A stretch of 59,401 bases of DNA, from positions 1-59,401 of the IMG/VR virus record IMGVR_UViG_3300037529_000001. One strand, written 5' to 3'. Shown piece after piece: positions 1 through 59,401 of the stretch. The number at the start of each line of letters is the position of its first letter. Position 1 is the stretch's first letter. Below the pieces are notes generated by a model. The model ran no database searches, was not told where the DNA came from, and saw only the letters and a list, made by a program, of their open reading frames with translations. This DNA is from a virus (Duplodnaviria > Caudoviricetes). Position numbers and translations under genes: made by a program.

Positions 1-290
1 ATAACCGACACCAGGTGAATGCATTTGTTCGACATCTTGGTATAATTCTTGAAGAAATATCTAGTGTTGAGGAAAAACTTTCACGCACAGAAGAACCGTG
101 GAATGTAGAACACCACGATGTTATTTATCCACGACCCACGCGTGATTGCTCGTGGAAGTGTGATTTTTACAAGGTGTGTAGTATGTTCGATGATGGTTCC
201 CGCGTGGAAGACATGATCTCAGAACACTATAAAGAAATAGATCCATTGGCATACTATCACCAAGATGTGAATAATGGCACAGTACAATAA
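1..290 (+). CDS. C-terminal part of Cas4-like/PD-(D/E)XK exonuclease (N-terminal part at 58695-59401)
   Basis: Frame is open from the window start. CSWKCDFYKVC supplies the three C-terminal Fe-S cysteines that complement DCRRKW at the other end of the window. Confidence 0.8.
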   Translation, partial: NRHQVNAFVRHLGIILEEISSVEEKLSRTEEPWNVEHHDVIYPRPTRDCSWKCDFYKVCSMFDDGSRVEDMISEHYKEIDPLAYYHQDVNNGTVQ

Positions 291-453
291 AAAACTTAAT
301 GCACAAAGACAACAAATCATTGCATCAGGCCGTAAAGATTCAGGTTATAGGTCGCAACACAAAAAGGGTTGTGGTTTCACACTTGTAGCTGTTGGTTTGT
401 TTATGATTGTTAGTGCAACAACACTACTGATGTATGTTATGGATGTGGTGTAA
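274..453 (+). CDS. small membrane protein (59 aa, not in ORF track)
   Basis: ATG274..TAA453 fills the gap exactly and overlaps the next ATG. Basic N-terminus, then KGCG and a hydrophobic helix. Confidence 0.6.
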   Translation: MAQYNKKLNAQRQQIIASGRKDSGYRSQHKKGCGFTLVAVGLFMIVSATTLLMYVMDVV

Positions 454-1184
454 TGGCTTGGTATGACCAACCTGACGCAGTCTTGTCAATTCTTGTACAC
501 GCGCCTGCTAAGGTCGGTAAGTCCACTCTTTCGTGGACTGCTCCTGGTCCTACACTGATCATTGATGCTGAAGGCGGAACTAAGTTCCTTCGCGCAAAAA
601 AAGTGTATTGGGATCCGTACACTGGTGCGCCGCCTAAGCATGATGGCACGTGGGATGTTTGTATTGTTAAAGTACAAACGTGGCAGACACTTGAACTTGT
701 TGAGCAATATCTCAAACAACATGCACATAGCTTCACGAGTCTTGTGCTAGATTCAATTACAGAACTTCAGCGCGTTTGTAAGTCGAATCTTCGTGGTATG
801 GATGCAATGCGCATTCAAGACTGGGGATCACTTCTAGCCCAGATGGACAATAAGATTCGTGGTTTCCGCGATCTTACTCTTATTGATGCTTCACCGATTC
901 GTTGCGTGATTTTCATTGCAGAATCAAAGAAGATTGATAATAAGTGGCGTCCATTTATGCAAGGCCAGATCGGTGTATCACTACCGTACTGGGTGGATAT
1001 CTGCGGTTATCTCTTTGTGACCACAGAACAAGATGAGAATGGTCAACCGACCAAGCAAGTTCGAAATCTTCTCATCAGTCCACATGATGAATATGAAGCG
1101 GGCGAGCGCGTCCAAGGACGACTTCCCGGTATCATCACTAATCCAAATATTAGTGATATGCTAGAACAGATTTACGAAGGATAG
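453..1184 (+). CDS. AAA_24/Sak4-like ATPase (recombinase)
   Basis: Walker A APAKVGKST, IDAEGG, Walker B LVLDSITE; lies between the exonuclease and SSB genes. Confidence 0.8.
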   Translation: MAWYDQPDAVLSILVHAPAKVGKSTLSWTAPGPTLIIDAEGGTKFLRAKKVYWDPYTGAPPKHDGTWDVCIVKVQTWQTLELVEQYLKQHAHSFTSLVLDSITELQRVCKSNLRGMDAMRIQDWGSLLAQMDNKIRGFRDLTLIDASPIRCVIFIAESKKIDNKWRPFMQGQIGVSLPYWVDICGYLFVTTEQDENGQPTKQVRNLLISPHDEYEAGERVQGRLPGIITNPNISDMLEQIYEG

Positions 1185-1192
1185 GAATCTTC

Positions 1193-1711
1193 ATGACACT
1201 TGACTGGAATACACTAATGGGTGAAGCCGAGGACGGTTTTACCCTAGCTCCTCCAGGAGATTACAACATCTTCATTAAGGAGGCTGAGGCGACAACTTAT
1301 TCCACCGGTTCTCAGGGTATCAAGGCTCGCCTTTGCATTGAGAGTGGTCCACACATGGGCGCTGTCATTTTTAACAATTTTGTGATTGTTCCTGACAAGC
1401 CTAAAGCGCTTGGCATGTTCTTCCGTAACATGAAGATTCTTGGTGCTGATGCTGATTTCTTTGCAAAGAGTCCTACTCTTGCTGAAGTTGCTGATCACAT
1501 CACCGGTCATCGAGCTGTTGTGACAATTAAGCATCGTGAATACAATGGCCAGATGCAATATGATGTTGCAGGTCTTAAGCCACCTGTTGGTGAAACTGTT
1601 GTGTCTGGCGCATCTGTTACACCTTCTTCACCATTGATTCCTTCTGTGCCTAAGATGACAGTTCCGTCAATCGTGCCGTCTTCACCGCCGCCTATTCCGC
1701 CCACGATTTAA
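1193..1711 (+). CDS. DUF669-like single-stranded DNA-binding protein
   Basis: F.L.PPGDY N-terminus, HREYNG, Pro-rich tail; follows the Sak4-like gene. Confidence 0.7.
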   Translation: MTLDWNTLMGEAEDGFTLAPPGDYNIFIKEAEATTYSTGSQGIKARLCIESGPHMGAVIFNNFVIVPDKPKALGMFFRNMKILGADADFFAKSPTLAEVADHITGHRAVVTIKHREYNGQMQYDVAGLKPPVGETVVSGASVTPSSPLIPSVPKMTVPSIVPSSPPPIPPTI

Positions 1712-1797
1712 TGTAATAGGGAAATCCTAACGTGATTTAGGGATGTTAGGACACGCAGCTAGTGGGTTTAGGCTGCACCACAGACTTAAGGATGAAT

Positions 1798-3114
1798 ATG
1801 AAAATTGGTTATGGTAAGATCGGTCGCTCTATGCCACTCTCAATCGAGAAGTGTGGAACACTTGGCGGCGATGTTGAGATGATCCCGCCAATTAAGGAAC
1901 TTGCTCTTCGTCATCCAAATGATGAATTCATTCTTGTTGGTCGTAACACCGGTGAAAATCCTGTCGATGTTGGTCTTCCAAGCAATGTCATTAATCCTTG
2001 GACTGAGTGGGGACCGGAGCTTCGAAAGCAGATCAATAAGAATGCTTTGAATCATCCTAATCTTAATGTTGATGAACACATTAAGGTAGCTGAACTTATC
2101 GATGGCATTATTGGTAACACGTTTGAAGAACTAGACTCACTCCTCCTCTGGATCGGACAGCACGGAACATCTAATCGTCCTCTTCCTGGCATTAGAGTTC
2201 CTGGTCTCACAAAGCCACAGGATTGGTGCGCATACTACTCAGGTTTTCTAATGCGTGGTGCTAATCGTTTTAGAGATTCTGATCCATTCACACGTGAAGA
2301 AATCTATCTTAATGCTGATGCGCGTAACTATCTAAAGATGCGTGACCTGGCATGGCCGCTTGAACATCCAGTGCTGACGCAGTTTACATTTGAACACACA
2401 CAGCGATATGCGCGTGGTGATCGTAATGATCTATACTTTAATCATTTCAGTCACACGTCAGATGCCAAGATTGTAAGAGATCCTGACATCTGGGAAGCCA
2501 CTGTTTCAAATGTGTATTCACGTCTTGAGATTAATGGTCTTCAGCCAGGAACTCCATTTGGTGATCTCGTTTCATTCAACGGTGATTGGATTGGTCGAGA
2601 ATCATTCGGTTTGTTCATTAATGAAGCTGCAGTGAATGTCAATGACAAAGTTAAGCGTCTCACAGCACTCCGTGATTGGGTGCTTCCACTTAATCCGCAT
2701 TTCATTCACGGAACATGGTCTAAGGGATCTCAGGAAAAGCTTAATCGCACGATTACATCTGTTCCATGGGAAGAGTATTTCCCCAATCTACATTCAGTGA
2801 AATGCACGTTCACAACACCTTCCAGTGGGTCAGGTTACGCAACTACTAAACCATGGGAAGCATTTGCGGCAGGAACTGTTTGCTTCTTTCATCCAGATTA
2901 TGACACGCAGAATAACATTCTTGGTGATGCGCAGCCTGCACTTCGTGAATGGCTTCGCGTGAAGACTCCTGAAGAACTTGAGTCTCGTGTTAAGATGTTG
3001 TCAGTCGATCAGGATGCATGGACCTGGCTTGTGCATGAACAGCGTAATCACTTTGAAGATGCAATGCGCAATCTTACTTATATGAAGATGATTGAGGATC
3101 GGATTTACGGATGA
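1798..3114 (+). CDS. GT-B glycosyltransferase resembling T4 DNA beta-glucosyltransferase
   Basis: MKIGYGKIG start and C-terminal ATTKPWEAFAAGTVCFFHPDYDTQNNIL...EELESRVKML parallel the T4 BGT C-terminal region as recalled. Start placed at ATG1798 after AAGGA. Confidence 0.65.
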   Translation: MKIGYGKIGRSMPLSIEKCGTLGGDVEMIPPIKELALRHPNDEFILVGRNTGENPVDVGLPSNVINPWTEWGPELRKQINKNALNHPNLNVDEHIKVAELIDGIIGNTFEELDSLLLWIGQHGTSNRPLPGIRVPGLTKPQDWCAYYSGFLMRGANRFRDSDPFTREEIYLNADARNYLKMRDLAWPLEHPVLTQFTFEHTQRYARGDRNDLYFNHFSHTSDAKIVRDPDIWEATVSNVYSRLEINGLQPGTPFGDLVSFNGDWIGRESFGLFINEAAVNVNDKVKRLTALRDWVLPLNPHFIHGTWSKGSQEKLNRTITSVPWEEYFPNLHSVKCTFTTPSSGSGYATTKPWEAFAAGTVCFFHPDYDTQNNILGDAQPALREWLRVKTPEELESRVKMLSVDQDAWTWLVHEQRNHFEDAMRNLTYMKMIEDRIYG

Positions 3115-4217
3115 CACGTGTAGCACTTATCACCACAACAATCAATAACCCAACAAATTTGCTTGAATGGGCAAAGACAATGGATCCTGACAAGGACATC
3201 ATTGTTATTGCAGGCGATAAGAAGAGTCCACATGAGGATATTATAAACACATGTGAATTGATTGAAGAATCAACAGGTGTGCAAGCTACATATTTTCATC
3301 CAGATAATTTCATGACATGGGAAACAGATGAAACTATTGGATATAACTGCATCCAGCGACGTAATGTAGCTTTGCTCGAAGCACTAATCGCTCAGCCTGA
3401 AATTATTGTCACAGTGGATGATGATAATTATCCGACGCATCCTAATCAAATTGATCATTATTATGAAGAGTTGTGTAAGCCACTTTCACAAGAAGTCATT
3501 ACATCAGCCACTAATGGTTGGTACAATGTCGGTCTTACATATGAACCAAGTGTCATACATCGTGGATTTCCTATTGAGCACATTCACGATAGTCCAGCAA
3601 ATGTTATTACAAGTGTGCAACAGAACATTAAACTTGGCGTCACTACGTCATTTTGGCATGGTGATCCAGACATTAGTGCACTTGAGCGTATTTATACTAA
3701 CCGTATGGTTCATGCACATGAAATTAGAGATGATTTCATCACGCTTGATATTGGCACATGGTGCCCATTCAACTCACAGGCTACTGCATTCAGAGCTGAA
3801 TTTTCTCCACTCATGATGATGTGGCCAGGTGTTGGTCGATTTGATGACATTTGGGCAAGTTATGCGATGCGTGCGGTTATGGACTTTGTTAGTTTCTATG
3901 TGAGTTATGGTAAACCACATGTTCGCCAAGATCGCAATGAACATAATCTCATTCGTGATCTTAAGGATGAGATATTTGGGTATGAACACACACTAACTCT
4001 AACTAAATTGATGCGTGACATTGATTTTAAGAATGCATCATCTACACATTATAACATCATTACACTTGCTGAACAGCTTTACGCGCATATTGTGATGAAT
4101 TTTGATCCACTACTTCCTAAGACCCGATATGCGTTCAAGGCATGGACCGAAGATATGCGTACGCTTGCAAGTGACTTTGGTGTTAACTTCATGATCAAGA
4201 AGGATGATAATGAATAG
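3111..4217 (+). CDS. STELLO/RGP (GT75-like) glycosyltransferase or NDP-sugar mutase
   Basis: Motifs TTI, GDKKSP, RRNVALL, DDDN, HRGFP, PFNSQAT, RFDDIWASY; ATGA overlap with the upstream GT. Confidence 0.7.
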   Translation: MTRVALITTTINNPTNLLEWAKTMDPDKDIIVIAGDKKSPHEDIINTCELIEESTGVQATYFHPDNFMTWETDETIGYNCIQRRNVALLEALIAQPEIIVTVDDDNYPTHPNQIDHYYEELCKPLSQEVITSATNGWYNVGLTYEPSVIHRGFPIEHIHDSPANVITSVQQNIKLGVTTSFWHGDPDISALERIYTNRMVHAHEIRDDFITLDIGTWCPFNSQATAFRAEFSPLMMMWPGVGRFDDIWASYAMRAVMDFVSFYVSYGKPHVRQDRNEHNLIRDLKDEIFGYEHTLTLTKLMRDIDFKNASSTHYNIITLAEQLYAHIVMNFDPLLPKTRYAFKAWTEDMRTLASDFGVNFMIKKDDNE

Positions 4218-4668
4218 CGATATGCTTAAGCACATGCTCGATCTGCAAGAAGAATTGCAGGTTAAAGCATATGGTGAAAATCCTGGTGAGTTTGAATCTA
4301 ATGAAGAACGTATCCAGTTCATTAAAGATATGATTCTTGCACTCACCGATGAACTTCACGAAATGCTCGGTGAAGTTGGTTGGAAGCCTTGGGCAACAAG
4401 TGATCACATCAATGAAGATGCATTCAAGAACGAACTTATTGACGCATGGCACTTCTTGATGAATCTCATGCTTGTCGTGAATATGAGTGCTGAAGAGCTA
4501 TATGAACGATACATTGCAAAGCGTCAGAAGAACATCAAGCGTCAAGACAATGGATACGACGGTTTGAATAAGTGTCCTATTTGTAAGCGCGCTTACGATG
4601 ATGATGCTGTTGAATGCAATTATACGTATGATATGAATGGCACTCCCATGTATCGTTGTTTTATCTGA
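4204..4668 (+). CDS. dimeric dUTPase/dCTPase (T4 gp56-like, MazG superfamily)
   Basis: DELHEML..WKPW..ELIDAWHFLMN..KNIKRQ; C-terminal CxxC. Confidence 0.8.
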   Translation: MIMNSDMLKHMLDLQEELQVKAYGENPGEFESNEERIQFIKDMILALTDELHEMLGEVGWKPWATSDHINEDAFKNELIDAWHFLMNLMLVVNMSAEELYERYIAKRQKNIKRQDNGYDGLNKCPICKRAYDDDAVECNYTYDMNGTPMYRCFI

Positions 4669-4680
4669 TAAGATAAAACA

Positions 4681-6294
4681 ATGTATACCGCTGTAGATGT
4701 CATGGGTTTCGCCGGTGGATTCACCATGGGTATGGTGCAGGCCGGATTTACACTTGTCGGTAAGCGCGAACTGAAAGGTGGATTCGGTGTAGCCAATTGC
4801 GAGGCAAATAGACATCTACTCGGTGATTCTTGGCAGACTGAGGCATGCGATCATAATGAATGGACTCCCGTTGATGCCAATGTAGTTTTCGGGAATCCTC
4901 CTTGCAGTGGATTTTCTGTTATGAGCAATAAAGATTTTAGAGGTGCTGACTCACCTATTAATCACTGCATGTGGGCATTTGCAGATTATGTTTCTAGAGT
5001 CAAGCCACTCATTGCTTGTTTTGAATCAGTACAGCCTGCGTATAAGCGTGAAGATGGCATTGCATTGATGCGTGCTTTGCGTGAAACAGTACAAGAACGT
5101 ACAGGTTATAGTTACACACTTCACCACGTGTTGCATAATGCATATTCAGTTGGTGGATCATCCATTCGACCCAGATACTTCTGGTTGATCTCACGTGTTC
5201 CATTTGGTGTTGAGATTCCTATCTTTGATCGTTACCCTACACTCAATGAAGTCATTGGTGATTTGAGTGATCTGGAATCTACATGGGAAATGCAGCCTTA
5301 TACTAAGGAATCGAGTTGGTGGGCAGCTTCACGCATTTCATCCAGTGGATCAGTTGATGGTCATGTTCACCTAACAAATCCTGCCATTAAGCGCATGTAT
5401 GACTTGATGGAAGGAATTGATTGGAATCCACGTGAACATATTGGTCTTGTGGCAAGAAAGTACTACCACAAGCATGGAACTCTTCCGCTGTCATGGACCG
5501 CAACACAAGACAAACTTATTAAGAATGATTTCTTCATGGGTTTCACAACTCCTGTGAAGTGGGACGGTGAAGCACCTTCTCGTGTTGTAACTGGTGCTGG
5601 ACTGCATAATATTGTTCATCCTTTTAAGAATCGTATGTTGACTCACCGTGAAGTCGCTCGTATTCTTGGATTCCCTGATGACTGGAAGATTGCGCCTCTC
5701 CAAAATCTTGTTGGACTGAGCGCCACATGGGGTAAAGGTATTACAGTTGATTGCGGCAGATGGATTGGGACATGGATCAATAATGCACTCAATGATGACC
5801 CAGGATCTCATAGAGGTGTAGAAATTGGTCCTAATGAATATACAATTGATGTAACGCACGCTTACAATCCTAGTAAGCGCTTTGGTACGGTTAAGCGTAA
5901 ATCTGTGAAAGGTAATAGAGTGACTGACGAGCTTCTTGCTGATGAGACTGAGAACACAGAAGTTAAGCCCGGTCGTAAGGGTCGTGCGCCTGGTCAGACG
6001 GCAGCGACTAAGGAGCGCGACGAATATGTCTACAACCTCATTCCGGATGGCGGTTTGGACATCAATGACCTAGTCGTTGCTGCAAACAACGAACGACCTG
6101 AGGCATACGAAGAGTTCAACTCAATGCGTGTTTACATGTCTCTTTACCGACTGCGTAAGTCGGCTGGCACTGTTGATCTTGTGCCCACTACAAATGGTCG
6201 TCGGTGGGTTCGTTCTAACGATGAGACTGTTAACAACACTGTCGACAATGGTGTTGAGACGGCAGATGAAGTTACTGAGGCTGTTGCTGAGTAA
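4681..6294 (+). CDS. divergent C5-cytosine DNA methyltransferase-like protein with in-frame acidic C-terminal extension
   Basis: Motif IV GNPPCSGFS, motif VI ESV (usually ENV), motif VIII SIRPR, motif IX RMLTHREVARILGFPDDW, motif X GKGI; motif I is degenerate (GFAGGF). Confidence 0.75.
   Translation: MYTAVDVMGFAGGFTMGMVQAGFTLVGKRELKGGFGVANCEANRHLLGDSWQTEACDHNEWTPVDANVVFGNPPCSGFSVMSNKDFRGADSPINHCMWAFADYVSRVKPLIACFESVQPAYKREDGIALMRALRETVQERTGYSYTLHHVLHNAYSVGGSSIRPRYFWLISRVPFGVEIPIFDRYPTLNEVIGDLSDLESTWEMQPYTKESSWWAASRISSSGSVDGHVHLTNPAIKRMYDLMEGIDWNPREHIGLVARKYYHKHGTLPLSWTATQDKLIKNDFFMGFTTPVKWDGEAPSRVVTGAGLHNIVHPFKNRMLTHREVARILGFPDDWKIAPLQNLVGLSATWGKGITVDCGRWIGTWINNALNDDPGSHRGVEIGPNEYTIDVTHAYNPSKRFGTVKRKSVKGNRVTDELLADETENTEVKPGRKGRAPGQTAATKERDEYVYNLIPDGGLDINDLVVAANNERPEAYEEFNSMRVYMSLYRLRKSAGTVDLVPTTNGRRWVRSNDETVNNTVDNGVETADEVTEAVAE
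5920..6294 (+). CDS. probable separately initiated 124-aa DNA-binding (wHTH-like) protein nested in frame
   Basis: GTG5920 follows AAAGGT; codon style changes abruptly; acidic termini with a basic RKGR..SLYRLRK..RRW core. Confidence 0.5.
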   Translation: MTDELLADETENTEVKPGRKGRAPGQTAATKERDEYVYNLIPDGGLDINDLVVAANNERPEAYEEFNSMRVYMSLYRLRKSAGTVDLVPTTNGRRWVRSNDETVNNTVDNGVETADEVTEAVAE

Positions 6295-6300
6295 TTAGCA

Positions 6301-6336
6301 TAAGGACTGCATTTCATAATGCAGTCCTTATTTTTT
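6301..6336 (+). terminator. intrinsic terminator
   Basis: TAAGGACTGCATT-TCAT-AATGCAGTCCTTA followed by T6. Confidence 0.85.
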
Positions 6337-6343
6337 GTGAGGT

Positions 6344-7174
6344 ATGATGCCACTGTACAAAGAGGTCCAGTATATTGGACCACCGCGCGGTTATGGCAAT
6401 GGTGCCACTAAATACGGCATTACCATTCACTCGACTGAAAATACTGCATCAGCACGTGATGAAGCACTTTATGCTAAGAATCGCACTGATTCTGTTAGCT
6501 CTCATTATTATGTTGATAAAGCCGGTGTTATCCAGTCGCTTAACACTAATTATGGTGCTTTTCACGCGGGAGCAGCATATCCAAACACATATCTCATTGC
6601 ATATGAGTTTTGCGGAAGAGCATCATGGTCTACTGCTAAGTGGATTGATAGTATAGATTTTGACGCTGCCGCTGGACAAATGGCACGTGATTGCCAAACA
6701 TGGAACATTCCAGCACGCCATCTAAGCATTTCTGCACTGCGTGGACATGAGCGCGGTATTTGCACACACAATGATTGTCGTCTTGCTTTTGGTGGCACTG
6801 ATCACACTGATCCAGGAAATAACTTTCCACTCTCACTTCTGATCGATAAAATTAATAACATTTTGAATGGAGACGATGTGAGCGCCAAGGACGTGTGGAC
6901 ATATGATCCCAATGATATTAATCAGGGTGGTCTTAAGAATCCACGCCAGCGTCATGATAGCAACACTAATCCAACAACGCAGTACGGTTTTGGTTTGGGT
7001 GACATGTGGCAGGGAATCTATGATGCGCATGACAAGATTGATGCGGCTGCGGCATTGGCAGAGAAGCGACACAATGAAGTGATGGCAGCAATTGCTCTCA
7101 TCACAGGTGGAGGTGCAACAGCGGCTGAAGTTAAGAAGCTTGTTGGCCAAGATCTATTGGATGATAATTCATAA
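6344..7174 (+). CDS. endolysin, N-acetylmuramoyl-L-alanine amidase (Amidase_2)
   Basis: ITIHSTE, SSHYYVD, FHAG, YEFCG, H..HTDPG. Confidence 0.9.
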   Translation: MMPLYKEVQYIGPPRGYGNGATKYGITIHSTENTASARDEALYAKNRTDSVSSHYYVDKAGVIQSLNTNYGAFHAGAAYPNTYLIAYEFCGRASWSTAKWIDSIDFDAAAGQMARDCQTWNIPARHLSISALRGHERGICTHNDCRLAFGGTDHTDPGNNFPLSLLIDKINNILNGDDVSAKDVWTYDPNDINQGGLKNPRQRHDSNTNPTTQYGFGLGDMWQGIYDAHDKIDAAAALAEKRHNEVMAAIALITGGGATAAEVKKLVGQDLLDDNS

Positions 7175-7183
7175 TGAGGTAGC

Positions 7184-7456
7184 ATGAGTGCTAAATCAAG
7201 TGAACCATCCATTACAGTTTCATTGACAGCAATTTATGATGAAGTGCGTGACGGAAATAAGCAAACAGCGCATGCACTTCATCGCATTGAATTGCTAACG
7301 CATGATTTCAATAATATGAAAATCATGCAAGAAAGTCTAAGAGCTGACATTGAATCACTTAAAAGGAATCGCTGGCCTATACCCAGTGTTGCTGTGATCA
7401 TTTCATTTCTTAGTCTTGCATACATAGTTTTGAAAGATTCAATTCGAGGGCAGTGA
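7184..7456 (+). CDS. coiled-coil membrane protein (lysis cassette)
   Basis: Coiled coil followed by RWPIPS and one C-terminal TM helix. Confidence 0.6.
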   Translation: MSAKSSEPSITVSLTAIYDEVRDGNKQTAHALHRIELLTHDFNNMKIMQESLRADIESLKRNRWPIPSVAVIISFLSLAYIVLKDSIRGQ

Positions 7457-7695
7457 TGAGCGATATAACTAAAAAGGTAGACGCAAAGTCACGCGCATTG
7501 CGAACTTTCTTTCAGGGTTTGGCCGTGGATGGTATTCTTGTTCTATCAGTCGTGATGTACAATGCGACTTCTTCCAATGATTTTTCGTGGAATGGAACAT
7601 ATTGGAGTGGTCTACTATTGCTCGTTGCACGAACGCTTATTCATAGTGCAGCGTCATATGCTATGCGATATTTCAAATCACCTCCTTCTGAATAG
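7453..7695 (+). CDS. holin
   Basis: RALRTFFQG plus two TM helices, downstream of the endolysin. Confidence 0.7.
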   Translation: MMSDITKKVDAKSRALRTFFQGLAVDGILVLSVVMYNATSSNDFSWNGTYWSGLLLLVARTLIHSAASYAMRYFKSPPSE

Positions 7696-7708
7696 ACTAT
7701 TTATAATT

Positions 7709-7737
7709 AACATCCCGACTAGTTCGGGATGTTTTCT
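7709..7737 (+). terminator. intrinsic terminator
   Basis: AACATCCCGA-CTAGT-TCGGGATGTT followed by TTCT. Confidence 0.7.
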
Positions 7738-7922
7738 ATTTATTCTGACGTGTTTTAGGCTCAGCGGCAGAGATTTGTGATGCTCTGAGTTCATCCCTGA
7801 TGCTCTAAAAGTCAAAACCCTATAGTTCGCTACCAAGACTAGAGTTGATCTCCTCAGGATGAATCTAGAGCGTTTGCCAACGTAGATGGCATGTGGCAAA
7901 AAATCTTGATAAAACTTTCTTC

Positions 7923-7957
7923 AAGATCGCACATTTTTCACTGGGGTCGTGTACAAT
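7923..7957 (+). promoter_or_regulatory. AAGATC-N23-TACAAT promoter
   Basis: Member of a six-copy family with fixed spacing; upstream of the DUF932 gene. Confidence 0.65.
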
Positions 7958-8031
7958 TGACATACAAGCACAAAACAAAGCAAGCGAAAAACAAGCAAAT
8001 CACATGAGAACAAGACAATAGAGGAGACTAC

Positions 8032-9192
8032 GTGTCTACTGAAGCCACCGGATCCAAGACCAAGCCGACTCCCCGCAAGCGCGGCACCTCGACTCAGTCT
8101 TCGGCTGAAAAGGCGGCTGTGGTGGAGAACGTTGAGTCTACTGACATCGTCCCTGTGGATGAAGTCATCGTGGATGAGACTGCCTCCAGCACGACTGCCG
8201 ATGAGACTGAGATTCTCGAAGGAGAACTTATCTCTGTCCAGACGCAGCCGACTGGAATGCGTATGACTCTCGGTGCGAATGACAACAGGTCGACCATGTT
8301 CACTGAGCGCACTGCTCCGTGGATGAAACTTGGTCGACTCGTAGATGGGGTTCGTACTGCACGAGACGCTGCCATTCAGGGCGGTATTGATTTCGATGTG
8401 GTGAAGGCGCCTGCTGGATTCTTTTGGGAAGGACAGTGGGTGGAGTTGACTGACCGTAAGACCATCGTTCGAAAGGACACCGGTACTCCAATGAGTGTCG
8501 TGTCTGACGGATATCCGGTCTTGCAGTACAGTGAGGCTTTCAACTTCATGGACCAGATCAATCCTGAATACATTGCCGCTGGAGCTCTTAAGGGTGGCAA
8601 GCAGGGTTTCATGGTTGTGAAGACGCCTAATCACTTCGACGTCACTGTTCTTGGAGAAGACAAGCACGAGTTCTATGTGGTTCTTCGAACGTCACACGAT
8701 CTGACGCGCGCAGTTGAAATCATGATCATGCCTCTTCGAGGTAAGTGCATGAATCAGCTGACGCTCCGTTCTCTGACTCGTGGTGTTGAGCACCGTTGGT
8801 CGGTTCGACACACGACCACGATGAATGAGAAGCTCGAAGAGGCACAGCGTGCTATTCACAAGATGGGTGACTATGTATCAGCCTTCAAGGACATGACTGA
8901 GCGTCTTGCATTGGTCAATGTCAGTGAAGTTGGTGCACGAGCGCTGATGAAGCAGATTTTCCCGGATCGTCCAAGGACGCACGAGAAGATTGACCGCATC
9001 ATCAATATGTGGAACACGTCTGAGACCGTTGCATACCCTGGCACTGGGTGGGGACTCGTCAACGCTGTCGGTGAGTATTACGACTGGGAGCGTAGTGGAG
9101 GATCCGCTGAGTCGCGTTTCACTGCTGCTCTCCAGGGTCAGACACACACTGCCATCAATCAGGTAGCTGCTCGCGTTCTTGCGATGGCGTAA
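8032..9192 (+). CDS. DUF932 family protein with acidic N-terminal extension
   Basis: PW..LG, VSDGYPVLQYSEAF, AGALKGGK, SHD, CMNQL, RHT, TGWGLVNAVGEYYDW; GGAG RBS. Confidence 0.85.
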   Translation: MSTEATGSKTKPTPRKRGTSTQSSAEKAAVVENVESTDIVPVDEVIVDETASSTTADETEILEGELISVQTQPTGMRMTLGANDNRSTMFTERTAPWMKLGRLVDGVRTARDAAIQGGIDFDVVKAPAGFFWEGQWVELTDRKTIVRKDTGTPMSVVSDGYPVLQYSEAFNFMDQINPEYIAAGALKGGKQGFMVVKTPNHFDVTVLGEDKHEFYVVLRTSHDLTRAVEIMIMPLRGKCMNQLTLRSLTRGVEHRWSVRHTTTMNEKLEEAQRAIHKMGDYVSAFKDMTERLALVNVSEVGARALMKQIFPDRPRTHEKIDRIINMWNTSETVAYPGTGWGLVNAVGEYYDWERSGGSAESRFTAALQGQTHTAINQVAARVLAMA

Positions 9193-9195
9193 TTA

Positions 9196-9230
9196 ATGAA
9201 TGAGGCTTGGGAAACCAAGCCTCATTTCAT
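9196..9230 (+). terminator. hairpin/terminator after DUF932
   Basis: AATGAGGCTTGG-GAAA-CCAAGCCTCATT. Confidence 0.7.
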
Positions 9231-9243
9231 ATTAAGGATAAAT

Positions 9244-9771
9244 ATGATAGAGATAACGGATGTTGATCTTCCCCATGATCTCGTGCTTAAGGCAATTTCA
9301 CATGCTCGTGCAATTGCTATAAAGAACAGAAATACACACACTAATAATGTAATTCGTTGCGTCACAGGCAATGAGACAGTTATTAAAGCGCATATGGGTA
9401 ATGCGTCAGTGGTGAACGCAGAAACGATGCTTGGATGTTGTTTCTTCAAAGGATACACCAGAGGCATTTATCTTCGCCCTGGTGAGAGTAAACATAGTAC
9501 AGTGAAGACATATTGTCATGAACTGGCACATGCGTTTACTAATCCTGCTGTTCATCATGGCTATTCATGGCGTAGTCTCTATTTTCTATTTTGGGCTACT
9601 ATTCCACGAATGTTCGATATCTATGAGACAGAAACTGATTTCTATGATGAAGTTGTGGACACTCTTTATCGCTATGAGATTCGTGGTTTCACACAATATT
9701 CGCGTCATCTCAAAGCAATGATGAGGATGCGGGCATGGTACGTGGCGTTGGTAGAAAGTCAAAATTCATAG
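9244..9771 (+). CDS. HExxH zinc metalloprotease-like protein (SprT-like)
   Basis: CHELAH..HHGYSW; start moved to ATG9244 after AAGGA. Confidence 0.55.
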   Translation: MIEITDVDLPHDLVLKAISHARAIAIKNRNTHTNNVIRCVTGNETVIKAHMGNASVVNAETMLGCCFFKGYTRGIYLRPGESKHSTVKTYCHELAHAFTNPAVHHGYSWRSLYFLFWATIPRMFDIYETETDFYDEVVDTLYRYEIRGFTQYSRHLKAMMRMRAWYVALVESQNS

Positions 9772-9773
9772 TG

Positions 9774-10118
9774 ATGAGTGAAAACGATACTAAGTGGATG
9801 AAGCATGCATTGTGTGTTGGTGTTGAGCCTGAAGATTTCTTTCCACCAAATGTGGAAGATAAACGTCGTCCAATTCAAGTAACGCAATACATTGAAAAGG
9901 TTTGCGGTCTTTGCCCTGTTGCATCTAATTGTCTTGATTTTGCTATTCTTCATGAAATGCAAGGCATATGGGGCGGTACCACTGACTACACACGCGCTCA
10001 ACTCACAAAAAAGACAAATAAGCTTAAATGCCCTGGTTGCAGTGGATCTTCACTGTTCACAGAATACACAGGTGATGTTATTTGCAATTCCTGTGGATTG
10101 TCATGGAAGTCGCTCTAA
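9774..10118 (+). CDS. whiB: WhiB-family transcription factor with C-terminal Zn ribbon
   Basis: W...ALC..FFP..CGLCPV...CL..A..GIWGGTT; extra CPGC..CNSC. Confidence 0.9.
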   Translation: MSENDTKWMKHALCVGVEPEDFFPPNVEDKRRPIQVTQYIEKVCGLCPVASNCLDFAILHEMQGIWGGTTDYTRAQLTKKTNKLKCPGCSGSSLFTEYTGDVICNSCGLSWKSL

Positions 10119-10140
10119 AATCACGTCTCTGAGTTCATCG

Positions 10141-10200
10141 TAGAGGGGCTATCTGAGAACCTTGGTAGTTCGTATACCAAGGTTTTAGATAGCCCCTTTA
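10141..10200. terminator. long inverted repeat between converging operons
   Basis: AGGGGCTATCT-GAGAA-CCTTGGTA...TACCAAGG-TTTT-AGATAGCCCCT. Confidence 0.7.
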
Positions 10201-10226
10201 ATGGCATCTGAAAGTGTTTATCGACT

Positions 10227-11276
10227 TCAGGGATGCGTATTGATTGCTTCCATCCATGCATCGACCCAGAGGTGAGCACGTTTCTCATATGTGAACATTT
10301 CAGCAGTTTTCTTCACTGCCTCTGATTGTTCTTTATAAAATGATTCATCAGACATAAGACGTCGAATCTTTGAAACCCATTCGGATGGCTTCTTAGCAAG
10401 CAATCCACCGCCATATCTCTGTAGTCGAGTGTATTCATGGCGTGGTGATGCAACCCAAGGAATGCCAAGTGCTGAATATTCAAGTGGCTTAAGCCAACTC
10501 TTAGCCTTATTAAATTTAGTGTCAGCAAGAGGAGCAATTCCAACCTTAAGCTGATTCACTTCATTAGGCCATTGAGCCATTGGAACGACACCAGTATCTT
10601 CAACTTCATTAGGAAGTCGAAGCTTTTGTGCTACACCTTTTCCAGAACTAATCACCTTAAATGAAAAGCCTGATCGAGTGAGTTGTTCCACAGATGAGCC
10701 GAGAACGTCCAGATCATCTGGATGAGAATGCAAAGATCCAGCCCAACCAAAATGTGTACGTTCTGGAACAGGCAAGTCTAGAAAGCGTTGTGGTACACAA
10801 TTATAAAGAACTCGACCACGACCATGCGGTGCATACGATTGCATCAATGCATCAGTGGATGTTGTGACCATTGATGCATTCATGCATGCAATTTGCGCAT
10901 AACGCCAATTATGACCTGTGTTATCATTTTGTGGATGCATTGCATGAAATGCAGGATTTGCCGGATGAATACATGAAAGATCATCATCCATATCAACAAT
11001 AACTGGAACACCTTCATCTTCACGAAGTAGTTTCACTGCTTGATGAAGAATCTTGTGCGTTGGTCGTTGCAACACAATTGCTGATGCATCTGATGGATAA
11101 TTTACTTTAATGAGTTTATCACCGCGTACTTGACCGGACAGAGAGGTCTCCGGATTCCTCTCAGATGGATGAATAATCTTGACGTCTATTCCAAGCTTCT
11201 GAGCAATTTGCGCAGGCCAGATGATGCGATAGTGGCCACAACCAGAGACATCAGCCGGATAGACATAGATCGTCAT
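10227..11276 (-). CDS. GT-B (GT4-like) glycosyltransferase
   Basis: GCGHYRI, DMDDD, GWAGS..H..D, GIAPL...FN.AKS.LK.LEY.A.GIP. Confidence 0.85.
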   Translation of the reverse strand: MTIYVYPADVSGCGHYRIIWPAQIAQKLGIDVKIIHPSERNPETSLSGQVRGDKLIKVNYPSDASAIVLQRPTHKILHQAVKLLREDEGVPVIVDMDDDLSCIHPANPAFHAMHPQNDNTGHNWRYAQIACMNASMVTTSTDALMQSYAPHGRGRVLYNCVPQRFLDLPVPERTHFGWAGSLHSHPDDLDVLGSSVEQLTRSGFSFKVISSGKGVAQKLRLPNEVEDTGVVPMAQWPNEVNQLKVGIAPLADTKFNKAKSWLKPLEYSALGIPWVASPRHEYTRLQRYGGGLLAKKPSEWVSKIRRLMSDESFYKEQSEAVKKTAEMFTYEKRAHLWVDAWMEAINTHP

Positions 11277-12286
11277 AGCCACTCCGGATGCTTGAGAGTC
11301 CACTGCACAGTATTATGAACCGTTTCTTCAAACGAATACGGTGGAGTCCAACCATACAAACTCAACATACGTGTTCCATCAAGACCATATTTCAGATCAT
11401 GTCCGGGACGACTTGAGTGAAAATCATCCAATCCATATCTAAGTTCTTTACCCATATGATCAGCAATCATTTGAGCAAGTTCAAGATTATTAATTTCACG
11501 TTCACCGACAATATTAAAACGCATTGGTTCATTATTATATGGATAACGTGCAGTGCAATTGTATTGCATAATCGTAAGCCATGCATCAGCAAAATTACGC
11601 GCATGAATATAAAAGCGTGATCCAATGATATTTGTTCTAGTGTCAGCATGGACAATTACAATTTCATCGCGTTGAATTGCACGCATTACTTTTGCGAAAT
11701 ACTTTTCACTATCCTGCATCTCACCGAACAAGTTCATTGTGTTCGTGATGATCAATGGCACATCATATGTGCGCCAATATGAAATGGCAATAGCTTCTTG
11801 CGCAGCTTTACTTGCTGAATACGGGTTACTTGGAAGAATTGCGTCCCATTCCCTAGCCGGGAATTTAAGCATTGGCCCGTATATTTCATCTGTGCTCATT
11901 TGCAAGAACATCTTTAGATTAGGTAGTGTTCTTGCATATTCAAGCAAAGACAGCATTAGGTTCACATTATTTTGCACAAATGGAACAGGTGTCGCAATGC
12001 TGCGATCAACATGACTATCACTTGCAATGTTAAGAATATACTTAATGTCACCAAATTGTGCTGCTGTGACATTATCAATAGGTGTTGATAGATCGTGAAG
12101 AATAACATCAACACGATTAATCCACTCAGGATGATCATTAAATGCAGATGAAATACGCGCTGATTTACCGCGATTTCTAAATGTTACAGGACACACAATG
12201 TGAAAATCAGTATTCACAAGCAAATGACGTAGCATATGTGAACCGACAAAACCACCGGCTCCTGTGAGTAGGACTCTATCTACCAT
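11273..12286 (-). CDS. rmlB: dTDP-glucose 4,6-dehydratase-like SDR
   Basis: TGAGGFVGSH, ASDSHVDRSI, STDEIYG, PSNPYSASKAA, RPGHDLKY. Confidence 0.9.
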   Translation of the reverse strand: MVDRVLLTGAGGFVGSHMLRHLLVNTDFHIVCPVTFRNRGKSARISSAFNDHPEWINRVDVILHDLSTPIDNVTAAQFGDIKYILNIASDSHVDRSIATPVPFVQNNVNLMLSLLEYARTLPNLKMFLQMSTDEIYGPMLKFPAREWDAILPSNPYSASKAAQEAIAISYWRTYDVPLIITNTMNLFGEMQDSEKYFAKVMRAIQRDEIVIVHADTRTNIIGSRFYIHARNFADAWLTIMQYNCTARYPYNNEPMRFNIVGEREINNLELAQMIADHMGKELRYGLDDFHSSRPGHDLKYGLDGTRMLSLYGWTPPYSFEETVHNTVQWTLKHPEWL

Positions 12287-12855
12287 CTGTCACTCCTTCC
12301 TGAGGTGTTTCCACCGCAGTTATGCCAAATCCATGTGTTCTGTACCAAATGATATATCTTAGCACCAAGATCACGTATACCCAAAGCTAGACGTCGATCT
12401 TCACCAGTGCCGTGCGGATAATCTCTTAGTGTGTCAAATCCAACTTCCTGAGCAAGTTCAGTTCGCACTAGAACTGTGATTGTGGTTTCCACAGGATCAT
12501 CTGGATTCCAAGGCTTATCACGATTCAAAGGAAATGGATCAAATCCGCATGGTGAATCGAACCATGAATACACAAAGTCAGCTTCTTGTTCTTTTGCAGC
12601 ATTCATGAGTGCATATAGGTGATGCGAATGAAATTCATCATCATCATCAAGAAATGCAACCCAAGGCGTTGTCACACCATCAAGTGCACGTTGACGTGTG
12701 GCAGGTGCACCTTCTTTATTCACATCATATGAAATGTGAACTGCTTTAGGTCTTAGTGATTGACGCTCAATACTTGCAATAGCACGAGGTAGTGTTGTGC
12801 TAAATCGTGGAGGAATAGATGCCATTGCAATTGAAATATCATCAAAACTTACCAT
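12280..12855 (-). CDS. GT-A (GT2) glycosyltransferase
   Basis: RAIASI, WVAFLDDDDE, GED. Confidence 0.85.
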   Translation of the reverse strand: MVSFDDISIAMASIPPRFSTTLPRAIASIERQSLRPKAVHISYDVNKEGAPATRQRALDGVTTPWVAFLDDDDEFHSHHLYALMNAAKEQEADFVYSWFDSPCGFDPFPLNRDKPWNPDDPVETTITVLVRTELAQEVGFDTLRDYPHGTGEDRRLALGIRDLGAKIYHLVQNTWIWHNCGGNTSGRSDRW

Positions 12856-13628
12856 TTAGGTTCCCATAGTAGACTTCTATGAAAAATTGTTCCATTTCCA
12901 CCAGTTACACGATGTTTTGTGACAATATTATATTGTGCATTAGGTACAAGTCCTGTCACGTATCTAAACGTAGCGGCACCATCTTCAAGTCCAGGTGCAG
13001 CCAAACTATTTGTTACAAGCGCATAGTCAGTACTTGCAGCTTGGACAACAGCGCCTGCATCAATAGTACTTCCTTCTTTAAGTTCAGCACTGACATAAAT
13101 CGTATTAGTGGTATTAATGCGATAACCACTATGCCATGTGTACTTGCCGCTCCCAGATGGTGGGGCTGTAAAAGCAAAACCGCATACCGCAGCACCTGCA
13201 GTAAAAACTGTGTCAGTGAATGCAGTTATGTTTGTACCATTTTCATTAAATACCCAACTCATTGTTGGATCATTAACTTGAATCAAACCATTAAGTGTTA
13301 GAAATCCATTAACAGTAAGATTATTAAAAACCCACGGAGGTGAATCAGAATTAACATCAAAACGCCCAATGATGTATGCTCCAGATGGTGGAACAAACAA
13401 CACAAACACTCGTGTTGATCCTGGAATGATTCCAATAAGACTACTTGCTGCGATGGATTTCACATCACCATCAAGTATAACTTGTGTGCTAAAAATACTT
13501 TGAGTTGTGTTTACATCACCGGCTGTGGTAGCCTGATGAAGACTCCATGTAATTCCTTGACGTTTAGCTTCATCTACAAATGTTTGAAGACCAAGAGCAA
13601 TATATTCAGGATCATTTGAACTAAGCAT
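12849..13628 (-). CDS. minor tail protein
   Basis: End of tail module; beta-rich; N-terminal RVFVLFVPPSG OB-like segment. Confidence 0.6.
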   Translation of the reverse strand: MLSSNDPEYIALGLQTFVDEAKRQGITWSLHQATTAGDVNTTQSIFSTQVILDGDVKSIAASSLIGIIPGSTRVFVLFVPPSGAYIIGRFDVNSDSPPWVFNNLTVNGFLTLNGLIQVNDPTMSWVFNENGTNITAFTDTVFTAGAAVCGFAFTAPPSGSGKYTWHSGYRINTTNTIYVSAELKEGSTIDAGAVVQAASTDYALVTNSLAAPGLEDGAATFRYVTGLVPNAQYNIVTKHRVTGGNGTIFHRSLLWEPKW

Positions 13629-14736
13629 ATGCCTTCCTCATTGTGTGAGTCATATCTCCACCTTCAATGAGCTGCATTCCCCAACTAAGTTCAAGCCACT
13701 TCTCATTATCCCACTTAATTACATTATAGCTGTCAAATCGAGGATCAGGCGCAGTTGTGAGTGTCACACGTTCAAAAACTGTTTCTCTAAGTCCAATGTT
13801 TTGTGCAACAGTGTCAGCACCACCTTGTGATGTAACTTGCATATTTCTGACATCTGGAAGCACAAAACCACGATTCACAATTGAATGTGGTGCAGATGAA
13901 GGTATATCATATGTACCAACAAGTACTGAATTATTAGCTTTATTATTTATAACAATGATACGATTAGGTGCAATTAGAAGATCATCACTCTCCGCAATTG
14001 TGGAGTATTTAACAACATTGCTTGCATCAAAGTCAAAATCCGATGTGCGATCAATCGGATCAAAAGCAAGAATGATTCGAAATGTTCCATTATTATCGAT
14101 CCATGGTGAGAAATAACCTGCTTGAATGCAAAGATCTTCAACCACTTTCAGACGTGAAGTACCAAGTGACCATGAACCAATGACATTTGTATTATTGTCT
14201 TCGAAATTCATTGGTATGTTAACATCAGCAAGAAGTTCTGCCAATACTTGATTTACAGGTTGACCAATATCTATTTCAGTATTAAGGAATTCACTTGTTG
14301 ATGTTTGTCCAGCCATGAACGATTCTTCCATTGGTTGGTCAATGATAAATGATTCATCAACCAATGATGTTGACGATAGTTTACCTGAAGTAAACTTTTG
14401 TCTTGTAACATCACTGAACATATATCGTCCTAGTGGATATTCAGTGCCATCACTAAACACCATATATGGAAGAATACGATCAGTGATTGCATTGATTGAT
14501 GCGGTATCATCTTTACCAAAATCCATGGTAAGAGTGCGTTTAATCGTACGCGTAGTGTCATGATCAAGCTGCGGCACCGTATCTCTCAATGGATACACTT
14601 GACCAAGATGCTGACCAGTCACGCCATTCACAAGATCAAATCTGAACGTGGATGATCGTTGGCCAATATAATCGCTAAGATCAAGCTGTGGATTCTTTTC
14701 ATTTGTGATAAATGCTTGCGCAAATTTAGATGTCAT
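13621..14736 (-). CDS. minor tail protein (hub-like)
   Basis: Position after the large tail protein; YPLGRYMF, PWIDNNG. Confidence 0.65.
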   Translation of the reverse strand: MTSKFAQAFITNEKNPQLDLSDYIGQRSSTFRFDLVNGVTGQHLGQVYPLRDTVPQLDHDTTRTIKRTLTMDFGKDDTASINAITDRILPYMVFSDGTEYPLGRYMFSDVTRQKFTSGKLSSTSLVDESFIIDQPMEESFMAGQTSTSEFLNTEIDIGQPVNQVLAELLADVNIPMNFEDNNTNVIGSWSLGTSRLKVVEDLCIQAGYFSPWIDNNGTFRIILAFDPIDRTSDFDFDASNVVKYSTIAESDDLLIAPNRIIVINNKANNSVLVGTYDIPSSAPHSIVNRGFVLPDVRNMQVTSQGGADTVAQNIGLRETVFERVTLTTAPDPRFDSYNVIKWDNEKWLELSWGMQLIEGGDMTHTMRKAYA

Positions 14737-14740
14737 ACCA

Positions 14741-17700
14741 TCACGTCACAATGTATGGTGTTCGTGTAACTTCAGTGATTTGGGCTTGTACCATCTGAAG
14801 CTTACGTCTACGTGATACTGATCCAGATGGAATCATAACATTTGCAAACCATCGATCACCATCCTCTGTTCTTACACATACATATGGTAGATCAGCCCAT
14901 GCAAGATCACGAATATCAATGGCATGATTTTCAAGAATTGGTTTTGGTACTGCAGCAGCTTGGATAAGAAGTGTTCTTGAGAATTGTTCACCACCACGTT
15001 CGAGTGGTCTAAATGCTGTAAAGAAATCTTTACCATACATTCTCTGAAGTGTTTGCGTGTCACTTTCAGGAAATGTAAATGCTTCATCCACAGTATCAGC
15101 CCATACAGGTGTATATGCCAGTGCAGCTGAACCATCTTGTGCAGCATTAGATGTAAAGATCAATACTCGAGGATCTTGTGATCCAATTTGAATACCGGGT
15201 GTTGCAATTGTGGATGATACTATACTTGTCCATGGGCCACAGAAATCCATAGAGTTACACACGCGCATACGGTAATCAGATCTGAATCCTACACGCGCTT
15301 CATAATCAGCAAATCCGGTTACTGCACGACTTTCCATCTGTGCAAGTGTTACCCATGTAGTGTCGACATCATCTTTTCGTTGAATCTCATAGTATCCAAA
15401 TTGAGAATCAGCAATACCTGTGACAGCGCCACTCCCTATAGGAAGCCACGTAAGCTGGTTGTATCCAATACCGGTTGGGATGCATTCAGGCGGTACGCCG
15501 CATTCTAGGCCGATTCCATCAACTGGAATGAAGGCCTCTGACGCCGAAAATCCAGTCACAACTGGTGTATCGCGTGAAAATAGAAGTACTGCATCAGTAC
15601 GTGAATCATCACGCTCAACATTAGTATCCCAGTGCGGTCTAAGCCATGTTGCACCATTTGATTGAACATACGTGGGATTAACAACATCAGGATATGGTTT
15701 TGCTTGATCGAGCAAATATGTTGCTTGCGCTGTCGCACCAAGAATTTGCCACTGATTGCTTACGCTAAGTCCAGGTGAACTCCATGTAAATGATTTTAGC
15801 GATCCAGATGATGTAAACGTCGGAGGCGTGCTAAATGTAAGATTTACTTCTTTCCAACCGTCAGTAATTTCAGGAAGTGCATTAAAATCAGCAACACTTA
15901 GTGTTACTTGCGTTGATGGGTTGCTATCATCAGTCAATATGAGTGGTTGATTTGTGTTACCAAATGTCCGTGCATAAAATCGCACATAAGGATATAGTTT
16001 TGACGAATCACTAAGATTTCTTACATCTTGTGTAACTTCAATGCTATCATAGACAGGAAGAGCGATTTGACTTCCGTAAGCATGCACGCCAGTGATAACA
16101 TCAGGAACAGCAACAGATGCATTATCATACTGAAAAATAATAGGCTTTGTGTTAGTGTTACCGTTTGCCACGCCCGATCTGAAACCGATACGGCTCACAA
16201 CATCGCGAACAAACGTGTAATCAGTGACAATAAGTTGCCACCACGGAGGCTCATTTACAGCGCCCGTGTCCCATATTTTCATTCCAAACCATTGGTTTTG
16301 TGCTCGAATGCGAATTGCCCAATAGTTATTTGCTGTCCATGTTCCTGGTGGAAATACATTGTTTGCTACACGTGCAACTGTGCCACCAACATCTTTAAGA
16401 ATCTGTAGGTGGATACTTTCATCCAGATCAATTGTCACTCTAAAGATAAGTGAATTCAAAAGAACTGAATCATAATGGACTGTGATATTGCCAGGTTCAA
16501 TTGCACCACCCGTCACATCAGTGAATGTGTTTCTGAACCAAATGGTAGCATCATAATCGACCCAGCCAAATCCTTCAGGTGCCATCTGCGATTCACGATA
16601 GGCGAGTGCAACCGGAACAGAATGAATACCTTGTGTGCCGTCAACTGATGCGTCTGTTGGAAGAACAGATCCACCAGATCCACCGCAAACATAATTACTT
16701 ACACCATCTGATGCAGTACCCCAACAATTGGCCACAACTCTATTGAAGTTATCGGTGCCACGAACATAATTACCGAGCAATGTCAATTGTGGCATAAGAT
16801 TAGATGTATCACATGTATATGCATCACCAGGAGTTAGACTCTTTGTGACAACAACACCATTGAGATTTGTAAGTGGATACAATTGCCGTGCAGCAAAAAG
16901 TGTTGGAAATGCACCTTGGTTTGGTTCAAGACCATGATCCATCATAGTGACAGTGACGGTGTAATCTTGATTTGCGCTCAGTGATGCACCAAAAATACGA
17001 GTCTGTGGCGTGTACAATGGAACTTCATTAGAACCAGGAATGTAGCCCACTGTATTTGTTGCTAGGTTATTTACACGATAGTGTGACACACCACCAACAA
17101 GTACTCTATTTTCCTCACAATATGTGATTTCAAGTGCAATGTATCCACACGTCATTGCTCTTGGCGCTTGATATGGAACAGTTGTTGTGATTTGAAGATT
17201 TACCTCGCTTGCTGCACCATCAACAAATCGAAGAAGATCATCATCAGTCCATGGAAGCGCAACGAGATTATCTCTCACATTTGGATAGCTTGTGTTCCAA
17301 AATGTGTTGACTTCGCCCATATCGATATGTTGAAGTGTAATATTTGCTGTACGACTTTGATCGACATTGAATAGACGGGTGATATACGGTGCAGTAAGAG
17401 CAGTTCCTGCAGTGTTTGCTACAGCCACATTAAATGATGTAAATGCAACATCGTTATCAGTGAATGGTCCTGTGAATTGCGATACAAGTGAAACATTGAG
17501 AATACGCTTATTAAGAATCAAAGTGTCAACAGATGCAATGTCAAAGTTAAGCGTAATGACAACACTTGCTGGTGCACCAACACCCGACGTGTTATTGACA
17601 AAGAAATATGTATCGTCACCTGGGTTTTGGATAACACTGAGTAGTGATCCGCCAAACAAACCCAATGTACCATTCGGTGATGGATCAACAGTAATCACGC

Positions 17701-17977
17701 TGACAGGAACTGTGATCTTTTTAATTGGACCTGTTGCGCATTCTTGTCCTTTATTATACACAGTCATACCAGCGACTTGACCTTTGTGGTCAAAACCTGG
17801 CGTGGGGTTATCCACATAGTATCGACCATGCGTGACAAGCGTTGAACTCAGACCGGTGGGTACACGAAACGTATGTCCACGCTCACTTGCAAAATCAGGC
17901 GTGTAATTATCATTGACGATGGGAACCCATTCTTGGCCAATGACTGATGGTGCAGATGGATTGTAAATCTCAGCCAT
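14741..17977 (-). CDS. large minor tail protein (1078 aa)
   Basis: Directly after the tape measure; beta-rich, with DNFNR..WG and Fn3-like YEIQR..DYEA segments. Confidence 0.7.
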   Translation of the reverse strand: MAEIYNPSAPSVIGQEWVPIVNDNYTPDFASERGHTFRVPTGLSSTLVTHGRYYVDNPTPGFDHKGQVAGMTVYNKGQECATGPIKKITVPVSVITVDPSPNGTLGLFGGSLLSVIQNPGDDTYFFVNNTSGVGAPASVVITLNFDIASVDTLILNKRILNVSLVSQFTGPFTDNDVAFTSFNVAVANTAGTALTAPYITRLFNVDQSRTANITLQHIDMGEVNTFWNTSYPNVRDNLVALPWTDDDLLRFVDGAASEVNLQITTTVPYQAPRAMTCGYIALEITYCEENRVLVGGVSHYRVNNLATNTVGYIPGSNEVPLYTPQTRIFGASLSANQDYTVTVTMMDHGLEPNQGAFPTLFAARQLYPLTNLNGVVVTKSLTPGDAYTCDTSNLMPQLTLLGNYVRGTDNFNRVVANCWGTASDGVSNYVCGGSGGSVLPTDASVDGTQGIHSVPVALAYRESQMAPEGFGWVDYDATIWFRNTFTDVTGGAIEPGNITVHYDSVLLNSLIFRVTIDLDESIHLQILKDVGGTVARVANNVFPPGTWTANNYWAIRIRAQNQWFGMKIWDTGAVNEPPWWQLIVTDYTFVRDVVSRIGFRSGVANGNTNTKPIIFQYDNASVAVPDVITGVHAYGSQIALPVYDSIEVTQDVRNLSDSSKLYPYVRFYARTFGNTNQPLILTDDSNPSTQVTLSVADFNALPEITDGWKEVNLTFSTPPTFTSSGSLKSFTWSSPGLSVSNQWQILGATAQATYLLDQAKPYPDVVNPTYVQSNGATWLRPHWDTNVERDDSRTDAVLLFSRDTPVVTGFSASEAFIPVDGIGLECGVPPECIPTGIGYNQLTWLPIGSGAVTGIADSQFGYYEIQRKDDVDTTWVTLAQMESRAVTGFADYEARVGFRSDYRMRVCNSMDFCGPWTSIVSSTIATPGIQIGSQDPRVLIFTSNAAQDGSAALAYTPVWADTVDEAFTFPESDTQTLQRMYGKDFFTAFRPLERGGEQFSRTLLIQAAAVPKPILENHAIDIRDLAWADLPYVCVRTEDGDRWFANVMIPSGSVSRRRKLQMVQAQITEVTRTPYIVT

Positions 17978-20604
17978 TAGAGAACCCTCACCTGAGTCCG
18001 TGTATTGCGCCGCATGATCACATCATTGATGCCCATACCAACAGCTTGTCCTGTAGCAAATGCTTGTTCTTCTGTCGGCAATGCGCCGGTAAAGACCACC
18101 TCGACGGCACCTTTATTGAACACTGCTGCACCTGGATTGTTCGTTCCTGGCACTGATGTAATCATATTATCAGATGCAAGTGCCGGAATGCTTGAATTCA
18201 CATCAAAAGCACTGGGGATCATATTAGTGATATCACCCAATGTGTTACGCAATGAAGGAATCGAGTTTTCAATACCATTTATGAGACCACTCATAATTGC
18301 TTGACCTGCTGGCGTAAGCAACTTGAGGTCAACCTCCATTGGACCTTTCCAGTCGGTGATACTTTCTGTAAGATTAGTGAATGTGTCCTTAACCCAATTC
18401 CATGCACTAACGACACCATTCACAAGACCACGGAGAATATCACGTCCTGCATTATAAAGAAGATTACCTAGATCACCGATGGCATTAAGAATTTTATCGG
18501 GAAGTTCAACAAAGAAGTCAATGACATCATCAACAATTCCAGCAACTTTCTCAAATGCTTTCACAAGCCAGTCGACAAGAATAGCTGAGAACTCAACAAC
18601 CTTTTGAATGAGGAATGCTATGATTTGTAGCATTCTCTGTAGAACTTCAATAAGGAAATTAACAACTGGAATCATTTTGTTAAGAACATCCACAATGTTC
18701 TCAATCATCATGATAAAGATGTCAAGACCAAGATCGATCAATTGCACAATGATAGGCAATAGTGCTTCAATGATTGGCATCAATGATTCTGCCAGTGCAG
18801 AAATCAAATTCACAATCGGAGGAAGCAACTTCAAGATAACATCGATCATTGGTATGAAGGCTTGAACAACCTTCACAATGACAGGAATCAACTTGATGAC
18901 TGCGCCGCTTAGTTGTGCGCCAAGATCTTGTGCAAGTTTTGAAATAACCGGAATGATCTTATTAAGCGCATCAAACAATGGTTGCAGCGCAACAGCGAGT
19001 TGAGAAATAACTGGCGCTAGTGCATTAAACAATGCGATCACAATGGGCAGAACAATCTGCATTGGAATCATCGCAAGCTTAATGATTTCAACCAGTGGAT
19101 CAATCAATGTTATGACGACAGGCAAAAGTGCATCAATGATACTGATCAAAGCAGGAAAGAGTTGCGATGTCAGTGGAATCATCACTGTTAGAATATTTGC
19201 AATAACTTCAATCAAACCACCTGCCAGTGCAGTAATAACTGGTGCAAGTGATGTTAGAAGATCACCAAGACTATTCGCAACAAGTGTAATGACGGGCGTC
19301 AATGCAGTGAAGATCGGCATCAATCCGGTCATCAATTGCGCAATGAGAGGCGTAATGATCTGTACCAAAGTGATAATGATCTGAATGAGACCATCACTCA
19401 ATGCGGCCAAGAATGGCGTCATTGCACTGACAAGTTGATTGATCGTGGGCACAAGCGATAGGAAGATTGCTTGTAGACCTTGACCCAACATTGCGATGAT
19501 AGGTGCAAGAACAGCAGCCAGCATCTGGAATATTGGTGCAAGAGCAGTTGCCAGTCCATTAATGATCTGAGCAAGTGAAATAAGAAGAGGACCGGCAACT
19601 TGTGCCACTGATGAAATAATTTGCATCAGTGGTGCGATTGCACTTGTAAGTGCTTGAATGGTTGGAAGTAGTGCTTGAATCAGTGGACCAATTACAGGAC
19701 CAAGATTATCAGCAAGTACTTGTGTGAATGCTAGTACTTGTGCAATGATAGGCGCAAGCAACGGTGTAAATTGCTGCACCACTGTGGACAAGCTATTGAT
19801 GATATCTGGTAGTGCCGATGCAGTATTAATGATAGGCACAAGTGATGGCACAAGTGAAGTAAAAGCATTAGCTGCTGCGTCAGCCGCCGGTACAGCTTGA
19901 TCAACAAGAGCTTGCGTGATAGGTGCAATTGCCGGTCGAATCTTAATAAGAGATCCGATAGCGATGTTTGTGAATTTACCTATAGCACCTTCAAGAATGG
20001 GCAATGTATCAAGAAACGTGAAACCAAGTGAATCCTTGATCATCTTCAAGGAATCATCCCACGTTTTAAAGATCGTAGGTGCTTCACCATTTAGTTCAGT
20101 CGCTACTCGAGCAGCATTACCAAAACCAACTGTGCCGAGTGATATAAGTGCTGCTGTTGCTGTTCCGGCACCGGCAGCAATGGCACTAAATGCACCGGCA
20201 GCACCGATACCCAAACCTGCAAGTGAATAGCCAATACCACGCCATGTTCTTCTGGTAAAGAATGGTCCACTTGTGGCTCTAGTTGCAGATTTATTTATAC
20301 TCTTAAATACTTTATCTGCTTTATCATCAAGATCTTCGAGCTCATCTTCGACTTTTTTAATGTCAACTTCAGCTCGACCGGTCATTTCTTTAAACTCACG
20401 CTTAAAGTCACGACCAACATCAGCAATAACTCTAGCGGCAGAACCGCCCATTTTCTTAAAACGATCGGTAACGGCTGTGCCCATTTTGTCGATACGCTCG
20501 ATGACACTGCTAACTGTCTCATCGACTTGTCGAACAACTGTGCGCTGGAACTTATCAGCAACAGGAACAATTTCAATTGAAATTGTGTCAACGGGCTCAG
20601 CCAC
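17977..20604 (-). CDS. tape measure protein
   Basis: 875 aa of amphipathic helical L.P.I..L repeats; C-terminal AG..I..GL..G motifs; follows the chaperones. Confidence 0.9.
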   Translation of the reverse strand: MAEPVDTISIEIVPVADKFQRTVVRQVDETVSSVIERIDKMGTAVTDRFKKMGGSAARVIADVGRDFKREFKEMTGRAEVDIKKVEDELEDLDDKADKVFKSINKSATRATSGPFFTRRTWRGIGYSLAGLGIGAAGAFSAIAAGAGTATAALISLGTVGFGNAARVATELNGEAPTIFKTWDDSLKMIKDSLGFTFLDTLPILEGAIGKFTNIAIGSLIKIRPAIAPITQALVDQAVPAADAAANAFTSLVPSLVPIINTASALPDIINSLSTVVQQFTPLLAPIIAQVLAFTQVLADNLGPVIGPLIQALLPTIQALTSAIAPLMQIISSVAQVAGPLLISLAQIINGLATALAPIFQMLAAVLAPIIAMLGQGLQAIFLSLVPTINQLVSAMTPFLAALSDGLIQIIITLVQIITPLIAQLMTGLMPIFTALTPVITLVANSLGDLLTSLAPVITALAGGLIEVIANILTVMIPLTSQLFPALISIIDALLPVVITLIDPLVEIIKLAMIPMQIVLPIVIALFNALAPVISQLAVALQPLFDALNKIIPVISKLAQDLGAQLSGAVIKLIPVIVKVVQAFIPMIDVILKLLPPIVNLISALAESLMPIIEALLPIIVQLIDLGLDIFIMMIENIVDVLNKMIPVVNFLIEVLQRMLQIIAFLIQKVVEFSAILVDWLVKAFEKVAGIVDDVIDFFVELPDKILNAIGDLGNLLYNAGRDILRGLVNGVVSAWNWVKDTFTNLTESITDWKGPMEVDLKLLTPAGQAIMSGLINGIENSIPSLRNTLGDITNMIPSAFDVNSSIPALASDNMITSVPGTNNPGAAVFNKGAVEVVFTGALPTEEQAFATGQAVGMGINDVIMRRNTRTQVRVL

Positions 20605-20606
20605 AA

Positions 20607-21259
20607 CTACCTCTTACGATTCTTTGTAAGAGATTGAGCTGCCAAAATACTTGAGTGACTGGCTTCTTCATCACCATGCCACCAAGAAGGCGTCCATTCT
20701 CTTTTCTCCGGCTTATCCTCCATAGACAATAGAGGACCGACCAATTGACTATTAATTTCTTTATGCTTTTCAGGATCTGATGTTTCTAGAACCCAAAAGT
20801 GCACAAGATCTATGAAACGATCGACGGTGAACTTACTGGGATCAACGTTTCTGCTTGCGCACCATCCATTGAAAATGTGCCATCTTTCTCTGTGAAATCG
20901 ATGGTAGAGCCATTTGCAGAGTCCGACGACTGCTCCAAAGGGCGGCCGGTGTACACCTCAATAAGCCATTCAATGATGTCACTTAGTTCTTCAACATCAA
21001 TGGGATTTGTCTTGTCACTAAGTCGCTTATTAAAAAGTTCATATGAGTGATCAAGCATGAGACCTTCAAGAATTTCCATGAAGAGATCAAGCTTTGCATT
21101 TACATTAGAATTTTCAGCATCACCGAGTGCACTAATTTTACGAGTAAGACTCATTGGCATTTTACGCACACACTCAAATGTGTCACCATCCAGATCGAAT
21201 GTGACAGGTTCACGCTTCTTCGCTCGTGTAAAAGATTTGTGGCGCATAATCTCAGTCAT
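20607..21259 (-). CDS. tail assembly chaperone G (20810-21259) with -1 frameshift product GT
   Basis: Slippery C CCT TTG at 20942-20936; the -1 frame is open through FNGWCASRNVDP..DRFIDLVHFW to the stop at 20607. Confidence 0.85.
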
Positions 21260-21311
21260 GCGTTCTCCTTCATCAATTTATTCTATAACATTGAATGATA
21301 TCACACTCAAG

Positions 21312-21707
21312 TTAATGTGCTGCTGCAAATTTCGCATTCGTGAGAAATGGATTTGCTTTAATACCACGAACACGTCGTGCAATGATAATATTACCGTCTC
21401 GGCCATACCATGCCATCGCATTGGCGTGAACAGGACCGTGATCGCGTGTTCCGTTATGAATGAATGGTGCATACATTACAGGAGTGCCGACGGTCACTAC
21501 AGGGCGATTTCGTCTCACATGCAATTGTGTATGAATGCTAGAACGAAGATTTCCTGTATCTGTGGTAGTCGTCACATTACGTTTTGCTTGTGCTTCAACA
21601 TTATAGCCACGGCGCAAAAGATCACGTGCCACACCGCGTTTACGAATCAAAATCTCAGTCATCACGCCTTCGAGATTTTGGTTTGTTCTATGAATACGTG
21701 TTGCCAT
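21312..21707 (-). CDS. HK97 gp10-like neck/tail completion protein
   Basis: DTGNLRSSI, YAPFIHNGT, GIKANPFL. Confidence 0.8.
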   Translation of the reverse strand: MATRIHRTNQNLEGVMTEILIRKRGVARDLLRRGYNVEAQAKRNVTTTTDTGNLRSSIHTQLHVRRNRPVVTVGTPVMYAPFIHNGTRDHGPVHANAMAWYGRDGNIIIARRVRGIKANPFLTNAKFAAAH

Positions 21708-21709
21708 GA

Positions 21710-22240
21710 TTACTCACAAGGGCAATTAGATATGAGTGATACATTGAATGAAAGTACAGCACCAACACATCCACCACGTGGTCCGGTTTCTTCAGTGGTA
21801 GAGATGTTATACTCCATGATATCATTTGAATTGCGCATTTCAGCAAGACAACATTGTACTGCTGTTCTCATATAATATTTGTCTTGATAAAGAATCTTAG
21901 AAGCTTCCTGCAATGTGGTACACTTTGGTGCATGACCATTTCTATCCGGATTTGGCGCACATCGAAGTAGTGTTATTTCAAATGTACTTACAGTGTATGG
22001 TGCACCACATTGCGTTTCATTCATTCCCTCTGCAGGAAGAGGAAATGTTGTTGAGCTAAATTGTGATGGATTAGTGATAGTAAGTTGTCCACAACTACAA
22101 TCATCCCATGCCACTTCACCCGGCACTACACATACACGACCAAAATCTGGAAGTCCTGCACCTATAATACGCGAATGTACACATTCCAGAACAGTTGTGG
22201 CAATGTTAAAGAATGCAAGCGGTGTGTTGGCTTCCATCAC
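21710..22240 (-). CDS. tail terminator-like protein
   Basis: Position; WDDCSCGQL, RCAP, GP.GGC.G. Confidence 0.6.
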   Translation of the reverse strand: MMEANTPLAFFNIATTVLECVHSRIIGAGLPDFGRVCVVPGEVAWDDCSCGQLTITNPSQFSSTTFPLPAEGMNETQCGAPYTVSTFEITLLRCAPNPDRNGHAPKCTTLQEASKILYQDKYYMRTAVQCCLAEMRNSNDIMEYNISTTEETGPRGGCVGAVLSFNVSLISNCPCE

Positions 22241-23031
22241 GTACCTGTTCTTCTAAATGTACGACCACCAACATCAAATATTCTGGCAGGTCTTTGGATG
22301 CGTGCTGGGTTCCATGTCTCCACAAACAAGTCACACATGAAAAGACCGATACGCGCTTCACCAATAATGCGGTCAGGATCAAAGAAAGCCATGCTAACGC
22401 CTTGTCTTTGAACTGATTGCACAGCCGTTGGAAATGAGCATGAATCATCGCACATCAAGTATTTGACAAATTCAGCGGCAAGTTCACCAACTGCAGCCAA
22501 CCCAAGTTGCGGAACAACTTCACCAAATTGCGCAGTGACAGACCATGTTCCAGTCTCTGTATCATCCTTGTTGAGGTCATTACAAATCGGCCAAGGATTA
22601 CCGTCAAGTCGTACTAGAAGACGTTGATCATCCACTCGGTAATCACTTGTGGCAAGTACAACACCGTCGACTTTAACTTCTGTAATATTTGCCACTGGAG
22701 CTGGCAACACTGCTTCATGGATGATAGTGCATGAGCATGAACCTGGACATCCACCGCAGCCTAGGTTATACCAAAGTCCTCGGTAATTGTAAGGAAATGG
22801 GTAACGTAGGCTAAAAGGAATGATACCTGTTGGGAATACATCATTAAAACAATCACGTGCACAAGGTCGTAGCTTTTGTGTGCATAGACCGAAACGTTGG
22901 CCTGTTCTCTTCCAGAGTACCTCAGTAGCAGCTGCAACAGCAATTCCACTAATAGCCTCAGATCCAGTGGGTAGCTCACACGTAAATATGGGAGTCCATG
23001 GTTCACATGGTCCCGAGTTAAATTCAGCCAT
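22237..23031 (-). CDS. head-to-tail adaptor
   Basis: AATEVLW..TG.RFG.C, EVKVDG, RQGVS, DLFV...NP. Confidence 0.7.
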   Translation of the reverse strand: MAEFNSGPCEPWTPIFTCELPTGSEAISGIAVAAATEVLWKRTGQRFGLCTQKLRPCARDCFNDVFPTGIIPFSLRYPFPYNYRGLWYNLGCGGCPGSCSCTIIHEAVLPAPVANITEVKVDGVVLATSDYRVDDQRLLVRLDGNPWPICNDLNKDDTETGTWSVTAQFGEVVPQLGLAAVGELAAEFVKYLMCDDSCSFPTAVQSVQRQGVSMAFFDPDRIIGEARIGLFMCDLFVETWNPARIQRPARIFDVGGRTFRRTGT

Positions 23032-23048
23032 ATCATCCCACTAAACTA

Positions 23049-23086
23049 AGAAAGCCGATGCGATAATCGTATCACATCGGCTCTCA
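23049..23086 (-). terminator. terminator after major tail gene
   Basis: Minus strand AGCCGATGTGAT..ATCGCATCGGCT followed by TTCTT. Confidence 0.7.
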
Positions 23087-23096
23087 TCATTGAATT

Positions 23097-23762
23097 TTAT
23101 GGAGTGTATGCAACAGCTCCGCAAGCCGGTGTTGGCGGTGGAACCGTGGTCACGATGTGCAAGAAATGATCGCCTTCTAGTATGACATTTCCATCAAGAT
23201 ATGCAGCACCAACATTCCATCCCGGAAATGCTCTCTTAGTCTCAGCAGCAATTTCAAATGTGAACACGTCATTCTGAAATGTAAACGAACCGATGTTCGC
23301 ATTACCAACATTCATGAATGCCCAATACAAGTATCGTTGTACACCACCTGGGGTACATGCGCCGACACCTGAAATTGGCTGCCACAATTCAAGAGAAAAT
23401 CTTGATGTAAGAATACCTTCACCGTATGCCACACCTGTGCCTGTTACACCCACACCACCGGCGGTAAGAAGACGTTCACCGGCAATGATGGCAAAGGCAT
23501 CAGGATCCAAAAGACAAAACTGACTTGTAAGCGTAACACGCTTCAGTTCACTTGGATCTTTCTCATTGACACAAAGCTCACCATTTGCATTCTTTTGAAT
23601 GTACTCTGTGCCATCTTCATATTCAGGCGCTGCCTCAACACTAACGAAACCATTCGTAGTGACCTGCGAAGAGCCAACACCGGTAATCGGCACGCCACAT
23701 TCGTCCTCCGCAGTGAGACGAATTGTGCGTGCCTTAATCGGCGCTACACAAACAGCTGGCAT
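23097..23762 (-). CDS. major tail protein
   Basis: RLT..D.CG, QKNANGELC, FCLLDPD, FSLELW; position followed by a terminator. Confidence 0.8.
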   Translation of the reverse strand: MPAVCVAPIKARTIRLTAEDECGVPITGVGSSQVTTNGFVSVEAAPEYEDGTEYIQKNANGELCVNEKDPSELKRVTLTSQFCLLDPDAFAIIAGERLLTAGGVGVTGTGVAYGEGILTSRFSLELWQPISGVGACTPGGVQRYLYWAFMNVGNANIGSFTFQNDVFTFEIAAETKRAFPGWNVGAAYLDGNVILEGDHFLHIVTTVPPPTPACGAVAYTP

Positions 23763-23774
23763 ACCAATACTTCC

Positions 23775-24668
23775 TTACAAACTAAGATCAACAAGTACAG
23801 CGAAGTGGCAGCAATCCCAACCCAATGAATATGTTCGTTCTGCGATGAGAACCATACTATTAATGTCTCGGCGCAAACCTTCTTCACGAGAAGATGTGAA
23901 CTTAGTTGAGCTAACACGCATGTTAATTGCACCCGTCGCATAAAACCATACAAATGGATATGCCGGATCAGTTCCATCGGGTGCAAGTCCACGATAACCT
24001 GCGCCTGCTGCTACACGACTATCACCGATAGTCACTAGCATATTTCCGCGACGATAGATAAGACCATAGCGATCAATGTTTGCTAGTGCAACTCTAGGAA
24101 CGTGAATAACGGGAGTTCCACCGTAACATTGAGCCATTGCACCTTCAAGAAGGCCAATAGCATCAACAGTGCTAAATGCACCTGTCACAGGAATTGTTGC
24201 AGCAGTCTGTATAACAACATCTGTCATAACACTATCTGTGACAATAGCATTAGACGCAAGATGCGGATAATTTATATCTGATCCTACAGTGTCAATGACA
24301 CCGGATTCAAATACACGTTCAAGAGTACGCCCAGCACCAAGATCAAGTGCTTCTTCAGTTCTTGCTTGATATTCGTCCCAAGCACCGACCGGACTACAAT
24401 CAATGCGTGAGTACAGTGTGAATGCATCATTACCGATGGCTGTAATTCCATCAGTTGACGCATCTTTTGTTGGTGTATCTTGTGCAGCAGAATCAACACA
24501 ATTCTGTTTTGTTGATAGTGCTCGATCACATGCTTCAGGTCGATACCATGTACCTAGTCGCCAATGCGGATCACTATCGGGAACCACATTGACAACTGAG
24601 ATAAGACCATACGGAAGAGGTGTAACCGTAGGTGGATCGACTTCTAGACGTACACCTTGCATTGCCAT
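23775..24668 (-). CDS. capsid pentamer/minor capsid protein
   Basis: Follows the MCP; PYGLIS, GAGY, YATG, AERTY; fits the hexamer/pentamer capsid arrangement of Rosebush-like actinophages. Confidence 0.7.
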   Translation of the reverse strand: MAMQGVRLEVDPPTVTPLPYGLISVVNVVPDSDPHWRLGTWYRPEACDRALSTKQNCVDSAAQDTPTKDASTDGITAIGNDAFTLYSRIDCSPVGAWDEYQARTEEALDLGAGRTLERVFESGVIDTVGSDINYPHLASNAIVTDSVMTDVVIQTAATIPVTGAFSTVDAIGLLEGAMAQCYGGTPVIHVPRVALANIDRYGLIYRRGNMLVTIGDSRVAAGAGYRGLAPDGTDPAYPFVWFYATGAINMRVSSTKFTSSREEGLRRDINSMVLIAERTYSLGWDCCHFAVLVDLSL

Positions 24669-24707
24669 AATTCACCCCTTCCGTATGATCATATTAGAAA
24701 ACATTTA

Positions 24708-26378
24708 TTAGACGTCACATGCAGTGAGATCATTAGCACCTGTAGTACCATCAGCACAAATGTTCACACTGTAGCGACGAGATTCGTGACCTGGTTGGAA
24801 GATCAACCAGCACTCTTCCATCCACTCAGCAGTGAAGTCATTTGTCTCGTTAAGAGTTGAGTCGCGAATAACACCAAGGTCAAGTGTAAGACCATTACCC
24901 TTAACGAATGTGCCAGGCGCATAGATAAGGAATTCAACCTGTGTCGGCCAAGCAGTGATTGGAGTACCAGCACCTGGGAAACCAACACCACGAACCTGCC
25001 AGTCATTGACCCACTGAACACGAACATTCTCAGCGTCAAACATCGCCATCAGACGAGAGTCATTGACATCGAGAAGATCAACACCAGTGCGCTTACGCAG
25101 GTCAGAACGCATCATAGCACGAATCCATCGAGGAAGAATAACCTCAAGAACTGCGTCCTCACACATCGCGTACTTTTCGCGATAATCAATTGCAGCTAGA
25201 GAAATTGCACCAATGAGCGGCGCAACAACACCAGAGCCAGCAGAACCGACGGTAGTGTCGCTACCTGATAGAGAAACAAGACGTTGAATCCAAAGACCAT
25301 TCATCTTGTGCGCATGTGCAGCAAATAGCAAACGCGTGTGGTTGGCAATAAGCTCAGGATATGCGTCATCCATGAGATTACCAACTGTAAGACAAAGACC
25401 ATCACATTGAAGACGCTCTTCATCAAATGTTGGACATGGAACGCGACCACATGTCTTAGTACCTGACTGCGCTGTACCTGTTGCTGCTGCGATGTCCTGT
25501 GTTTCAGTCCATGACCACAGAGCTTCATTACCAACAAGATCACCAAACGATGGTGAAACAGGCCAGCGGATGCCACCACGATTAATGCCGACAGTGGGAA
25601 GATCTAGCATACCATCTTCACAAACAATGTTGTAAAAATCGTATGAAATCTCAGAAGGAGCACACCAGCCACCGGCTGCGACAAGTGCATTAACATCTGT
25701 TACTTCCTGAAGAACACGATCGATGTCATCAGGCATAGCATCTGGGCCAAGCACGTGACGATACTTACGCTGCATTTGCGCAACAGGAACATAGTTATGC
25801 GCACCACGACCATCTGTAAGCGTCTTGGCACGTGCCTGCATTGCAGCAACAAGCGATGCCATGTCAGGCAACTTACTTGCATGCGTAAAACCTGGAATGT
25901 CAGCACTCGCAACCAGAACGGCATTATTTGCAGCACGCGCAGGTGGTGCAACCTTAGGCGCGTGTTGACGAATTTCAGCGAGCGTGGGATTAAGCTTACG
26001 GCCTGTTATACGCGGTGTGGTTGTGGCACCGCCTGCAACAAGAGCCGGTTCTTGTGTGGATTGTTCGTCTTGCACCTCAGCCTCAACTTCATCAGTGATT
26101 TCTGCAGTTTCATCAACAGAATCACCATGCACTAGTGCTTGAAGTTCTGCCATCGAATTAGCACGCTGTTCTGCACGCACAACACGATCGCTTGTTTCAG
26201 TGCGAAGAGCATTGATCTGTTGGCCTAGCTTAGTAAGTGTCGCAAGACCGGCGTCATCGAGGTTCTCATCCGCAAAAAGTGTATCAAACTGCTCAACAAG
26301 GTTACCCTCATGTGTTGCAAGTTCTTCTTCACTTAGTGCCGTGAGGTCCTCAGGGAGGCCGTTCACATTCTCACCCAT
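24708..26378 (-). CDS. major capsid (hexamer) protein with N-terminal scaffold-like region
   Basis: ASADIPG, ALVAAGGWCAPSE, LDLP.V..RGG, RDSTLNETNDF. Confidence 0.9.
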   Translation of the reverse strand: MGENVNGLPEDLTALSEEELATHEGNLVEQFDTLFADENLDDAGLATLTKLGQQINALRTETSDRVVRAEQRANSMAELQALVHGDSVDETAEITDEVEAEVQDEQSTQEPALVAGGATTTPRITGRKLNPTLAEIRQHAPKVAPPARAANNAVLVASADIPGFTHASKLPDMASLVAAMQARAKTLTDGRGAHNYVPVAQMQRKYRHVLGPDAMPDDIDRVLQEVTDVNALVAAGGWCAPSEISYDFYNIVCEDGMLDLPTVGINRGGIRWPVSPSFGDLVGNEALWSWTETQDIAAATGTAQSGTKTCGRVPCPTFDEERLQCDGLCLTVGNLMDDAYPELIANHTRLLFAAHAHKMNGLWIQRLVSLSGSDTTVGSAGSGVVAPLIGAISLAAIDYREKYAMCEDAVLEVILPRWIRAMMRSDLRKRTGVDLLDVNDSRLMAMFDAENVRVQWVNDWQVRGVGFPGAGTPITAWPTQVEFLIYAPGTFVKGNGLTLDLGVIRDSTLNETNDFTAEWMEECWLIFQPGHESRRYSVNICADGTTGANDLTACDV

Positions 26379-26449
26379 GGATGAAAACCTCTCTGATATG
26401 AGTTATCGTCATTGTAACAGGTTACATAGTTCAAATGAAAACAGTCTGA

Positions 26450-26632
26450 CTATGAAGCTGTAACAACAACTTCATTTGTAGTCACATCACTTGAATATTC
26501 ACTATTTGCATTGCCAATAGCATTCTTAGCACTCTGCATTGTACGTTCTTCAGTTGTACCTTGTGCCATTTCACGGGCAGCCGCAAGTGTCGCTGAGGTA
26601 ACTTGCTTGTGTCGACGATTGCAATTACACAT
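26450..26632 (-). CDS. small head-module protein (MCNC start)
   Basis: Fills the gap between protease and MCP; GGAGG RBS. Confidence 0.6.
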   Translation of the reverse strand: MCNCNRRHKQVTSATLAAAREMAQGTTEERTMQSAKNAIGNANSEYSSDVTTNEVVVTAS

Positions 26633-26633
26633 T

Positions 26634-28661
26634 TTAACCTCCGTGAACCGTTCTACGAATAAGTTCTTTACGAGTGCTTACATCTCGACCAACAGTTTTT
26701 GCAATGACCTGTGCTGCCATACGTATGCCGGTGTTTGGTGTCTTGACGGGTGTTCTAGCATCCTTAGCACGAATCAATTCAACAGGAATACTTGCAGCGA
26801 CAAGAGCATCTTCACGAATGGTAACACTTGATTGCTTTCGTGCCATCGGGAATCCTGGAACTGGAACAAGCAATGCTCCACAGAATTCATACATACCTGA
26901 TCGCTGGCTGTGTGGACGCCAATCACCGGATAGTCGGCAAGACATCATCTTGACAATTTGTTCAGGTGTCACACCAGGTGTAACCGCACCAGCAACCCAT
27001 GTACCGTGTGCACCTTCACCAATTCTGATATTAGCAACCACACTGCATGAGTTATCATAATGTTCAAGCGCATCGTTGGATGAAATAGATGCATGAGTAT
27101 CAGCGTGTCCACAACCCATCGTGATCACGCCGGTAACAACACGACCGCCGCCTTCAACAATGGTCTCACCACCCATAAATTGCGAGTAGTCGACATTGCC
27201 ATTTGGAACTTGAACATTTTGATTTGGGAATGAACGATGATTCACATATCGTGGACCAAGAAGACCATAGACACGACCTTCATCTGTCACCGTGAGAGCA
27301 CCGTGCATTTGTACATCTTTTGGCTCATTAAACCAAGATGCTGGAGGAACATCATGGATAGTAATCACATGCGCCGCTGCAGTTAGCGGATTTTGTATTT
27401 TTAGTGCAGTAGGTTCCATTTGCGCCTCCAAAATGTGCGCCCTCAGATGGGCGTAGACGCCCCTTCGAACCTCCTCCGATAGTTGGCTATACGTCGGATT
27501 TTCATTCAAATCATGAATACCCGCAATACAAGCAGTGATATTTGCTGGACCAACTTTACCGTGCGCATCAATGGTGTGATGGAGGAAATCACAATATTGA
27601 CGCTTGATAGTCCAGTTGGTTGCATTTGATTCATTCACATATGCGAATGCTTCAGTTGCAGTACTCAGTGCTATGTTCATCGGCACTTTAATGTGTTGTT
27701 CATCACTGTTCCATGGTGATTCAACGTCAAATTCAGTTGAATGAACTGGAACAGCAGCGCTCATTTCATTTGGAATAAATAGTTCATCACCAAGTGCGAT
27801 CTTTGCTTCCACAAATGCTGGCATAGGCGTCAATGTTGCGCCACGGATCCGACCTTTATGCACGATCATCAATGTTGGTGTATTAAAGAATGCTTCATCT
27901 TCATAATCATCAGATGCATACACATATTCAATGTCAGCATCAGTCACTGAGTCAACATCAACACTTATGCCACGAAGAACACCAGCCTGTACTTGACGAT
28001 ATGCTTCATGTGCTAGACTTGATTCAGGTCCACCAAGATCAAAAATGCCTCGTGCACGAATGTTAGCACCATCGCGACGTATTTCTTGAATCTGTCCAAC
28101 TAGTACAGATCCATCATGCCCAGGAAGCATTGACGGTTGATACATCAATGGAAGTGGATCTTCACCCCAAAGCAAAGCACCATCACTGAACATCCGGCCA
28201 TCACCGGATTCCATACCTTCAACAGTAATGACACTTGACCACGCATTACTTATTTGGTCAATACTGAACTTATTCTTTGGTGGCTTATTCTTATTCTTAT
28301 CCTCTTCATCATCGTCTTCACCTTGATCATCTTCATTATCATTTTCATCTTGATTGTCATCATCAGATGGTGGAGGTGGTGCTATGTCTTCAGGAGGACC
28401 AACCAACGTGTTAATCGGTTCACCTGGCACTGTGTCTTGCAATTCAGGACAATCATCACCGGTGCATTTAATATTATTTTCAGTTGAGATAGGATCATGA
28501 ATTGCACTATCAGTTTCTGACGCATAGAGCGCTTGAAGTTGTTGCGTTGCTGATTCTTTTGTATCGTGACATCCTGCTAGTTCACCATCACCCGATTTAA
28601 TGACAGCAAATGGCTTATCACTTGGGCAACTGCCCGATCCCGCAACAATTTCCCATGGCAT
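26634..28661 (-). CDS. capsid maturation protease fusion protein
   Basis: EG.ESGDGR, H.GSV.VG.I, GISVD.D, GATL..PAF, LTVTDEGRVYG, LSGDWR. Confidence 0.8.
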   Translation of the reverse strand: MPWEIVAGSGSCPSDKPFAVIKSGDGELAGCHDTKESATQQLQALYASETDSAIHDPISTENNIKCTGDDCPELQDTVPGEPINTLVGPPEDIAPPPPSDDDNQDENDNEDDQGEDDDEEDKNKNKPPKNKFSIDQISNAWSSVITVEGMESGDGRMFSDGALLWGEDPLPLMYQPSMLPGHDGSVLVGQIQEIRRDGANIRARGIFDLGGPESSLAHEAYRQVQAGVLRGISVDVDSVTDADIEYVYASDDYEDEAFFNTPTLMIVHKGRIRGATLTPMPAFVEAKIALGDELFIPNEMSAAVPVHSTEFDVESPWNSDEQHIKVPMNIALSTATEAFAYVNESNATNWTIKRQYCDFLHHTIDAHGKVGPANITACIAGIHDLNENPTYSQLSEEVRRGVYAHLRAHILEAQMEPTALKIQNPLTAAAHVITIHDVPPASWFNEPKDVQMHGALTVTDEGRVYGLLGPRYVNHRSFPNQNVQVPNGNVDYSQFMGGETIVEGGGRVVTGVITMGCGHADTHASISSNDALEHYDNSCSVVANIRIGEGAHGTWVAGAVTPGVTPEQIVKMMSCRLSGDWRPHSQRSGMYEFCGALLVPVPGFPMARKQSSVTIREDALVAASIPVELIRAKDARTPVKTPNTGIRMAAQVIAKTVGRDVSTRKELIRRTVHGG

Positions 28662-28705
28662 GATGATATCCTAACACGAGTTTGATTACATTATACGATG
28701 GCATC

Positions 28706-29251
28706 TTAACGTTTGACGCATTGTGCCCATGCATAAATATCGCCTGGGTTTGGATTATATGTTACTTCAAAGTGAGCAAAAAACTTACTCAATTGACGAC
28801 GCATTTCATCTGGATCAATGTTTTGATACCACTCACCTGGTGGCGGATCCATTTCACCAGATGCGCCATGTGGTCGCCGTCCGGTTGACGCACACGTGAT
28901 AAACAATATTTCTTCACCACCATTAGATAGTGCTTGAGAACATGTACGAATGACTCCACGCCAATCTTCTACATGCTCAAATAGTTCAGTGGTGATAATC
29001 ATATCATATAGCTTAAAGTTCTCTGGCCAATCGAGTGTGGCATCTCTAACAATGTCAACACCTGGTCCTTCAACTATGTCAAGACCATCCCATTGCGCAT
29101 GTGGAAGAAGTCCTCGAATACTTCCATTAATGTCTCGACCACCGAGATCAAGTACATGCATTAGTTTATTAAGTTCAAGGCCTGAATCATTCAACATTCT
29201 AAAAAGACCATTATATGCTTCAAGATGCATTAGTGCGGTGCCTTTCCCCAC
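28706..29251 (-). CDS. class I SAM-dependent methyltransferase
   Basis: VLDLGGRDING, GLDI.EGPGVD, TELFEH. Confidence 0.8.
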   Translation of the reverse strand: MGKGTALMHLEAYNGLFRMLNDSGLELNKLMHVLDLGGRDINGSIRGLLPHAQWDGLDIVEGPGVDIVRDATLDWPENFKLYDMIITTELFEHVEDWRGVIRTCSQALSNGGEEILFITCASTGRRPHGASGEMDPPPGEWYQNIDPDEMRRQLSKFFAHFEVTYNPNPGDIYAWAQCVKR

Positions 29252-29898
29252 TTTTTAATGAATGTTTCTCTATCTCTGCTTGCTTGTTCTTGTAGTTCAA
29301 TACGTGCATTCGTGGATCCATTAGGCGCACGATGCTCTACTGGAATGCCAGGTACAAGCAAAGATCCACCCATAAGTCGTGCGCGCCAATCCAGATCATC
29401 ATCTGAATACCACCATTTCATGGTTTCATCTAGCTTTAGATTTGATTCACCACGAAGCATATATGCATATCCGGTAATGCGTTGTCTAAGATCAATAGGT
29501 TTAGCTTCTGTGTGAAGAACCATTTGATTTCCACCACATTGATCCGAGTAAGCAAGAACTGCAGTGGTTTGTCGCATAGTTTGTGCGATGCGATCAACCC
29601 ACCCTTCAGGTACAATAACATCAGAATTGAATATTGCCACGTTCCATGCAAGAAGATGATCTGCAATTTCTTTTGCACATTTAATGCCTATATTCCACAA
29701 TTGTGAAATATTCGGTGGATCAAGATCAATTCGGATGACATTAACATTATCATGTTCTAAATAAGATGAAAATGGTGGATCAGATAGATTATCAATAATG
29801 ATAGTGTGTGATACTTGATCTTTAATTGATGCATAACATTCATCCAACATTGCATGACGATCACGCGTTGGTATGATGGCAATCGTAGGAATTATCAT
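29230..29898 (-). CDS. GT-A (GT2) glycosyltransferase
   Basis: IIPTRDR, IIIDNLS, WNIG, FNSD, WWYSDDDL. Confidence 0.85.
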   Translation of the reverse strand: MIIPTIAIIPTRDRHAMLDECYASIKDQVSHTIIIDNLSDPPFSSYLEHDNVNVIRIDLDPPNISQLWNIGIKCAKEIADHLLAWNVAIFNSDVIVPEGWVDRIAQTMRQTTAVLAYSDQCGGNQMVLHTEAKPIDLRQRITGYAYMLRGESNLKLDETMKWWYSDDDLDWRARLMGGSLLVPGIPVEHRAPNGSTNARIELQEQASRDRETFIKKWGKAPH

Positions 29899-30704
29899 AG
29901 ACGAAGTTTACTCTTTTCAAGACTAAAAAATTCAACGTCATATGTTAGTGTGCACCTACAATTGATGATTTCACCTGGTGGTCCTGACGGATCACCTGGA
30001 AAACTCAATCGTGAAAATCCTACAGTAAATTCTTGATTAATTTTTACTGTTTGATCATCAGCATGCTTATGCGTTTCACGTGTCCGATCATCAATTTTAG
30101 AGAGCCATGTCTTAGTACCAACTCCACCAAGTTCTTGAACTTGGACAAGACTCCCCATGTTATTAGCGGCAATTACTTCAGTACGTGCAATAGATTCAGC
30201 ACGTGCACGTGTTAGATTGCCACCGGCCATAATGCGATCACGCAATTGTGGAATTGTTTCGTTTTGCTTTATTCCTTCAGTAAGTTGTTCACGAACACGT
30301 TGTGTCAACACATCACTAACATCATTCATTCTTTGCGTGGCTTGATTGACATAATGTTTTATGAGTGATTGAGTTTTTACGTCAATTTTTTCGGGACTAA
30401 GACCTGGCCATATTTTCTTAATGTTTGTCGTAATGGCTTCCACACTTTTATTAAGTATGTTATAGAGATATGGTGTAATAGTCTCTTTCACATACTTTTT
30501 CCAAAAATATGGGATAAATGACATATTCTCTGATGTGTAAAATTTACGCCGTTCCTCAGGATCATGTTTAGAAGCAGCGACAATGAACTCAATGTTATTG
30601 AATGCATGCACAATGGCAAATGTAATGCCATCTGACACTAGATCAGCAAATGCATCACTCTCAACATCAAGTTCATCAAATGTCAATCCATCAAGATATG
30701 TCAT
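29895..30704 (-). CDS. MuF-like minor head protein
   Basis: RAESIARTE, KTW..D.RTR.TH, FPGDP..EIINCRC. Confidence 0.9.
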   Translation of the reverse strand: MTYLDGLTFDELDVESDAFADLVSDGITFAIVHAFNNIEFIVAASKHDPEERRKFYTSENMSFIPYFWKKYVKETITPYLYNILNKSVEAITTNIKKIWPGLSPEKIDVKTQSLIKHYVNQATQRMNDVSDVLTQRVREQLTEGIKQNETIPQLRDRIMAGGNLTRARAESIARTEVIAANNMGSLVQVQELGGVGTKTWLSKIDDRTRETHKHADDQTVKINQEFTVGFSRLSFPGDPSGPPGEIINCRCTLTYDVEFFSLEKSKLRL

Positions 30705-30706
30705 AA

Positions 30707-32302
30707 CTACCCCGGTGGAGATGGTGGAGTTACTTGTACTGTAGGTCTTGCTTTGGTTGTTGGCGTTTTAGTCTCAGGCGTAGGTTCAGGAGTTTGTTCT
30801 TTTGCAGGGATTGTCACATCTGAATTTGGTGCATTGGGATCAGTCAAATCTGCTGGATTAGCCACTGTATCCAGTGATTTCAACTCCACGTCAGCCAATT
30901 GCGTTGCAGCATTAATGACAAGGTTACTGTAACCTGCAGCAGTACCGCCACCAAAGATAACACGCTTTAGAATCATTGATTCCAAATCTTGCTTGTTTGG
31001 TGCATCACCTTCATCAAAACCAACTTCACGACGCATTGCTGATGGACTCATTTCACCCATCTTGTAAAGAGTAATAGCATCGCTACTCTTATCAGGTCGC
31101 ACGGACAATTCTGATGTGTCATACCAGATGATAACATCTGGATCATCAATGCCCATTGCTGCAAGCGTCGGACGCAAAAATCCACGTGTAAATGCGTCAC
31201 AGATCAATTCAGCAGTAGTTGAGAAGTATAGCTTAATACTTTCTTCTTCAAGCTGCCACATTCCCCAGTGATTTGTATCACCGCGACCAAGAATGATTTC
31301 ACCGGGGAGACGAAGAGATGTAGCCAAGCGTCGTGTTTCATATTCACGATACTCAGTAATCTTCTCGTCAAGTTCATTTGCAAATGTTAGGTGCGTGAAC
31401 TTCTCAATGTACTCTGAAGGAACACGAAGTGGCAATGGAATGGCACTAGCTGGAGAACCAGGATTCTCCACTGCCTTACTTGCCACATCGATCAATTCAG
31501 CGATAAATGGATCTGGCGCATCCTTAAATTCATCACTAACTGGAAACGTAACTTCTTCAGGATATACGAGAAAACCATTACTCGCCAAGCGACTAAGAAT
31601 TTGCGCAGTAACACGACGATTAAGAAGATCCAACGTTCTCATCGTGTTAAGAGCACTTCTAGCATGAGACATTGCTCGCCAGCCAAATTGTGGATCTGGC
31701 TGCCAAATACGGATGACAAGTGAGTTAACGCCTAGTGCAACCCACATATTTTCATCTAGTCGCACTTCCCATGTCTCATTATTATTTCTAGTGGATGTAA
31801 CACGGATTTCTTCAAGACTTTTAACACACCAACGCATGCCGCTAGGTTCGCGTGGATCATCTTCACCAATGAGATAACAATCACCTGGAATGCTCAATTG
31901 AATTGCCAGGTTTCGCATCATCTCAGCGGCACCACCGATGCCGTTCCCTAGTTTGCTAACGGCTTCAGCTATTGGCCCTTCAGTGATGACCTGAGGTTCA
32001 TCGCCGCCTGGTTTCATACGAGCTGCCGTTAGACGGATACGCGACATACCTTCAGCGAACCATGTCACACCAAAGTTGAACTCACCGAGATCACGGTAGA
32101 AGTTCCATAGTTCAACCTGCCATTCTTCATTATTGTATGGACGACGCACGCGTGGATCCATAACAGCAGCGGCAGATGTGAGTGTCGACATGCGTTGCAC
32201 TTCCGGTGAAGGGGGCACAACACTTGACACCATCATTTCACGTCGTCTATGACGAAGAAGTCTAGTGTTCGCCATGATCCCTCCTTTACCTAGATGTCGC
32301 AA
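30707..32302 (-). CDS. portal protein
   Basis: WQ.E.W..Y..GE, SRLASNG, N HWG.W, WYDTS.L..RP; position after terminase. True start may lie slightly downstream. Confidence 0.85.
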   Translation of the reverse strand: MRHLGKGGIMANTRLLRHRRREMMVSSVVPPSPEVQRMSTLTSAAAVMDPRVRRPYNNEEWQVELWNFYRDLGEFNFGVTWFAEGMSRIRLTAARMKPGGDEPQVITEGPIAEAVSKLGNGIGGAAEMMRNLAIQLSIPGDCYLIGEDDPREPSGMRWCVKSLEEIRVTSTRNNNETWEVRLDENMWVALGVNSLVIRIWQPDPQFGWRAMSHARSALNTMRTLDLLNRRVTAQILSRLASNGFLVYPEEVTFPVSDEFKDAPDPFIAELIDVASKAVENPGSPASAIPLPLRVPSEYIEKFTHLTFANELDEKITEYREYETRRLATSLRLPGEIILGRGDTNHWGMWQLEEESIKLYFSTTAELICDAFTRGFLRPTLAAMGIDDPDVIIWYDTSELSVRPDKSSDAITLYKMGEMSPSAMRREVGFDEGDAPNKQDLESMILKRVIFGGGTAAGYSNLVINAATQLADVELKSLDTVANPADLTDPNAPNSDVTIPAKEQTPEPTPETKTPTTKARPTVQVTPPSPPG

Positions 32303-32664
32303 CCTTCATACGTGTCTTCAAGACGCTCGATAATGAGTGAAGCCAATGATGACCCTGCAAGCCACCATCCGAGAGCCATGAAAACAGGCATGTTGACAAA
32401 GAACGTCAATCCATATAGTAGCCCACCGCTCACCCAGATGCTCATGCACCATTCACACTGAAACAAATATCCAATACTCTTCAGAAATGTACCACGTGGC
32501 TTCATGCCTTCTTCAATGTCAACCGCAGTTGGATCAGTGTTCTTTAGGATCCAATCGCGTGGCTTTGCAATGACCGGTAGACAATCACGAATGATAAAAC
32601 GTGTAATGCGATGAACTGCAAACACAAATATTATGAAAGTGAAAATGTATTCAACTGCATTCAT
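32290..32664 (-). CDS. DUF1360-like membrane protein
   Basis: RITR.I..D, L..C.WC.S.W. Confidence 0.7.
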   Translation of the reverse strand: MNAVEYIFTFIIFVFAVHRITRFIIRDCLPVIAKPRDWILKNTDPTAVDIEEGMKPRGTFLKSIGYLFQCEWCMSIWVSGGLLYGLTFFVNMPVFMALGWWLAGSSLASLIIERLEDTYEGCDI

Positions 32665-32665
32665 G

Positions 32666-34255
32666 TTAACTCCTATTAAATCGTTCTGCCCAATTCATGC
32701 CACGACCACGTCCCGTGTTATGAGCACTTGTTGTGTATTTGGACAATGATCTAGCACCTGGTTTTAGCAATGTACCTTGTGTCAATGATACTGCACTACT
32801 GAAATCGCCACCAACACGCGATTCAATGAATGCAAGCAATAGTGCGTCAGCTTTATCGGGTGATGCACCTTCAAGTCGCTTTCTAATTTCATCCTTCGGC
32901 TCGATTTTAATCTTACCGTATGAATCAAGTAGTGTGTAACGCGGTGCTGTGAGCTCGTTAATGACATCTTCGTCTACATTGGACAAATCCCATGTCTGTA
33001 GACGTGAATTTTCACGACCAACTTCCCACCACACTTCAGCACGCTTGTTCAAGTATTTACGTTCACGACCTGGAGTTGGCTTGCTTCCAAAGTTCACAGG
33101 AACAACTTCAGCTTCATGTGACGTCATTCCTGAAACATTGTGCTTGCTACTCAATTCCTTAATGCGACCATAAATACCCCAGCCGATACCAATGCTGTCA
33201 ATCTTAACTCTTTGAATACCCCATTCACGTAGTTTTTCACACAACAAACCAACTGTTCTCATTGGATCGCTATCAGTGAATTCAGCAATACGGCCAGCCT
33301 TACGACCTCGACGTTCATAGATAATGGTTCGGTCACCACCAGCACCAACATCAATACCTGCCTCAATCGGTTCACCATCAGGGAGATCAAGGTAGCGGCA
33401 TTTATTCAACATGCTCATTGGAATGGCACTGAACGGATCAGCTCCTGTTGGGAACTTACCTTCACACTTTGAAATGAACAGCGCACTATCTTCACCCCAC
33501 TTTTTACGCCGTGATTCAACCCAGCGAGGAGAAATAAGTTGTTCTGTGATTTCTGGTGGAAGATTTTTACCTTCATCTGTGAAGTTAGGCGTGTCAGCGT
33601 ATCCAATGCCGATCACATTCCATCCGGAACCTGGTTTGCAGTTATCTGCAAATTCAGAAATGGGATCATCAGGGTTTCCAATGGCGAGCATCTTACCGTG
33701 CTCATTCGCAGCCAAGGTGCTAGCCGCATCCCAAATCTGCTTAGGGACGCCACATGCCTCATCAATGATCACGAGAAAGTATCGTGCGTGAATACCCTGG
33801 AATGCTGAGTGATTGTATTCACTTGGCTTTCGACCCAAGCCTACAAGTTCTTTACCCATGTACCATTCAGTAAGATTGGTACGTCCTGGTAGATCACCCT
33901 TTTGATGCATGCGGTTGATTTCACGCCAGAGAATGGCTTCAACCTGAGGTTGTGTTGGAGCTGTGGACACAACAAAAGCAGTGCCTGGATCATGCGTGTC
34001 AAGCCACCAACATGCTGTCAATGCAGCAATGAATGACTTTCCAATTTCATGGCATGAATGCACTGCTGTTTCGGAATGATCACGAACAGATTCAATGATT
34101 TCTTTTTGCTTACTCCAAATGGTAACACCCAATCGCTCTTTAGCCCAGAGCCCTGGATTTCGTTGCCACTCACGTCTTTTAGGATTCAAAATGTCAAGCC
34201 AAGCAGAACCGATTCCGGCTCCACTTGGCAATGTTTGCATGGGCTTCTTTGGCAT
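32666..34255 (-). CDS. terL: terminase large subunit
   Basis: SCHEIGKS, APT..Q, IIDEA, IGNP, GIDVG..GDRT, SPDKADA. Confidence 0.95.
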   Translation of the reverse strand: MPKKPMQTLPSGAGIGSAWLDILNPKRREWQRNPGLWAKERLGVTIWSKQKEIIESVRDHSETAVHSCHEIGKSFIAALTACWWLDTHDPGTAFVVSTAPTQPQVEAILWREINRMHQKGDLPGRTNLTEWYMGKELVGLGRKPSEYNHSAFQGIHARYFLVIIDEACGVPKQIWDAASTLAANEHGKMLAIGNPDDPISEFADNCKPGSGWNVIGIGYADTPNFTDEGKNLPPEITEQLISPRWVESRRKKWGEDSALFISKCEGKFPTGADPFSAIPMSMLNKCRYLDLPDGEPIEAGIDVGAGGDRTIIYERRGRKAGRIAEFTDSDPMRTVGLLCEKLREWGIQRVKIDSIGIGWGIYGRIKELSSKHNVSGMTSHEAEVVPVNFGSKPTPGRERKYLNKRAEVWWEVGRENSRLQTWDLSNVDEDVINELTAPRYTLLDSYGKIKIEPKDEIRKRLEGASPDKADALLLAFIESRVGGDFSSAVSLTQGTLLKPGARSLSKYTTSAHNTGRGRGMNWAERFNRS

Positions 34256-34275
34256 AATGCCATTATATTAAATTA

Positions 34276-36596
34276 TCATGTGTCAGGTGTCTCCACGATG
34301 ACGTTATCTTTACGCAATTCAAACAATTTTCGCAGAACAGTCAACGACATACTTCCGTGCCGTGTTGTTCTTTGACCATTCAGCATCTCATAAAAGTGCA
34401 CATGACCTGATCGGGTGATCTTTTCAATCTCAATGTTATATGGGTATAGTGATGTGTAAAATGAGTTACGCTTGAGACGATCACCTTGTTGCGGTATGTA
34501 ATCACGCGCTGTCATATGTGTATCGTATCAGACTTCCATCACTTGATACTTGCAATAGCATGCATAAAAATGAGAAGTAGTGGAATTGAAAACAAGATAC
34601 GATCCAGTGACATTGCTAATCCATCACGAACATACTGCTTTTTCTTACTTACATGGCGCGTGTTAAAAATCTTAGTGATAAACATCATAATGAATAGTAA
34701 CGCCTTCATCGGTTCTCTCCAGTGCTTCAATCCGGTAATGACGTGCATGAAATGCCTTACGCGATCGTGCTCGTTTAATGTATATGATGGCTTCAGCGTA
34801 TGATGTACATGCGTGATCGACAACCCATGAACTTGTCTGTGGCATGTTGTGCACATACTCAAAACGTTCTATACTGTAGACCTGATCAATGATGACTTCT
34901 TTTGCGATATCATCAAGAATGACAGCCACGTTTCTATGTCTCCCCATATGCATTTCTTTTTTCTTTCTTCTTTCTTCTTTCTTGTTCATGTACAAAGCGG
35001 CGCCTAGCTTGTTGTCGGATTCTAGACGCCGCTTCGTTATGACCGCTTGTGATATTACACCGCAGGCCAACTCACTGTGATAATGGCACTATTAACCAGA
35101 TCACGCACCATTTGCCGTGCTGCATCACGCTCTAGATTAGTCATCTCAGGCGTTGTGTCAATGGCAAACTGAATCGCACGATTAGTGACGCTGTACGTCT
35201 CTTCAGTAAGAACGCGTGTCGCAATCTGCGGACACAGAAGCGCGAGCTTGTCAGGATCTGGATCCGGTGGGATAGGTTCTGTCATAGTTCTATTCTACTG
35301 CCGTTGTTTGTTCATACTTTTCTTGCAGTGTGAGCATGAAATAAACAAATGCATCAGCCTTCAATAGCGCAAGTGTGCGTGATGTGGAATCTTCAGCGCG
35401 ATTGGCACGTCGTTCGAAAAGGTCAGTGCATTCACGCATTATGCACATCATGTATTCATATGCAACCGGAACAAATGCTTTAGGATCAACCTGTCCATCA
35501 GCGACACCGGGTAGATCTATCATTGCATCATCATACAATTTTTTAGCAAATGCCATAAGTACCGCATGCACTTCGTTTGTTTCAATATCCATTATCGAGA
35601 CACATTCACAATCGCTTTAGGATGCTTCACTAGATTAGCAAGGAGTTGTTCCAGAGCAGGAATCAGAGTCTTATAACTGCCCCACTTGTTAGCGGGATTC
35701 CGGTGAATGAATTTTTCAGGATACTTTTTGAGATACTGAATGGCACTGGTAAGATCCGCGATGCATGTTGACGCAAGACGCTTATCGAACTCTGCTAGGT
35801 CAACACCCGCTTCACGCCACATGAACGCACAATTGCTTGTGTAGTTCCAGTCGACACCGATAATATAAGCGGGTTCATCTCCGCCTGTGTCGATGGAAAG
35901 CCAGATGTCATAACTCATGATCATTTTCTCTAGGTTGTCAGCGGCTTCATCAGTGTGTTGATCAATTGAAACACAATCAGCAGTGTATTCATCAATGTAA
36001 GCGGCGCAACATTCACCCCCTTTAAGTTCCTGACAAGTGTCACAAAAAGGTGCGCCTGAAAAATGGTGGGGTATACCGTTTTTTACATTACAACACGCGC
36101 AAAGTTGTTGACTATCATTAGACATAATCACATCACACAATCATTGTCATTATCATTTCTTTTGATGCTACCGTACACGGGTTTTTCATTATTGAATACA
36201 GTGATAGAGCGTACATTTCTGATGTGGTCAGGCGTTCGATACTCTGCTTCAGCGCCACTGGCTGTTAGATCATTAATAGTGAAAATGTCACCATTAGTGA
36301 ATTCAATCACTACAGAATAACTCATATCTGTATTCATATCATCACTCGATGCAGTCGTTATCAGTACATAGGGAGATGAGAAGAGTATTCGATCCAGATG
36401 ATGCGTTAGAGAACACATCACCAGAATACTCATCAAAGTATGTGTCGATCCAGTCGTCACAACAAGGTGTCTTAGAGTATGTAAAGCACTCTTCACAGAA
36501 TGATGAGTACACACCATTACGGAAGCGTCCGTAATCTTCTTGACAACACAAACAATAAATGGGTTTCTGCATGAGGGACATTACGTCTGTGTTCAT
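34276..36596 (-). CDS. run of about 8 small hypothetical genes (e.g. 34276-34515, 34672-34947, 35055-35285, 35290-35592, 35592-36140, 36342-36596)
   Basis: Tightly packed or overlapping leftward ORFs downstream of the promoter at ~36.67 kb; several are Cys-rich; no family recognised. Confidence 0.6.
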
Positions 36597-36657
36597 CGTT
36601 CCATCCAGATCATGGCTGTTGGCCTAGCACTTGGACTGTAGCTCGGGTGCTATGTCA

Positions 36658-36691
36658 ATTTTAACAAGATCAAGAGGAAAGGTGCGATCTT
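36658..36691 (-). promoter_or_regulatory. AAGATC-N22-TAAAAT promoter
   Basis: Minus strand CAAGATCGCACC...TAAAATTGACATA matches the family. Confidence 0.55.
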
Positions 36692-36814
36692 GATGAAAGT
36701 TCGTTTTGTACCAAATGTTCTAGAGGTGATAGAGACGAAAATTTTTTCAGGAGATAGGATATCGAAATCACTTTGGGCAAAAATTTTTCAGAAGGCCTAT
36801 CTTACCATTCCAGT

Positions 36815-37500
36815 GTGGATCTTGCGGAGGAGCAGATATATCCCACTCACAAGATCAACGATCTTCATTAAATGAGATCTTACTTAATTGCATTAATGGC
36901 TTTGATCTTCCATTCTTCATTCACATCATTTGATCTTGCACATATGTATGCCATTCACCATTGTCTGCCGTCCCTTTACACCGTACTCCATTGCATTCTT
37001 TTTGCACTCCATTCACATTGCATCTGCTCTCGCTGGATGCGTGCTGATCTTGACCCAGATGGAGTCGATCTTGATGCGCATTGATCTTGGCTGGGTTGAT
37101 CTTGAGTGTTAAGATCAACGATCTTGCCACTGTCTAATTAGTTGATCTTGCACTGGATGCTGATCTTGCATTTGAGTTGATCTTGATCTTGGGCAGTTGA
37201 TCTTGTGCAATTGATCTTCTCACTGGGCAAGATCATCTTCTCCCAAGATCAACACGGGCAAGATCGCTTCAGAAAATGATCTTGTGATGTTTGATCATCC
37301 AGAAAAAGAGTGGATGGATGCCGGTCTGGAAAATGGGTTCTCTGAGATCATCCCTCGTCCTCTTTCAAAAGTCATCCTATAGTTAACAATAGAGATGAAG
37401 TTGATCTTCTAGAAAATGATCTGAGGGTATTGTTCGAGGTAGATGGGTTACGAAAGTGATCTCCTGTTGTGGAAACACACGCGGCATTTTGGATCTTCAT
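36815..37500. repeat. dense GATCTT/AAGATC array
   Basis: Dozens of TTGATCTT/CAAGATC hexa-octamers in both orientations; no convincing ORF. Confidence 0.85.
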
Positions 37501-37679
37501 CTCTCAGAGCCACGCAATTTCTATATTGTCTCCCCATTCGTCTCCCTCTCTTCCACTTCTCCCTCCCTCTCATTTTTATGTGACAAAAAAGTGGAAATGG
37601 TCCATTTTTCACCATTTCCACCCCTGAGAGTGCTTTTAAAAAAAAATGAGTTGTGATTTTCGAGAAAAATGATGATTTT

Positions 37680-38540
37680 CTACGTGTTGTGCGTTTTTGA
37701 CTCAATTTCCTGGAAATTCCTCGCAACCTTCGTCAAAAGCTCATATTGTGCATTTTCATCCAGATTCATCTCTATTGCAGCTCTTTGAACCGATGAATGC
37801 AGAATTTGCGCTTGGTCTTCCATCATGCTCACCATTCGCTCTGCAATTCCCGCATCAATGGCCATTTTGCTCACTTGTGCAAGTCGTTTCCCCCTTTCCT
37901 CCAAAAGTGTCATCCAATAAAATGAAACACCATCCGGAAGCAGATCCTCATCTGTTTGTGTGATTTCGCCCACCTTTTGGGTGAGCCATGCAACTTGCCC
38001 CGCCAAAAGCCGGATTTGTCCCAGCAATGCATCCCATGGAGTTACATTAAGTGCCAATGCCATTGCATGCATGAAAACCCACCCTGCTTCTGCTCTTCCA
38101 TTCCTTTTTGCTCCCCCATGCGCGACGCATCTCCCAATTCCCACGTGATCTGTTTTGCGTCCCGCTTCATTCAAACATTGTTGCCCTGCATACCGTCCAT
38201 TGGTAATGATCGCGGGACATTTGAACTTCTTACCGTCAAAAAATGGATCATCCCATGACCAAACACCCGTATTATCCAGAACAAGTGTTGGCATCCACTT
38301 TTCAGGACCTGGGATTTCCTGCCGTATGAGATGGATGTGCTCTAGATTCCCATCTACCGCACTTTTTAGCTTTTCGGGCCCGGAACTACCCAGATCACTG
38401 TGATCTTGTTCTGCGGAGGATGAGATAACCTCTTGTTGGTCTTCCCATTCATCAAAAATTCGTGAAACATTGTTGAGTGCTTCCATTTGCACACGATCCA
38501 ATTCCTCAATGAACCGGTAATAATCGTGATCAAATGACAT
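37680..38540 (-). CDS. probable terminase small subunit
   Basis: C....G..C..AG..T.H.G.GRC..HGG Zn motif followed by a helical AIDAGIAER region. Confidence 0.65.
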   Translation of the reverse strand: MSFDHDYYRFIEELDRVQMEALNNVSRIFDEWEDQQEVISSSAEQDHSDLGSSGPEKLKSAVDGNLEHIHLIRQEIPGPEKWMPTLVLDNTGVWSWDDPFFDGKKFKCPAIITNGRYAGQQCLNEAGRKTDHVGIGRCVAHGGAKRNGRAEAGWVFMHAMALALNVTPWDALLGQIRLLAGQVAWLTQKVGEITQTDEDLLPDGVSFYWMTLLEERGKRLAQVSKMAIDAGIAERMVSMMEDQAQILHSSVQRAAIEMNLDENAQYELLTKVARNFQEIESKTHNT

Positions 38541-38726
38541 AAGATAATTATATCAGATAAGAATCCGTACGCGTTGAACAAAGCACTGACACATAATGAA
38601 ACAAAAAGCAGAGAAACAATGTCAATTTGTACCAAATGTTCATCTGCTTGACATAGGTTCACGTCACAATGCCACAAGGCGCATTCAATTGGTACATATG
38701 CAATCAAATGGTACGTGAAATAGCCT

Positions 38727-39097
38727 GGGTTACGGTTACAGATGCCAACGGAAAACTTTTCAAAAATTTTTCGACGGCTGGACAAATCACCCCTACAAAG
38801 TCAAACTGGTACAAATTTTGAGTACTACTATCAAAATATTTTAGTTTCCGTTTCCATCTGTAACCCTGTAACCCGCGCTGGGTATAACAGTAAAATATTA
38901 GTTATTAGTAGTAGTAGACCGCTTAATTACCAATAAGTAACATGGGTTACACATGGGTTACAGATGACCGGTTGATGTGTAACCATCTGTAACCCTCGGG
39001 CAGCTATTCGACCAACAATTTATAGCTTTGTACCATTTCCCATCTGTAACCCAGGAAAACGTCATCTGTAACCTCTTGCATTGTCATCCGTAACCCG
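38727..39097. repeat. CATCTGTAACC iteron cluster, candidate replication origin
   Basis: At least 7 copies of (CATC)TGTAACC(C) in both orientations around an AT-rich stretch at ~38.89-38.94 kb. Confidence 0.7.
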
Positions 39098-39414
39098 ACT
39101 ATTCTGTACAAATTGCATTAGTGATCCACAACAAAATGATCTGGAATGAACGTGATATGTGAATGAGCACTCCTTTATGGCTCAAAAAGAGTGATAAGGA
39201 GAGTAAGATCGTGGATCTAGGGTTCTGAAAATCCCTCAGACATCCATAGAGCCATCGAAACAGCCTTAGAGTTGACAACTAAGCACTAGCTAGGGTACGA
39301 GACCTGACAAGAGTGCTAGGGTTGTTAAATGACGTCCTGAAGGCTGACATCCAAATGCCGATGCTGGAAACGACGAAAACGATCTTGCAGGTTCACAAGA
39401 TCGTTCTTCACACA

Positions 39415-39455
39415 TAATAAAAGATCCACAATCATAAGATCGTGGATCTTTTATC
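39415..39455 (-). terminator. terminator of early leftward operon
   Basis: ATAAAAGATCCAC..GTGGATCTTTTAT. Confidence 0.7.
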
Positions 39456-39613
39456 TGTTCACTTACTACGAAGGTTCATAGATGTGACGCGTGCATCGGG
39501 ATAGTCACTTTTCATGATCATGTTGAGAATGGTCATGGTGGCTGCGTGATTGTGGTGTGGGAATGCGAATACATCGCCTTTATCAGTGGTCACGTGAACC
39601 CACATGGTATCTC

Positions 39614-40021
39614 CTAATTGTGATCGTTGTGATCGTTGAATTCCTGGATCTTGACCGTACAGGCGCTCTGGATGTTGATCATGAGAGTGCCATCCTGGTC
39701 TTGACGCCAGAGGTTCAGGTAAAGATCCATCCCAGATGGGACGTCGATCATGTTCCCATGATCATCCGTGTAGGAATACGCCTCGAGTCCCGCCAAGGCG
39801 TTGCAAGGCGTCGCGTCGCCGTCCTTCAAACCATCTGAGATGGGCGCAGACGCACTTTCTACGCCTTTGGGTAGATCGTTGCTAGAAGTGCTTTTGATCT
39901 CGTTAGAGATGACCTGAGTCAGCCAGAACGTGACGCTGAACGCAGTACCCCACACGATCGTGAAAATGATCATCGCGTTTCGGTTCTGGATCTTGATCTT
40001 TTCCATGATCTTGGTGTTCAT
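39614..40021 (-). CDS. membrane-anchored hypothetical protein
   Basis: AAGGAGG RBS region; one N-terminal TM helix. ORF-track start looks over-extended. Confidence 0.65.
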   Translation of the reverse strand: MNTKIMEKIKIQNRNAMIIFTIVWGTAFSVTFWLTQVISNEIKSTSSNDLPKGVESASAPISDGLKDGDATPCNALAGLEAYSYTDDHGNMIDVPSGMDLYLNLWRQDQDGTLMINIQSACTVKIQEFNDHNDHN

Positions 40022-40057
40022 GATCACCTCGGCCTCCTTATCGATTGTTAGGAATGA

Positions 40058-40099
40058 GTGCCCGTGATCGGAATCGAACCGATCAAAAACCATTCGGGC
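40058..40099 (-). ncRNA. mini-tRNA element 1
   Basis: GCCCG-AATGGTTTTT-GATCGG-TTCGATT-CCGATC-A-CGGGC-AC, intergenic. Confidence 0.75.
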
Positions 40100-40107
40100 T
40101 GACGTTC

Positions 40108-40323
40108 TTAGCGGGCGATGTTGATTCGGTGAAGCTGAATGGTCGTGTTGTGCTTGTAGGCGATGATCGTCGCCTTCAGGTCGCCGTACGCCCATTCGGT
40201 AATACCGAAGTCGATCATCTTGCCGTTGATCTCGCGTGTCCACGCGTAAGAAATGTCAGAGAGCGTGGTCGACGTCCCACGGAGGAAAGCAACGGAAACA
40301 GCAGAGCGGGGGCCAATGTTCAT
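40108..40323 (-). CDS. hypothetical protein
   Basis: AAAGGA RBS; GC3-rich codons. Confidence 0.65.
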   Translation of the reverse strand: MNIGPRSAVSVAFLRGTSTTLSDISYAWTREINGKMIDFGITEWAYGDLKATIIAYKHNTTIQLHRINIAR

Positions 40324-40355
40324 GATCATTCCTTTGTTCGTGTTTGGTATTTGGA

Positions 40356-40404
40356 GCGTCTAGAAGAGGAATCGAACCTCAACAAATGACCACCAGGTCT
40401 AGAC
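40356..40404 (-). ncRNA. mini-tRNA element 2
   Basis: GTCTAGA-CCTGGTGGTCATTTGTT-GAGG-TTCGATT-CCTC-T-TCTAGAC-GC. Confidence 0.7.
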
Positions 40405-40437
40405 TATGAAGGGCGGTTATTCGCCGCCCTATGGATG

Positions 40438-40944
40438 CTACGAGGCGTCGATCAAAATGGCAGATACGAGCTGCAAGTGCAATTGGACTCGCTCGTTGCG
40501 CCGATCCATCATGGCACCGTATCGCTTGGAGTAATCGATGCGCCACGCGATACGCTCATCGCGGGACATGTGCTGCCTGAAGTGATGAATGTAGTTGATC
40601 AGCTCACGATCCATCATCTCCATGTGCGAATCGTGCTCCGGGTACGTCTCGTCGATCGTGGGAACGATGTCGCTCGTGTCGACGTCAGCCTGCACGTCCT
40701 CGATCTCTTCGATGACGTCGTCAATCGTGTGAACGCGAGACGACTCAACGACGATGCCAGTCGTGGTCTGGATCACAACATTGAGGAACGCGAGGTCAGT
40801 GCCTTCGATGTTCTTGATCGTGTAGTCAACGATCTGGCCCACGTGACGGAGAAGATCGCGGGTCTTGGCGGAACCCGTCACCACCATGACGTAGTCGCCC
40901 TTGCGCGTGTCGTTGACGTCGACCTTGGTGAATTGGGTGGTCAT
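40438..40944 (-). CDS. hypothetical early protein
   Basis: AAGGAG then ATG40944; strongly GC3-rich; first gene after the promoter. Confidence 0.7.
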   Translation of the reverse strand: MTTQFTKVDVNDTRKGDYVMVVTGSAKTRDLLRHVGQIVDYTIKNIEGTDLAFLNVVIQTTTGIVVESSRVHTIDDVIEEIEDVQADVDTSDIVPTIDETYPEHDSHMEMMDRELINYIHHFRQHMSRDERIAWRIDYSKRYGAMMDRRNERVQLHLQLVSAILIDAS

Positions 40945-40984
40945 CGTTGGCTCCTTGTTCGTTGGTCGTTGGCGGGCTAGGTCA

Positions 40985-41019
40985 ATCGTATCCTCATAGA
41001 AGAGACAATGTGCGATCTT
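40985..41019 (-). promoter_or_regulatory. AAGATC-N23-TACGAT promoter
   Basis: AAGATCGCACAT core with exact family spacing. Confidence 0.65.
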
Positions 41020-41590
41020 CAAGAAATAAATTTTGTAACGGTTGTGCAACAAAGTTTGATCTTAGGATGCCAGCACGAACCCGCACGTGAAAATATTGCA
41101 CATGCAAGTGTATGAGTTGATCTTGCACAACCAATTGATGCGCGCGGTGCGCGTGCGTGCGCGCGCGATATACCACATCAAGAAGATCAAGTCAAACACG
41201 TCTAAGATCAAAAATCACACCTCATCTACCAGGCACAACACGCTCAAACCCTCTTCAAGAAGATCAAAAACCCATGTGCTTAGTCGTCTACGGGATGTGT
41301 GAAAATAGCCCACGAGTAAGTGTTGTGCCTGGTCAGAGCGATGAGTTTTGTGATCAAAACGAGCTAGTCGATCTTTAAAGCATGCCAGTACGGATGATAA
41401 CATTTATGTAACAAAAGTTGATCTTGTACTAGGTCAAGATCTTTTTCATTGCATTATATTGTGTCACTTGAAGATCATTTTCATCATTCTTTACACTCAA
41501 GATCAATTCATTATGATAAATGAGCAAGATCATTGAAGAATGATGTTGATCTTCATATGTTATGTGAACATCATTGATCTTGATAATGAG
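41020..41590. repeat. second AAGATC/GATCTT array
   Basis: Many copies in non-coding DNA; includes an alternating GCGCGC/GTGC tract at ~41140-41167. Confidence 0.7.
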
Positions 41591-42090
41591 ATGACATACT
41601 CTCACTCATTTGCCCACGAGGTGGCGCACCCACATGCGTATGCATCATATATACATATGTACACACATAAGTGATGTGAATGATATCATTCGGGCATTGT
41701 GTTCATTTCAAGAACAAAATCCTTAAAGTGAACAAATGGCTTCATATAATCAACACTCTCGCAACATAGAACATTGAAAACATTCTCTATAAATGTCAAC
41801 ACAAATGCAATGTCAATGCTTGCAAAGAGAACATGATTATTGAAAACATTTGATTGTTTAATGTGCATGCTACACACATATGATGTTTTTCCATTATCAT
41901 TCTGTAGTGTTTCATAAATATGCAATGCGCATTTTTCAGCATAATTAAAATACAATGATGTATTATGTTTTGCATTTTCGAATTGCATTGTTGTCCTTTG
42001 CGTATACACACACTTCAAAAAATCACACATGAGTTTTTTGAAAAAATGTGATTCTTCAACGTGTTTTCAGAAAATATCGTATCAACACAT

Positions 42091-42124
42091 AAAAGTAGCA
42101 CCACCTAAAGGCGGCGCTACTTTT
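42091..42124. terminator. bidirectional-type terminator
   Basis: AAAAGTAGCACC..GGCGCTACTTTT. Confidence 0.7.
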
Positions 42125-42136
42125 AAGAAAGTGCGA

Positions 42137-43841
42137 TTAATTGAACAGTTTGATCAGTCCAAATGTCAGAAGACTGAACATTAGGACAGCACATCCGACC
42201 ATTCCGACAGCGGTAACACCACAACCTTTGTATCGTTCAGGATCTGGCGCGGGAGGAGGTGCTTTATGGACAACTGTTTCATCAGTCCATTCATGCAATG
42301 TTCTCAAACTCCTCATACCATTTAGGATTCATCGTCCACGCACCATCGGTATTGCGCGAAGCAATGATAATATCAGTGTGACGATCACGCATTTCAACAT
42401 TATCGACGATGACAAAGTCAAGACTGAGATTGACTTCGAGAACGTTCATGCACTCAACCATGGTCTTGAGCATCTCAATGCTGTGATCTTTAGGGCTGAC
42501 AAATGCAGTGTCACGGTCAGCATTTTCACAGGAATAAAAACCACTACGCATACTGTTGATGAAATGGTCATTATCAGTAAGTTCAACATCGTTACTGCTC
42601 ATAACCATACTCCACTTCGTGTCGCTTGCACATTGGGAAATTATATTCATCCATAACCCAATGCACACCTTCTTGCATTGTGTTCTTGTCGATGGGTCGC
42701 TGGCACATGATCTGAGAGCAGAATGCTTTCTGATCAGGAACGCCACTCCAAAGATAACGCTCGTGGAGGGTAGTTCCATCATCTAGAACGTACCACGTGT
42801 GACCTTTATTGGTTCGAATGCCAAGAACAGTCACCTCTTCATTCAATCCAGTGGTACGGATCTTTTGTCCTACAGCAAATTTTGCCACATTGCCTCCATT
42901 TTTGAATGGATTTGTGCCCGGTAAAGGAATCGAACCTTTACCAAGTACCATACGGGCTAGTAGTTCTCGTTCTTCAGATCACGTCTGAAGCGTCCAACTT
43001 CACGCGCTCGCTGCTGGCTGCGAACCTGCTTACGCCTACGTCCGTGTCGTCCGATGAATTCGTGCGGCTGGCAGCACCATTTCGGACAAGCCGACTGATA
43101 GTGCGCGTCACCCATCATACGAGCTTTGGTGCTCATAATCATCACCTTCCGCAATTAATTGAATGACACCGGGAAGAAGATCGATGATTTTGTAATGAGA
43201 TTACGATCGATACCTAATATTTCACAACTTTCCACATCCCACCGTTTACAGAGGTGATAGAACCTTTGTAAGTGTGGATGTGCGCAATGCGATTACCGTG
43301 CTCGTCGATCTCAATTTCCAGTTCAGGCGTGGACTGGTTGTAACCGGATCGGTCGAGAAACCGAATCTTGTTCAACACCTCAGCGAGAACGCTCATCCAC
43401 GCGCACACTGTGGCATTGTTGTGCGTGATTTCGCATTCACCCGGATTGACCGTTTCCGGCATCTTAGGCAACTCAGACATGGCATTTCCTCTCTGAAGTT
43501 TTATCGTGCGCGGGAGAGGAATCGAACCTCTCCTTACACCATGCGCGCTAAAATTCTATGTGTATCAGCGTGTTTCTGATATCCGCGTAAAGATCAGCCT
43601 TTTCACGATATTCGATGACACTCTCAAGATATTGAATCGTGAGGAACATGTCAAGAATCTCAAGAACCTGACTTAGGCCACTTACGGTCAGAAAAATCCG
43701 ATGACCGATTGCTGCACCATTCTTAGAGTTCATGATCAGATCCCAGTGGAGACCATCGCGTGAAACGAGATCTGCTCGGATTTTGATCGTGATCCCGTTC
43801 ATCTCGCGTTCTAGGACGTTGATGTATGACTTGTTCGTCAT
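42137..43841 (-). CDS. run of small early hypothetical genes (42137-42298, 42291-~42602, 42592-42889, 42957-43154, 43214-43480, 43548-43841)
   Basis: Co-oriented ORFs with GGAG-type RBS; no family recognised. Confidence 0.6.
42914..42957 (-). ncRNA. mini-tRNA element 3
   Basis: GCCCG-TATGGTACTT-GGTAAAGG-TTCGATT-CCTTTACC-GGGC-AC; begins on the G of the upstream TAG stop. Confidence 0.75.
43506..43548 (-). ncRNA. mini-tRNA element 4
   Basis: GCGCG-CATGGTGTAA-GGAGAGG-TTCGATT-CCTCTCC-CGCGC-AC; begins on the G of the upstream TAG stop. Confidence 0.75.
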
Positions 43842-43886
43842 CTCTACTCCTCTATGTTCTTGTTTTGTCGTCGTGTTCGTAGTTCT

Positions 43887-43921
43887 ATTGTATCTCCAGG
43901 ACAGGAGAAAACCCTGATCTT
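43887..43921 (-). promoter_or_regulatory. AAGATC-N23-TACAAT promoter
   Basis: Exact family spacing; upstream ~100 bp is homologous to the 7.8, 44.4 and 50.6 kb copies. Confidence 0.65.
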
Positions 43922-44074
43922 CAAGAGATAATGTTCAAGATTTTTTAGACGAGTCATTTACGTCGAGAAACACTTTAGAACTCTTCTGAGGAGATCAATT
44001 ACTTTCTCCAGTACGAACTACCAACCTGAGCTGAAAGCCTGTTAGAAGAGAGATCAAACTCTGGAACAGCGCAC

Positions 44075-44114
44075 AAAAAAGATCGCCGACCAATCGAAAT
44101 CAGTCGGCGATCTT
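44075..44114 (-). terminator. intrinsic terminator
   Basis: AAGATCGCCGAC..GTCGGCGATCTT with T7 on the minus strand. Confidence 0.8.
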
Positions 44115-44118
44115 AAGA

Positions 44119-44355
44119 TTAAAGATCGAGAATCTCTTTAAAGAGATCTCCCAATCGAACAGGTTCACCTGCAGATCGCTTAGCACTTACGCGATCTTCG
44201 AGACGATTCACGCGGTCTTTCCACGTGGCCTTCAATTTCTCCATGCGAAGAGCAGCGGCATGGTCACGGCACTGATCACACTCAAGATACCGTTCATTCG
44301 CCTCACGCTGCTGACAGTTCATACACAGGTGGTGGTCTTGTTCAATTGTCAACAT
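44119..44355 (-). CDS. small Zn-finger hypothetical protein
   Basis: CMNC..CDQC; lies between its own promoter and terminator. Confidence 0.6.
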   Translation of the reverse strand: MLTIEQDHHLCMNCQQREANERYLECDQCRDHAAALRMEKLKATWKDRVNRLEDRVSAKRSAGEPVRLGDLFKEILDL

Positions 44356-44394
44356 GTTATCCCATCTTGCTTTGTCTTGTTCGTTGTAGGTCCA

Positions 44395-44429
44395 ATTATA
44401 ACCCTGTGACAAGAGAAAACCCCGATCTT
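44395..44429 (-). promoter_or_regulatory. AAGATC-N23-TATAAT promoter
   Basis: Exact family spacing. Confidence 0.65.
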
Positions 44430-44628
44430 GAGGAAAGATTTTTTAGACAAGTCATCTACCAGGCACAATACTCTAAATTCACTTGGAGGAGATCAACAAC
44501 TTGAGTCGATATCAACTACACAAAACCTTAGAAAGTGTCTCAAATGATGATCTAGAGAAGTTCGACGATCACGTGTTCCCAGGTTATAATCGATTTAGGC
44601 AAGCAGGAACAAGACCAAAGAGGTTGAA

Positions 44629-44835
44629 ATGTACTCGTATAAAGAACGTGTAGCAAAACGATTGAAGCAAGGCAACACTATCAAAATCTTTGGTGCAGAT
44701 GATGTTTCATTCACGTGGTGGGATGTTGTCGCAATGTATCCGGATGGCAATAATATTGCTTTTGTTTTGACGGATGGCATTCAGCACATTGATTTTACAA
44801 TTCCATGCGACACCCACTTCACTGTTCGTTATTAA
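44629..44835 (+). CDS. hypothetical protein
   Basis: TATAAT at ~44585, GAGG RBS, terminator downstream. Confidence 0.6.
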   Translation: MYSYKERVAKRLKQGNTIKIFGADDVSFTWWDVVAMYPDGNNIAFVLTDGIQHIDFTIPCDTHFTVRY

Positions 44836-44844
44836 GCAATAGCA

Positions 44845-44880
44845 ATAAAAATACCCCGGTTAACGCCGGGGTATTTTTAT
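44845..44880. terminator. bidirectional terminator
   Basis: ATAAAAATACCCCGG-TTAACG-CCGGGGTATTTTTAT. Confidence 0.85.
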
Positions 44881-45080
44881 TCATCATCGTCAATATGGAA
44901 AATAATACATTTAGCTTTAGGTTCTAGTTGCGCATACATATATGGATCAATACCATCAGGATATTCAAAACCATATACTACATCAGCAATTGCAGTAAAT
45001 AGTTTGTCACTAAGATCATCAGGCAATTTTGATACATGAATGCTGATGAATTGACATTTGTCTTCATTATCATTTGTCAT
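44877..45080 (-). CDS. hypothetical protein
   Basis: ORF ends in the terminator. Confidence 0.5.
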   Translation of the reverse strand: MTNDNEDKCQFISIHVSKLPDDLSDKLFTAIADVVYGFEYPDGIDPYMYAQLEPKAKCIIFHIDDDE

Positions 45081-45300
45081 AGTGATTTGATGATATCGCC
45101 GATACCTTTAGCAAATGCCACAACGAGATCAATGATCCACTTCAATGCGCCAGCCACAATATCATGCTTATATGCAACAAGGAACACGCAAAGTGCTAGG
45201 CCACCATTAATAATCCATCTTTTCATTTCTTATCCAAAATTAATGCGGGTAACCATATATGAATATGATTACCCGCTCCTCATGGTCACCCCTGACCGCG

Positions 45301-45372
45301 CTGGTGAGATAGGATTCGAACCTATATTACCCAGATCCAAAATCTGGTGTCCTACCATTAGACGACTCACCA
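45301..45372 (-). tRNA. tRNA-Gln(TTG)
   Basis: Cloverleaf; CCAGA-TT TTG GA-TCTGG. Confidence 0.9.
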
Positions 45373-45437
45373 TCGCCGAATAGCGGTCCGCAAGTTTAGC
45401 TATTCGGCTTAACATTGTATGATATGCAAACAATGCG

Positions 45438-45517
45438 CTAGCATGAAAGGAGTTGAACCTTTAACCTCTCCTACGTGGCGATCACTGGAGTGCTCTATCC
45501 AATTGAGCTACATGCCA
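45438..45517 (-). ncRNA. tRNA-like RNA with enlarged anticodon arm
   Basis: Normal acceptor, D and T arms; arm reads CTCC-A-GTG-ATCGC-CAC-GTA-GGAG. Confidence 0.7.
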
Positions 45518-45561
45518 TAAGAATGAAATTGCATAATGTACCGAAAAATACAAGTTCATTC

Positions 45562-45635
<74 letters not shown>

Positions 45636-45650
45636 TATTCATTTATTTAG

Positions 45651-45743
45651 CGGTATGGTGGGAGTCGAACCCACATCAGGATCCCTCTCTTTTACCCGCC
45701 GGTAAAAGCCTCGTTCACCACTCTACCATTGAGTTACATACCT
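45651..45743 (-). ncRNA. tRNA-like RNA, anticodon arm replaced
   Basis: GGTATG/CATACC acceptor, ACTC/GAGT D stem, GTGGG-TTCGACT-CCCAC T arm; the middle carries CTTTTACC-GGCG-GGTAAAAG. Confidence 0.7.
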
Positions 45744-45788
45744 GGGTGCCCGATTACTAGAGACGCGACTCTCGTTCATCGTATTCCG

Positions 45789-45861
45789 TGCACGGACAGG
45801 ATCGTGAATCCCGTTATGCCACACTGTAGAAGACTCTGGAGAAACTTCTACGCACCGCGCA
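45789..45861 (-). ncRNA. degenerate tRNA-like fold within a hairpin-rich spacer
   Basis: TGCGCGG/CCGTGCA closing stem, GTAGAAG/CTTCTAC hairpin, CGGGA-TTCACGA-TCCTG T-arm-like hairpin. Confidence 0.45.
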
Positions 45862-45916
45862 TCCTTTTACAATTACTAAGGATCTTCATGATCTAAGGAG
45901 TGCCATCCGTCGATCG

Positions 45917-45989
45917 TACCGCATACGGGAATCGAACCCGTCTTCTCCAGAGTGAAAGTCTGGCGAGATTACCACTACTCCAATGCGGC
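45917..45989 (-). tRNA. tRNA-Glu(TTC)
   Basis: CCAGA-CT TTC AC-TCTGG. Confidence 0.9.
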
Positions 45990-45999
45990 TTATTTTACG

Positions 46000-46072
46000 T
46001 ACCGTATATGGGGATCGAACCCATGATCTCTGGATTGAGAATCCAGTGTGTTAACCACTACACTAATACGGC
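46000..46072 (-). tRNA. tRNA-Glu(CTC)
   Basis: CTGGA-TT CTC AA-TCCAG. Confidence 0.9.
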
Positions 46073-46076
46073 TCTG

Positions 46077-46149
46077 AGCTGGTGATAGGACTTGAACCTA
46101 CAACCTATCGCTTACAAGGCGATTGCACTGCCAATTGTGCTACACCAGC
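46077..46149 (-). tRNA. tRNA-Thr(TGT)
   Basis: ATCGC-CT TGT AA-GCGAT. Confidence 0.9.
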
Positions 46150-46153
46150 ATAG

Positions 46154-46234
46154 CGGAAGTTAATAGAATCGAATTATCATCTTACGATGGTATGGCTTAG
46201 CAAGCCACTTGAGTAACCATACTCACTAACTTCC
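46154..46234 (-). tRNA. tRNA-Ser(GCT), weak T stem
   Basis: GTGGC-TT GCT AA-GCCAT, long variable arm; A53-C61 mismatch. Confidence 0.7.
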
Positions 46235-46303
46235 TGGTTGGGCACCGCGTCGCCGATCGGCGTTATTCCCTCTGCGCCCCCTAGGCGGGCTCGGCTTGCA
46301 TTG

Positions 46304-46383
46304 CGGAAGGTAAAGGAATCGAACCCTTATCCGTAGATAGCCTGGTTTTCAAGACCAGTTATGCACCATGCATGCTACCTTCC
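46304..46383 (-). tRNA. tRNA-Ser(TGA)
   Basis: CTGGT-CT TGA AA-ACCAG; variable arm; G73. Confidence 0.85.
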
Positions 46384-46392
46384 ATACTTACG

Positions 46393-46466
46393 TAGTGAGA
46401 ATGGGGTTCGAACCCATATCAACCAGATTATGAGTCTGGGGCATTGACCTGTTATGCTATCTCACC
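46393..46466 (-). tRNA. tRNA-Met(CAT) (elongator or Ile2)
   Basis: CCAGA-CT CAT AA-TCTGG. Confidence 0.85.
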
Positions 46467-46469
46467 TCG

Positions 46470-46541
46470 TGGAATCAATCGGAGTCGAACCGATATCTAC
46501 CTGCTTGCAAACCAGGCGCTCTACCTTTAAGCTATGATCCC
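46470..46541 (-). tRNA. tRNA-Ala(TGC)
   Basis: G3:U70 pair; CCTGG-TT TGC AA-GCAGG. Confidence 0.85.
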
Positions 46542-46547
46542 TAGTTG

Positions 46548-46829
46548 GAGGGCCGGACTCGCACCGACTTAGCGCACTCACCACTTATCTAGAATATGGT
46601 GATCTATTGCTACGCAAATTGACCATGTCGCTCTCATCTAAGTTTGCATACTTTAGCACAGATGAGTGTCGCGTTGCCTCTCCCGGTGTGCTTAACCGTT
46701 TGTGCGTTGTCGGGAATCGAACCCGATGCTTCTGTCACTGTATTGCTCAATCTGGAGCACAGTTCTCCGCATTAACCATAACAACGCGCCTTTTCGCGTT
46801 TCCCCTTGTCCCGTGGGTGGCTGGCCCTC
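46548..46829 (-). ncRNA. ~280-nt structured RNA candidate containing a tRNA-like domain (46702-46789) and a long rod
   Basis: Terminal GAGGGCC/GGCCCTC pairing, two T-arm-like hairpins and nested helices. Confidence 0.55.
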
Positions 46830-46836
46830 AGTAACG

Positions 46837-46910
46837 TACTTCCGAAAGGACTCGAACCTTCACTAACCAGAACCTAAATCTGGCGCCTCTGCCAATTGGG
46901 CTACGGAAGC
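46837..46910 (-). tRNA. tRNA-Leu(TAG), short variable loop
   Basis: CCAGA-TT TAG GT-TCTGG. Confidence 0.9.
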
Positions 46911-46989
46911 TAGTGAATAAGGTTGCCCTTATTCACGTTTATCCACCAGTCAAACCGCATGTATAACTGATTGTTCGTGCCACCGAACG

Positions 46990-47062
46990 TACTCTCAGTA
47001 GGATTCGAACCTACACTTGATGGATTTTGAATCCATTGCCTCTGCCATTGGGCTATGAGAGC
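46990..47062 (-). tRNA. tRNA-Leu(CAA), short variable loop
   Basis: ATGGA-TT CAA AA-TCCAT. Confidence 0.9.
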
Positions 47063-47155
47063 TAGCATATTACATTACACAACAGCTGCAACTATTTAAC
47101 GTGCAATGCAATATACCATTTACGCACAGATAACCACTGTTCCTCAGATGGAGCG

Positions 47156-47230
47156 TGGGCCTAGAAGGACTCGAACCTCCAACATACACGGTAGAAACGT
47201 GCTGCTCTATCCAACTTGAGCTATAGACCC
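47156..47230 (-). tRNA. tRNA-Arg(TCT)
   Basis: GCACG-TT TCT AC-CGTGT. Confidence 0.9.
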
Positions 47231-47260
47231 TAATATGAAATTCTCAAACAACAATACTAC

Positions 47261-47339
47261 GCGGGATAACAGGAATCGAACCTGTATGTTATGACATCTG
47301 GGGAAGTACCATAACGTTTTGCCATTAAACTATATCCCT
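47261..47339 (-). ncRNA. tRNA-like RNA with extended anticodon arm
   Basis: GGGATA/TATCCC acceptor, GTTT/AAAC D stem, GTTATG-N16-CATAAC arm, ACAGG-TTCGATT-CCTGT T arm. Confidence 0.7.
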
Positions 47340-47407
47340 CACGACTAACGTTCTGTGGGCGTTACCCGTGACCCGCGAACAAACCTTGGTTTGTCGTTGT
47401 TGATTCA

Positions 47408-47416
47408 AGTATACCA
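47408..47416 (-). promoter_or_regulatory. extended -10 for the tRNA cluster
   Basis: TGG-TATACT on the minus strand just upstream of the RNA cluster. Confidence 0.5.
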
Positions 47417-47459
47417 GGCGTTCCAGGAGACTTTCTCTTCAGTGAAAAAGCCATATGAT

Positions 47460-47912
47460 TTAAGGTACAACACGATTTATATAAGCATCCTGAATACCAT
47501 CATCATACTTTGATGCTTGTGCTAGAACAAGTGCACTGGGTTGCGGTAGAAAAACCGTACTTCCTTTTCGCACTGTAAGATGTTCGATAATCGTAAATTC
47601 ATTGTCTGTTTCATGAATGGTAATGCGTGATGTCTCGCCATCAACAATCGTATGACCGCATGACCAGATGACATATGATGTAGGAGTTCGATAAAGTGAT
47701 ACTTCAAACCATCTGCATGCACTGCATCGATTACCCAAAGGAGCAAACTGCGTCGTATGCTTATAGTGAGATGTACGCTTGCTTGAGTTGTGGCCCAACT
47801 GAACTGCATCATCAAGACGCATCTTATCGCCATTGGGCATTGGTAGAAGAATAGTCATTTTCTTTGGCGCAGTGATGGCATTATCAAATGCCGGAAACAA
47901 AGTCTTCGTCAT
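47460..47912 (-). CDS. hypothetical protein
   Basis: GAGGA RBS; CSACRWFE motif. Confidence 0.7.
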   Translation of the reverse strand: MTKTLFPAFDNAITAPKKMTILLPMPNGDKMRLDDAVQLGHNSSKRTSHYKHTTQFAPLGNRCSACRWFEVSLYRTPTSYVIWSCGHTIVDGETSRITIHETDNEFTIIEHLTVRKGSTVFLPQPSALVLAQASKYDDGIQDAYINRVVP

Positions 47913-48107
47913 AGTTCCTCAATATGTTCTTGGACTAGTTGTAATTATATATGGTGATTAAGATCAATGTAACTGTCAACAACAGTCAGACGACGTTATT
48001 GATATTGTAAAACGTAACGCGAACAACTTTGTCACATGTGCGTTTCATCAAGAACAAGAGTAGTGTGAAAACTATGCATCATATGAAATCTTTTGAAAGA
48101 AGCTTAC

Positions 48108-50513
48108 ATGACACATATTCTGCACGATGTGACGCGTTCCACGGGACACCAATATATTGAACTTGGGTGGCATGTTATGCTACTTTCCCAAGACAATTCA
48201 CGTGGTAAGCTTCCCCCAAAGAATTGTTCACGGTGTGATTGGAAAAGTCCAACCGCTGAACGACACGACCCTGCATCGTGTACTTGTCTTTTGTGCCATG
48301 GTTTTCACGCAGCCACTGCACAACATGATCGTTTTGATCAAATGTGTAGTGCTTTTCCGAATGGTACTCTTGCCATTCGAACAGGACAGCCCTCACGACT
48401 TCTCATTGTTGATGCTGAAGCTGTAAGTAAGCATCCAGATGAACCGACAGGTTTGCATGTTCTGGAGCAATGGGAATCATTTGTAGGTGGATGGTCTCTA
48501 CCTAAAACACTTACAGCACGTAGTGTATCAGGTGGTGTGCATCTTTATTATGCAATGCCGCCTGAGATGCAAATAACATCTGGAAGATATCTTCCGAATG
48601 TTGACATTAAAGCTGATCCCGGCTATGTCGGTGCAGTTGTTGAAGGATCACATCGCACGTGGATTGATCCGACTGTCCCTGTAGCTCCATTGTCCGGTGA
48701 TATGTTGACATGGCTTCTTAAAAGGAAGACACGTCAACTGCAACAAGGCAATTCACTGAATGCACCAGATGGGTACAACTATGATGAATTCATAGCTGAA
48801 GGTTGTCCTGATGGTTTTCGTGATTTTTTCTTCAATGATCTGATTTATCGTTTGCGTAAGCGAGGCGTTTCACGACGACGTCTTGAAGAAACTGTCTTCA
48901 CTGAATGGCAGAAATGTGCACAACCTCCTGATGCACGTTATGAAATGCCATGGGAAGATGTTTTCTATAAACTTGAGCGTGTTTGGAATACGGTTACACC
49001 GGAAATTCAAACACCAACAATGACACAACGTGATTGGGCTGCGCAACAGAGTCAATCACGCAATGAGCCTGAAGAAACTCAGACTATCACAGGTCGCGAT
49101 GTTTATTCTGATCCGCCCACTGGAACAGGAATTGTCTTCAATGATGTTAGGCCATGGGATAATGAACATGACACTGACACAGGTAATGGACGACGATTCG
49201 CAAGATTGTTTTCAGGACGAACTGTTTATGTTCCTGCAGAAGGTAAATGGTATCTCTGGGATGGATCACGTTGGGTTATCGATAAACTCAATTATGTGAT
49301 GGAACTAACTCTTCACGTCATTGATGATATTCGTGATTTTGCTATGGCACAAACAGATCCGGATGTTCAGCAACGATGGGCACGACATGCACGAAATACA
49401 GAAAGTTATAATGCACGTCAAAGAATGCTATCTGCTGCAGCCACATTGTTGACAATGACAGTGGATGTTGAGAAACTCGACAATGATCCATGGTCTCTTG
49501 TTGTTAAGAATGGTACACTTGATCTCAACACAGGACATTTGCGAGAATCTGATCCACTTGATTTCAACACAAAATCAGCTGATGTAGTGTATGATCCAGA
49601 TGCTGATTGTCCTGAATGGCGTTCACATATTAATAAGGTTTGTGAAGGTAATGAAGAGTTGATGGCATATCTACAGCGTGCATGTGGATATACATTGACG
49701 GGTGTCATTTCAGAACAGTCATTCTTTTTCTTGCTTGGTTCAGGTTCAAACGGTAAGAATGTTTTTATTGACACCATTGCTGGACTGATGGGTGAGTACG
49801 CAAAAATTGCTGACCCAAACCTTATTACTGCGCGCAATGATGCTCATACATCAATGGTTGCTGAATTGCGTGGTGTTCGTCTTGCAATGGCGAGTGAAAC
49901 AGATTCAATGCATTTCATTAATGATCAACGCATTAAAGATCTTACGGGTTCACCACGATTGACCGGCCGTAAGATGTATGGGAATAACATTGATTTCAAT
50001 AACTCAACTAAGCTATGGGTTCTTGGAAACAATCATCCACGCATTAAAGACTCATCACACGGTATTTGGCGACGCATTAAGATTGTGCCATTCAATGCAA
50101 CATTTACCAGTGATACACGCATCGCAAATTATGAAAGCATTCTTGCTGCAGAGCGATCAGGTATCTTGAACTGGATGATTGAAGGATTGCGCCAATGGCA
50201 TGCATTCAATAATCTTATGGAACCTAAAATCATTCGTGATGCAGTGGATGAATATCGTGAAGAAGAAGATCAGGTTGGAGCATTTGCTCGAGTGCATCTT
50301 CAGATTTGTGATGATGGCAATGAAACATATGAAATAGGAAATGCCATTTATCTCGAGTATCAAATGTGGTGCGCAATGAATGGTGAGAAACCATTGTCTA
50401 ATATCATGTTTGGTCGTAAACTACGTCTCATTCCCGGTGTAGGGAAAACAGAAGTTAAGAAGATTAACTCTAAACCCATTCGTATCATTCACGGGATTAA
50501 ATTGATTCGATGA
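48108..50513 (+). CDS. bifunctional primase-polymerase fused to D5/P4-like SF3 helicase
   Basis: CHGFHAAT, IRTG, VDAE, SGG.HLYY; DTGNGRRF, NGTLDL, GSGSNGKN, GIWRRI. Confidence 0.9.
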   Translation: MTHILHDVTRSTGHQYIELGWHVMLLSQDNSRGKLPPKNCSRCDWKSPTAERHDPASCTCLLCHGFHAATAQHDRFDQMCSAFPNGTLAIRTGQPSRLLIVDAEAVSKHPDEPTGLHVLEQWESFVGGWSLPKTLTARSVSGGVHLYYAMPPEMQITSGRYLPNVDIKADPGYVGAVVEGSHRTWIDPTVPVAPLSGDMLTWLLKRKTRQLQQGNSLNAPDGYNYDEFIAEGCPDGFRDFFFNDLIYRLRKRGVSRRRLEETVFTEWQKCAQPPDARYEMPWEDVFYKLERVWNTVTPEIQTPTMTQRDWAAQQSQSRNEPEETQTITGRDVYSDPPTGTGIVFNDVRPWDNEHDTDTGNGRRFARLFSGRTVYVPAEGKWYLWDGSRWVIDKLNYVMELTLHVIDDIRDFAMAQTDPDVQQRWARHARNTESYNARQRMLSAAATLLTMTVDVEKLDNDPWSLVVKNGTLDLNTGHLRESDPLDFNTKSADVVYDPDADCPEWRSHINKVCEGNEELMAYLQRACGYTLTGVISEQSFFFLLGSGSNGKNVFIDTIAGLMGEYAKIADPNLITARNDAHTSMVAELRGVRLAMASETDSMHFINDQRIKDLTGSPRLTGRKMYGNNIDFNNSTKLWVLGNNHPRIKDSSHGIWRRIKIVPFNATFTSDTRIANYESILAAERSGILNWMIEGLRQWHAFNNLMEPKIIRDAVDEYREEEDQVGAFARVHLQICDDGNETYEIGNAIYLEYQMWCAMNGEKPLSNIMFGRKLRLIPGVGKTEVKKINSKPIRIIHGIKLIR

Positions 50514-50663
50514 CTTTTGTCTTGAAATTTGCCCTCTTCAGGTCCTTGCTAGACCTCTTTCGTTCCCGCCGCGGTAGTTTGTATAGCAAGAATCAAGATC
50601 GTGCTTAGAAGTGACCTGAGGATGTTTGTCGACGTAGATGACATCTTTAAAAAATCTTGCATC

Positions 50664-50698
50664 AAGATCGCACATCCAGGTATCTGCCTGAGTATAAT
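50664..50698 (+). promoter_or_regulatory. AAGATC-N23-TATAAT promoter
   Basis: CAAGATCGCACAT..TATAATTGACATACAA, closely similar to the 7.9 kb copy. Confidence 0.7.
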
Positions 50699-50750
50699 TG
50701 ACATACAACCGCAAAGATAAAGAAAAACCGGATGTAAGGTTGGTGGTCAG

Positions 50751-50951
50751 TTGGGACGCCATCGTCAACGTTCAGAGACCCTAGACAAACTAGACTATGC
50801 ATTTAGCCCAGATCATACAGATCCACAGGATTTTGAACGAACATCGTGTAAGTTTAATTGTCTGTGGTGGGACTGTAAACATTGTGAACATGAACAAATG
50901 CGTGATGTATGCATGACATGCAATGATGTTTTTTATGACATAACTGAATAG
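50751..50951 (+). CDS. small Cys-rich hypothetical protein
   Basis: Several CxxC motifs; first ORF after the promoter. Confidence 0.45.
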   Translation: MGRHRQRSETLDKLDYAFSPDHTDPQDFERTSCKFNCLWWDCKHCEHEQMRDVCMTCNDVFYDITE

Positions 50952-50982
50952 TATAAAACTGGTTAGCATTCTAACCAGTGAA

Positions 50983-51055
50983 GCGTCGTTAGCTCAGTTG
51001 GTAGAGCAGCTGACTTTTAATCAGCGGGTCGTAGGTTCGAAACCTACACGACGCA
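50983..51055 (+). tRNA. tRNA-Lys(TTT)
   Basis: Canonical cloverleaf; GCTGA-CT TTT AA-TCAGC. Confidence 0.95.
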
Positions 51056-51081
51056 CGCAGAACAAGAACATAGGAGTATGA

Positions 51082-51462
51082 ATGAAATCAAAGGAAACCC
51101 TTACTTATAGGGTGGTTGACTTTCTACAGAAGCATGCAGGCGAAGTGCTTTCTATTACTGAGATCGCAAAAGCGCTTGATGCAGATGCACATCGTGTTAG
51201 CACTGCTATTGCAAATAAGCGATCTGAAAATGAGGATTTCAGGCGTCGCTTGAGCCGTCCTGAGACCAATCACGTCAAATATGACAGTGATGGCATTCTT
51301 GCACTCACTAAACGCGTTGATGACGTTGAAGCAAATCTTGTGATGCTATCGCGTGATTTCACAATCGGTAATGCATACACGCAAATTGGTATGACACGCG
51401 ATGGTGCAATTATTCTTCAGGATGTTGATGGCATTTTGTTCCGTGCCACAGAGCTAGCTTAA
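51082..51462 (+). CDS. HTH DNA-binding protein
   Basis: LSITEIAKALDADAHRVSTAI; AGGAG RBS. Confidence 0.65.
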   Translation: MKSKETLTYRVVDFLQKHAGEVLSITEIAKALDADAHRVSTAIANKRSENEDFRRRLSRPETNHVKYDSDGILALTKRVDDVEANLVMLSRDFTIGNAYTQIGMTRDGAIILQDVDGILFRATELA

Positions 51463-51530
51463 AACACATATACGTCGGTGGGGCGATGCTGAGCATGAAC
51501 TCCGTTGCCCCACCTGACAAAGGAGTGATT

Positions 51531-51800
51531 ATGGGATTTCATGAAATTCCACGTTATAACATCATATGTGATACACCCAAGTGTCATAATGTCTTTGGGT
51601 TTATCGAATTTGATCTTGATAACAAACCCATTGATCATTATGTTTTTGAGACAACTATCGCAGAACTTTCACAGGCGATGATCGATGAACTTTATCGAAG
51701 TCAATGGACTGTAATTGATGGTCATACATATTGTCCCATGTGTACAACCAGTGTAACAAATAATGTCATTGCTGTACTTAAAGCAGATATGGGATACTAA
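51531..51800 (+). CDS. Zn-binding hypothetical protein
   Basis: CD..C..W...YCPMC; AAGGAG then ATG51531. Confidence 0.6.
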   Translation: MGFHEIPRYNIICDTPKCHNVFGFIEFDLDNKPIDHYVFETTIAELSQAMIDELYRSQWTVIDGHTYCPMCTTSVTNNVIAVLKADMGY

Positions 51801-52147
51801 TGAACAAGAACAAAACCATTTGCACTGAATGCAATAATCCAATCGATTTTCACGTGGTCTTCTGTTCGCAGGCTAGTCCAGAACGATTCCGTGAATTTTG
51901 TTTTAGTGAACTGAAGAAGTCCATGAAAGCCGTGTGGACAAATGAACGAGAGTTCAAAGAGATTACTGATCAGTATCTCAATGATCCTGCACTGTCACAC
52001 TACAGCGAATTCGAACGTCGATACAAGGCAGGACAGAGTGCAGCACGTAAGCTTGCAGCATCTAACTGCACGTACTACATGAGTCGAGCAACAATGTTTG
52101 CAACTGCACTTGATGCAACTGGTGGACTTTGCGAAGATGAACTGTAA
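51800..52147 (+). CDS. hypothetical protein
   Basis: TAATG coupling; terminator downstream. Confidence 0.6.
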   Translation: MNKNKTICTECNNPIDFHVVFCSQASPERFREFCFSELKKSMKAVWTNEREFKEITDQYLNDPALSHYSEFERRYKAGQSAARKLAASNCTYYMSRATMFATALDATGGLCEDEL

Positions 52148-52180
52148 ATAAGAAGCCTACCAAATGGTAGGCTTTCTTAT
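52148..52180 (+). terminator. intrinsic terminator
   Basis: AAGCCTACC-AAAT-GGTAGGCTT followed by TCTT. Confidence 0.75.
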
Positions 52181-52387
52181 TACATTTCTTTAGGAGTAAT
52201 TATGATCATACTGATGCAACTTACCGTCTATAGTCTGCCATTCTTGACACTACTGCTTGGTGGTTGGTACATTTTTAATGATAAGATTGCCAAACGAGCT
52301 GAAGAATGCTCAGGACGTCATTGCGGTGATTCACTGTGTAAAACTGCTCGATCATTGAATATCCAGACATGTTTCATTTGAGGTAAG

Positions 52388-52936
52388 ATGCTCATTATCA
52401 TTGAAGGTGCTGATTGCACCGGCAAAACAACACTTGCTAAAAAACTGATCAAAACGATTGGTGAAGAGCATGTTTCACTTCTAAGTAAGGGTCCACCTGC
52501 ACTTAGTGATCCAGTAATGGAGTACATTTGGCCACTATCAGGTTACATCCCGAATACAAAACAACATTTCATTTGTGATCGTTGGCACATTGGTGAAATG
52601 ATTTATCCTAATATCTTTCACCGTAGATCTATAATGTCAATACGTGATTTCATGGTAATTGATAATGCAATACGTGCACTTGGTGCATTGATTGTTTATC
52701 TCGAACCACCAATTAACATGGTACAAGAACATTTTACTAAACGCGGTGATAAGTTCATTAAAGATATCAAAACACTTAATGATTCATATTTTGATTTTCA
52801 TAGGTTTGTGACAAACAAATACAATCTTAGATATGATCCATATATTGTTAGACTTAGTAATGTAGAGTTTAATGAAGATCTTATAAATGCTATTATTAAT
52901 GATGCTAAGAAAAATGAACAAGGTGCTGTTATCTAA
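52388..52936 (+). CDS. dNMP (thymidylate-kinase-like) kinase
   Basis: IIEGADCTGKTT, CDRWHIGE..Y, RGD. Confidence 0.85.
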   Translation: MLIIIEGADCTGKTTLAKKLIKTIGEEHVSLLSKGPPALSDPVMEYIWPLSGYIPNTKQHFICDRWHIGEMIYPNIFHRRSIMSIRDFMVIDNAIRALGALIVYLEPPINMVQEHFTKRGDKFIKDIKTLNDSYFDFHRFVTNKYNLRYDPYIVRLSNVEFNEDLINAIINDAKKNEQGAVI

Positions 52937-53778
52937 TGCATGTTATTGAAATTGAAAATGGCCGTGATGGTTATGTGAACATCCTTGAGCATGTGTGGGA
53001 TCACGGCGTAAAACGCGTACCTCGTGGTATGGCCACAATTGATGCTGGACCCACAACCATCATTATGCGAGATGCACATAACGCATTGCCACTTGGCACA
53101 GGTCGTGGTGTCAATCCTAAGATTGCTGCGATCGAAGCAATGCAGTTGATTGCGGGTGTTTCAGTTCCCGATATGGTTGTGCGTGCATCACCCAACTTTG
53201 AGAAGTATCGTGAACCTGATGGTAGTTTCTATGGCGCTTATGGTATTCGCATTGGAAAGCAAACAGAGCAAATCATCCGTAAGTTGAAAGAAGATCGTAA
53301 TACACGACAAGCTGTGATCACTCTATGGAATCCACTCTTTGATAATTCCCCAGGCATGCACGACTACCCATGCACTGTCGCGCTACATTTTGATATTCGT
53401 TACAGTAAGTTGAATATGAATATTGTGATGCGATCTAATGATGCGTGGCTCGGAACACCATATGATCTGTTCCAGTTTACGCAATTGCAACTTACTGTTG
53501 CGCGTGCACTTTGCATTAATCCAGGAACATACAGGCACACTGCGTGGTCATTGCATCTATATGAGAATAACTTTGACGCAGTTGAAGAAATGATCTCTAA
53601 TGACATTTCACCAGGAAATACGTTTCAGCCGGATGGTATTGGTGTAATTGAAGATTCATGGGATAAGATTGTTTCAATGGGTTGTCAACTTATCACAGGC
53701 AAATTTGACGGTGTTGAGTTTAAAGATTTGACTGATAGTGAGCAGTGGTATGACAACCAATTCAAATCCATTCGATAG
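52936..53778 (+). CDS. thymidylate synthase homologue with dCMP-type Asp (candidate dCMP hydroxymethylase/methylase)
   Basis: TRQA, catalytic PC, MRSND..G.PYD (Asp at the TS Asn177 position), SLHLY. Confidence 0.85.
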   Translation: MHVIEIENGRDGYVNILEHVWDHGVKRVPRGMATIDAGPTTIIMRDAHNALPLGTGRGVNPKIAAIEAMQLIAGVSVPDMVVRASPNFEKYREPDGSFYGAYGIRIGKQTEQIIRKLKEDRNTRQAVITLWNPLFDNSPGMHDYPCTVALHFDIRYSKLNMNIVMRSNDAWLGTPYDLFQFTQLQLTVARALCINPGTYRHTAWSLHLYENNFDAVEEMISNDISPGNTFQPDGIGVIEDSWDKIVSMGCQLITGKFDGVEFKDLTDSEQWYDNQFKSIR

Positions 53779-54250
53779 AAAAGATCGTCCCACATGGGAC
53801 AATACGTGGTTTGATGTTGCTAACATCATTTCGCAGCGCAGTCTATGCAAAACGCGTGTTGGTGCTGTGATTGTTACAGAAGATAATCGACCTGTTTCTG
53901 TAGGATATAATGGCCCACCTAAAGGTTTTTATCATCACGACTACGATTGTCGTGTTTGGTGTAAGCGTGCTGTAGATCCTACACTTTCATATGATGAATG
54001 TCCATCACTTCATGCAGAACAAAATGCATTGATGACAGCTGATAAATCAGCATTCAGTGATGGATATATTTATGTGACAAGTCATGTTTGTGGAACATGC
54101 GCTAAGTTGATCGCTAATTCAGGTCTTCGTATCGTGTTTGTAAGTGACACGAGTGAAGAAAACTATAACAAACGAAACTCAGGACATTGGTATAATTTTC
54201 TTAAAGAATGTGGTGTTTGGGTTGTTCAGACGGGAATGATGCATGAGTGA
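53750..54250 (+). CDS. dCMP deaminase
   Basis: RS.C..VGAVI, GYNG.P, HAEQNAL, CGTC. Confidence 0.9.
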   Translation: MTTNSNPFDRKDRPTWDNTWFDVANIISQRSLCKTRVGAVIVTEDNRPVSVGYNGPPKGFYHHDYDCRVWCKRAVDPTLSYDECPSLHAEQNALMTADKSAFSDGYIYVTSHVCGTCAKLIANSGLRIVFVSDTSEENYNKRNSGHWYNFLKECGVWVVQTGMMHE

Positions 54251-56105
54251 TACACATTATAAGGCCGCAACTGAGCAAGATATCGATGTAATTACTCAAG
54301 TTGCACAAGTTCGTGAACGTGTTAACAATCTTGAAAATGTAAAAGTTCATCTAATGGACAGTGTTGACCGCGCATTTGAAATGATGCGGTGGCTCTCTAA
54401 TAAAAAGACTATTGCGGTTGACACCGAAACAACAGGTCTTGACACACAGCGTGATACTGTTCGACTTGTTCAAATCGGTTCAAGTAATAATGGTTGGGCT
54501 ATTCCTTGGGATCAGTGGAATGGTGTTTTTGATGAAGTAGTGCGTCGTTTTGATGGACACTTCATTATGCACAATGCTAAGTTTGATTATGCAATGCTAA
54601 AGCGTATGGGTGTTGAAGTACCAACTCATCGCATTCGTGATACACGCATTATGCATCACATTCTCGATCCAGTGAAATCAACTGCACTTAAAAGCATTGC
54701 ATCACGACTTGTTGATCCACGTGCAGCAAATCCACAAAAAGAACTAGATGAAGCACTGGGTAAAAAGGGCGGATGGACATGGGCAACCATTCCCATTGAC
54801 TTTACGCCTTATTGGTCATATGGCGCACTTGACACAGTTTTGACGCATCGTGTCTATGATGCACTATGGCCACGTATTGAAGCTGAAGCGCTTAAAGCTT
54901 TTGAAATTGAAAATGATGTTCAGTGGATCATTCAACGTATGGAAGATTATGGTGTCTTCATTGACCATGATTATGCAATAAAATATGAACAACAATTTCT
55001 TAAATACTGCGCTAATGTTGATGCTTGGTGCATGAATGAATATGGGATCAAGCCAGGTTCAAATAGAGACGTCGTACGCATCCTTCAGGCGGATGGTATT
55101 GATTTTACGAAGGCGACTGCCAGAGGCGCCATCGCACTTGATAAGGAGGTTCTAGCCGGTATTGATCATCCACTGGCTGAAGCCATTCTGAATCGACGTC
55201 AACTCCAGAAACTTGCATCAACATATCTTAGACACTATATTCATGAAGTTGATGAGAACAATCTCATTCACCCGAGTATTAACACACTCGGTGCACGTAC
55301 ATCACGTATGAGCATGAGCAATCCTAATTTTCAGAATCTTCCACGGAAGAGTGAGAAGAATAAATCTGCTGAGATCATTCGCAATTGTGTGACCACACGT
55401 TATGATCGTGATGGTCTACTTCTAATGTGTGACTTTGATCAGATCGAAATGCGCGGTATGGCTCATCTTGCTCAGGATCAAGGTCTCATTGATGCATTCA
55501 ATGGTCCAGATGATTTCTTTGTTACTTTGGCACGATCCATCTACCGTGATGATACTATTGTAAAATCTGACCCACGACGTCAGATCACGAAGAATGCTGG
55601 CTATGCTAAGATTTATGGCGCTGGCATTGCAAAGTTTGCCGTCACTGCTGGTGTAAGTGAGCAGCAAGCACGTGAAGTTATGACAAGTTTTGATACGCTT
55701 TTTCCAAATGTTCCACGTTTCCAAAAGCGTATTCAGAATGAAGCAATGCAATCACGTAGTGAAACAGATGATTGTGGCTTTGTTCGATGCTCACTCACAG
55801 GCCGTTACCACATGGCAGATGTCGGTAAAGAATATGCTCTTGTCAATTACTTGACACAAGGCATGGCTGCACAGTTGTTTAAGATCAAGCTCATTGAATT
55901 GAGTAATGCAGGACTTGACAAGTACATGATGCTGCCAGTGCATGATGAAATTATTCTTGATGTACCTCGTAATGAAGAACAATATGTTGTTAATGTTCTT
56001 AATGACATTATGAATGATAATGATCTATTGTCTGTTCCGGTCACTGCAGGAATTTCATCTGGAATTAGATGGGGAGAAAAGCAGGACTATGAGTACACTT
56101 CGTGA
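54243..56105 (+). CDS. polA: family A DNA polymerase with 3'-5' exonuclease
   Basis: DTETTG, HNAKFD, Y..LD; DFDQIEMR, R...K...Y...YG, VHDE. Confidence 0.95.
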   Translation: MSDTHYKAATEQDIDVITQVAQVRERVNNLENVKVHLMDSVDRAFEMMRWLSNKKTIAVDTETTGLDTQRDTVRLVQIGSSNNGWAIPWDQWNGVFDEVVRRFDGHFIMHNAKFDYAMLKRMGVEVPTHRIRDTRIMHHILDPVKSTALKSIASRLVDPRAANPQKELDEALGKKGGWTWATIPIDFTPYWSYGALDTVLTHRVYDALWPRIEAEALKAFEIENDVQWIIQRMEDYGVFIDHDYAIKYEQQFLKYCANVDAWCMNEYGIKPGSNRDVVRILQADGIDFTKATARGAIALDKEVLAGIDHPLAEAILNRRQLQKLASTYLRHYIHEVDENNLIHPSINTLGARTSRMSMSNPNFQNLPRKSEKNKSAEIIRNCVTTRYDRDGLLLMCDFDQIEMRGMAHLAQDQGLIDAFNGPDDFFVTLARSIYRDDTIVKSDPRRQITKNAGYAKIYGAGIAKFAVTAGVSEQQAREVMTSFDTLFPNVPRFQKRIQNEAMQSRSETDDCGFVRCSLTGRYHMADVGKEYALVNYLTQGMAAQLFKIKLIELSNAGLDKYMMLPVHDEIILDVPRNEEQYVVNVLNDIMNDNDLLSVPVTAGISSGIRWGEKQDYEYTS

Positions 56106-56325
56106 TGGCATGCCAATTACATCTTATGAACATCTTGTCGGTCTCATGCTCAACCAGATCGTGTATGAATTCCCACGTGGACGTATTTTCACCTATACTG
56201 TTGCTTTTGGCGCTCCATGTATGATTAACATTGAGACAGGTGAAAAGTTCTTCGGTACTGACATTGAAAAGTTCATTGCATTTCCGTTGTCTCGTTTAAA
56301 GGTTGTGCCATACATCGAGGGGTGA
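56089..56325 (+). CDS. hypothetical protein
   Basis: AGGA then ATG56089; fills the gap. Confidence 0.55.
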   Translation: MSTLRDGMPITSYEHLVGLMLNQIVYEFPRGRIFTYTVAFGAPCMINIETGEKFFGTDIEKFIAFPLSRLKVVPYIEG

Positions 56326-56332
56326 GTGAGTT

Positions 56333-56839
56333 ATGAAAGAACGACTAAACATTATGGGTGTTGATCCAGGTGGCACAACAGGGATTGCCATTTGGCGTGG
56401 CACATTTCCTTGGAAGCGTTCTGTCCTAACTCACTATCAATTTGATCATTCACTCGCAGTGAAAACAATTGATGATTTCGCAAAACAATGTCAAAGTGAA
56501 AGCATTCCGCTTCTCATTGGCTGTGAAACATTTATTGTTCGACGTGGGCAAAACACTGTTCACACAATGCAAAACGATGCACTTGAAATTATCGGCGCAG
56601 TGAAACGCATTGCAGAACAAACAGATGCTACACTATCAATGCAAATGCCTGCTGTGGCTAAAATGGTACTCAACGATGCAGGACTTAAGAAATTTGGATG
56701 GTGGATATCATCCATTGATTATCGGCATGCCAATGATGCAGCACGTCACATCGGTTGTGCTATGCTGAATCACTATCCACATATTCTTATGGCACTTCAC
56801 GAGCAGGATAAAAATGCCGCATTTGACACTGATGAATGA
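56333..56839 (+). CDS. RuvC-like Holliday junction resolvase
   Basis: GVDPGGTTG, CE.F, IG, HANDAARH. Confidence 0.85.
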   Translation: MKERLNIMGVDPGGTTGIAIWRGTFPWKRSVLTHYQFDHSLAVKTIDDFAKQCQSESIPLLIGCETFIVRRGQNTVHTMQNDALEIIGAVKRIAEQTDATLSMQMPAVAKMVLNDAGLKKFGWWISSIDYRHANDAARHIGCAMLNHYPHILMALHEQDKNAAFDTDE

Positions 56840-58664
56840 TAAGATCGCAGTTTCATGCGAATGGAATGAAAAAGAACTCATTAAGAGTATTCCAGGTTCA
56901 CGATGGGATACGTCACAGAAAACATGGACTTTGCCTCAAGCATGGTCAAGCATTGTCACTACTAAAGGTATCTTTCCAGATGTAACTTTTGGTGATGATG
57001 TTCGTGAATACATCTGGCATGAACATGAGAATCGTGTAGCGCCAGCACTTAACTTGAGACAAGCACTTAGTCACAATGATGCAAAGATTTATGAGAGACT
57101 CTATGAATATCAAAATGCTGGATCGCATTGGCTTAAAGTTGCAGGTAATGCGTTGCTTGCCGATGAAATGGGAACTGGCAAGACGATACAGACGATTGCG
57201 GCGCTTGAACTCAAAAGCAACTCCCTTCCTGCACTAGTTATTTGCCCTAACTCAGTTAAGACGCCGTGGGCTAAGGCCATTAAGGAATGGCACACATTTG
57301 CTAATCCTTATGTGATTGCTGGAAGTGCAGGACAGCGTAAGAAAATTATTGAAGAAGCACAGCGTGATCCAAATGCAATTGTGATCATTAATATTGAATC
57401 AGTGCGTTTGTTTTCACGTCTTGCACCTTTTGGTTCTGTGCGCTTGAACAAGTGTCGTGCATGCGACAAAGTTAATGGACAGGATTCAGTTACACCAGCC
57501 AGATGTGAAACACATCAAAAAGCTCTTAACACATTTGGCTTTAAGACAGTCATTCTTGATGAAGCTCATCGTATCAAGGATGCCACGAGTAAACAAACAC
57601 GTGCATGCTGGGCTGTTGGACATAACGATTCTGTTGAATGGCGTATCGCACTTACAGGAACACCGTTGGCCAATCATCCAGGTGATCTATGGTCCATCAT
57701 GCACTTTCTCGATCCAAAAGAATTCTCGAATAAATCTAAGTTCGTGTCACGATATTGTCTTCAATCATGGAATTCATACGGTGGCCTTAACATCGTTGGA
57801 GTGAATCCATCAACAAAAGAAGAATTGTTTAAAATTCTTGATCCACGTATGCGTCGTGTCACTAAAGATCTAGTGCTGCATGATCTTCCGCCTAAAGTGC
57901 GAACAGTTCATTTTGTTGATATGACAACCAAACAAGAAAAGGCATATAAGGAACTTGACGATCAACTCATCACTCGACTAGATGATGGATCACTCATTGT
58001 TTCACCTAATAATCTTGTTGCAGCAACACGACACATTCAACTTGCATCAGCATATTTGAGTGTTGAGAAGCCAGATGAAAATGATCATACTACATGGATT
58101 TATAAGATGTGTGATCCATCGCCTAAACTAGATGTAATGGAAGAAATCATTGCTGATCTTGGTAATGAGAAGTCCATTGTCATTGCTGCAGAAAGTCGTC
58201 AGCTCATTGAACTTGCTGCTGCACGACTTGAAAAAGCAAAGATCAATCATGTGCTAATCACAGGCAATGTGTCTCACTTTGACAGAGACCTTGCACTCGA
58301 GCAGTTTCAGAATCGTCGTGTGAAAGTTCTACTTTTCACGATTAAAGCTGGTGGTACTGGTTTGACCATGACAGCGGCTGATACAATGATTTTCTTGCAA
58401 AGATCGTGGTCAATGGTCGATAACATGCAAGCTGAAGATCGTGTCCACCGTATTGGTTCTGAACAGCATGATTCCATCAACTACATTGATGTTGTGTGTA
58501 AAGGCACCATTGAAGAAGACCAAATCAAACGTCTTCACGATAAAGCAAAGCGTCTTGAAGAAATTGTTCGAGATCGTGAACGACGCATTGCTCTTGGCGT
58601 TAGTGTTGATGAACTTAATGTTGAAGAAGACAAGATCATGAACTCGTTTTTGGGTCAGAATTGA
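56814..58664 (+). CDS. SNF2-family helicase
   Basis: LADEMGTGKT, DEAH, ALTGTP, GGTGLT, QAEDRVHRIG. Confidence 0.95.
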   Translation: MPHLTLMNDKIAVSCEWNEKELIKSIPGSRWDTSQKTWTLPQAWSSIVTTKGIFPDVTFGDDVREYIWHEHENRVAPALNLRQALSHNDAKIYERLYEYQNAGSHWLKVAGNALLADEMGTGKTIQTIAALELKSNSLPALVICPNSVKTPWAKAIKEWHTFANPYVIAGSAGQRKKIIEEAQRDPNAIVIINIESVRLFSRLAPFGSVRLNKCRACDKVNGQDSVTPARCETHQKALNTFGFKTVILDEAHRIKDATSKQTRACWAVGHNDSVEWRIALTGTPLANHPGDLWSIMHFLDPKEFSNKSKFVSRYCLQSWNSYGGLNIVGVNPSTKEELFKILDPRMRRVTKDLVLHDLPPKVRTVHFVDMTTKQEKAYKELDDQLITRLDDGSLIVSPNNLVAATRHIQLASAYLSVEKPDENDHTTWIYKMCDPSPKLDVMEEIIADLGNEKSIVIAAESRQLIELAAARLEKAKINHVLITGNVSHFDRDLALEQFQNRRVKVLLFTIKAGGTGLTMTAADTMIFLQRSWSMVDNMQAEDRVHRIGSEQHDSINYIDVVCKGTIEEDQIKRLHDKAKRLEEIVRDRERRIALGVSVDELNVEEDKIMNSFLGQN

Positions 58665-58694
58665 CATTTACTCTTATAGAAACAGGTCTCTGAG

Positions 58695-59401
58695 ATGGGC
58701 GTAGAGCGGCTAAAACCATCAACCCCTAGTCGACTACAGGGGCCAAAACATCCATATTTCAATGAACATGTTCGTTATTTCTCAAATTCAGAGATCCAGA
58801 CCTTTAAAGATTGCCGTCGTAAGTGGTGGCTTTCATACTATCGTGGTCTTACACCAAAAGAGCATAAGTTTCTAGGACCACTGGCCATTGGTGGTCGCAT
58901 TCATCGTGCTCTTCAGGATTGGTACGTTCCTATCACGCAGTGGCGTCTAGATCCACGTGATTCCATTGAACTTCACATTGAGGGTGATCTAGCAACAGTA
59001 ATAAAAGTTTATGGTGATGAACCACCTGAAAATTTTATGAAACAATTTTATAAAGAAGCTGATCTTGAACGAATTATGCTCGATGGTTATATGGATTGGC
59101 TTGAAGAAACGGGTGCTGATGAACCGTACCAGATCATAGCACCTGAAGAATATGTAGAAATGCCATGGTCTGCAGAACGATTTGATGATCGTGTAGCAAT
59201 GCTCATTGGTCGTCTTGACGTACGTATTCGTCATCTACATTCTGGTATGATGTTCTTTATGGATCATAAGACACTTGCCAGCATTGACACACCTTTGCTT
59301 GTTAGTGATGAACAAATGCTTATGTACACACTATTGCTTAAAAGTGTCGTAGGTGATACCGCAGGCGCAATCTATAATATGTTGAAGAAAGTTCGTAGAT
59401 C
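58695..59401 (+). CDS. Cas4-like/PD-(D/E)XK exonuclease, N-terminal part (not in ORF track)
   Basis: SNSEIQTFKDCRRKWW, G.RIH.AL, GRLD, DHKT, QMLMY; runs off the window end. Confidence 0.85.
   Translation, partial: MGVERLKPSTPSRLQGPKHPYFNEHVRYFSNSEIQTFKDCRRKWWLSYYRGLTPKEHKFLGPLAIGGRIHRALQDWYVPITQWRLDPRDSIELHIEGDLATVIKVYGDEPPENFMKQFYKEADLERIMLDGYMDWLEETGADEPYQIIAPEEYVEMPWSAERFDDRVAMLIGRLDVRIRHLHSGMMFFMDHKTLASIDTPLLVSDEQMLMYTLLLKSVVGDTAGAIYNMLKKVRR

What the first reader, a model, noticed from the sequence alone, without database searches (positions are those of the whole stretch)
52388..54250. Thymidylate synthase homologue carries the dCMP-specificity Asp
Seen: RSNDAWLGTPYDLFQF. Known: dUMP-specific TS has Asn at this position (E. 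coli N177), whereas T4 dCMP hydroxymethylase has Asp179. Inference: the product is 5-hm-, 5-methyl- or 5-hydroxy-dCMP, phosphorylated by the coupled kinase and incorporated by the adjacent family A polymerase. The deaminase may feed dUMP or act on the modified base.
Basis: partly seen in the sequence, partly recalled or inferred. Interest (0 to 1): 0.75.

Follow-up and report, generated by a model that had tools for sequence, protein, structure and literature searches.

The report
Phage enzyme for hydroxymethylated cytosine DNA
An uncultured phage, probably of freshwater Actinobacteria, carries a thymidylate-synthase relative whose active site matches enzymes that make 5-hydroxymethyl-dCMP, beside helper genes that suggest its DNA cytosines are hydroxymethylated and perhaps sugar-coated; this kind of pathway is already known from phage T4 and metaviromes.

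Summary
ORF 52936-53778 is a thymidylate synthase (TS) homologue with RSNDAWLGTPYDLFQF at residues 166-181. Asp occupies the E. coli N177 position, in the query and in 120 of 120 listed relatives.

The protein also has Asp three residues before the catalytic Cys (the T4 Asp145 hydroxymethylase signature), Thr at H147, Asp (not Asn) at D169, and the deoxyribose-type Ser167/Arg126. Its model fits MilA (CMP hydroxymethylase) best, Z 28.6. Most likely it is a dCMP hydroxymethylase.

The context fits a T4-like pathway:
- a P-loop kinase whose stop overlaps the TS start;
- a dCMP deaminase and PolA downstream (79 of 80 related loci each);
- a gp56-like dCTPase/dUTPase (30 of 32 related records);
- no other TS or ThyX gene.

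A 438-aa protein without any Pfam family folds like T4 beta-glucosyltransferase (Z 22.9). Next to it lies a GT75 NDP-pyranose mutase with intact catalytic residues. Together they hint at furanosylated 5hmC.

One point is unexplained: a conserved but atypical C5-cytosine methyltransferase sits beside the gp56-like gene.

The gene pattern is already described for metaviromes, so this is a new member of a known kind. Nothing here is biochemically shown.

The parts
52936..53778 (+). TS-family enzyme, predicted dCMP 5-hydroxymethylase (280 aa). Key residues: E58, Y94, R126, D143, C146, T147, R166, S167, D169, D177, H207, Y209.
   Evidence: PF00303 E 5.8e-25. Residue mapping. AF2 model pLDDT 93.3. 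Best structural match is MilA, Z 28.6, rmsd 2.5 A over 264 residues. Best PDB sequence match is MilA, E 1.2e-16.
53431..53478 (+). The motif RSNDAWLGTPYDLFQF. It holds Ser167, Asp169 and the specificity Asp177 (codon at 53464-53466).
52388..52936 (+). P-loop nucleotide kinase (182 aa), predicted to phosphorylate the modified dNMP. Its stop overlaps the TS start.
   Evidence: Weak Thymidylate_kin/dNK hits, below cut-off; PHROG 761 thymidylate kinase E 3.3e-12; PDB 2axp SPbeta YorR E 4.1e-8. An ORF with a Walker A motif lies directly upstream of the TS gene in 70 of 80 related loci.
53738..54250 (+). dCMP deaminase-family zinc deaminase (170 aa; HAE and C..C motifs present).
   Evidence: PF00383 E 2.3e-15. 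PDB matches: human dCMP deaminase E 4.3e-13, T4 Cd E 5.7e-12. Found directly downstream of the TS gene in 79 of 80 related loci.
54243..56105 (+). Family A DNA polymerase with 3'-5' exonuclease domain.
   Evidence: PF00476 E 7.7e-63 and PF01612 E 6e-19. Found in 79 of 80 related loci.
4204..4668 (+). All-alpha dUTPase_2 family NTP pyrophosphatase, a homologue of T4 gp56 dCTPase/dUTPase.
   Evidence: PF08761 E 6e-15. BLASTP against T4 gp56: 30% identity, E 1e-17. Present in 30 of 32 long related viral records and in 8 of 8 that are at least 90% complete.
1762..3114 (+). GT-B glycosyltransferase with no Pfam or PHROG family. Candidate DNA (5hmC) glycosyltransferase. The database protein starts 12 codons later (438 aa).
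   Evidence: No family hit. AF2 model pLDDT 87.5. Foldseek ranks 1-6 are T4 beta-glucosyltransferase, E 3.9e-10. VIA-align Z 22.9, rmsd 3.6 A over 315 residues; the next family, BshA, scores Z 19.8. Present in 9 of 32 related records.
3111..4217 (+). GT75-family NDP-pyranose mutase homologue; would supply an NDP-furanose sugar donor.
   Evidence: PF03214 RGP E 2e-6. PDB MtdL 7xpr/7yua E 3.4e-29. The counterparts of MtdL D111 (DDD), R159 (RGFP), D195 (GDPD), R257/D260 and H287 (RNEH) are identical in the printed alignment. Residue roles come from PMC9937993, sections 5 and 11. Present in 6 of 32 records, each time beside the BGT-like gene.
4681..6294 (+). C5-cytosine DNA methyltransferase-family protein (537 aa) with atypical conserved motifs. 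Its role in the pathway is unexplained.
   Evidence: PF00145 E 5.7e-18; M.HaeIII E 9.3e-11. PF00145 is present in 27 of 32 related records, near the gp56-like gene. Motifs PPCSG and FE[CS]VQ occur in 21 of 21 aligned sequences.

Best explanation
The 280-aa TS homologue is a folate-dependent dCMP 5-hydroxymethylase. It belongs to a MilA-like lineage, separate from T4 gp42, but has the same active-site solution.

Inferred pathway:
1. The gp56-like pyrophosphatase (4204-4668) hydrolyses dCTP (and dUTP) to the monophosphate. This depletes dCTP and supplies dCMP.
2. The TS homologue attacks C6 of dCMP with Cys146 and takes the methylene from CH2-THF. Asp177 reads and protonates N3 of cytosine. Asp143 positions a water molecule that hydrates the exocyclic methylene, in place of hydride transfer. 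The product is 5hm-dCMP.
3. The translationally coupled P-loop kinase makes 5hm-dCDP, and a host NDP kinase makes the triphosphate.
4. The adjacent PolA incorporates it in place of dC.
5. The dCMP deaminase diverts part of the dCMP to dUMP for the host thymidylate synthase, as T4 Cd does, because the phage has no dTMP-forming TS or ThyX of its own.
6. In this roughly 60-kb phage group, a T4-BGT-like GT-B enzyme then glycosylates 5hmC in DNA. Its donor may be an NDP-furanose made by the neighbouring GT75 mutase.

What is shown: the sequence signature, the fold, the gene order and the co-occurrence. What is inferred: every enzymatic step and the presence of the modified base in virion DNA.
For: Active-site signature (E. 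coli numbering): D143, C146, T147, S167, D169 and D177 are identical to T4 gp42 and an Aeromonas T4-like dCH. All six are present in 120 of 120 listed relatives.

Published meaning of these positions:
- N177D gives dCMP preference, an acidic residue at 143 goes with hydroxymethyl products, and D169N marks 5-hydroxy-dCMP synthases (PMC13326640, sections 24 and 28).
- Asp145 of T4 dCH, three residues before the Cys, is the hydroxymethylase signature, and D145N makes no 5hm-dCMP (PMC6400193, passages).
- Ser versus Ala176 and Arg versus Lys133 set deoxyribo versus ribo preference (PMC5175136, passages).
- Positions 177 and 147 are the two most modification-associated TS positions in metaviromes (PMC8670742, passages).

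Controls in the same alignment behave as published:

| Enzyme | 143 | 147 | 169 | 177 |
|---|---|---|---|---|
| E. coli ThyA, RB69 Td | L | H | D | N |
| Xp12 dCMP methylase | N | P | D | D |
| RB69 5hoC synthase | E | T | N | D |
| PhiW-14 and SPO1-like dUMP hydroxymethylases | D | N | D | N |

Structure: the nearest solved structure is MilA, Z 28.6 against about 20-21 for canonical TS. MilA is also the best sequence hit in PDB.

Context:
- There is one PF00303 match and no ThyX in the record.
- A gp56 homologue is present and found in 30 of 32 related records.
- TS-deaminase-PolA order is kept in 79 of 80 loci, with a kinase-like ORF upstream in 70 of 80.
- A BGT-like glycosyltransferase, which needs a hydroxyl acceptor, lies in the same module.
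- The same TS + deaminase + DNA_pol_A neighbourhood is reported as typical of cytosine-modified metavirome contigs (bioRxiv 10.1101/2024.12.05.627091, section 5).
Against: No biochemistry exists and no virion DNA is available.

The T4 dCH partner of Asp145, Ser94 (Ser or Thr in reported dCH), is Gly here and in 120 of 120 relatives. Arg127 is Gln in 112 of 120.

In a maximum-likelihood tree the family does not group with T4 gp42. It sits, with weak support, nearer the dUMP hydroxymethylases, so the function rests on a few residues rather than on orthology.

A C5-cytosine methyltransferase-family gene is conserved in 27 of 32 related records, with its catalytic Cys, Glu and Arg motifs kept in 21 of 21. 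It would have no substrate if C were fully replaced by 5hmC.

The near-invariant TS-deaminase adjacency could instead mean that the deaminase acts on the TS product.
Confidence: 0.68

Rival explanations
1. The TS homologue makes 5hm-dCMP, but the adjacent deaminase converts it to 5hm-dUMP. The phage then replaces thymine with 5-hydroxymethyluracil, possibly glycosylated, and leaves cytosine free for the conserved C5 methyltransferase.
For: TS and deaminase are adjacent in 79 of 80 related loci. A C5-MTase-family gene is conserved in 27 of 32 records with catalytic motifs intact, which implies unmodified C in some DNA. Some TS-linked phage deaminases do deaminate C5-modified cytosine nucleotides (bioRxiv 10.1101/2024.12.05.627091, section 5).
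Against: In that screen only 7 of 90 TS-linked deaminases gave 5hmdU, and the TS partners of all seven were predicted 5-methyl-dCMP makers. Known 5hmU phages use a dUMP hydroxymethylase with Asn177 directly (PhiW-14 and SPO1-like). No dTTP-excluding function was identified. The general TS(Asp177)+deaminase class was recovered from cytosine-modified DNA fractions.
Confidence: 0.1
2. The enzyme is a dCMP methyltransferase of the Xp12 type. It would make 5-methyl-dCMP for 5mC DNA, and/or for dTMP synthesis through a 5-methyl-dCMP-preferring deaminase.
For: Asp177 alone converts TS into a dCMP methylase (cited in PMC8670742). Five of seven TS homologues linked to 5mC-selective deaminases made 5mdCMP.
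Against: Residue 143 is Asp, as in all hydroxymethylases aligned, while Xp12 has Asn and ThyA has Leu. T4 D145N loses hydroxymethylation. Residue 147 is Thr, while Xp12 has Pro. The best structural match is a hydroxymethylase. The BGT-like glycosyltransferase in the module needs a hydroxyl acceptor.
Confidence: 0.1
3. The enzyme is a 5-hydroxy-dCMP synthase (flavin-dependent, RB69/DLP3/HY126 type). The glycosyltransferase would then attach sugar directly to 5-hydroxycytosine.
For: It has Asp177 and an acidic residue at 143, as those enzymes do. The HY126 dCMP hydroxylase is the second-best structural family, Z 23.1. Furanose sugars (Araf) decorate 5hoC in RB69 and DLP3.
Against: The diagnostic D169N is absent. 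Asp169 is present here and in 120 of 120 relatives, while RB69's enzyme has Asn. MilA scores about 5 Z units higher than the hydroxylase.
Confidence: 0.04
4. It is an ordinary thymidylate synthase (dUMP to dTMP), or a ribonucleotide (CMP) hydroxymethylase of the MilA type unrelated to DNA.
For: Databases name relatives 'thymidylate synthase'. MilA is the closest solved structure.
Against: N177, L143 and H147 are all replaced, and all NCBIfam TS equivalog scores fall far below their cut-offs. Against the CMP option: Ser167 and Arg126 are in the deoxy state, whereas MilA has Ala176 and Lys133. The gene also sits in a phage replication operon.
Confidence: 0.04

Closest known systems
T4 gp42 deoxycytidylate hydroxymethylase, with its pathway partners gp56, gp1, Cd and beta-glucosyltransferase
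   Same: The residues at E. coli positions 143 (Asp), 146 (Cys), 147 (Thr), 167 (Ser), 168 (Asn), 169 (Asp) and 177 (Asp) are the same. The logic of the accompanying genes is also the same: a gp56 homologue at 30% identity, a dNMP kinase, a dCMP deaminase, and a BGT-like fold.
   Different: Identity is only about 19%, and the family does not group with gp42 in the tree. Ser94 of T4 is Gly here. The protein has a longer MilA-like C-terminal region. The kinase is YorR/Tmk-like; relatedness to T4 gp1 was not tested. The host is probably actinobacterial and the virion is siphovirus-like. A GT75 sugar mutase and a C5-MTase accompany it.
MilA, the CMP 5-hydroxymethylase of mildiomycin biosynthesis in Streptomyces rimofaciens
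   Same: It is the best sequence match (E 1.2e-16) and the best structural match (Z 28.6, 25-26% identity, aligned to the last residue). It shares Asp before the Cys, Thr after it, and the cytosine-specific Asp (alignment).
   Different: MilA's ribose-preferring Ala176 and Lys133 are Ser and Arg here, the deoxy state. MilA works in antibiotic synthesis, not in a phage replication module.
TS(Asp177) + dCMP deaminase + PolA neighbourhoods in cytosine-modified metavirome contigs (MetaGPA studies)
   Same: The domain neighbourhood is the same: Thymidylat_synt, dCMP_cyt_deam_1/MafB19-deam, DNA_pol_A_exo1 and DNA_pol_A. Positions 177 and 147 differ from canonical TS, as reported there.
   Different: The deaminase-linked TS enzymes tested there made 5-methyl-dCMP, whereas this one carries the hydroxymethylase Asp143. 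I could not compare sequences with theirs because the bioRxiv supplements are closed.
5-hydroxy-dCMP synthases and furanosylated cytosines of RB69, DLP3 and RL38JI
   Same: A TS homologue with Asp177 and an acidic residue at 143 feeds a DNA glycosylation pathway. Phage-encoded enzymes supply furanose sugar donors.
   Different: Those enzymes carry D169N and use flavin and O2. The RL38JI mutase is an FAD-type UDP-galactopyranose mutase, not GT75. Here Asp169 is kept and the mutase is GT75.

Membership tests
dCMP hydroxymethylase (functional class defined on T4 gp42) | Catalytic Cys nucleophile (T4 Cys148, E. coli Cys146) | tested here: met
   Cys146 is in the 'PC' motif and is invariant in the 20-sequence alignment and in 120 of 120 relatives.
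dCMP hydroxymethylase (functional class defined on T4 gp42) | Asp at the E. coli N177 position (T4 Asp179), the cytosine specificity determinant | tested here: met
   Asp177 is present in the query and in 120 of 120 relatives. Its role is taken from PMC6400193 and PMC13326640.
dCMP hydroxymethylase (functional class defined on T4 gp42) | [quoted passage not shown] | tested here: met
   The local sequence is D-Y-P-C, so the residue is Asp143, present in 120 of 120 relatives. The signature is defined in PMC6400193.
dCMP hydroxymethylase (functional class defined on T4 gp42) | Ser or Thr at T4 position 94, the hydrogen-bond partner of Asp145 | tested here: not met
   The residue is Gly here and in 120 of 120 relatives. 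The PhiW-14 dUMP hydroxymethylase also has Gly.
dCMP hydroxymethylase (functional class defined on T4 gp42) | Deoxyribose determinants Ser (E. coli 167) and Arg (E. coli 126) | tested here: met
   Ser167 and Arg126 are present in 120 of 120 relatives. The rule comes from PMC5175136.
dCMP hydroxymethylase (functional class defined on T4 gp42) | Absence of the TS C-terminal tail that seals the active site for hydride transfer | tested here: inconclusive
   The C-terminal 60 residues do not resemble the TS tail in the alignment. They superpose on MilA up to residue 280, while TS rows end at about 271. Whether they close the site was not examined.
dCMP hydroxymethylase (functional class defined on T4 gp42) | Common descent with gp42 (orthology) | tested here: not met
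   In the ML tree of 25 sequences, gp42 groups with ThyA and Xp12 while the query family sits elsewhere. Deep branches are weak (48/50), and MilA could not be included.
dCMP hydroxymethylase (functional class defined on T4 gp42) | Formation of 5hm-dCMP from dCMP and CH2-THF | not testable with these tools
   An enzyme assay or in vivo LC-MS is needed.
MilA/BcmA CMP hydroxymethylases | Ala176 and Lys133, which give ribonucleotide preference | tested here: not met
   The HMMER alignment to MilA puts Ser opposite Ala176 and Arg opposite Lys133.
5-hydroxy-dCMP synthases (RB69 gp48 type) | Asn in place of E. coli Asp169 | tested here: not met
   Asp169 is present here and in 120 of 120 relatives, while the RB69 enzyme has Asn in the same alignment.
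dCMP methyltransferase (Xp12 type) | Asp177 together with a non-acidic residue at position 143 | tested here: not met
   Asp177 is met, but position 143 is Asp. Xp12 has Asn143 and Pro147. Only one characterised methylase was available for comparison.
Canonical thymidylate synthase ThyA | Asn177, Leu143 and His147, and a score above the equivalog cut-off | tested here: not met
   The residues are Asp, Asp and Thr. The best NCBIfam TS equivalog scores 71.3 bits against a cut-off of 327.
T4 beta-glucosyltransferase-like DNA glycosyltransferase (for ORF 1762-3114) | GT-B fold closest to T4 BGT | tested here: met
   Foldseek ranks 1-6 are T4 BGT (E 3.9e-10 to 1.3e-8). VIA-align gives Z 22.9, about 3 above the next family.
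T4 beta-glucosyltransferase-like DNA glycosyltransferase (for ORF 1762-3114) | Catalytic Asp equivalent to BGT Asp100, and activity on 5hmC DNA | not tested
   The tools give no residue-level structural alignment, and activity needs an assay.
GT75 NDP-pyranose mutase (for ORF 3111-4217) | DXD Asp111, nucleophile Arg159, Asp195, Arg257, Asp260 and His287 of MtdL | tested here: met
   All six have identical counterparts in the printed HMMER alignment, while Asp87 does not.
T4 gp56 dCTPase/dUTPase (for ORF 4204-4668) | Homology to gp56 within the all-alpha dUTPase_2 family | tested here: met
   BLASTP gives 30% identity over 143 columns, E 1e-17. PF08761 matches at E 6e-15. Specificity for dCTP is not testable here.

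The most novel reading that the evidence does not exclude
This group of roughly 60-kb phages, probably of freshwater Actinobacteria, replaces cytosine by 5hmC and then attaches a furanose sugar to it. That would be a DNA hypermodification not yet described. The transfer would be done by a family-less T4-BGT-like glycosyltransferase, using an NDP-furanose made by a phage GT75 (Mn-dependent) pyranose mutase. The conserved, atypical C5-methyltransferase homologue (PPCSG and FE[CS]VQ instead of PCQ and ENV) would then have a role other than ordinary cytosine methylation of the phage genome.
Probability: 0.25. Interest if true: 0.75.

Novelty: new member of a known kind. Interest (0 to 1): 0.5.

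Why it matters
If the prediction holds, a large and abundant group of uncultured phages carries T4-style cytosine replacement. The group comprises 390 IMG/VR relatives of this TS family and 579 database proteins. The pathway would be built from a separate, MilA-like branch of the TS family.

This would affect how their DNA behaves in restriction digests, amplification-free sequencing, CRISPR and restriction defence, and metagenome recovery. It would also give a natural example of the Ala/Lys to Ser/Arg switch between CMP and dCMP hydroxymethylases.

The BGT-like enzyme paired with a GT75 mutase would be a source of new DNA-glycosylating enzymes. The conserved C5-methyltransferase poses a concrete puzzle about how complete the replacement is.

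Tried and rejected
- A near-identity DNA search of 52388-56105 against GenBank phages found nothing.
- The first scan of viral contigs with the single protein found no confirmed relative. It worked once an alignment was used as the query.
- Earlier-findings look-ups by place and by sequence returned nothing.
- A second TS or a ThyX gene in the record: there is one PF00303 match and no PF02511 match. CheckV rates the record 78% complete, so absence is not proven.
- A TET/5mYOX partner for the C5-methyltransferase: no such Pfam or PHROG hit appeared among the ORFs scanned. Many small ORFs between 34 and 48 kb were not scanned.
- The tree did not resolve the deep position of the family. Branches are long and support is weak, and MilA was not available as a usable sequence.
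- T4 dCH itself is not among the 50 entries shown for the TS model. I draw no conclusion from that.
- The closest named phage genome, DSL-LC01, shares the kinase-TS-deaminase-PolA order. The paper describing it does not contain the terms 'thymidylate', 'deaminase' or 'hydroxymethyl' (PMC10611076, term search only).
- Literature searches listed no paper that joins 'dCMP hydroxymethylase' with freshwater actinophages, and none of the 10 papers listed (of 558 matching) contains 'GT75'. These searches cover only the held library.
Full report
**What the window is**

The window is a whole IMG/VR virus record of 59,401 bp, classed linear, with a CheckV completeness estimate of 78%. It encodes a siphovirus-type structural module: terminase, portal, major head, major tail and tape measure. 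It also encodes a WhiB-like regulator (9735-10118). G+C is about 40-48%. This pattern fits phages of low-GC Actinobacteria. The closest named genome by the TS protein is the lake-derived 'Actinomycetia phage DSL-LC01' (42% identity).

**The observation**

ORF 52936-53778 (280 aa) is a Pfam thymidylate-synthase-family protein (E 5.8e-25). The quoted motif lies at residues 166-181, nt 53431-53478.

I aligned it with reference enzymes taken from public records rather than from memory:
- E. coli ThyA and RB69 Td;
- T4 gp42 and an Aeromonas T4-like dCMP hydroxymethylase;
- the RB69 5-hydroxy-dCMP synthase;
- the Xp12 dCMP methylase;
- the PhiW-14 and SPO1-like (phi18) dUMP hydroxymethylases.

In this alignment the Asp of 'PYD' falls on E. 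coli N177 and on the Asp of T4 gp42. All 120 listed relatives, out of 579 with E <= 1e-10, have Asp there.

**Which product**

Four published diagnostic positions can be read.
- Position 177: Asp gives dCMP preference (PMC13326640, section 24; PMC8670742, passages).
- Position 143, three residues before the catalytic Cys: Leu in TS, and Asp or Glu in hydroxymethylases. In T4 dCH, Asp145 holds the substrate water, and D145N makes no 5hm-dCMP (PMC6400193, passages).
- Position 169: Asn marks the flavin-dependent 5-hydroxy-dCMP synthases (PMC13326640, section 28).
- Positions 167 and 126: Ser and Arg favour deoxyribonucleotides, while MilA's Ala176 and Lys133 favour CMP (PMC5175136, passages).

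The window protein has D143, C146, T147, S167, D169, D177 and R126. At 143, 146, 147, 167, 168, 169 and 177 it is identical to T4 gp42. All 120 relatives share D143, T147, S167, D169 and D177.

The reference enzymes in the same alignment behave as published (E. coli numbering):

| Enzyme | 143 | 147 | 169 | 177 |
|---|---|---|---|---|
| E. coli ThyA, RB69 Td | L | H | D | N |
| Xp12 dCMP methylase | N | P | D | D |
| RB69 5-hydroxy-dCMP synthase | E | T | N | D |
| dUMP hydroxymethylases (PhiW-14, phi18) | D | N | D | N |

This table gives me some trust in the mapping.

Two points run against a simple gp42 copy. T4 Ser94 is Gly here (120 of 120 relatives), and Arg127 is Gln in the query and in 112 of 120 relatives.

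**Lineage**

The protein is only about 19-27% identical to any reference enzyme. In a maximum-likelihood tree its family does not join gp42, and the deep nodes are weak.

The best PDB sequence hit is MilA, the Streptomyces CMP hydroxymethylase (E 1.2e-16). The AlphaFold model (pLDDT 93.3) superposes best on MilA: Z 28.6, rmsd 2.5 A over 264 residues, reaching the last residue. The phage HY126 dCMP hydroxylase scores Z 23.1 and canonical TS about 20-21.

So this is a MilA-like branch that carries the deoxy-type Ser and Arg.

**Context**

The kinase stop overlaps the TS start. The TS and deaminase ORFs overlap, as do the deaminase and PolA ORFs.

Among the 80 retrieved IMG/VR loci (the best 80 of 390 confirmed relatives), tblastn with the window's proteins found the following, all on the same strand and in the window's order:

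| Gene | Loci with a match (of 80) |
|---|---|
| Deaminase | 79 |
| PolA | 79 |
| SNF2 helicase | 77 |
| PD-(D/E)XK nuclease | 72 |
| Sak4 | 72 |
| SSB | 67 |
| Kinase (E <= 1e-5) | 39 |

An ORF with a Walker A motif ends at the TS start in 70 of 80 loci. Of the rest, 6 have an ORF without the motif, 3 have no ORF and 1 has no room.

The record has one PF00303 match and no ThyX. The phage therefore seems to lack a dTMP-forming enzyme of its own. This gives the deaminase a T4-Cd-like job: making dUMP for the host TS.

ORF 4204-4668 belongs to the dUTPase_2 family and is 30% identical to T4 gp56 dCTPase/dUTPase (E 1e-17).

I then searched the full records behind 32 of the 80 loci, those from contigs of about 46 kb or more. 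The gp56-like gene is present in 30 of 32, and in 8 of 8 that are at least 90% complete.

This TS + deaminase + PolA pattern, with predicted 5hmdC- or 5mdC-forming TS, has been reported as typical of cytosine-modified metavirome contigs (bioRxiv 10.1101/2024.12.05.627091, section 5).

**Downstream modification**

ORF 1762-3114 has no Pfam, PHROG or NCBIfam hit but is strongly conserved: 586 relatives, with the 120 listed at least 53% identical.

Its model (pLDDT 87.5) has a GT-B fold. The best matches are the T4 beta-glucosyltransferase entries: Foldseek ranks 1-6, E 3.9e-10, and Z 22.9, rmsd 3.6 A over 315 residues. BshA follows at Z 19.8, T4 alpha-glucosyltransferase at 17.6 and the HY126 phage glycosyltransferase at 17.4. 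GT-B enzymes in general score high, so this is a lead and not proof.

A preprint reports that T4-BGT-like GT-B enzymes in metaviromes associate mainly with TS-type, pre-replicative pathways (bioRxiv 10.1101/2023.12.21.572611, passages).

The next gene (3111-4217) is a GT75 NDP-pyranose mutase homologue (MtdL, E 3.4e-29). It has identical counterparts of MtdL D111, R159, D195, R257, D260 and H287. The roles of those residues come from PMC9937993, sections 5 and 11.

In the 32 full records, the BGT-like gene occurs in 9 and the GT75 gene in 6. All six are among the nine, and each GT75 gene lies beside the BGT-like gene. None of the 23 records without the BGT-like gene has GT75.

This linkage suggests the mutase feeds the transferase an NDP-furanose. 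Furanosyl sugars on modified cytosines, and phage sugar mutases, have precedents in RB69, DLP3 and RL38JI. A GT75-type mutase appears in none of the DNA-modification papers I read or among the 10 papers listed (of 558 matching) by the GT75 search (held library only).

**What does not fit**

A C5-cytosine methyltransferase-family gene follows the gp56-like gene (4681-6294). PF00145 is found in 27 of the 32 records, close to the gp56-like gene.

In 21 of 21 aligned sequences (20 relatives plus the query), the catalytic Cys, the Glu and the R.R motif are kept. They appear in unusual forms: PPCSG rather than PCQ, and FE[CS]VQ rather than ENV.

A C5 methyltransferase has nothing to methylate on fully 5hmC-substituted DNA. 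Possible readings are:
- the replacement is partial;
- the enzyme acts on other DNA;
- it performs a different chemistry;
- the deaminase turns 5hm-dCMP into 5hm-dUMP, so that cytosine stays unmodified.

I rate the last reading at about 0.1. In the published screen, only 7 of 90 TS-linked deaminases acted on 5hmdC, and the partners of those seven were predicted methyl-forming TS.

**Verdict**

The gene belongs to a kind of system already known from T4 and anticipated for metaviromes, so the finding itself is a new member of a known kind.

All functional statements are inferences from sequence, predicted structure and gene neighbourhood. Figures and bioRxiv supplements of the cited papers were not available to me, so I could not compare directly with their tested enzymes.

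Noticed in passing
window 4681-6294: A C5-cytosine DNA methyltransferase-family gene has conserved but atypical motifs: PPCSG instead of PCQ, and FE[CS]VQ instead of ENV, in 21 of 21 aligned sequences. It is found in 27 of 32 related records, beside the gp56-like gene. This is hard to reconcile with full 5hmC replacement.
   Followed up: partly
window 10227-13628 (- strand): A sugar gene cluster lies next to the tail genes. It holds a GT1-like glycosyltransferase, an NDP-sugar 4,6-dehydratase/epimerase (dTDP-glucose dehydratase model E 3.9e-55, below cut-off), a GT2 glycosyltransferase and an unknown 259-aa protein. It may serve virion or cell-surface glycosylation, or supply sugars for DNA.
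   Followed up: no
window 28706-29898 (- strand): A SAM-methyltransferase-like gene and a GT2-like glycosyltransferase are embedded between head-morphogenesis genes.
   Followed up: no
window 58695-59399 and 3-290: The PD-(D/E)XK exonuclease gene is cut by the record ends. The N-terminal part matches PHROG 1218 positions 8-210 and the C-terminal part positions 306-360. The two pieces are not in one frame across the junction, and some 60-70 codons seem to be missing. The record is therefore a nearly whole, permuted genome broken inside this gene.
   Followed up: partly
window 52388-52936; L001 5009-6004: The kinase here is 182 aa. In DSL-LC01 it is 331 aa, and in the related loci the Walker-A ORF upstream of the TS gene runs about 340 aa from the motif to its end. 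Only the N-terminal kinase domain aligns (30% identity), so relatives carry an extra C-terminal domain of unknown function.
   Followed up: partly
window 48093-50513: A large Prim-Pol + D5_N + DUF5906 primase-helicase stands at the head of the replication module. DUF932 (8032-9192) and WhiB (9735-10118) lie after the endolysin.
   Followed up: no
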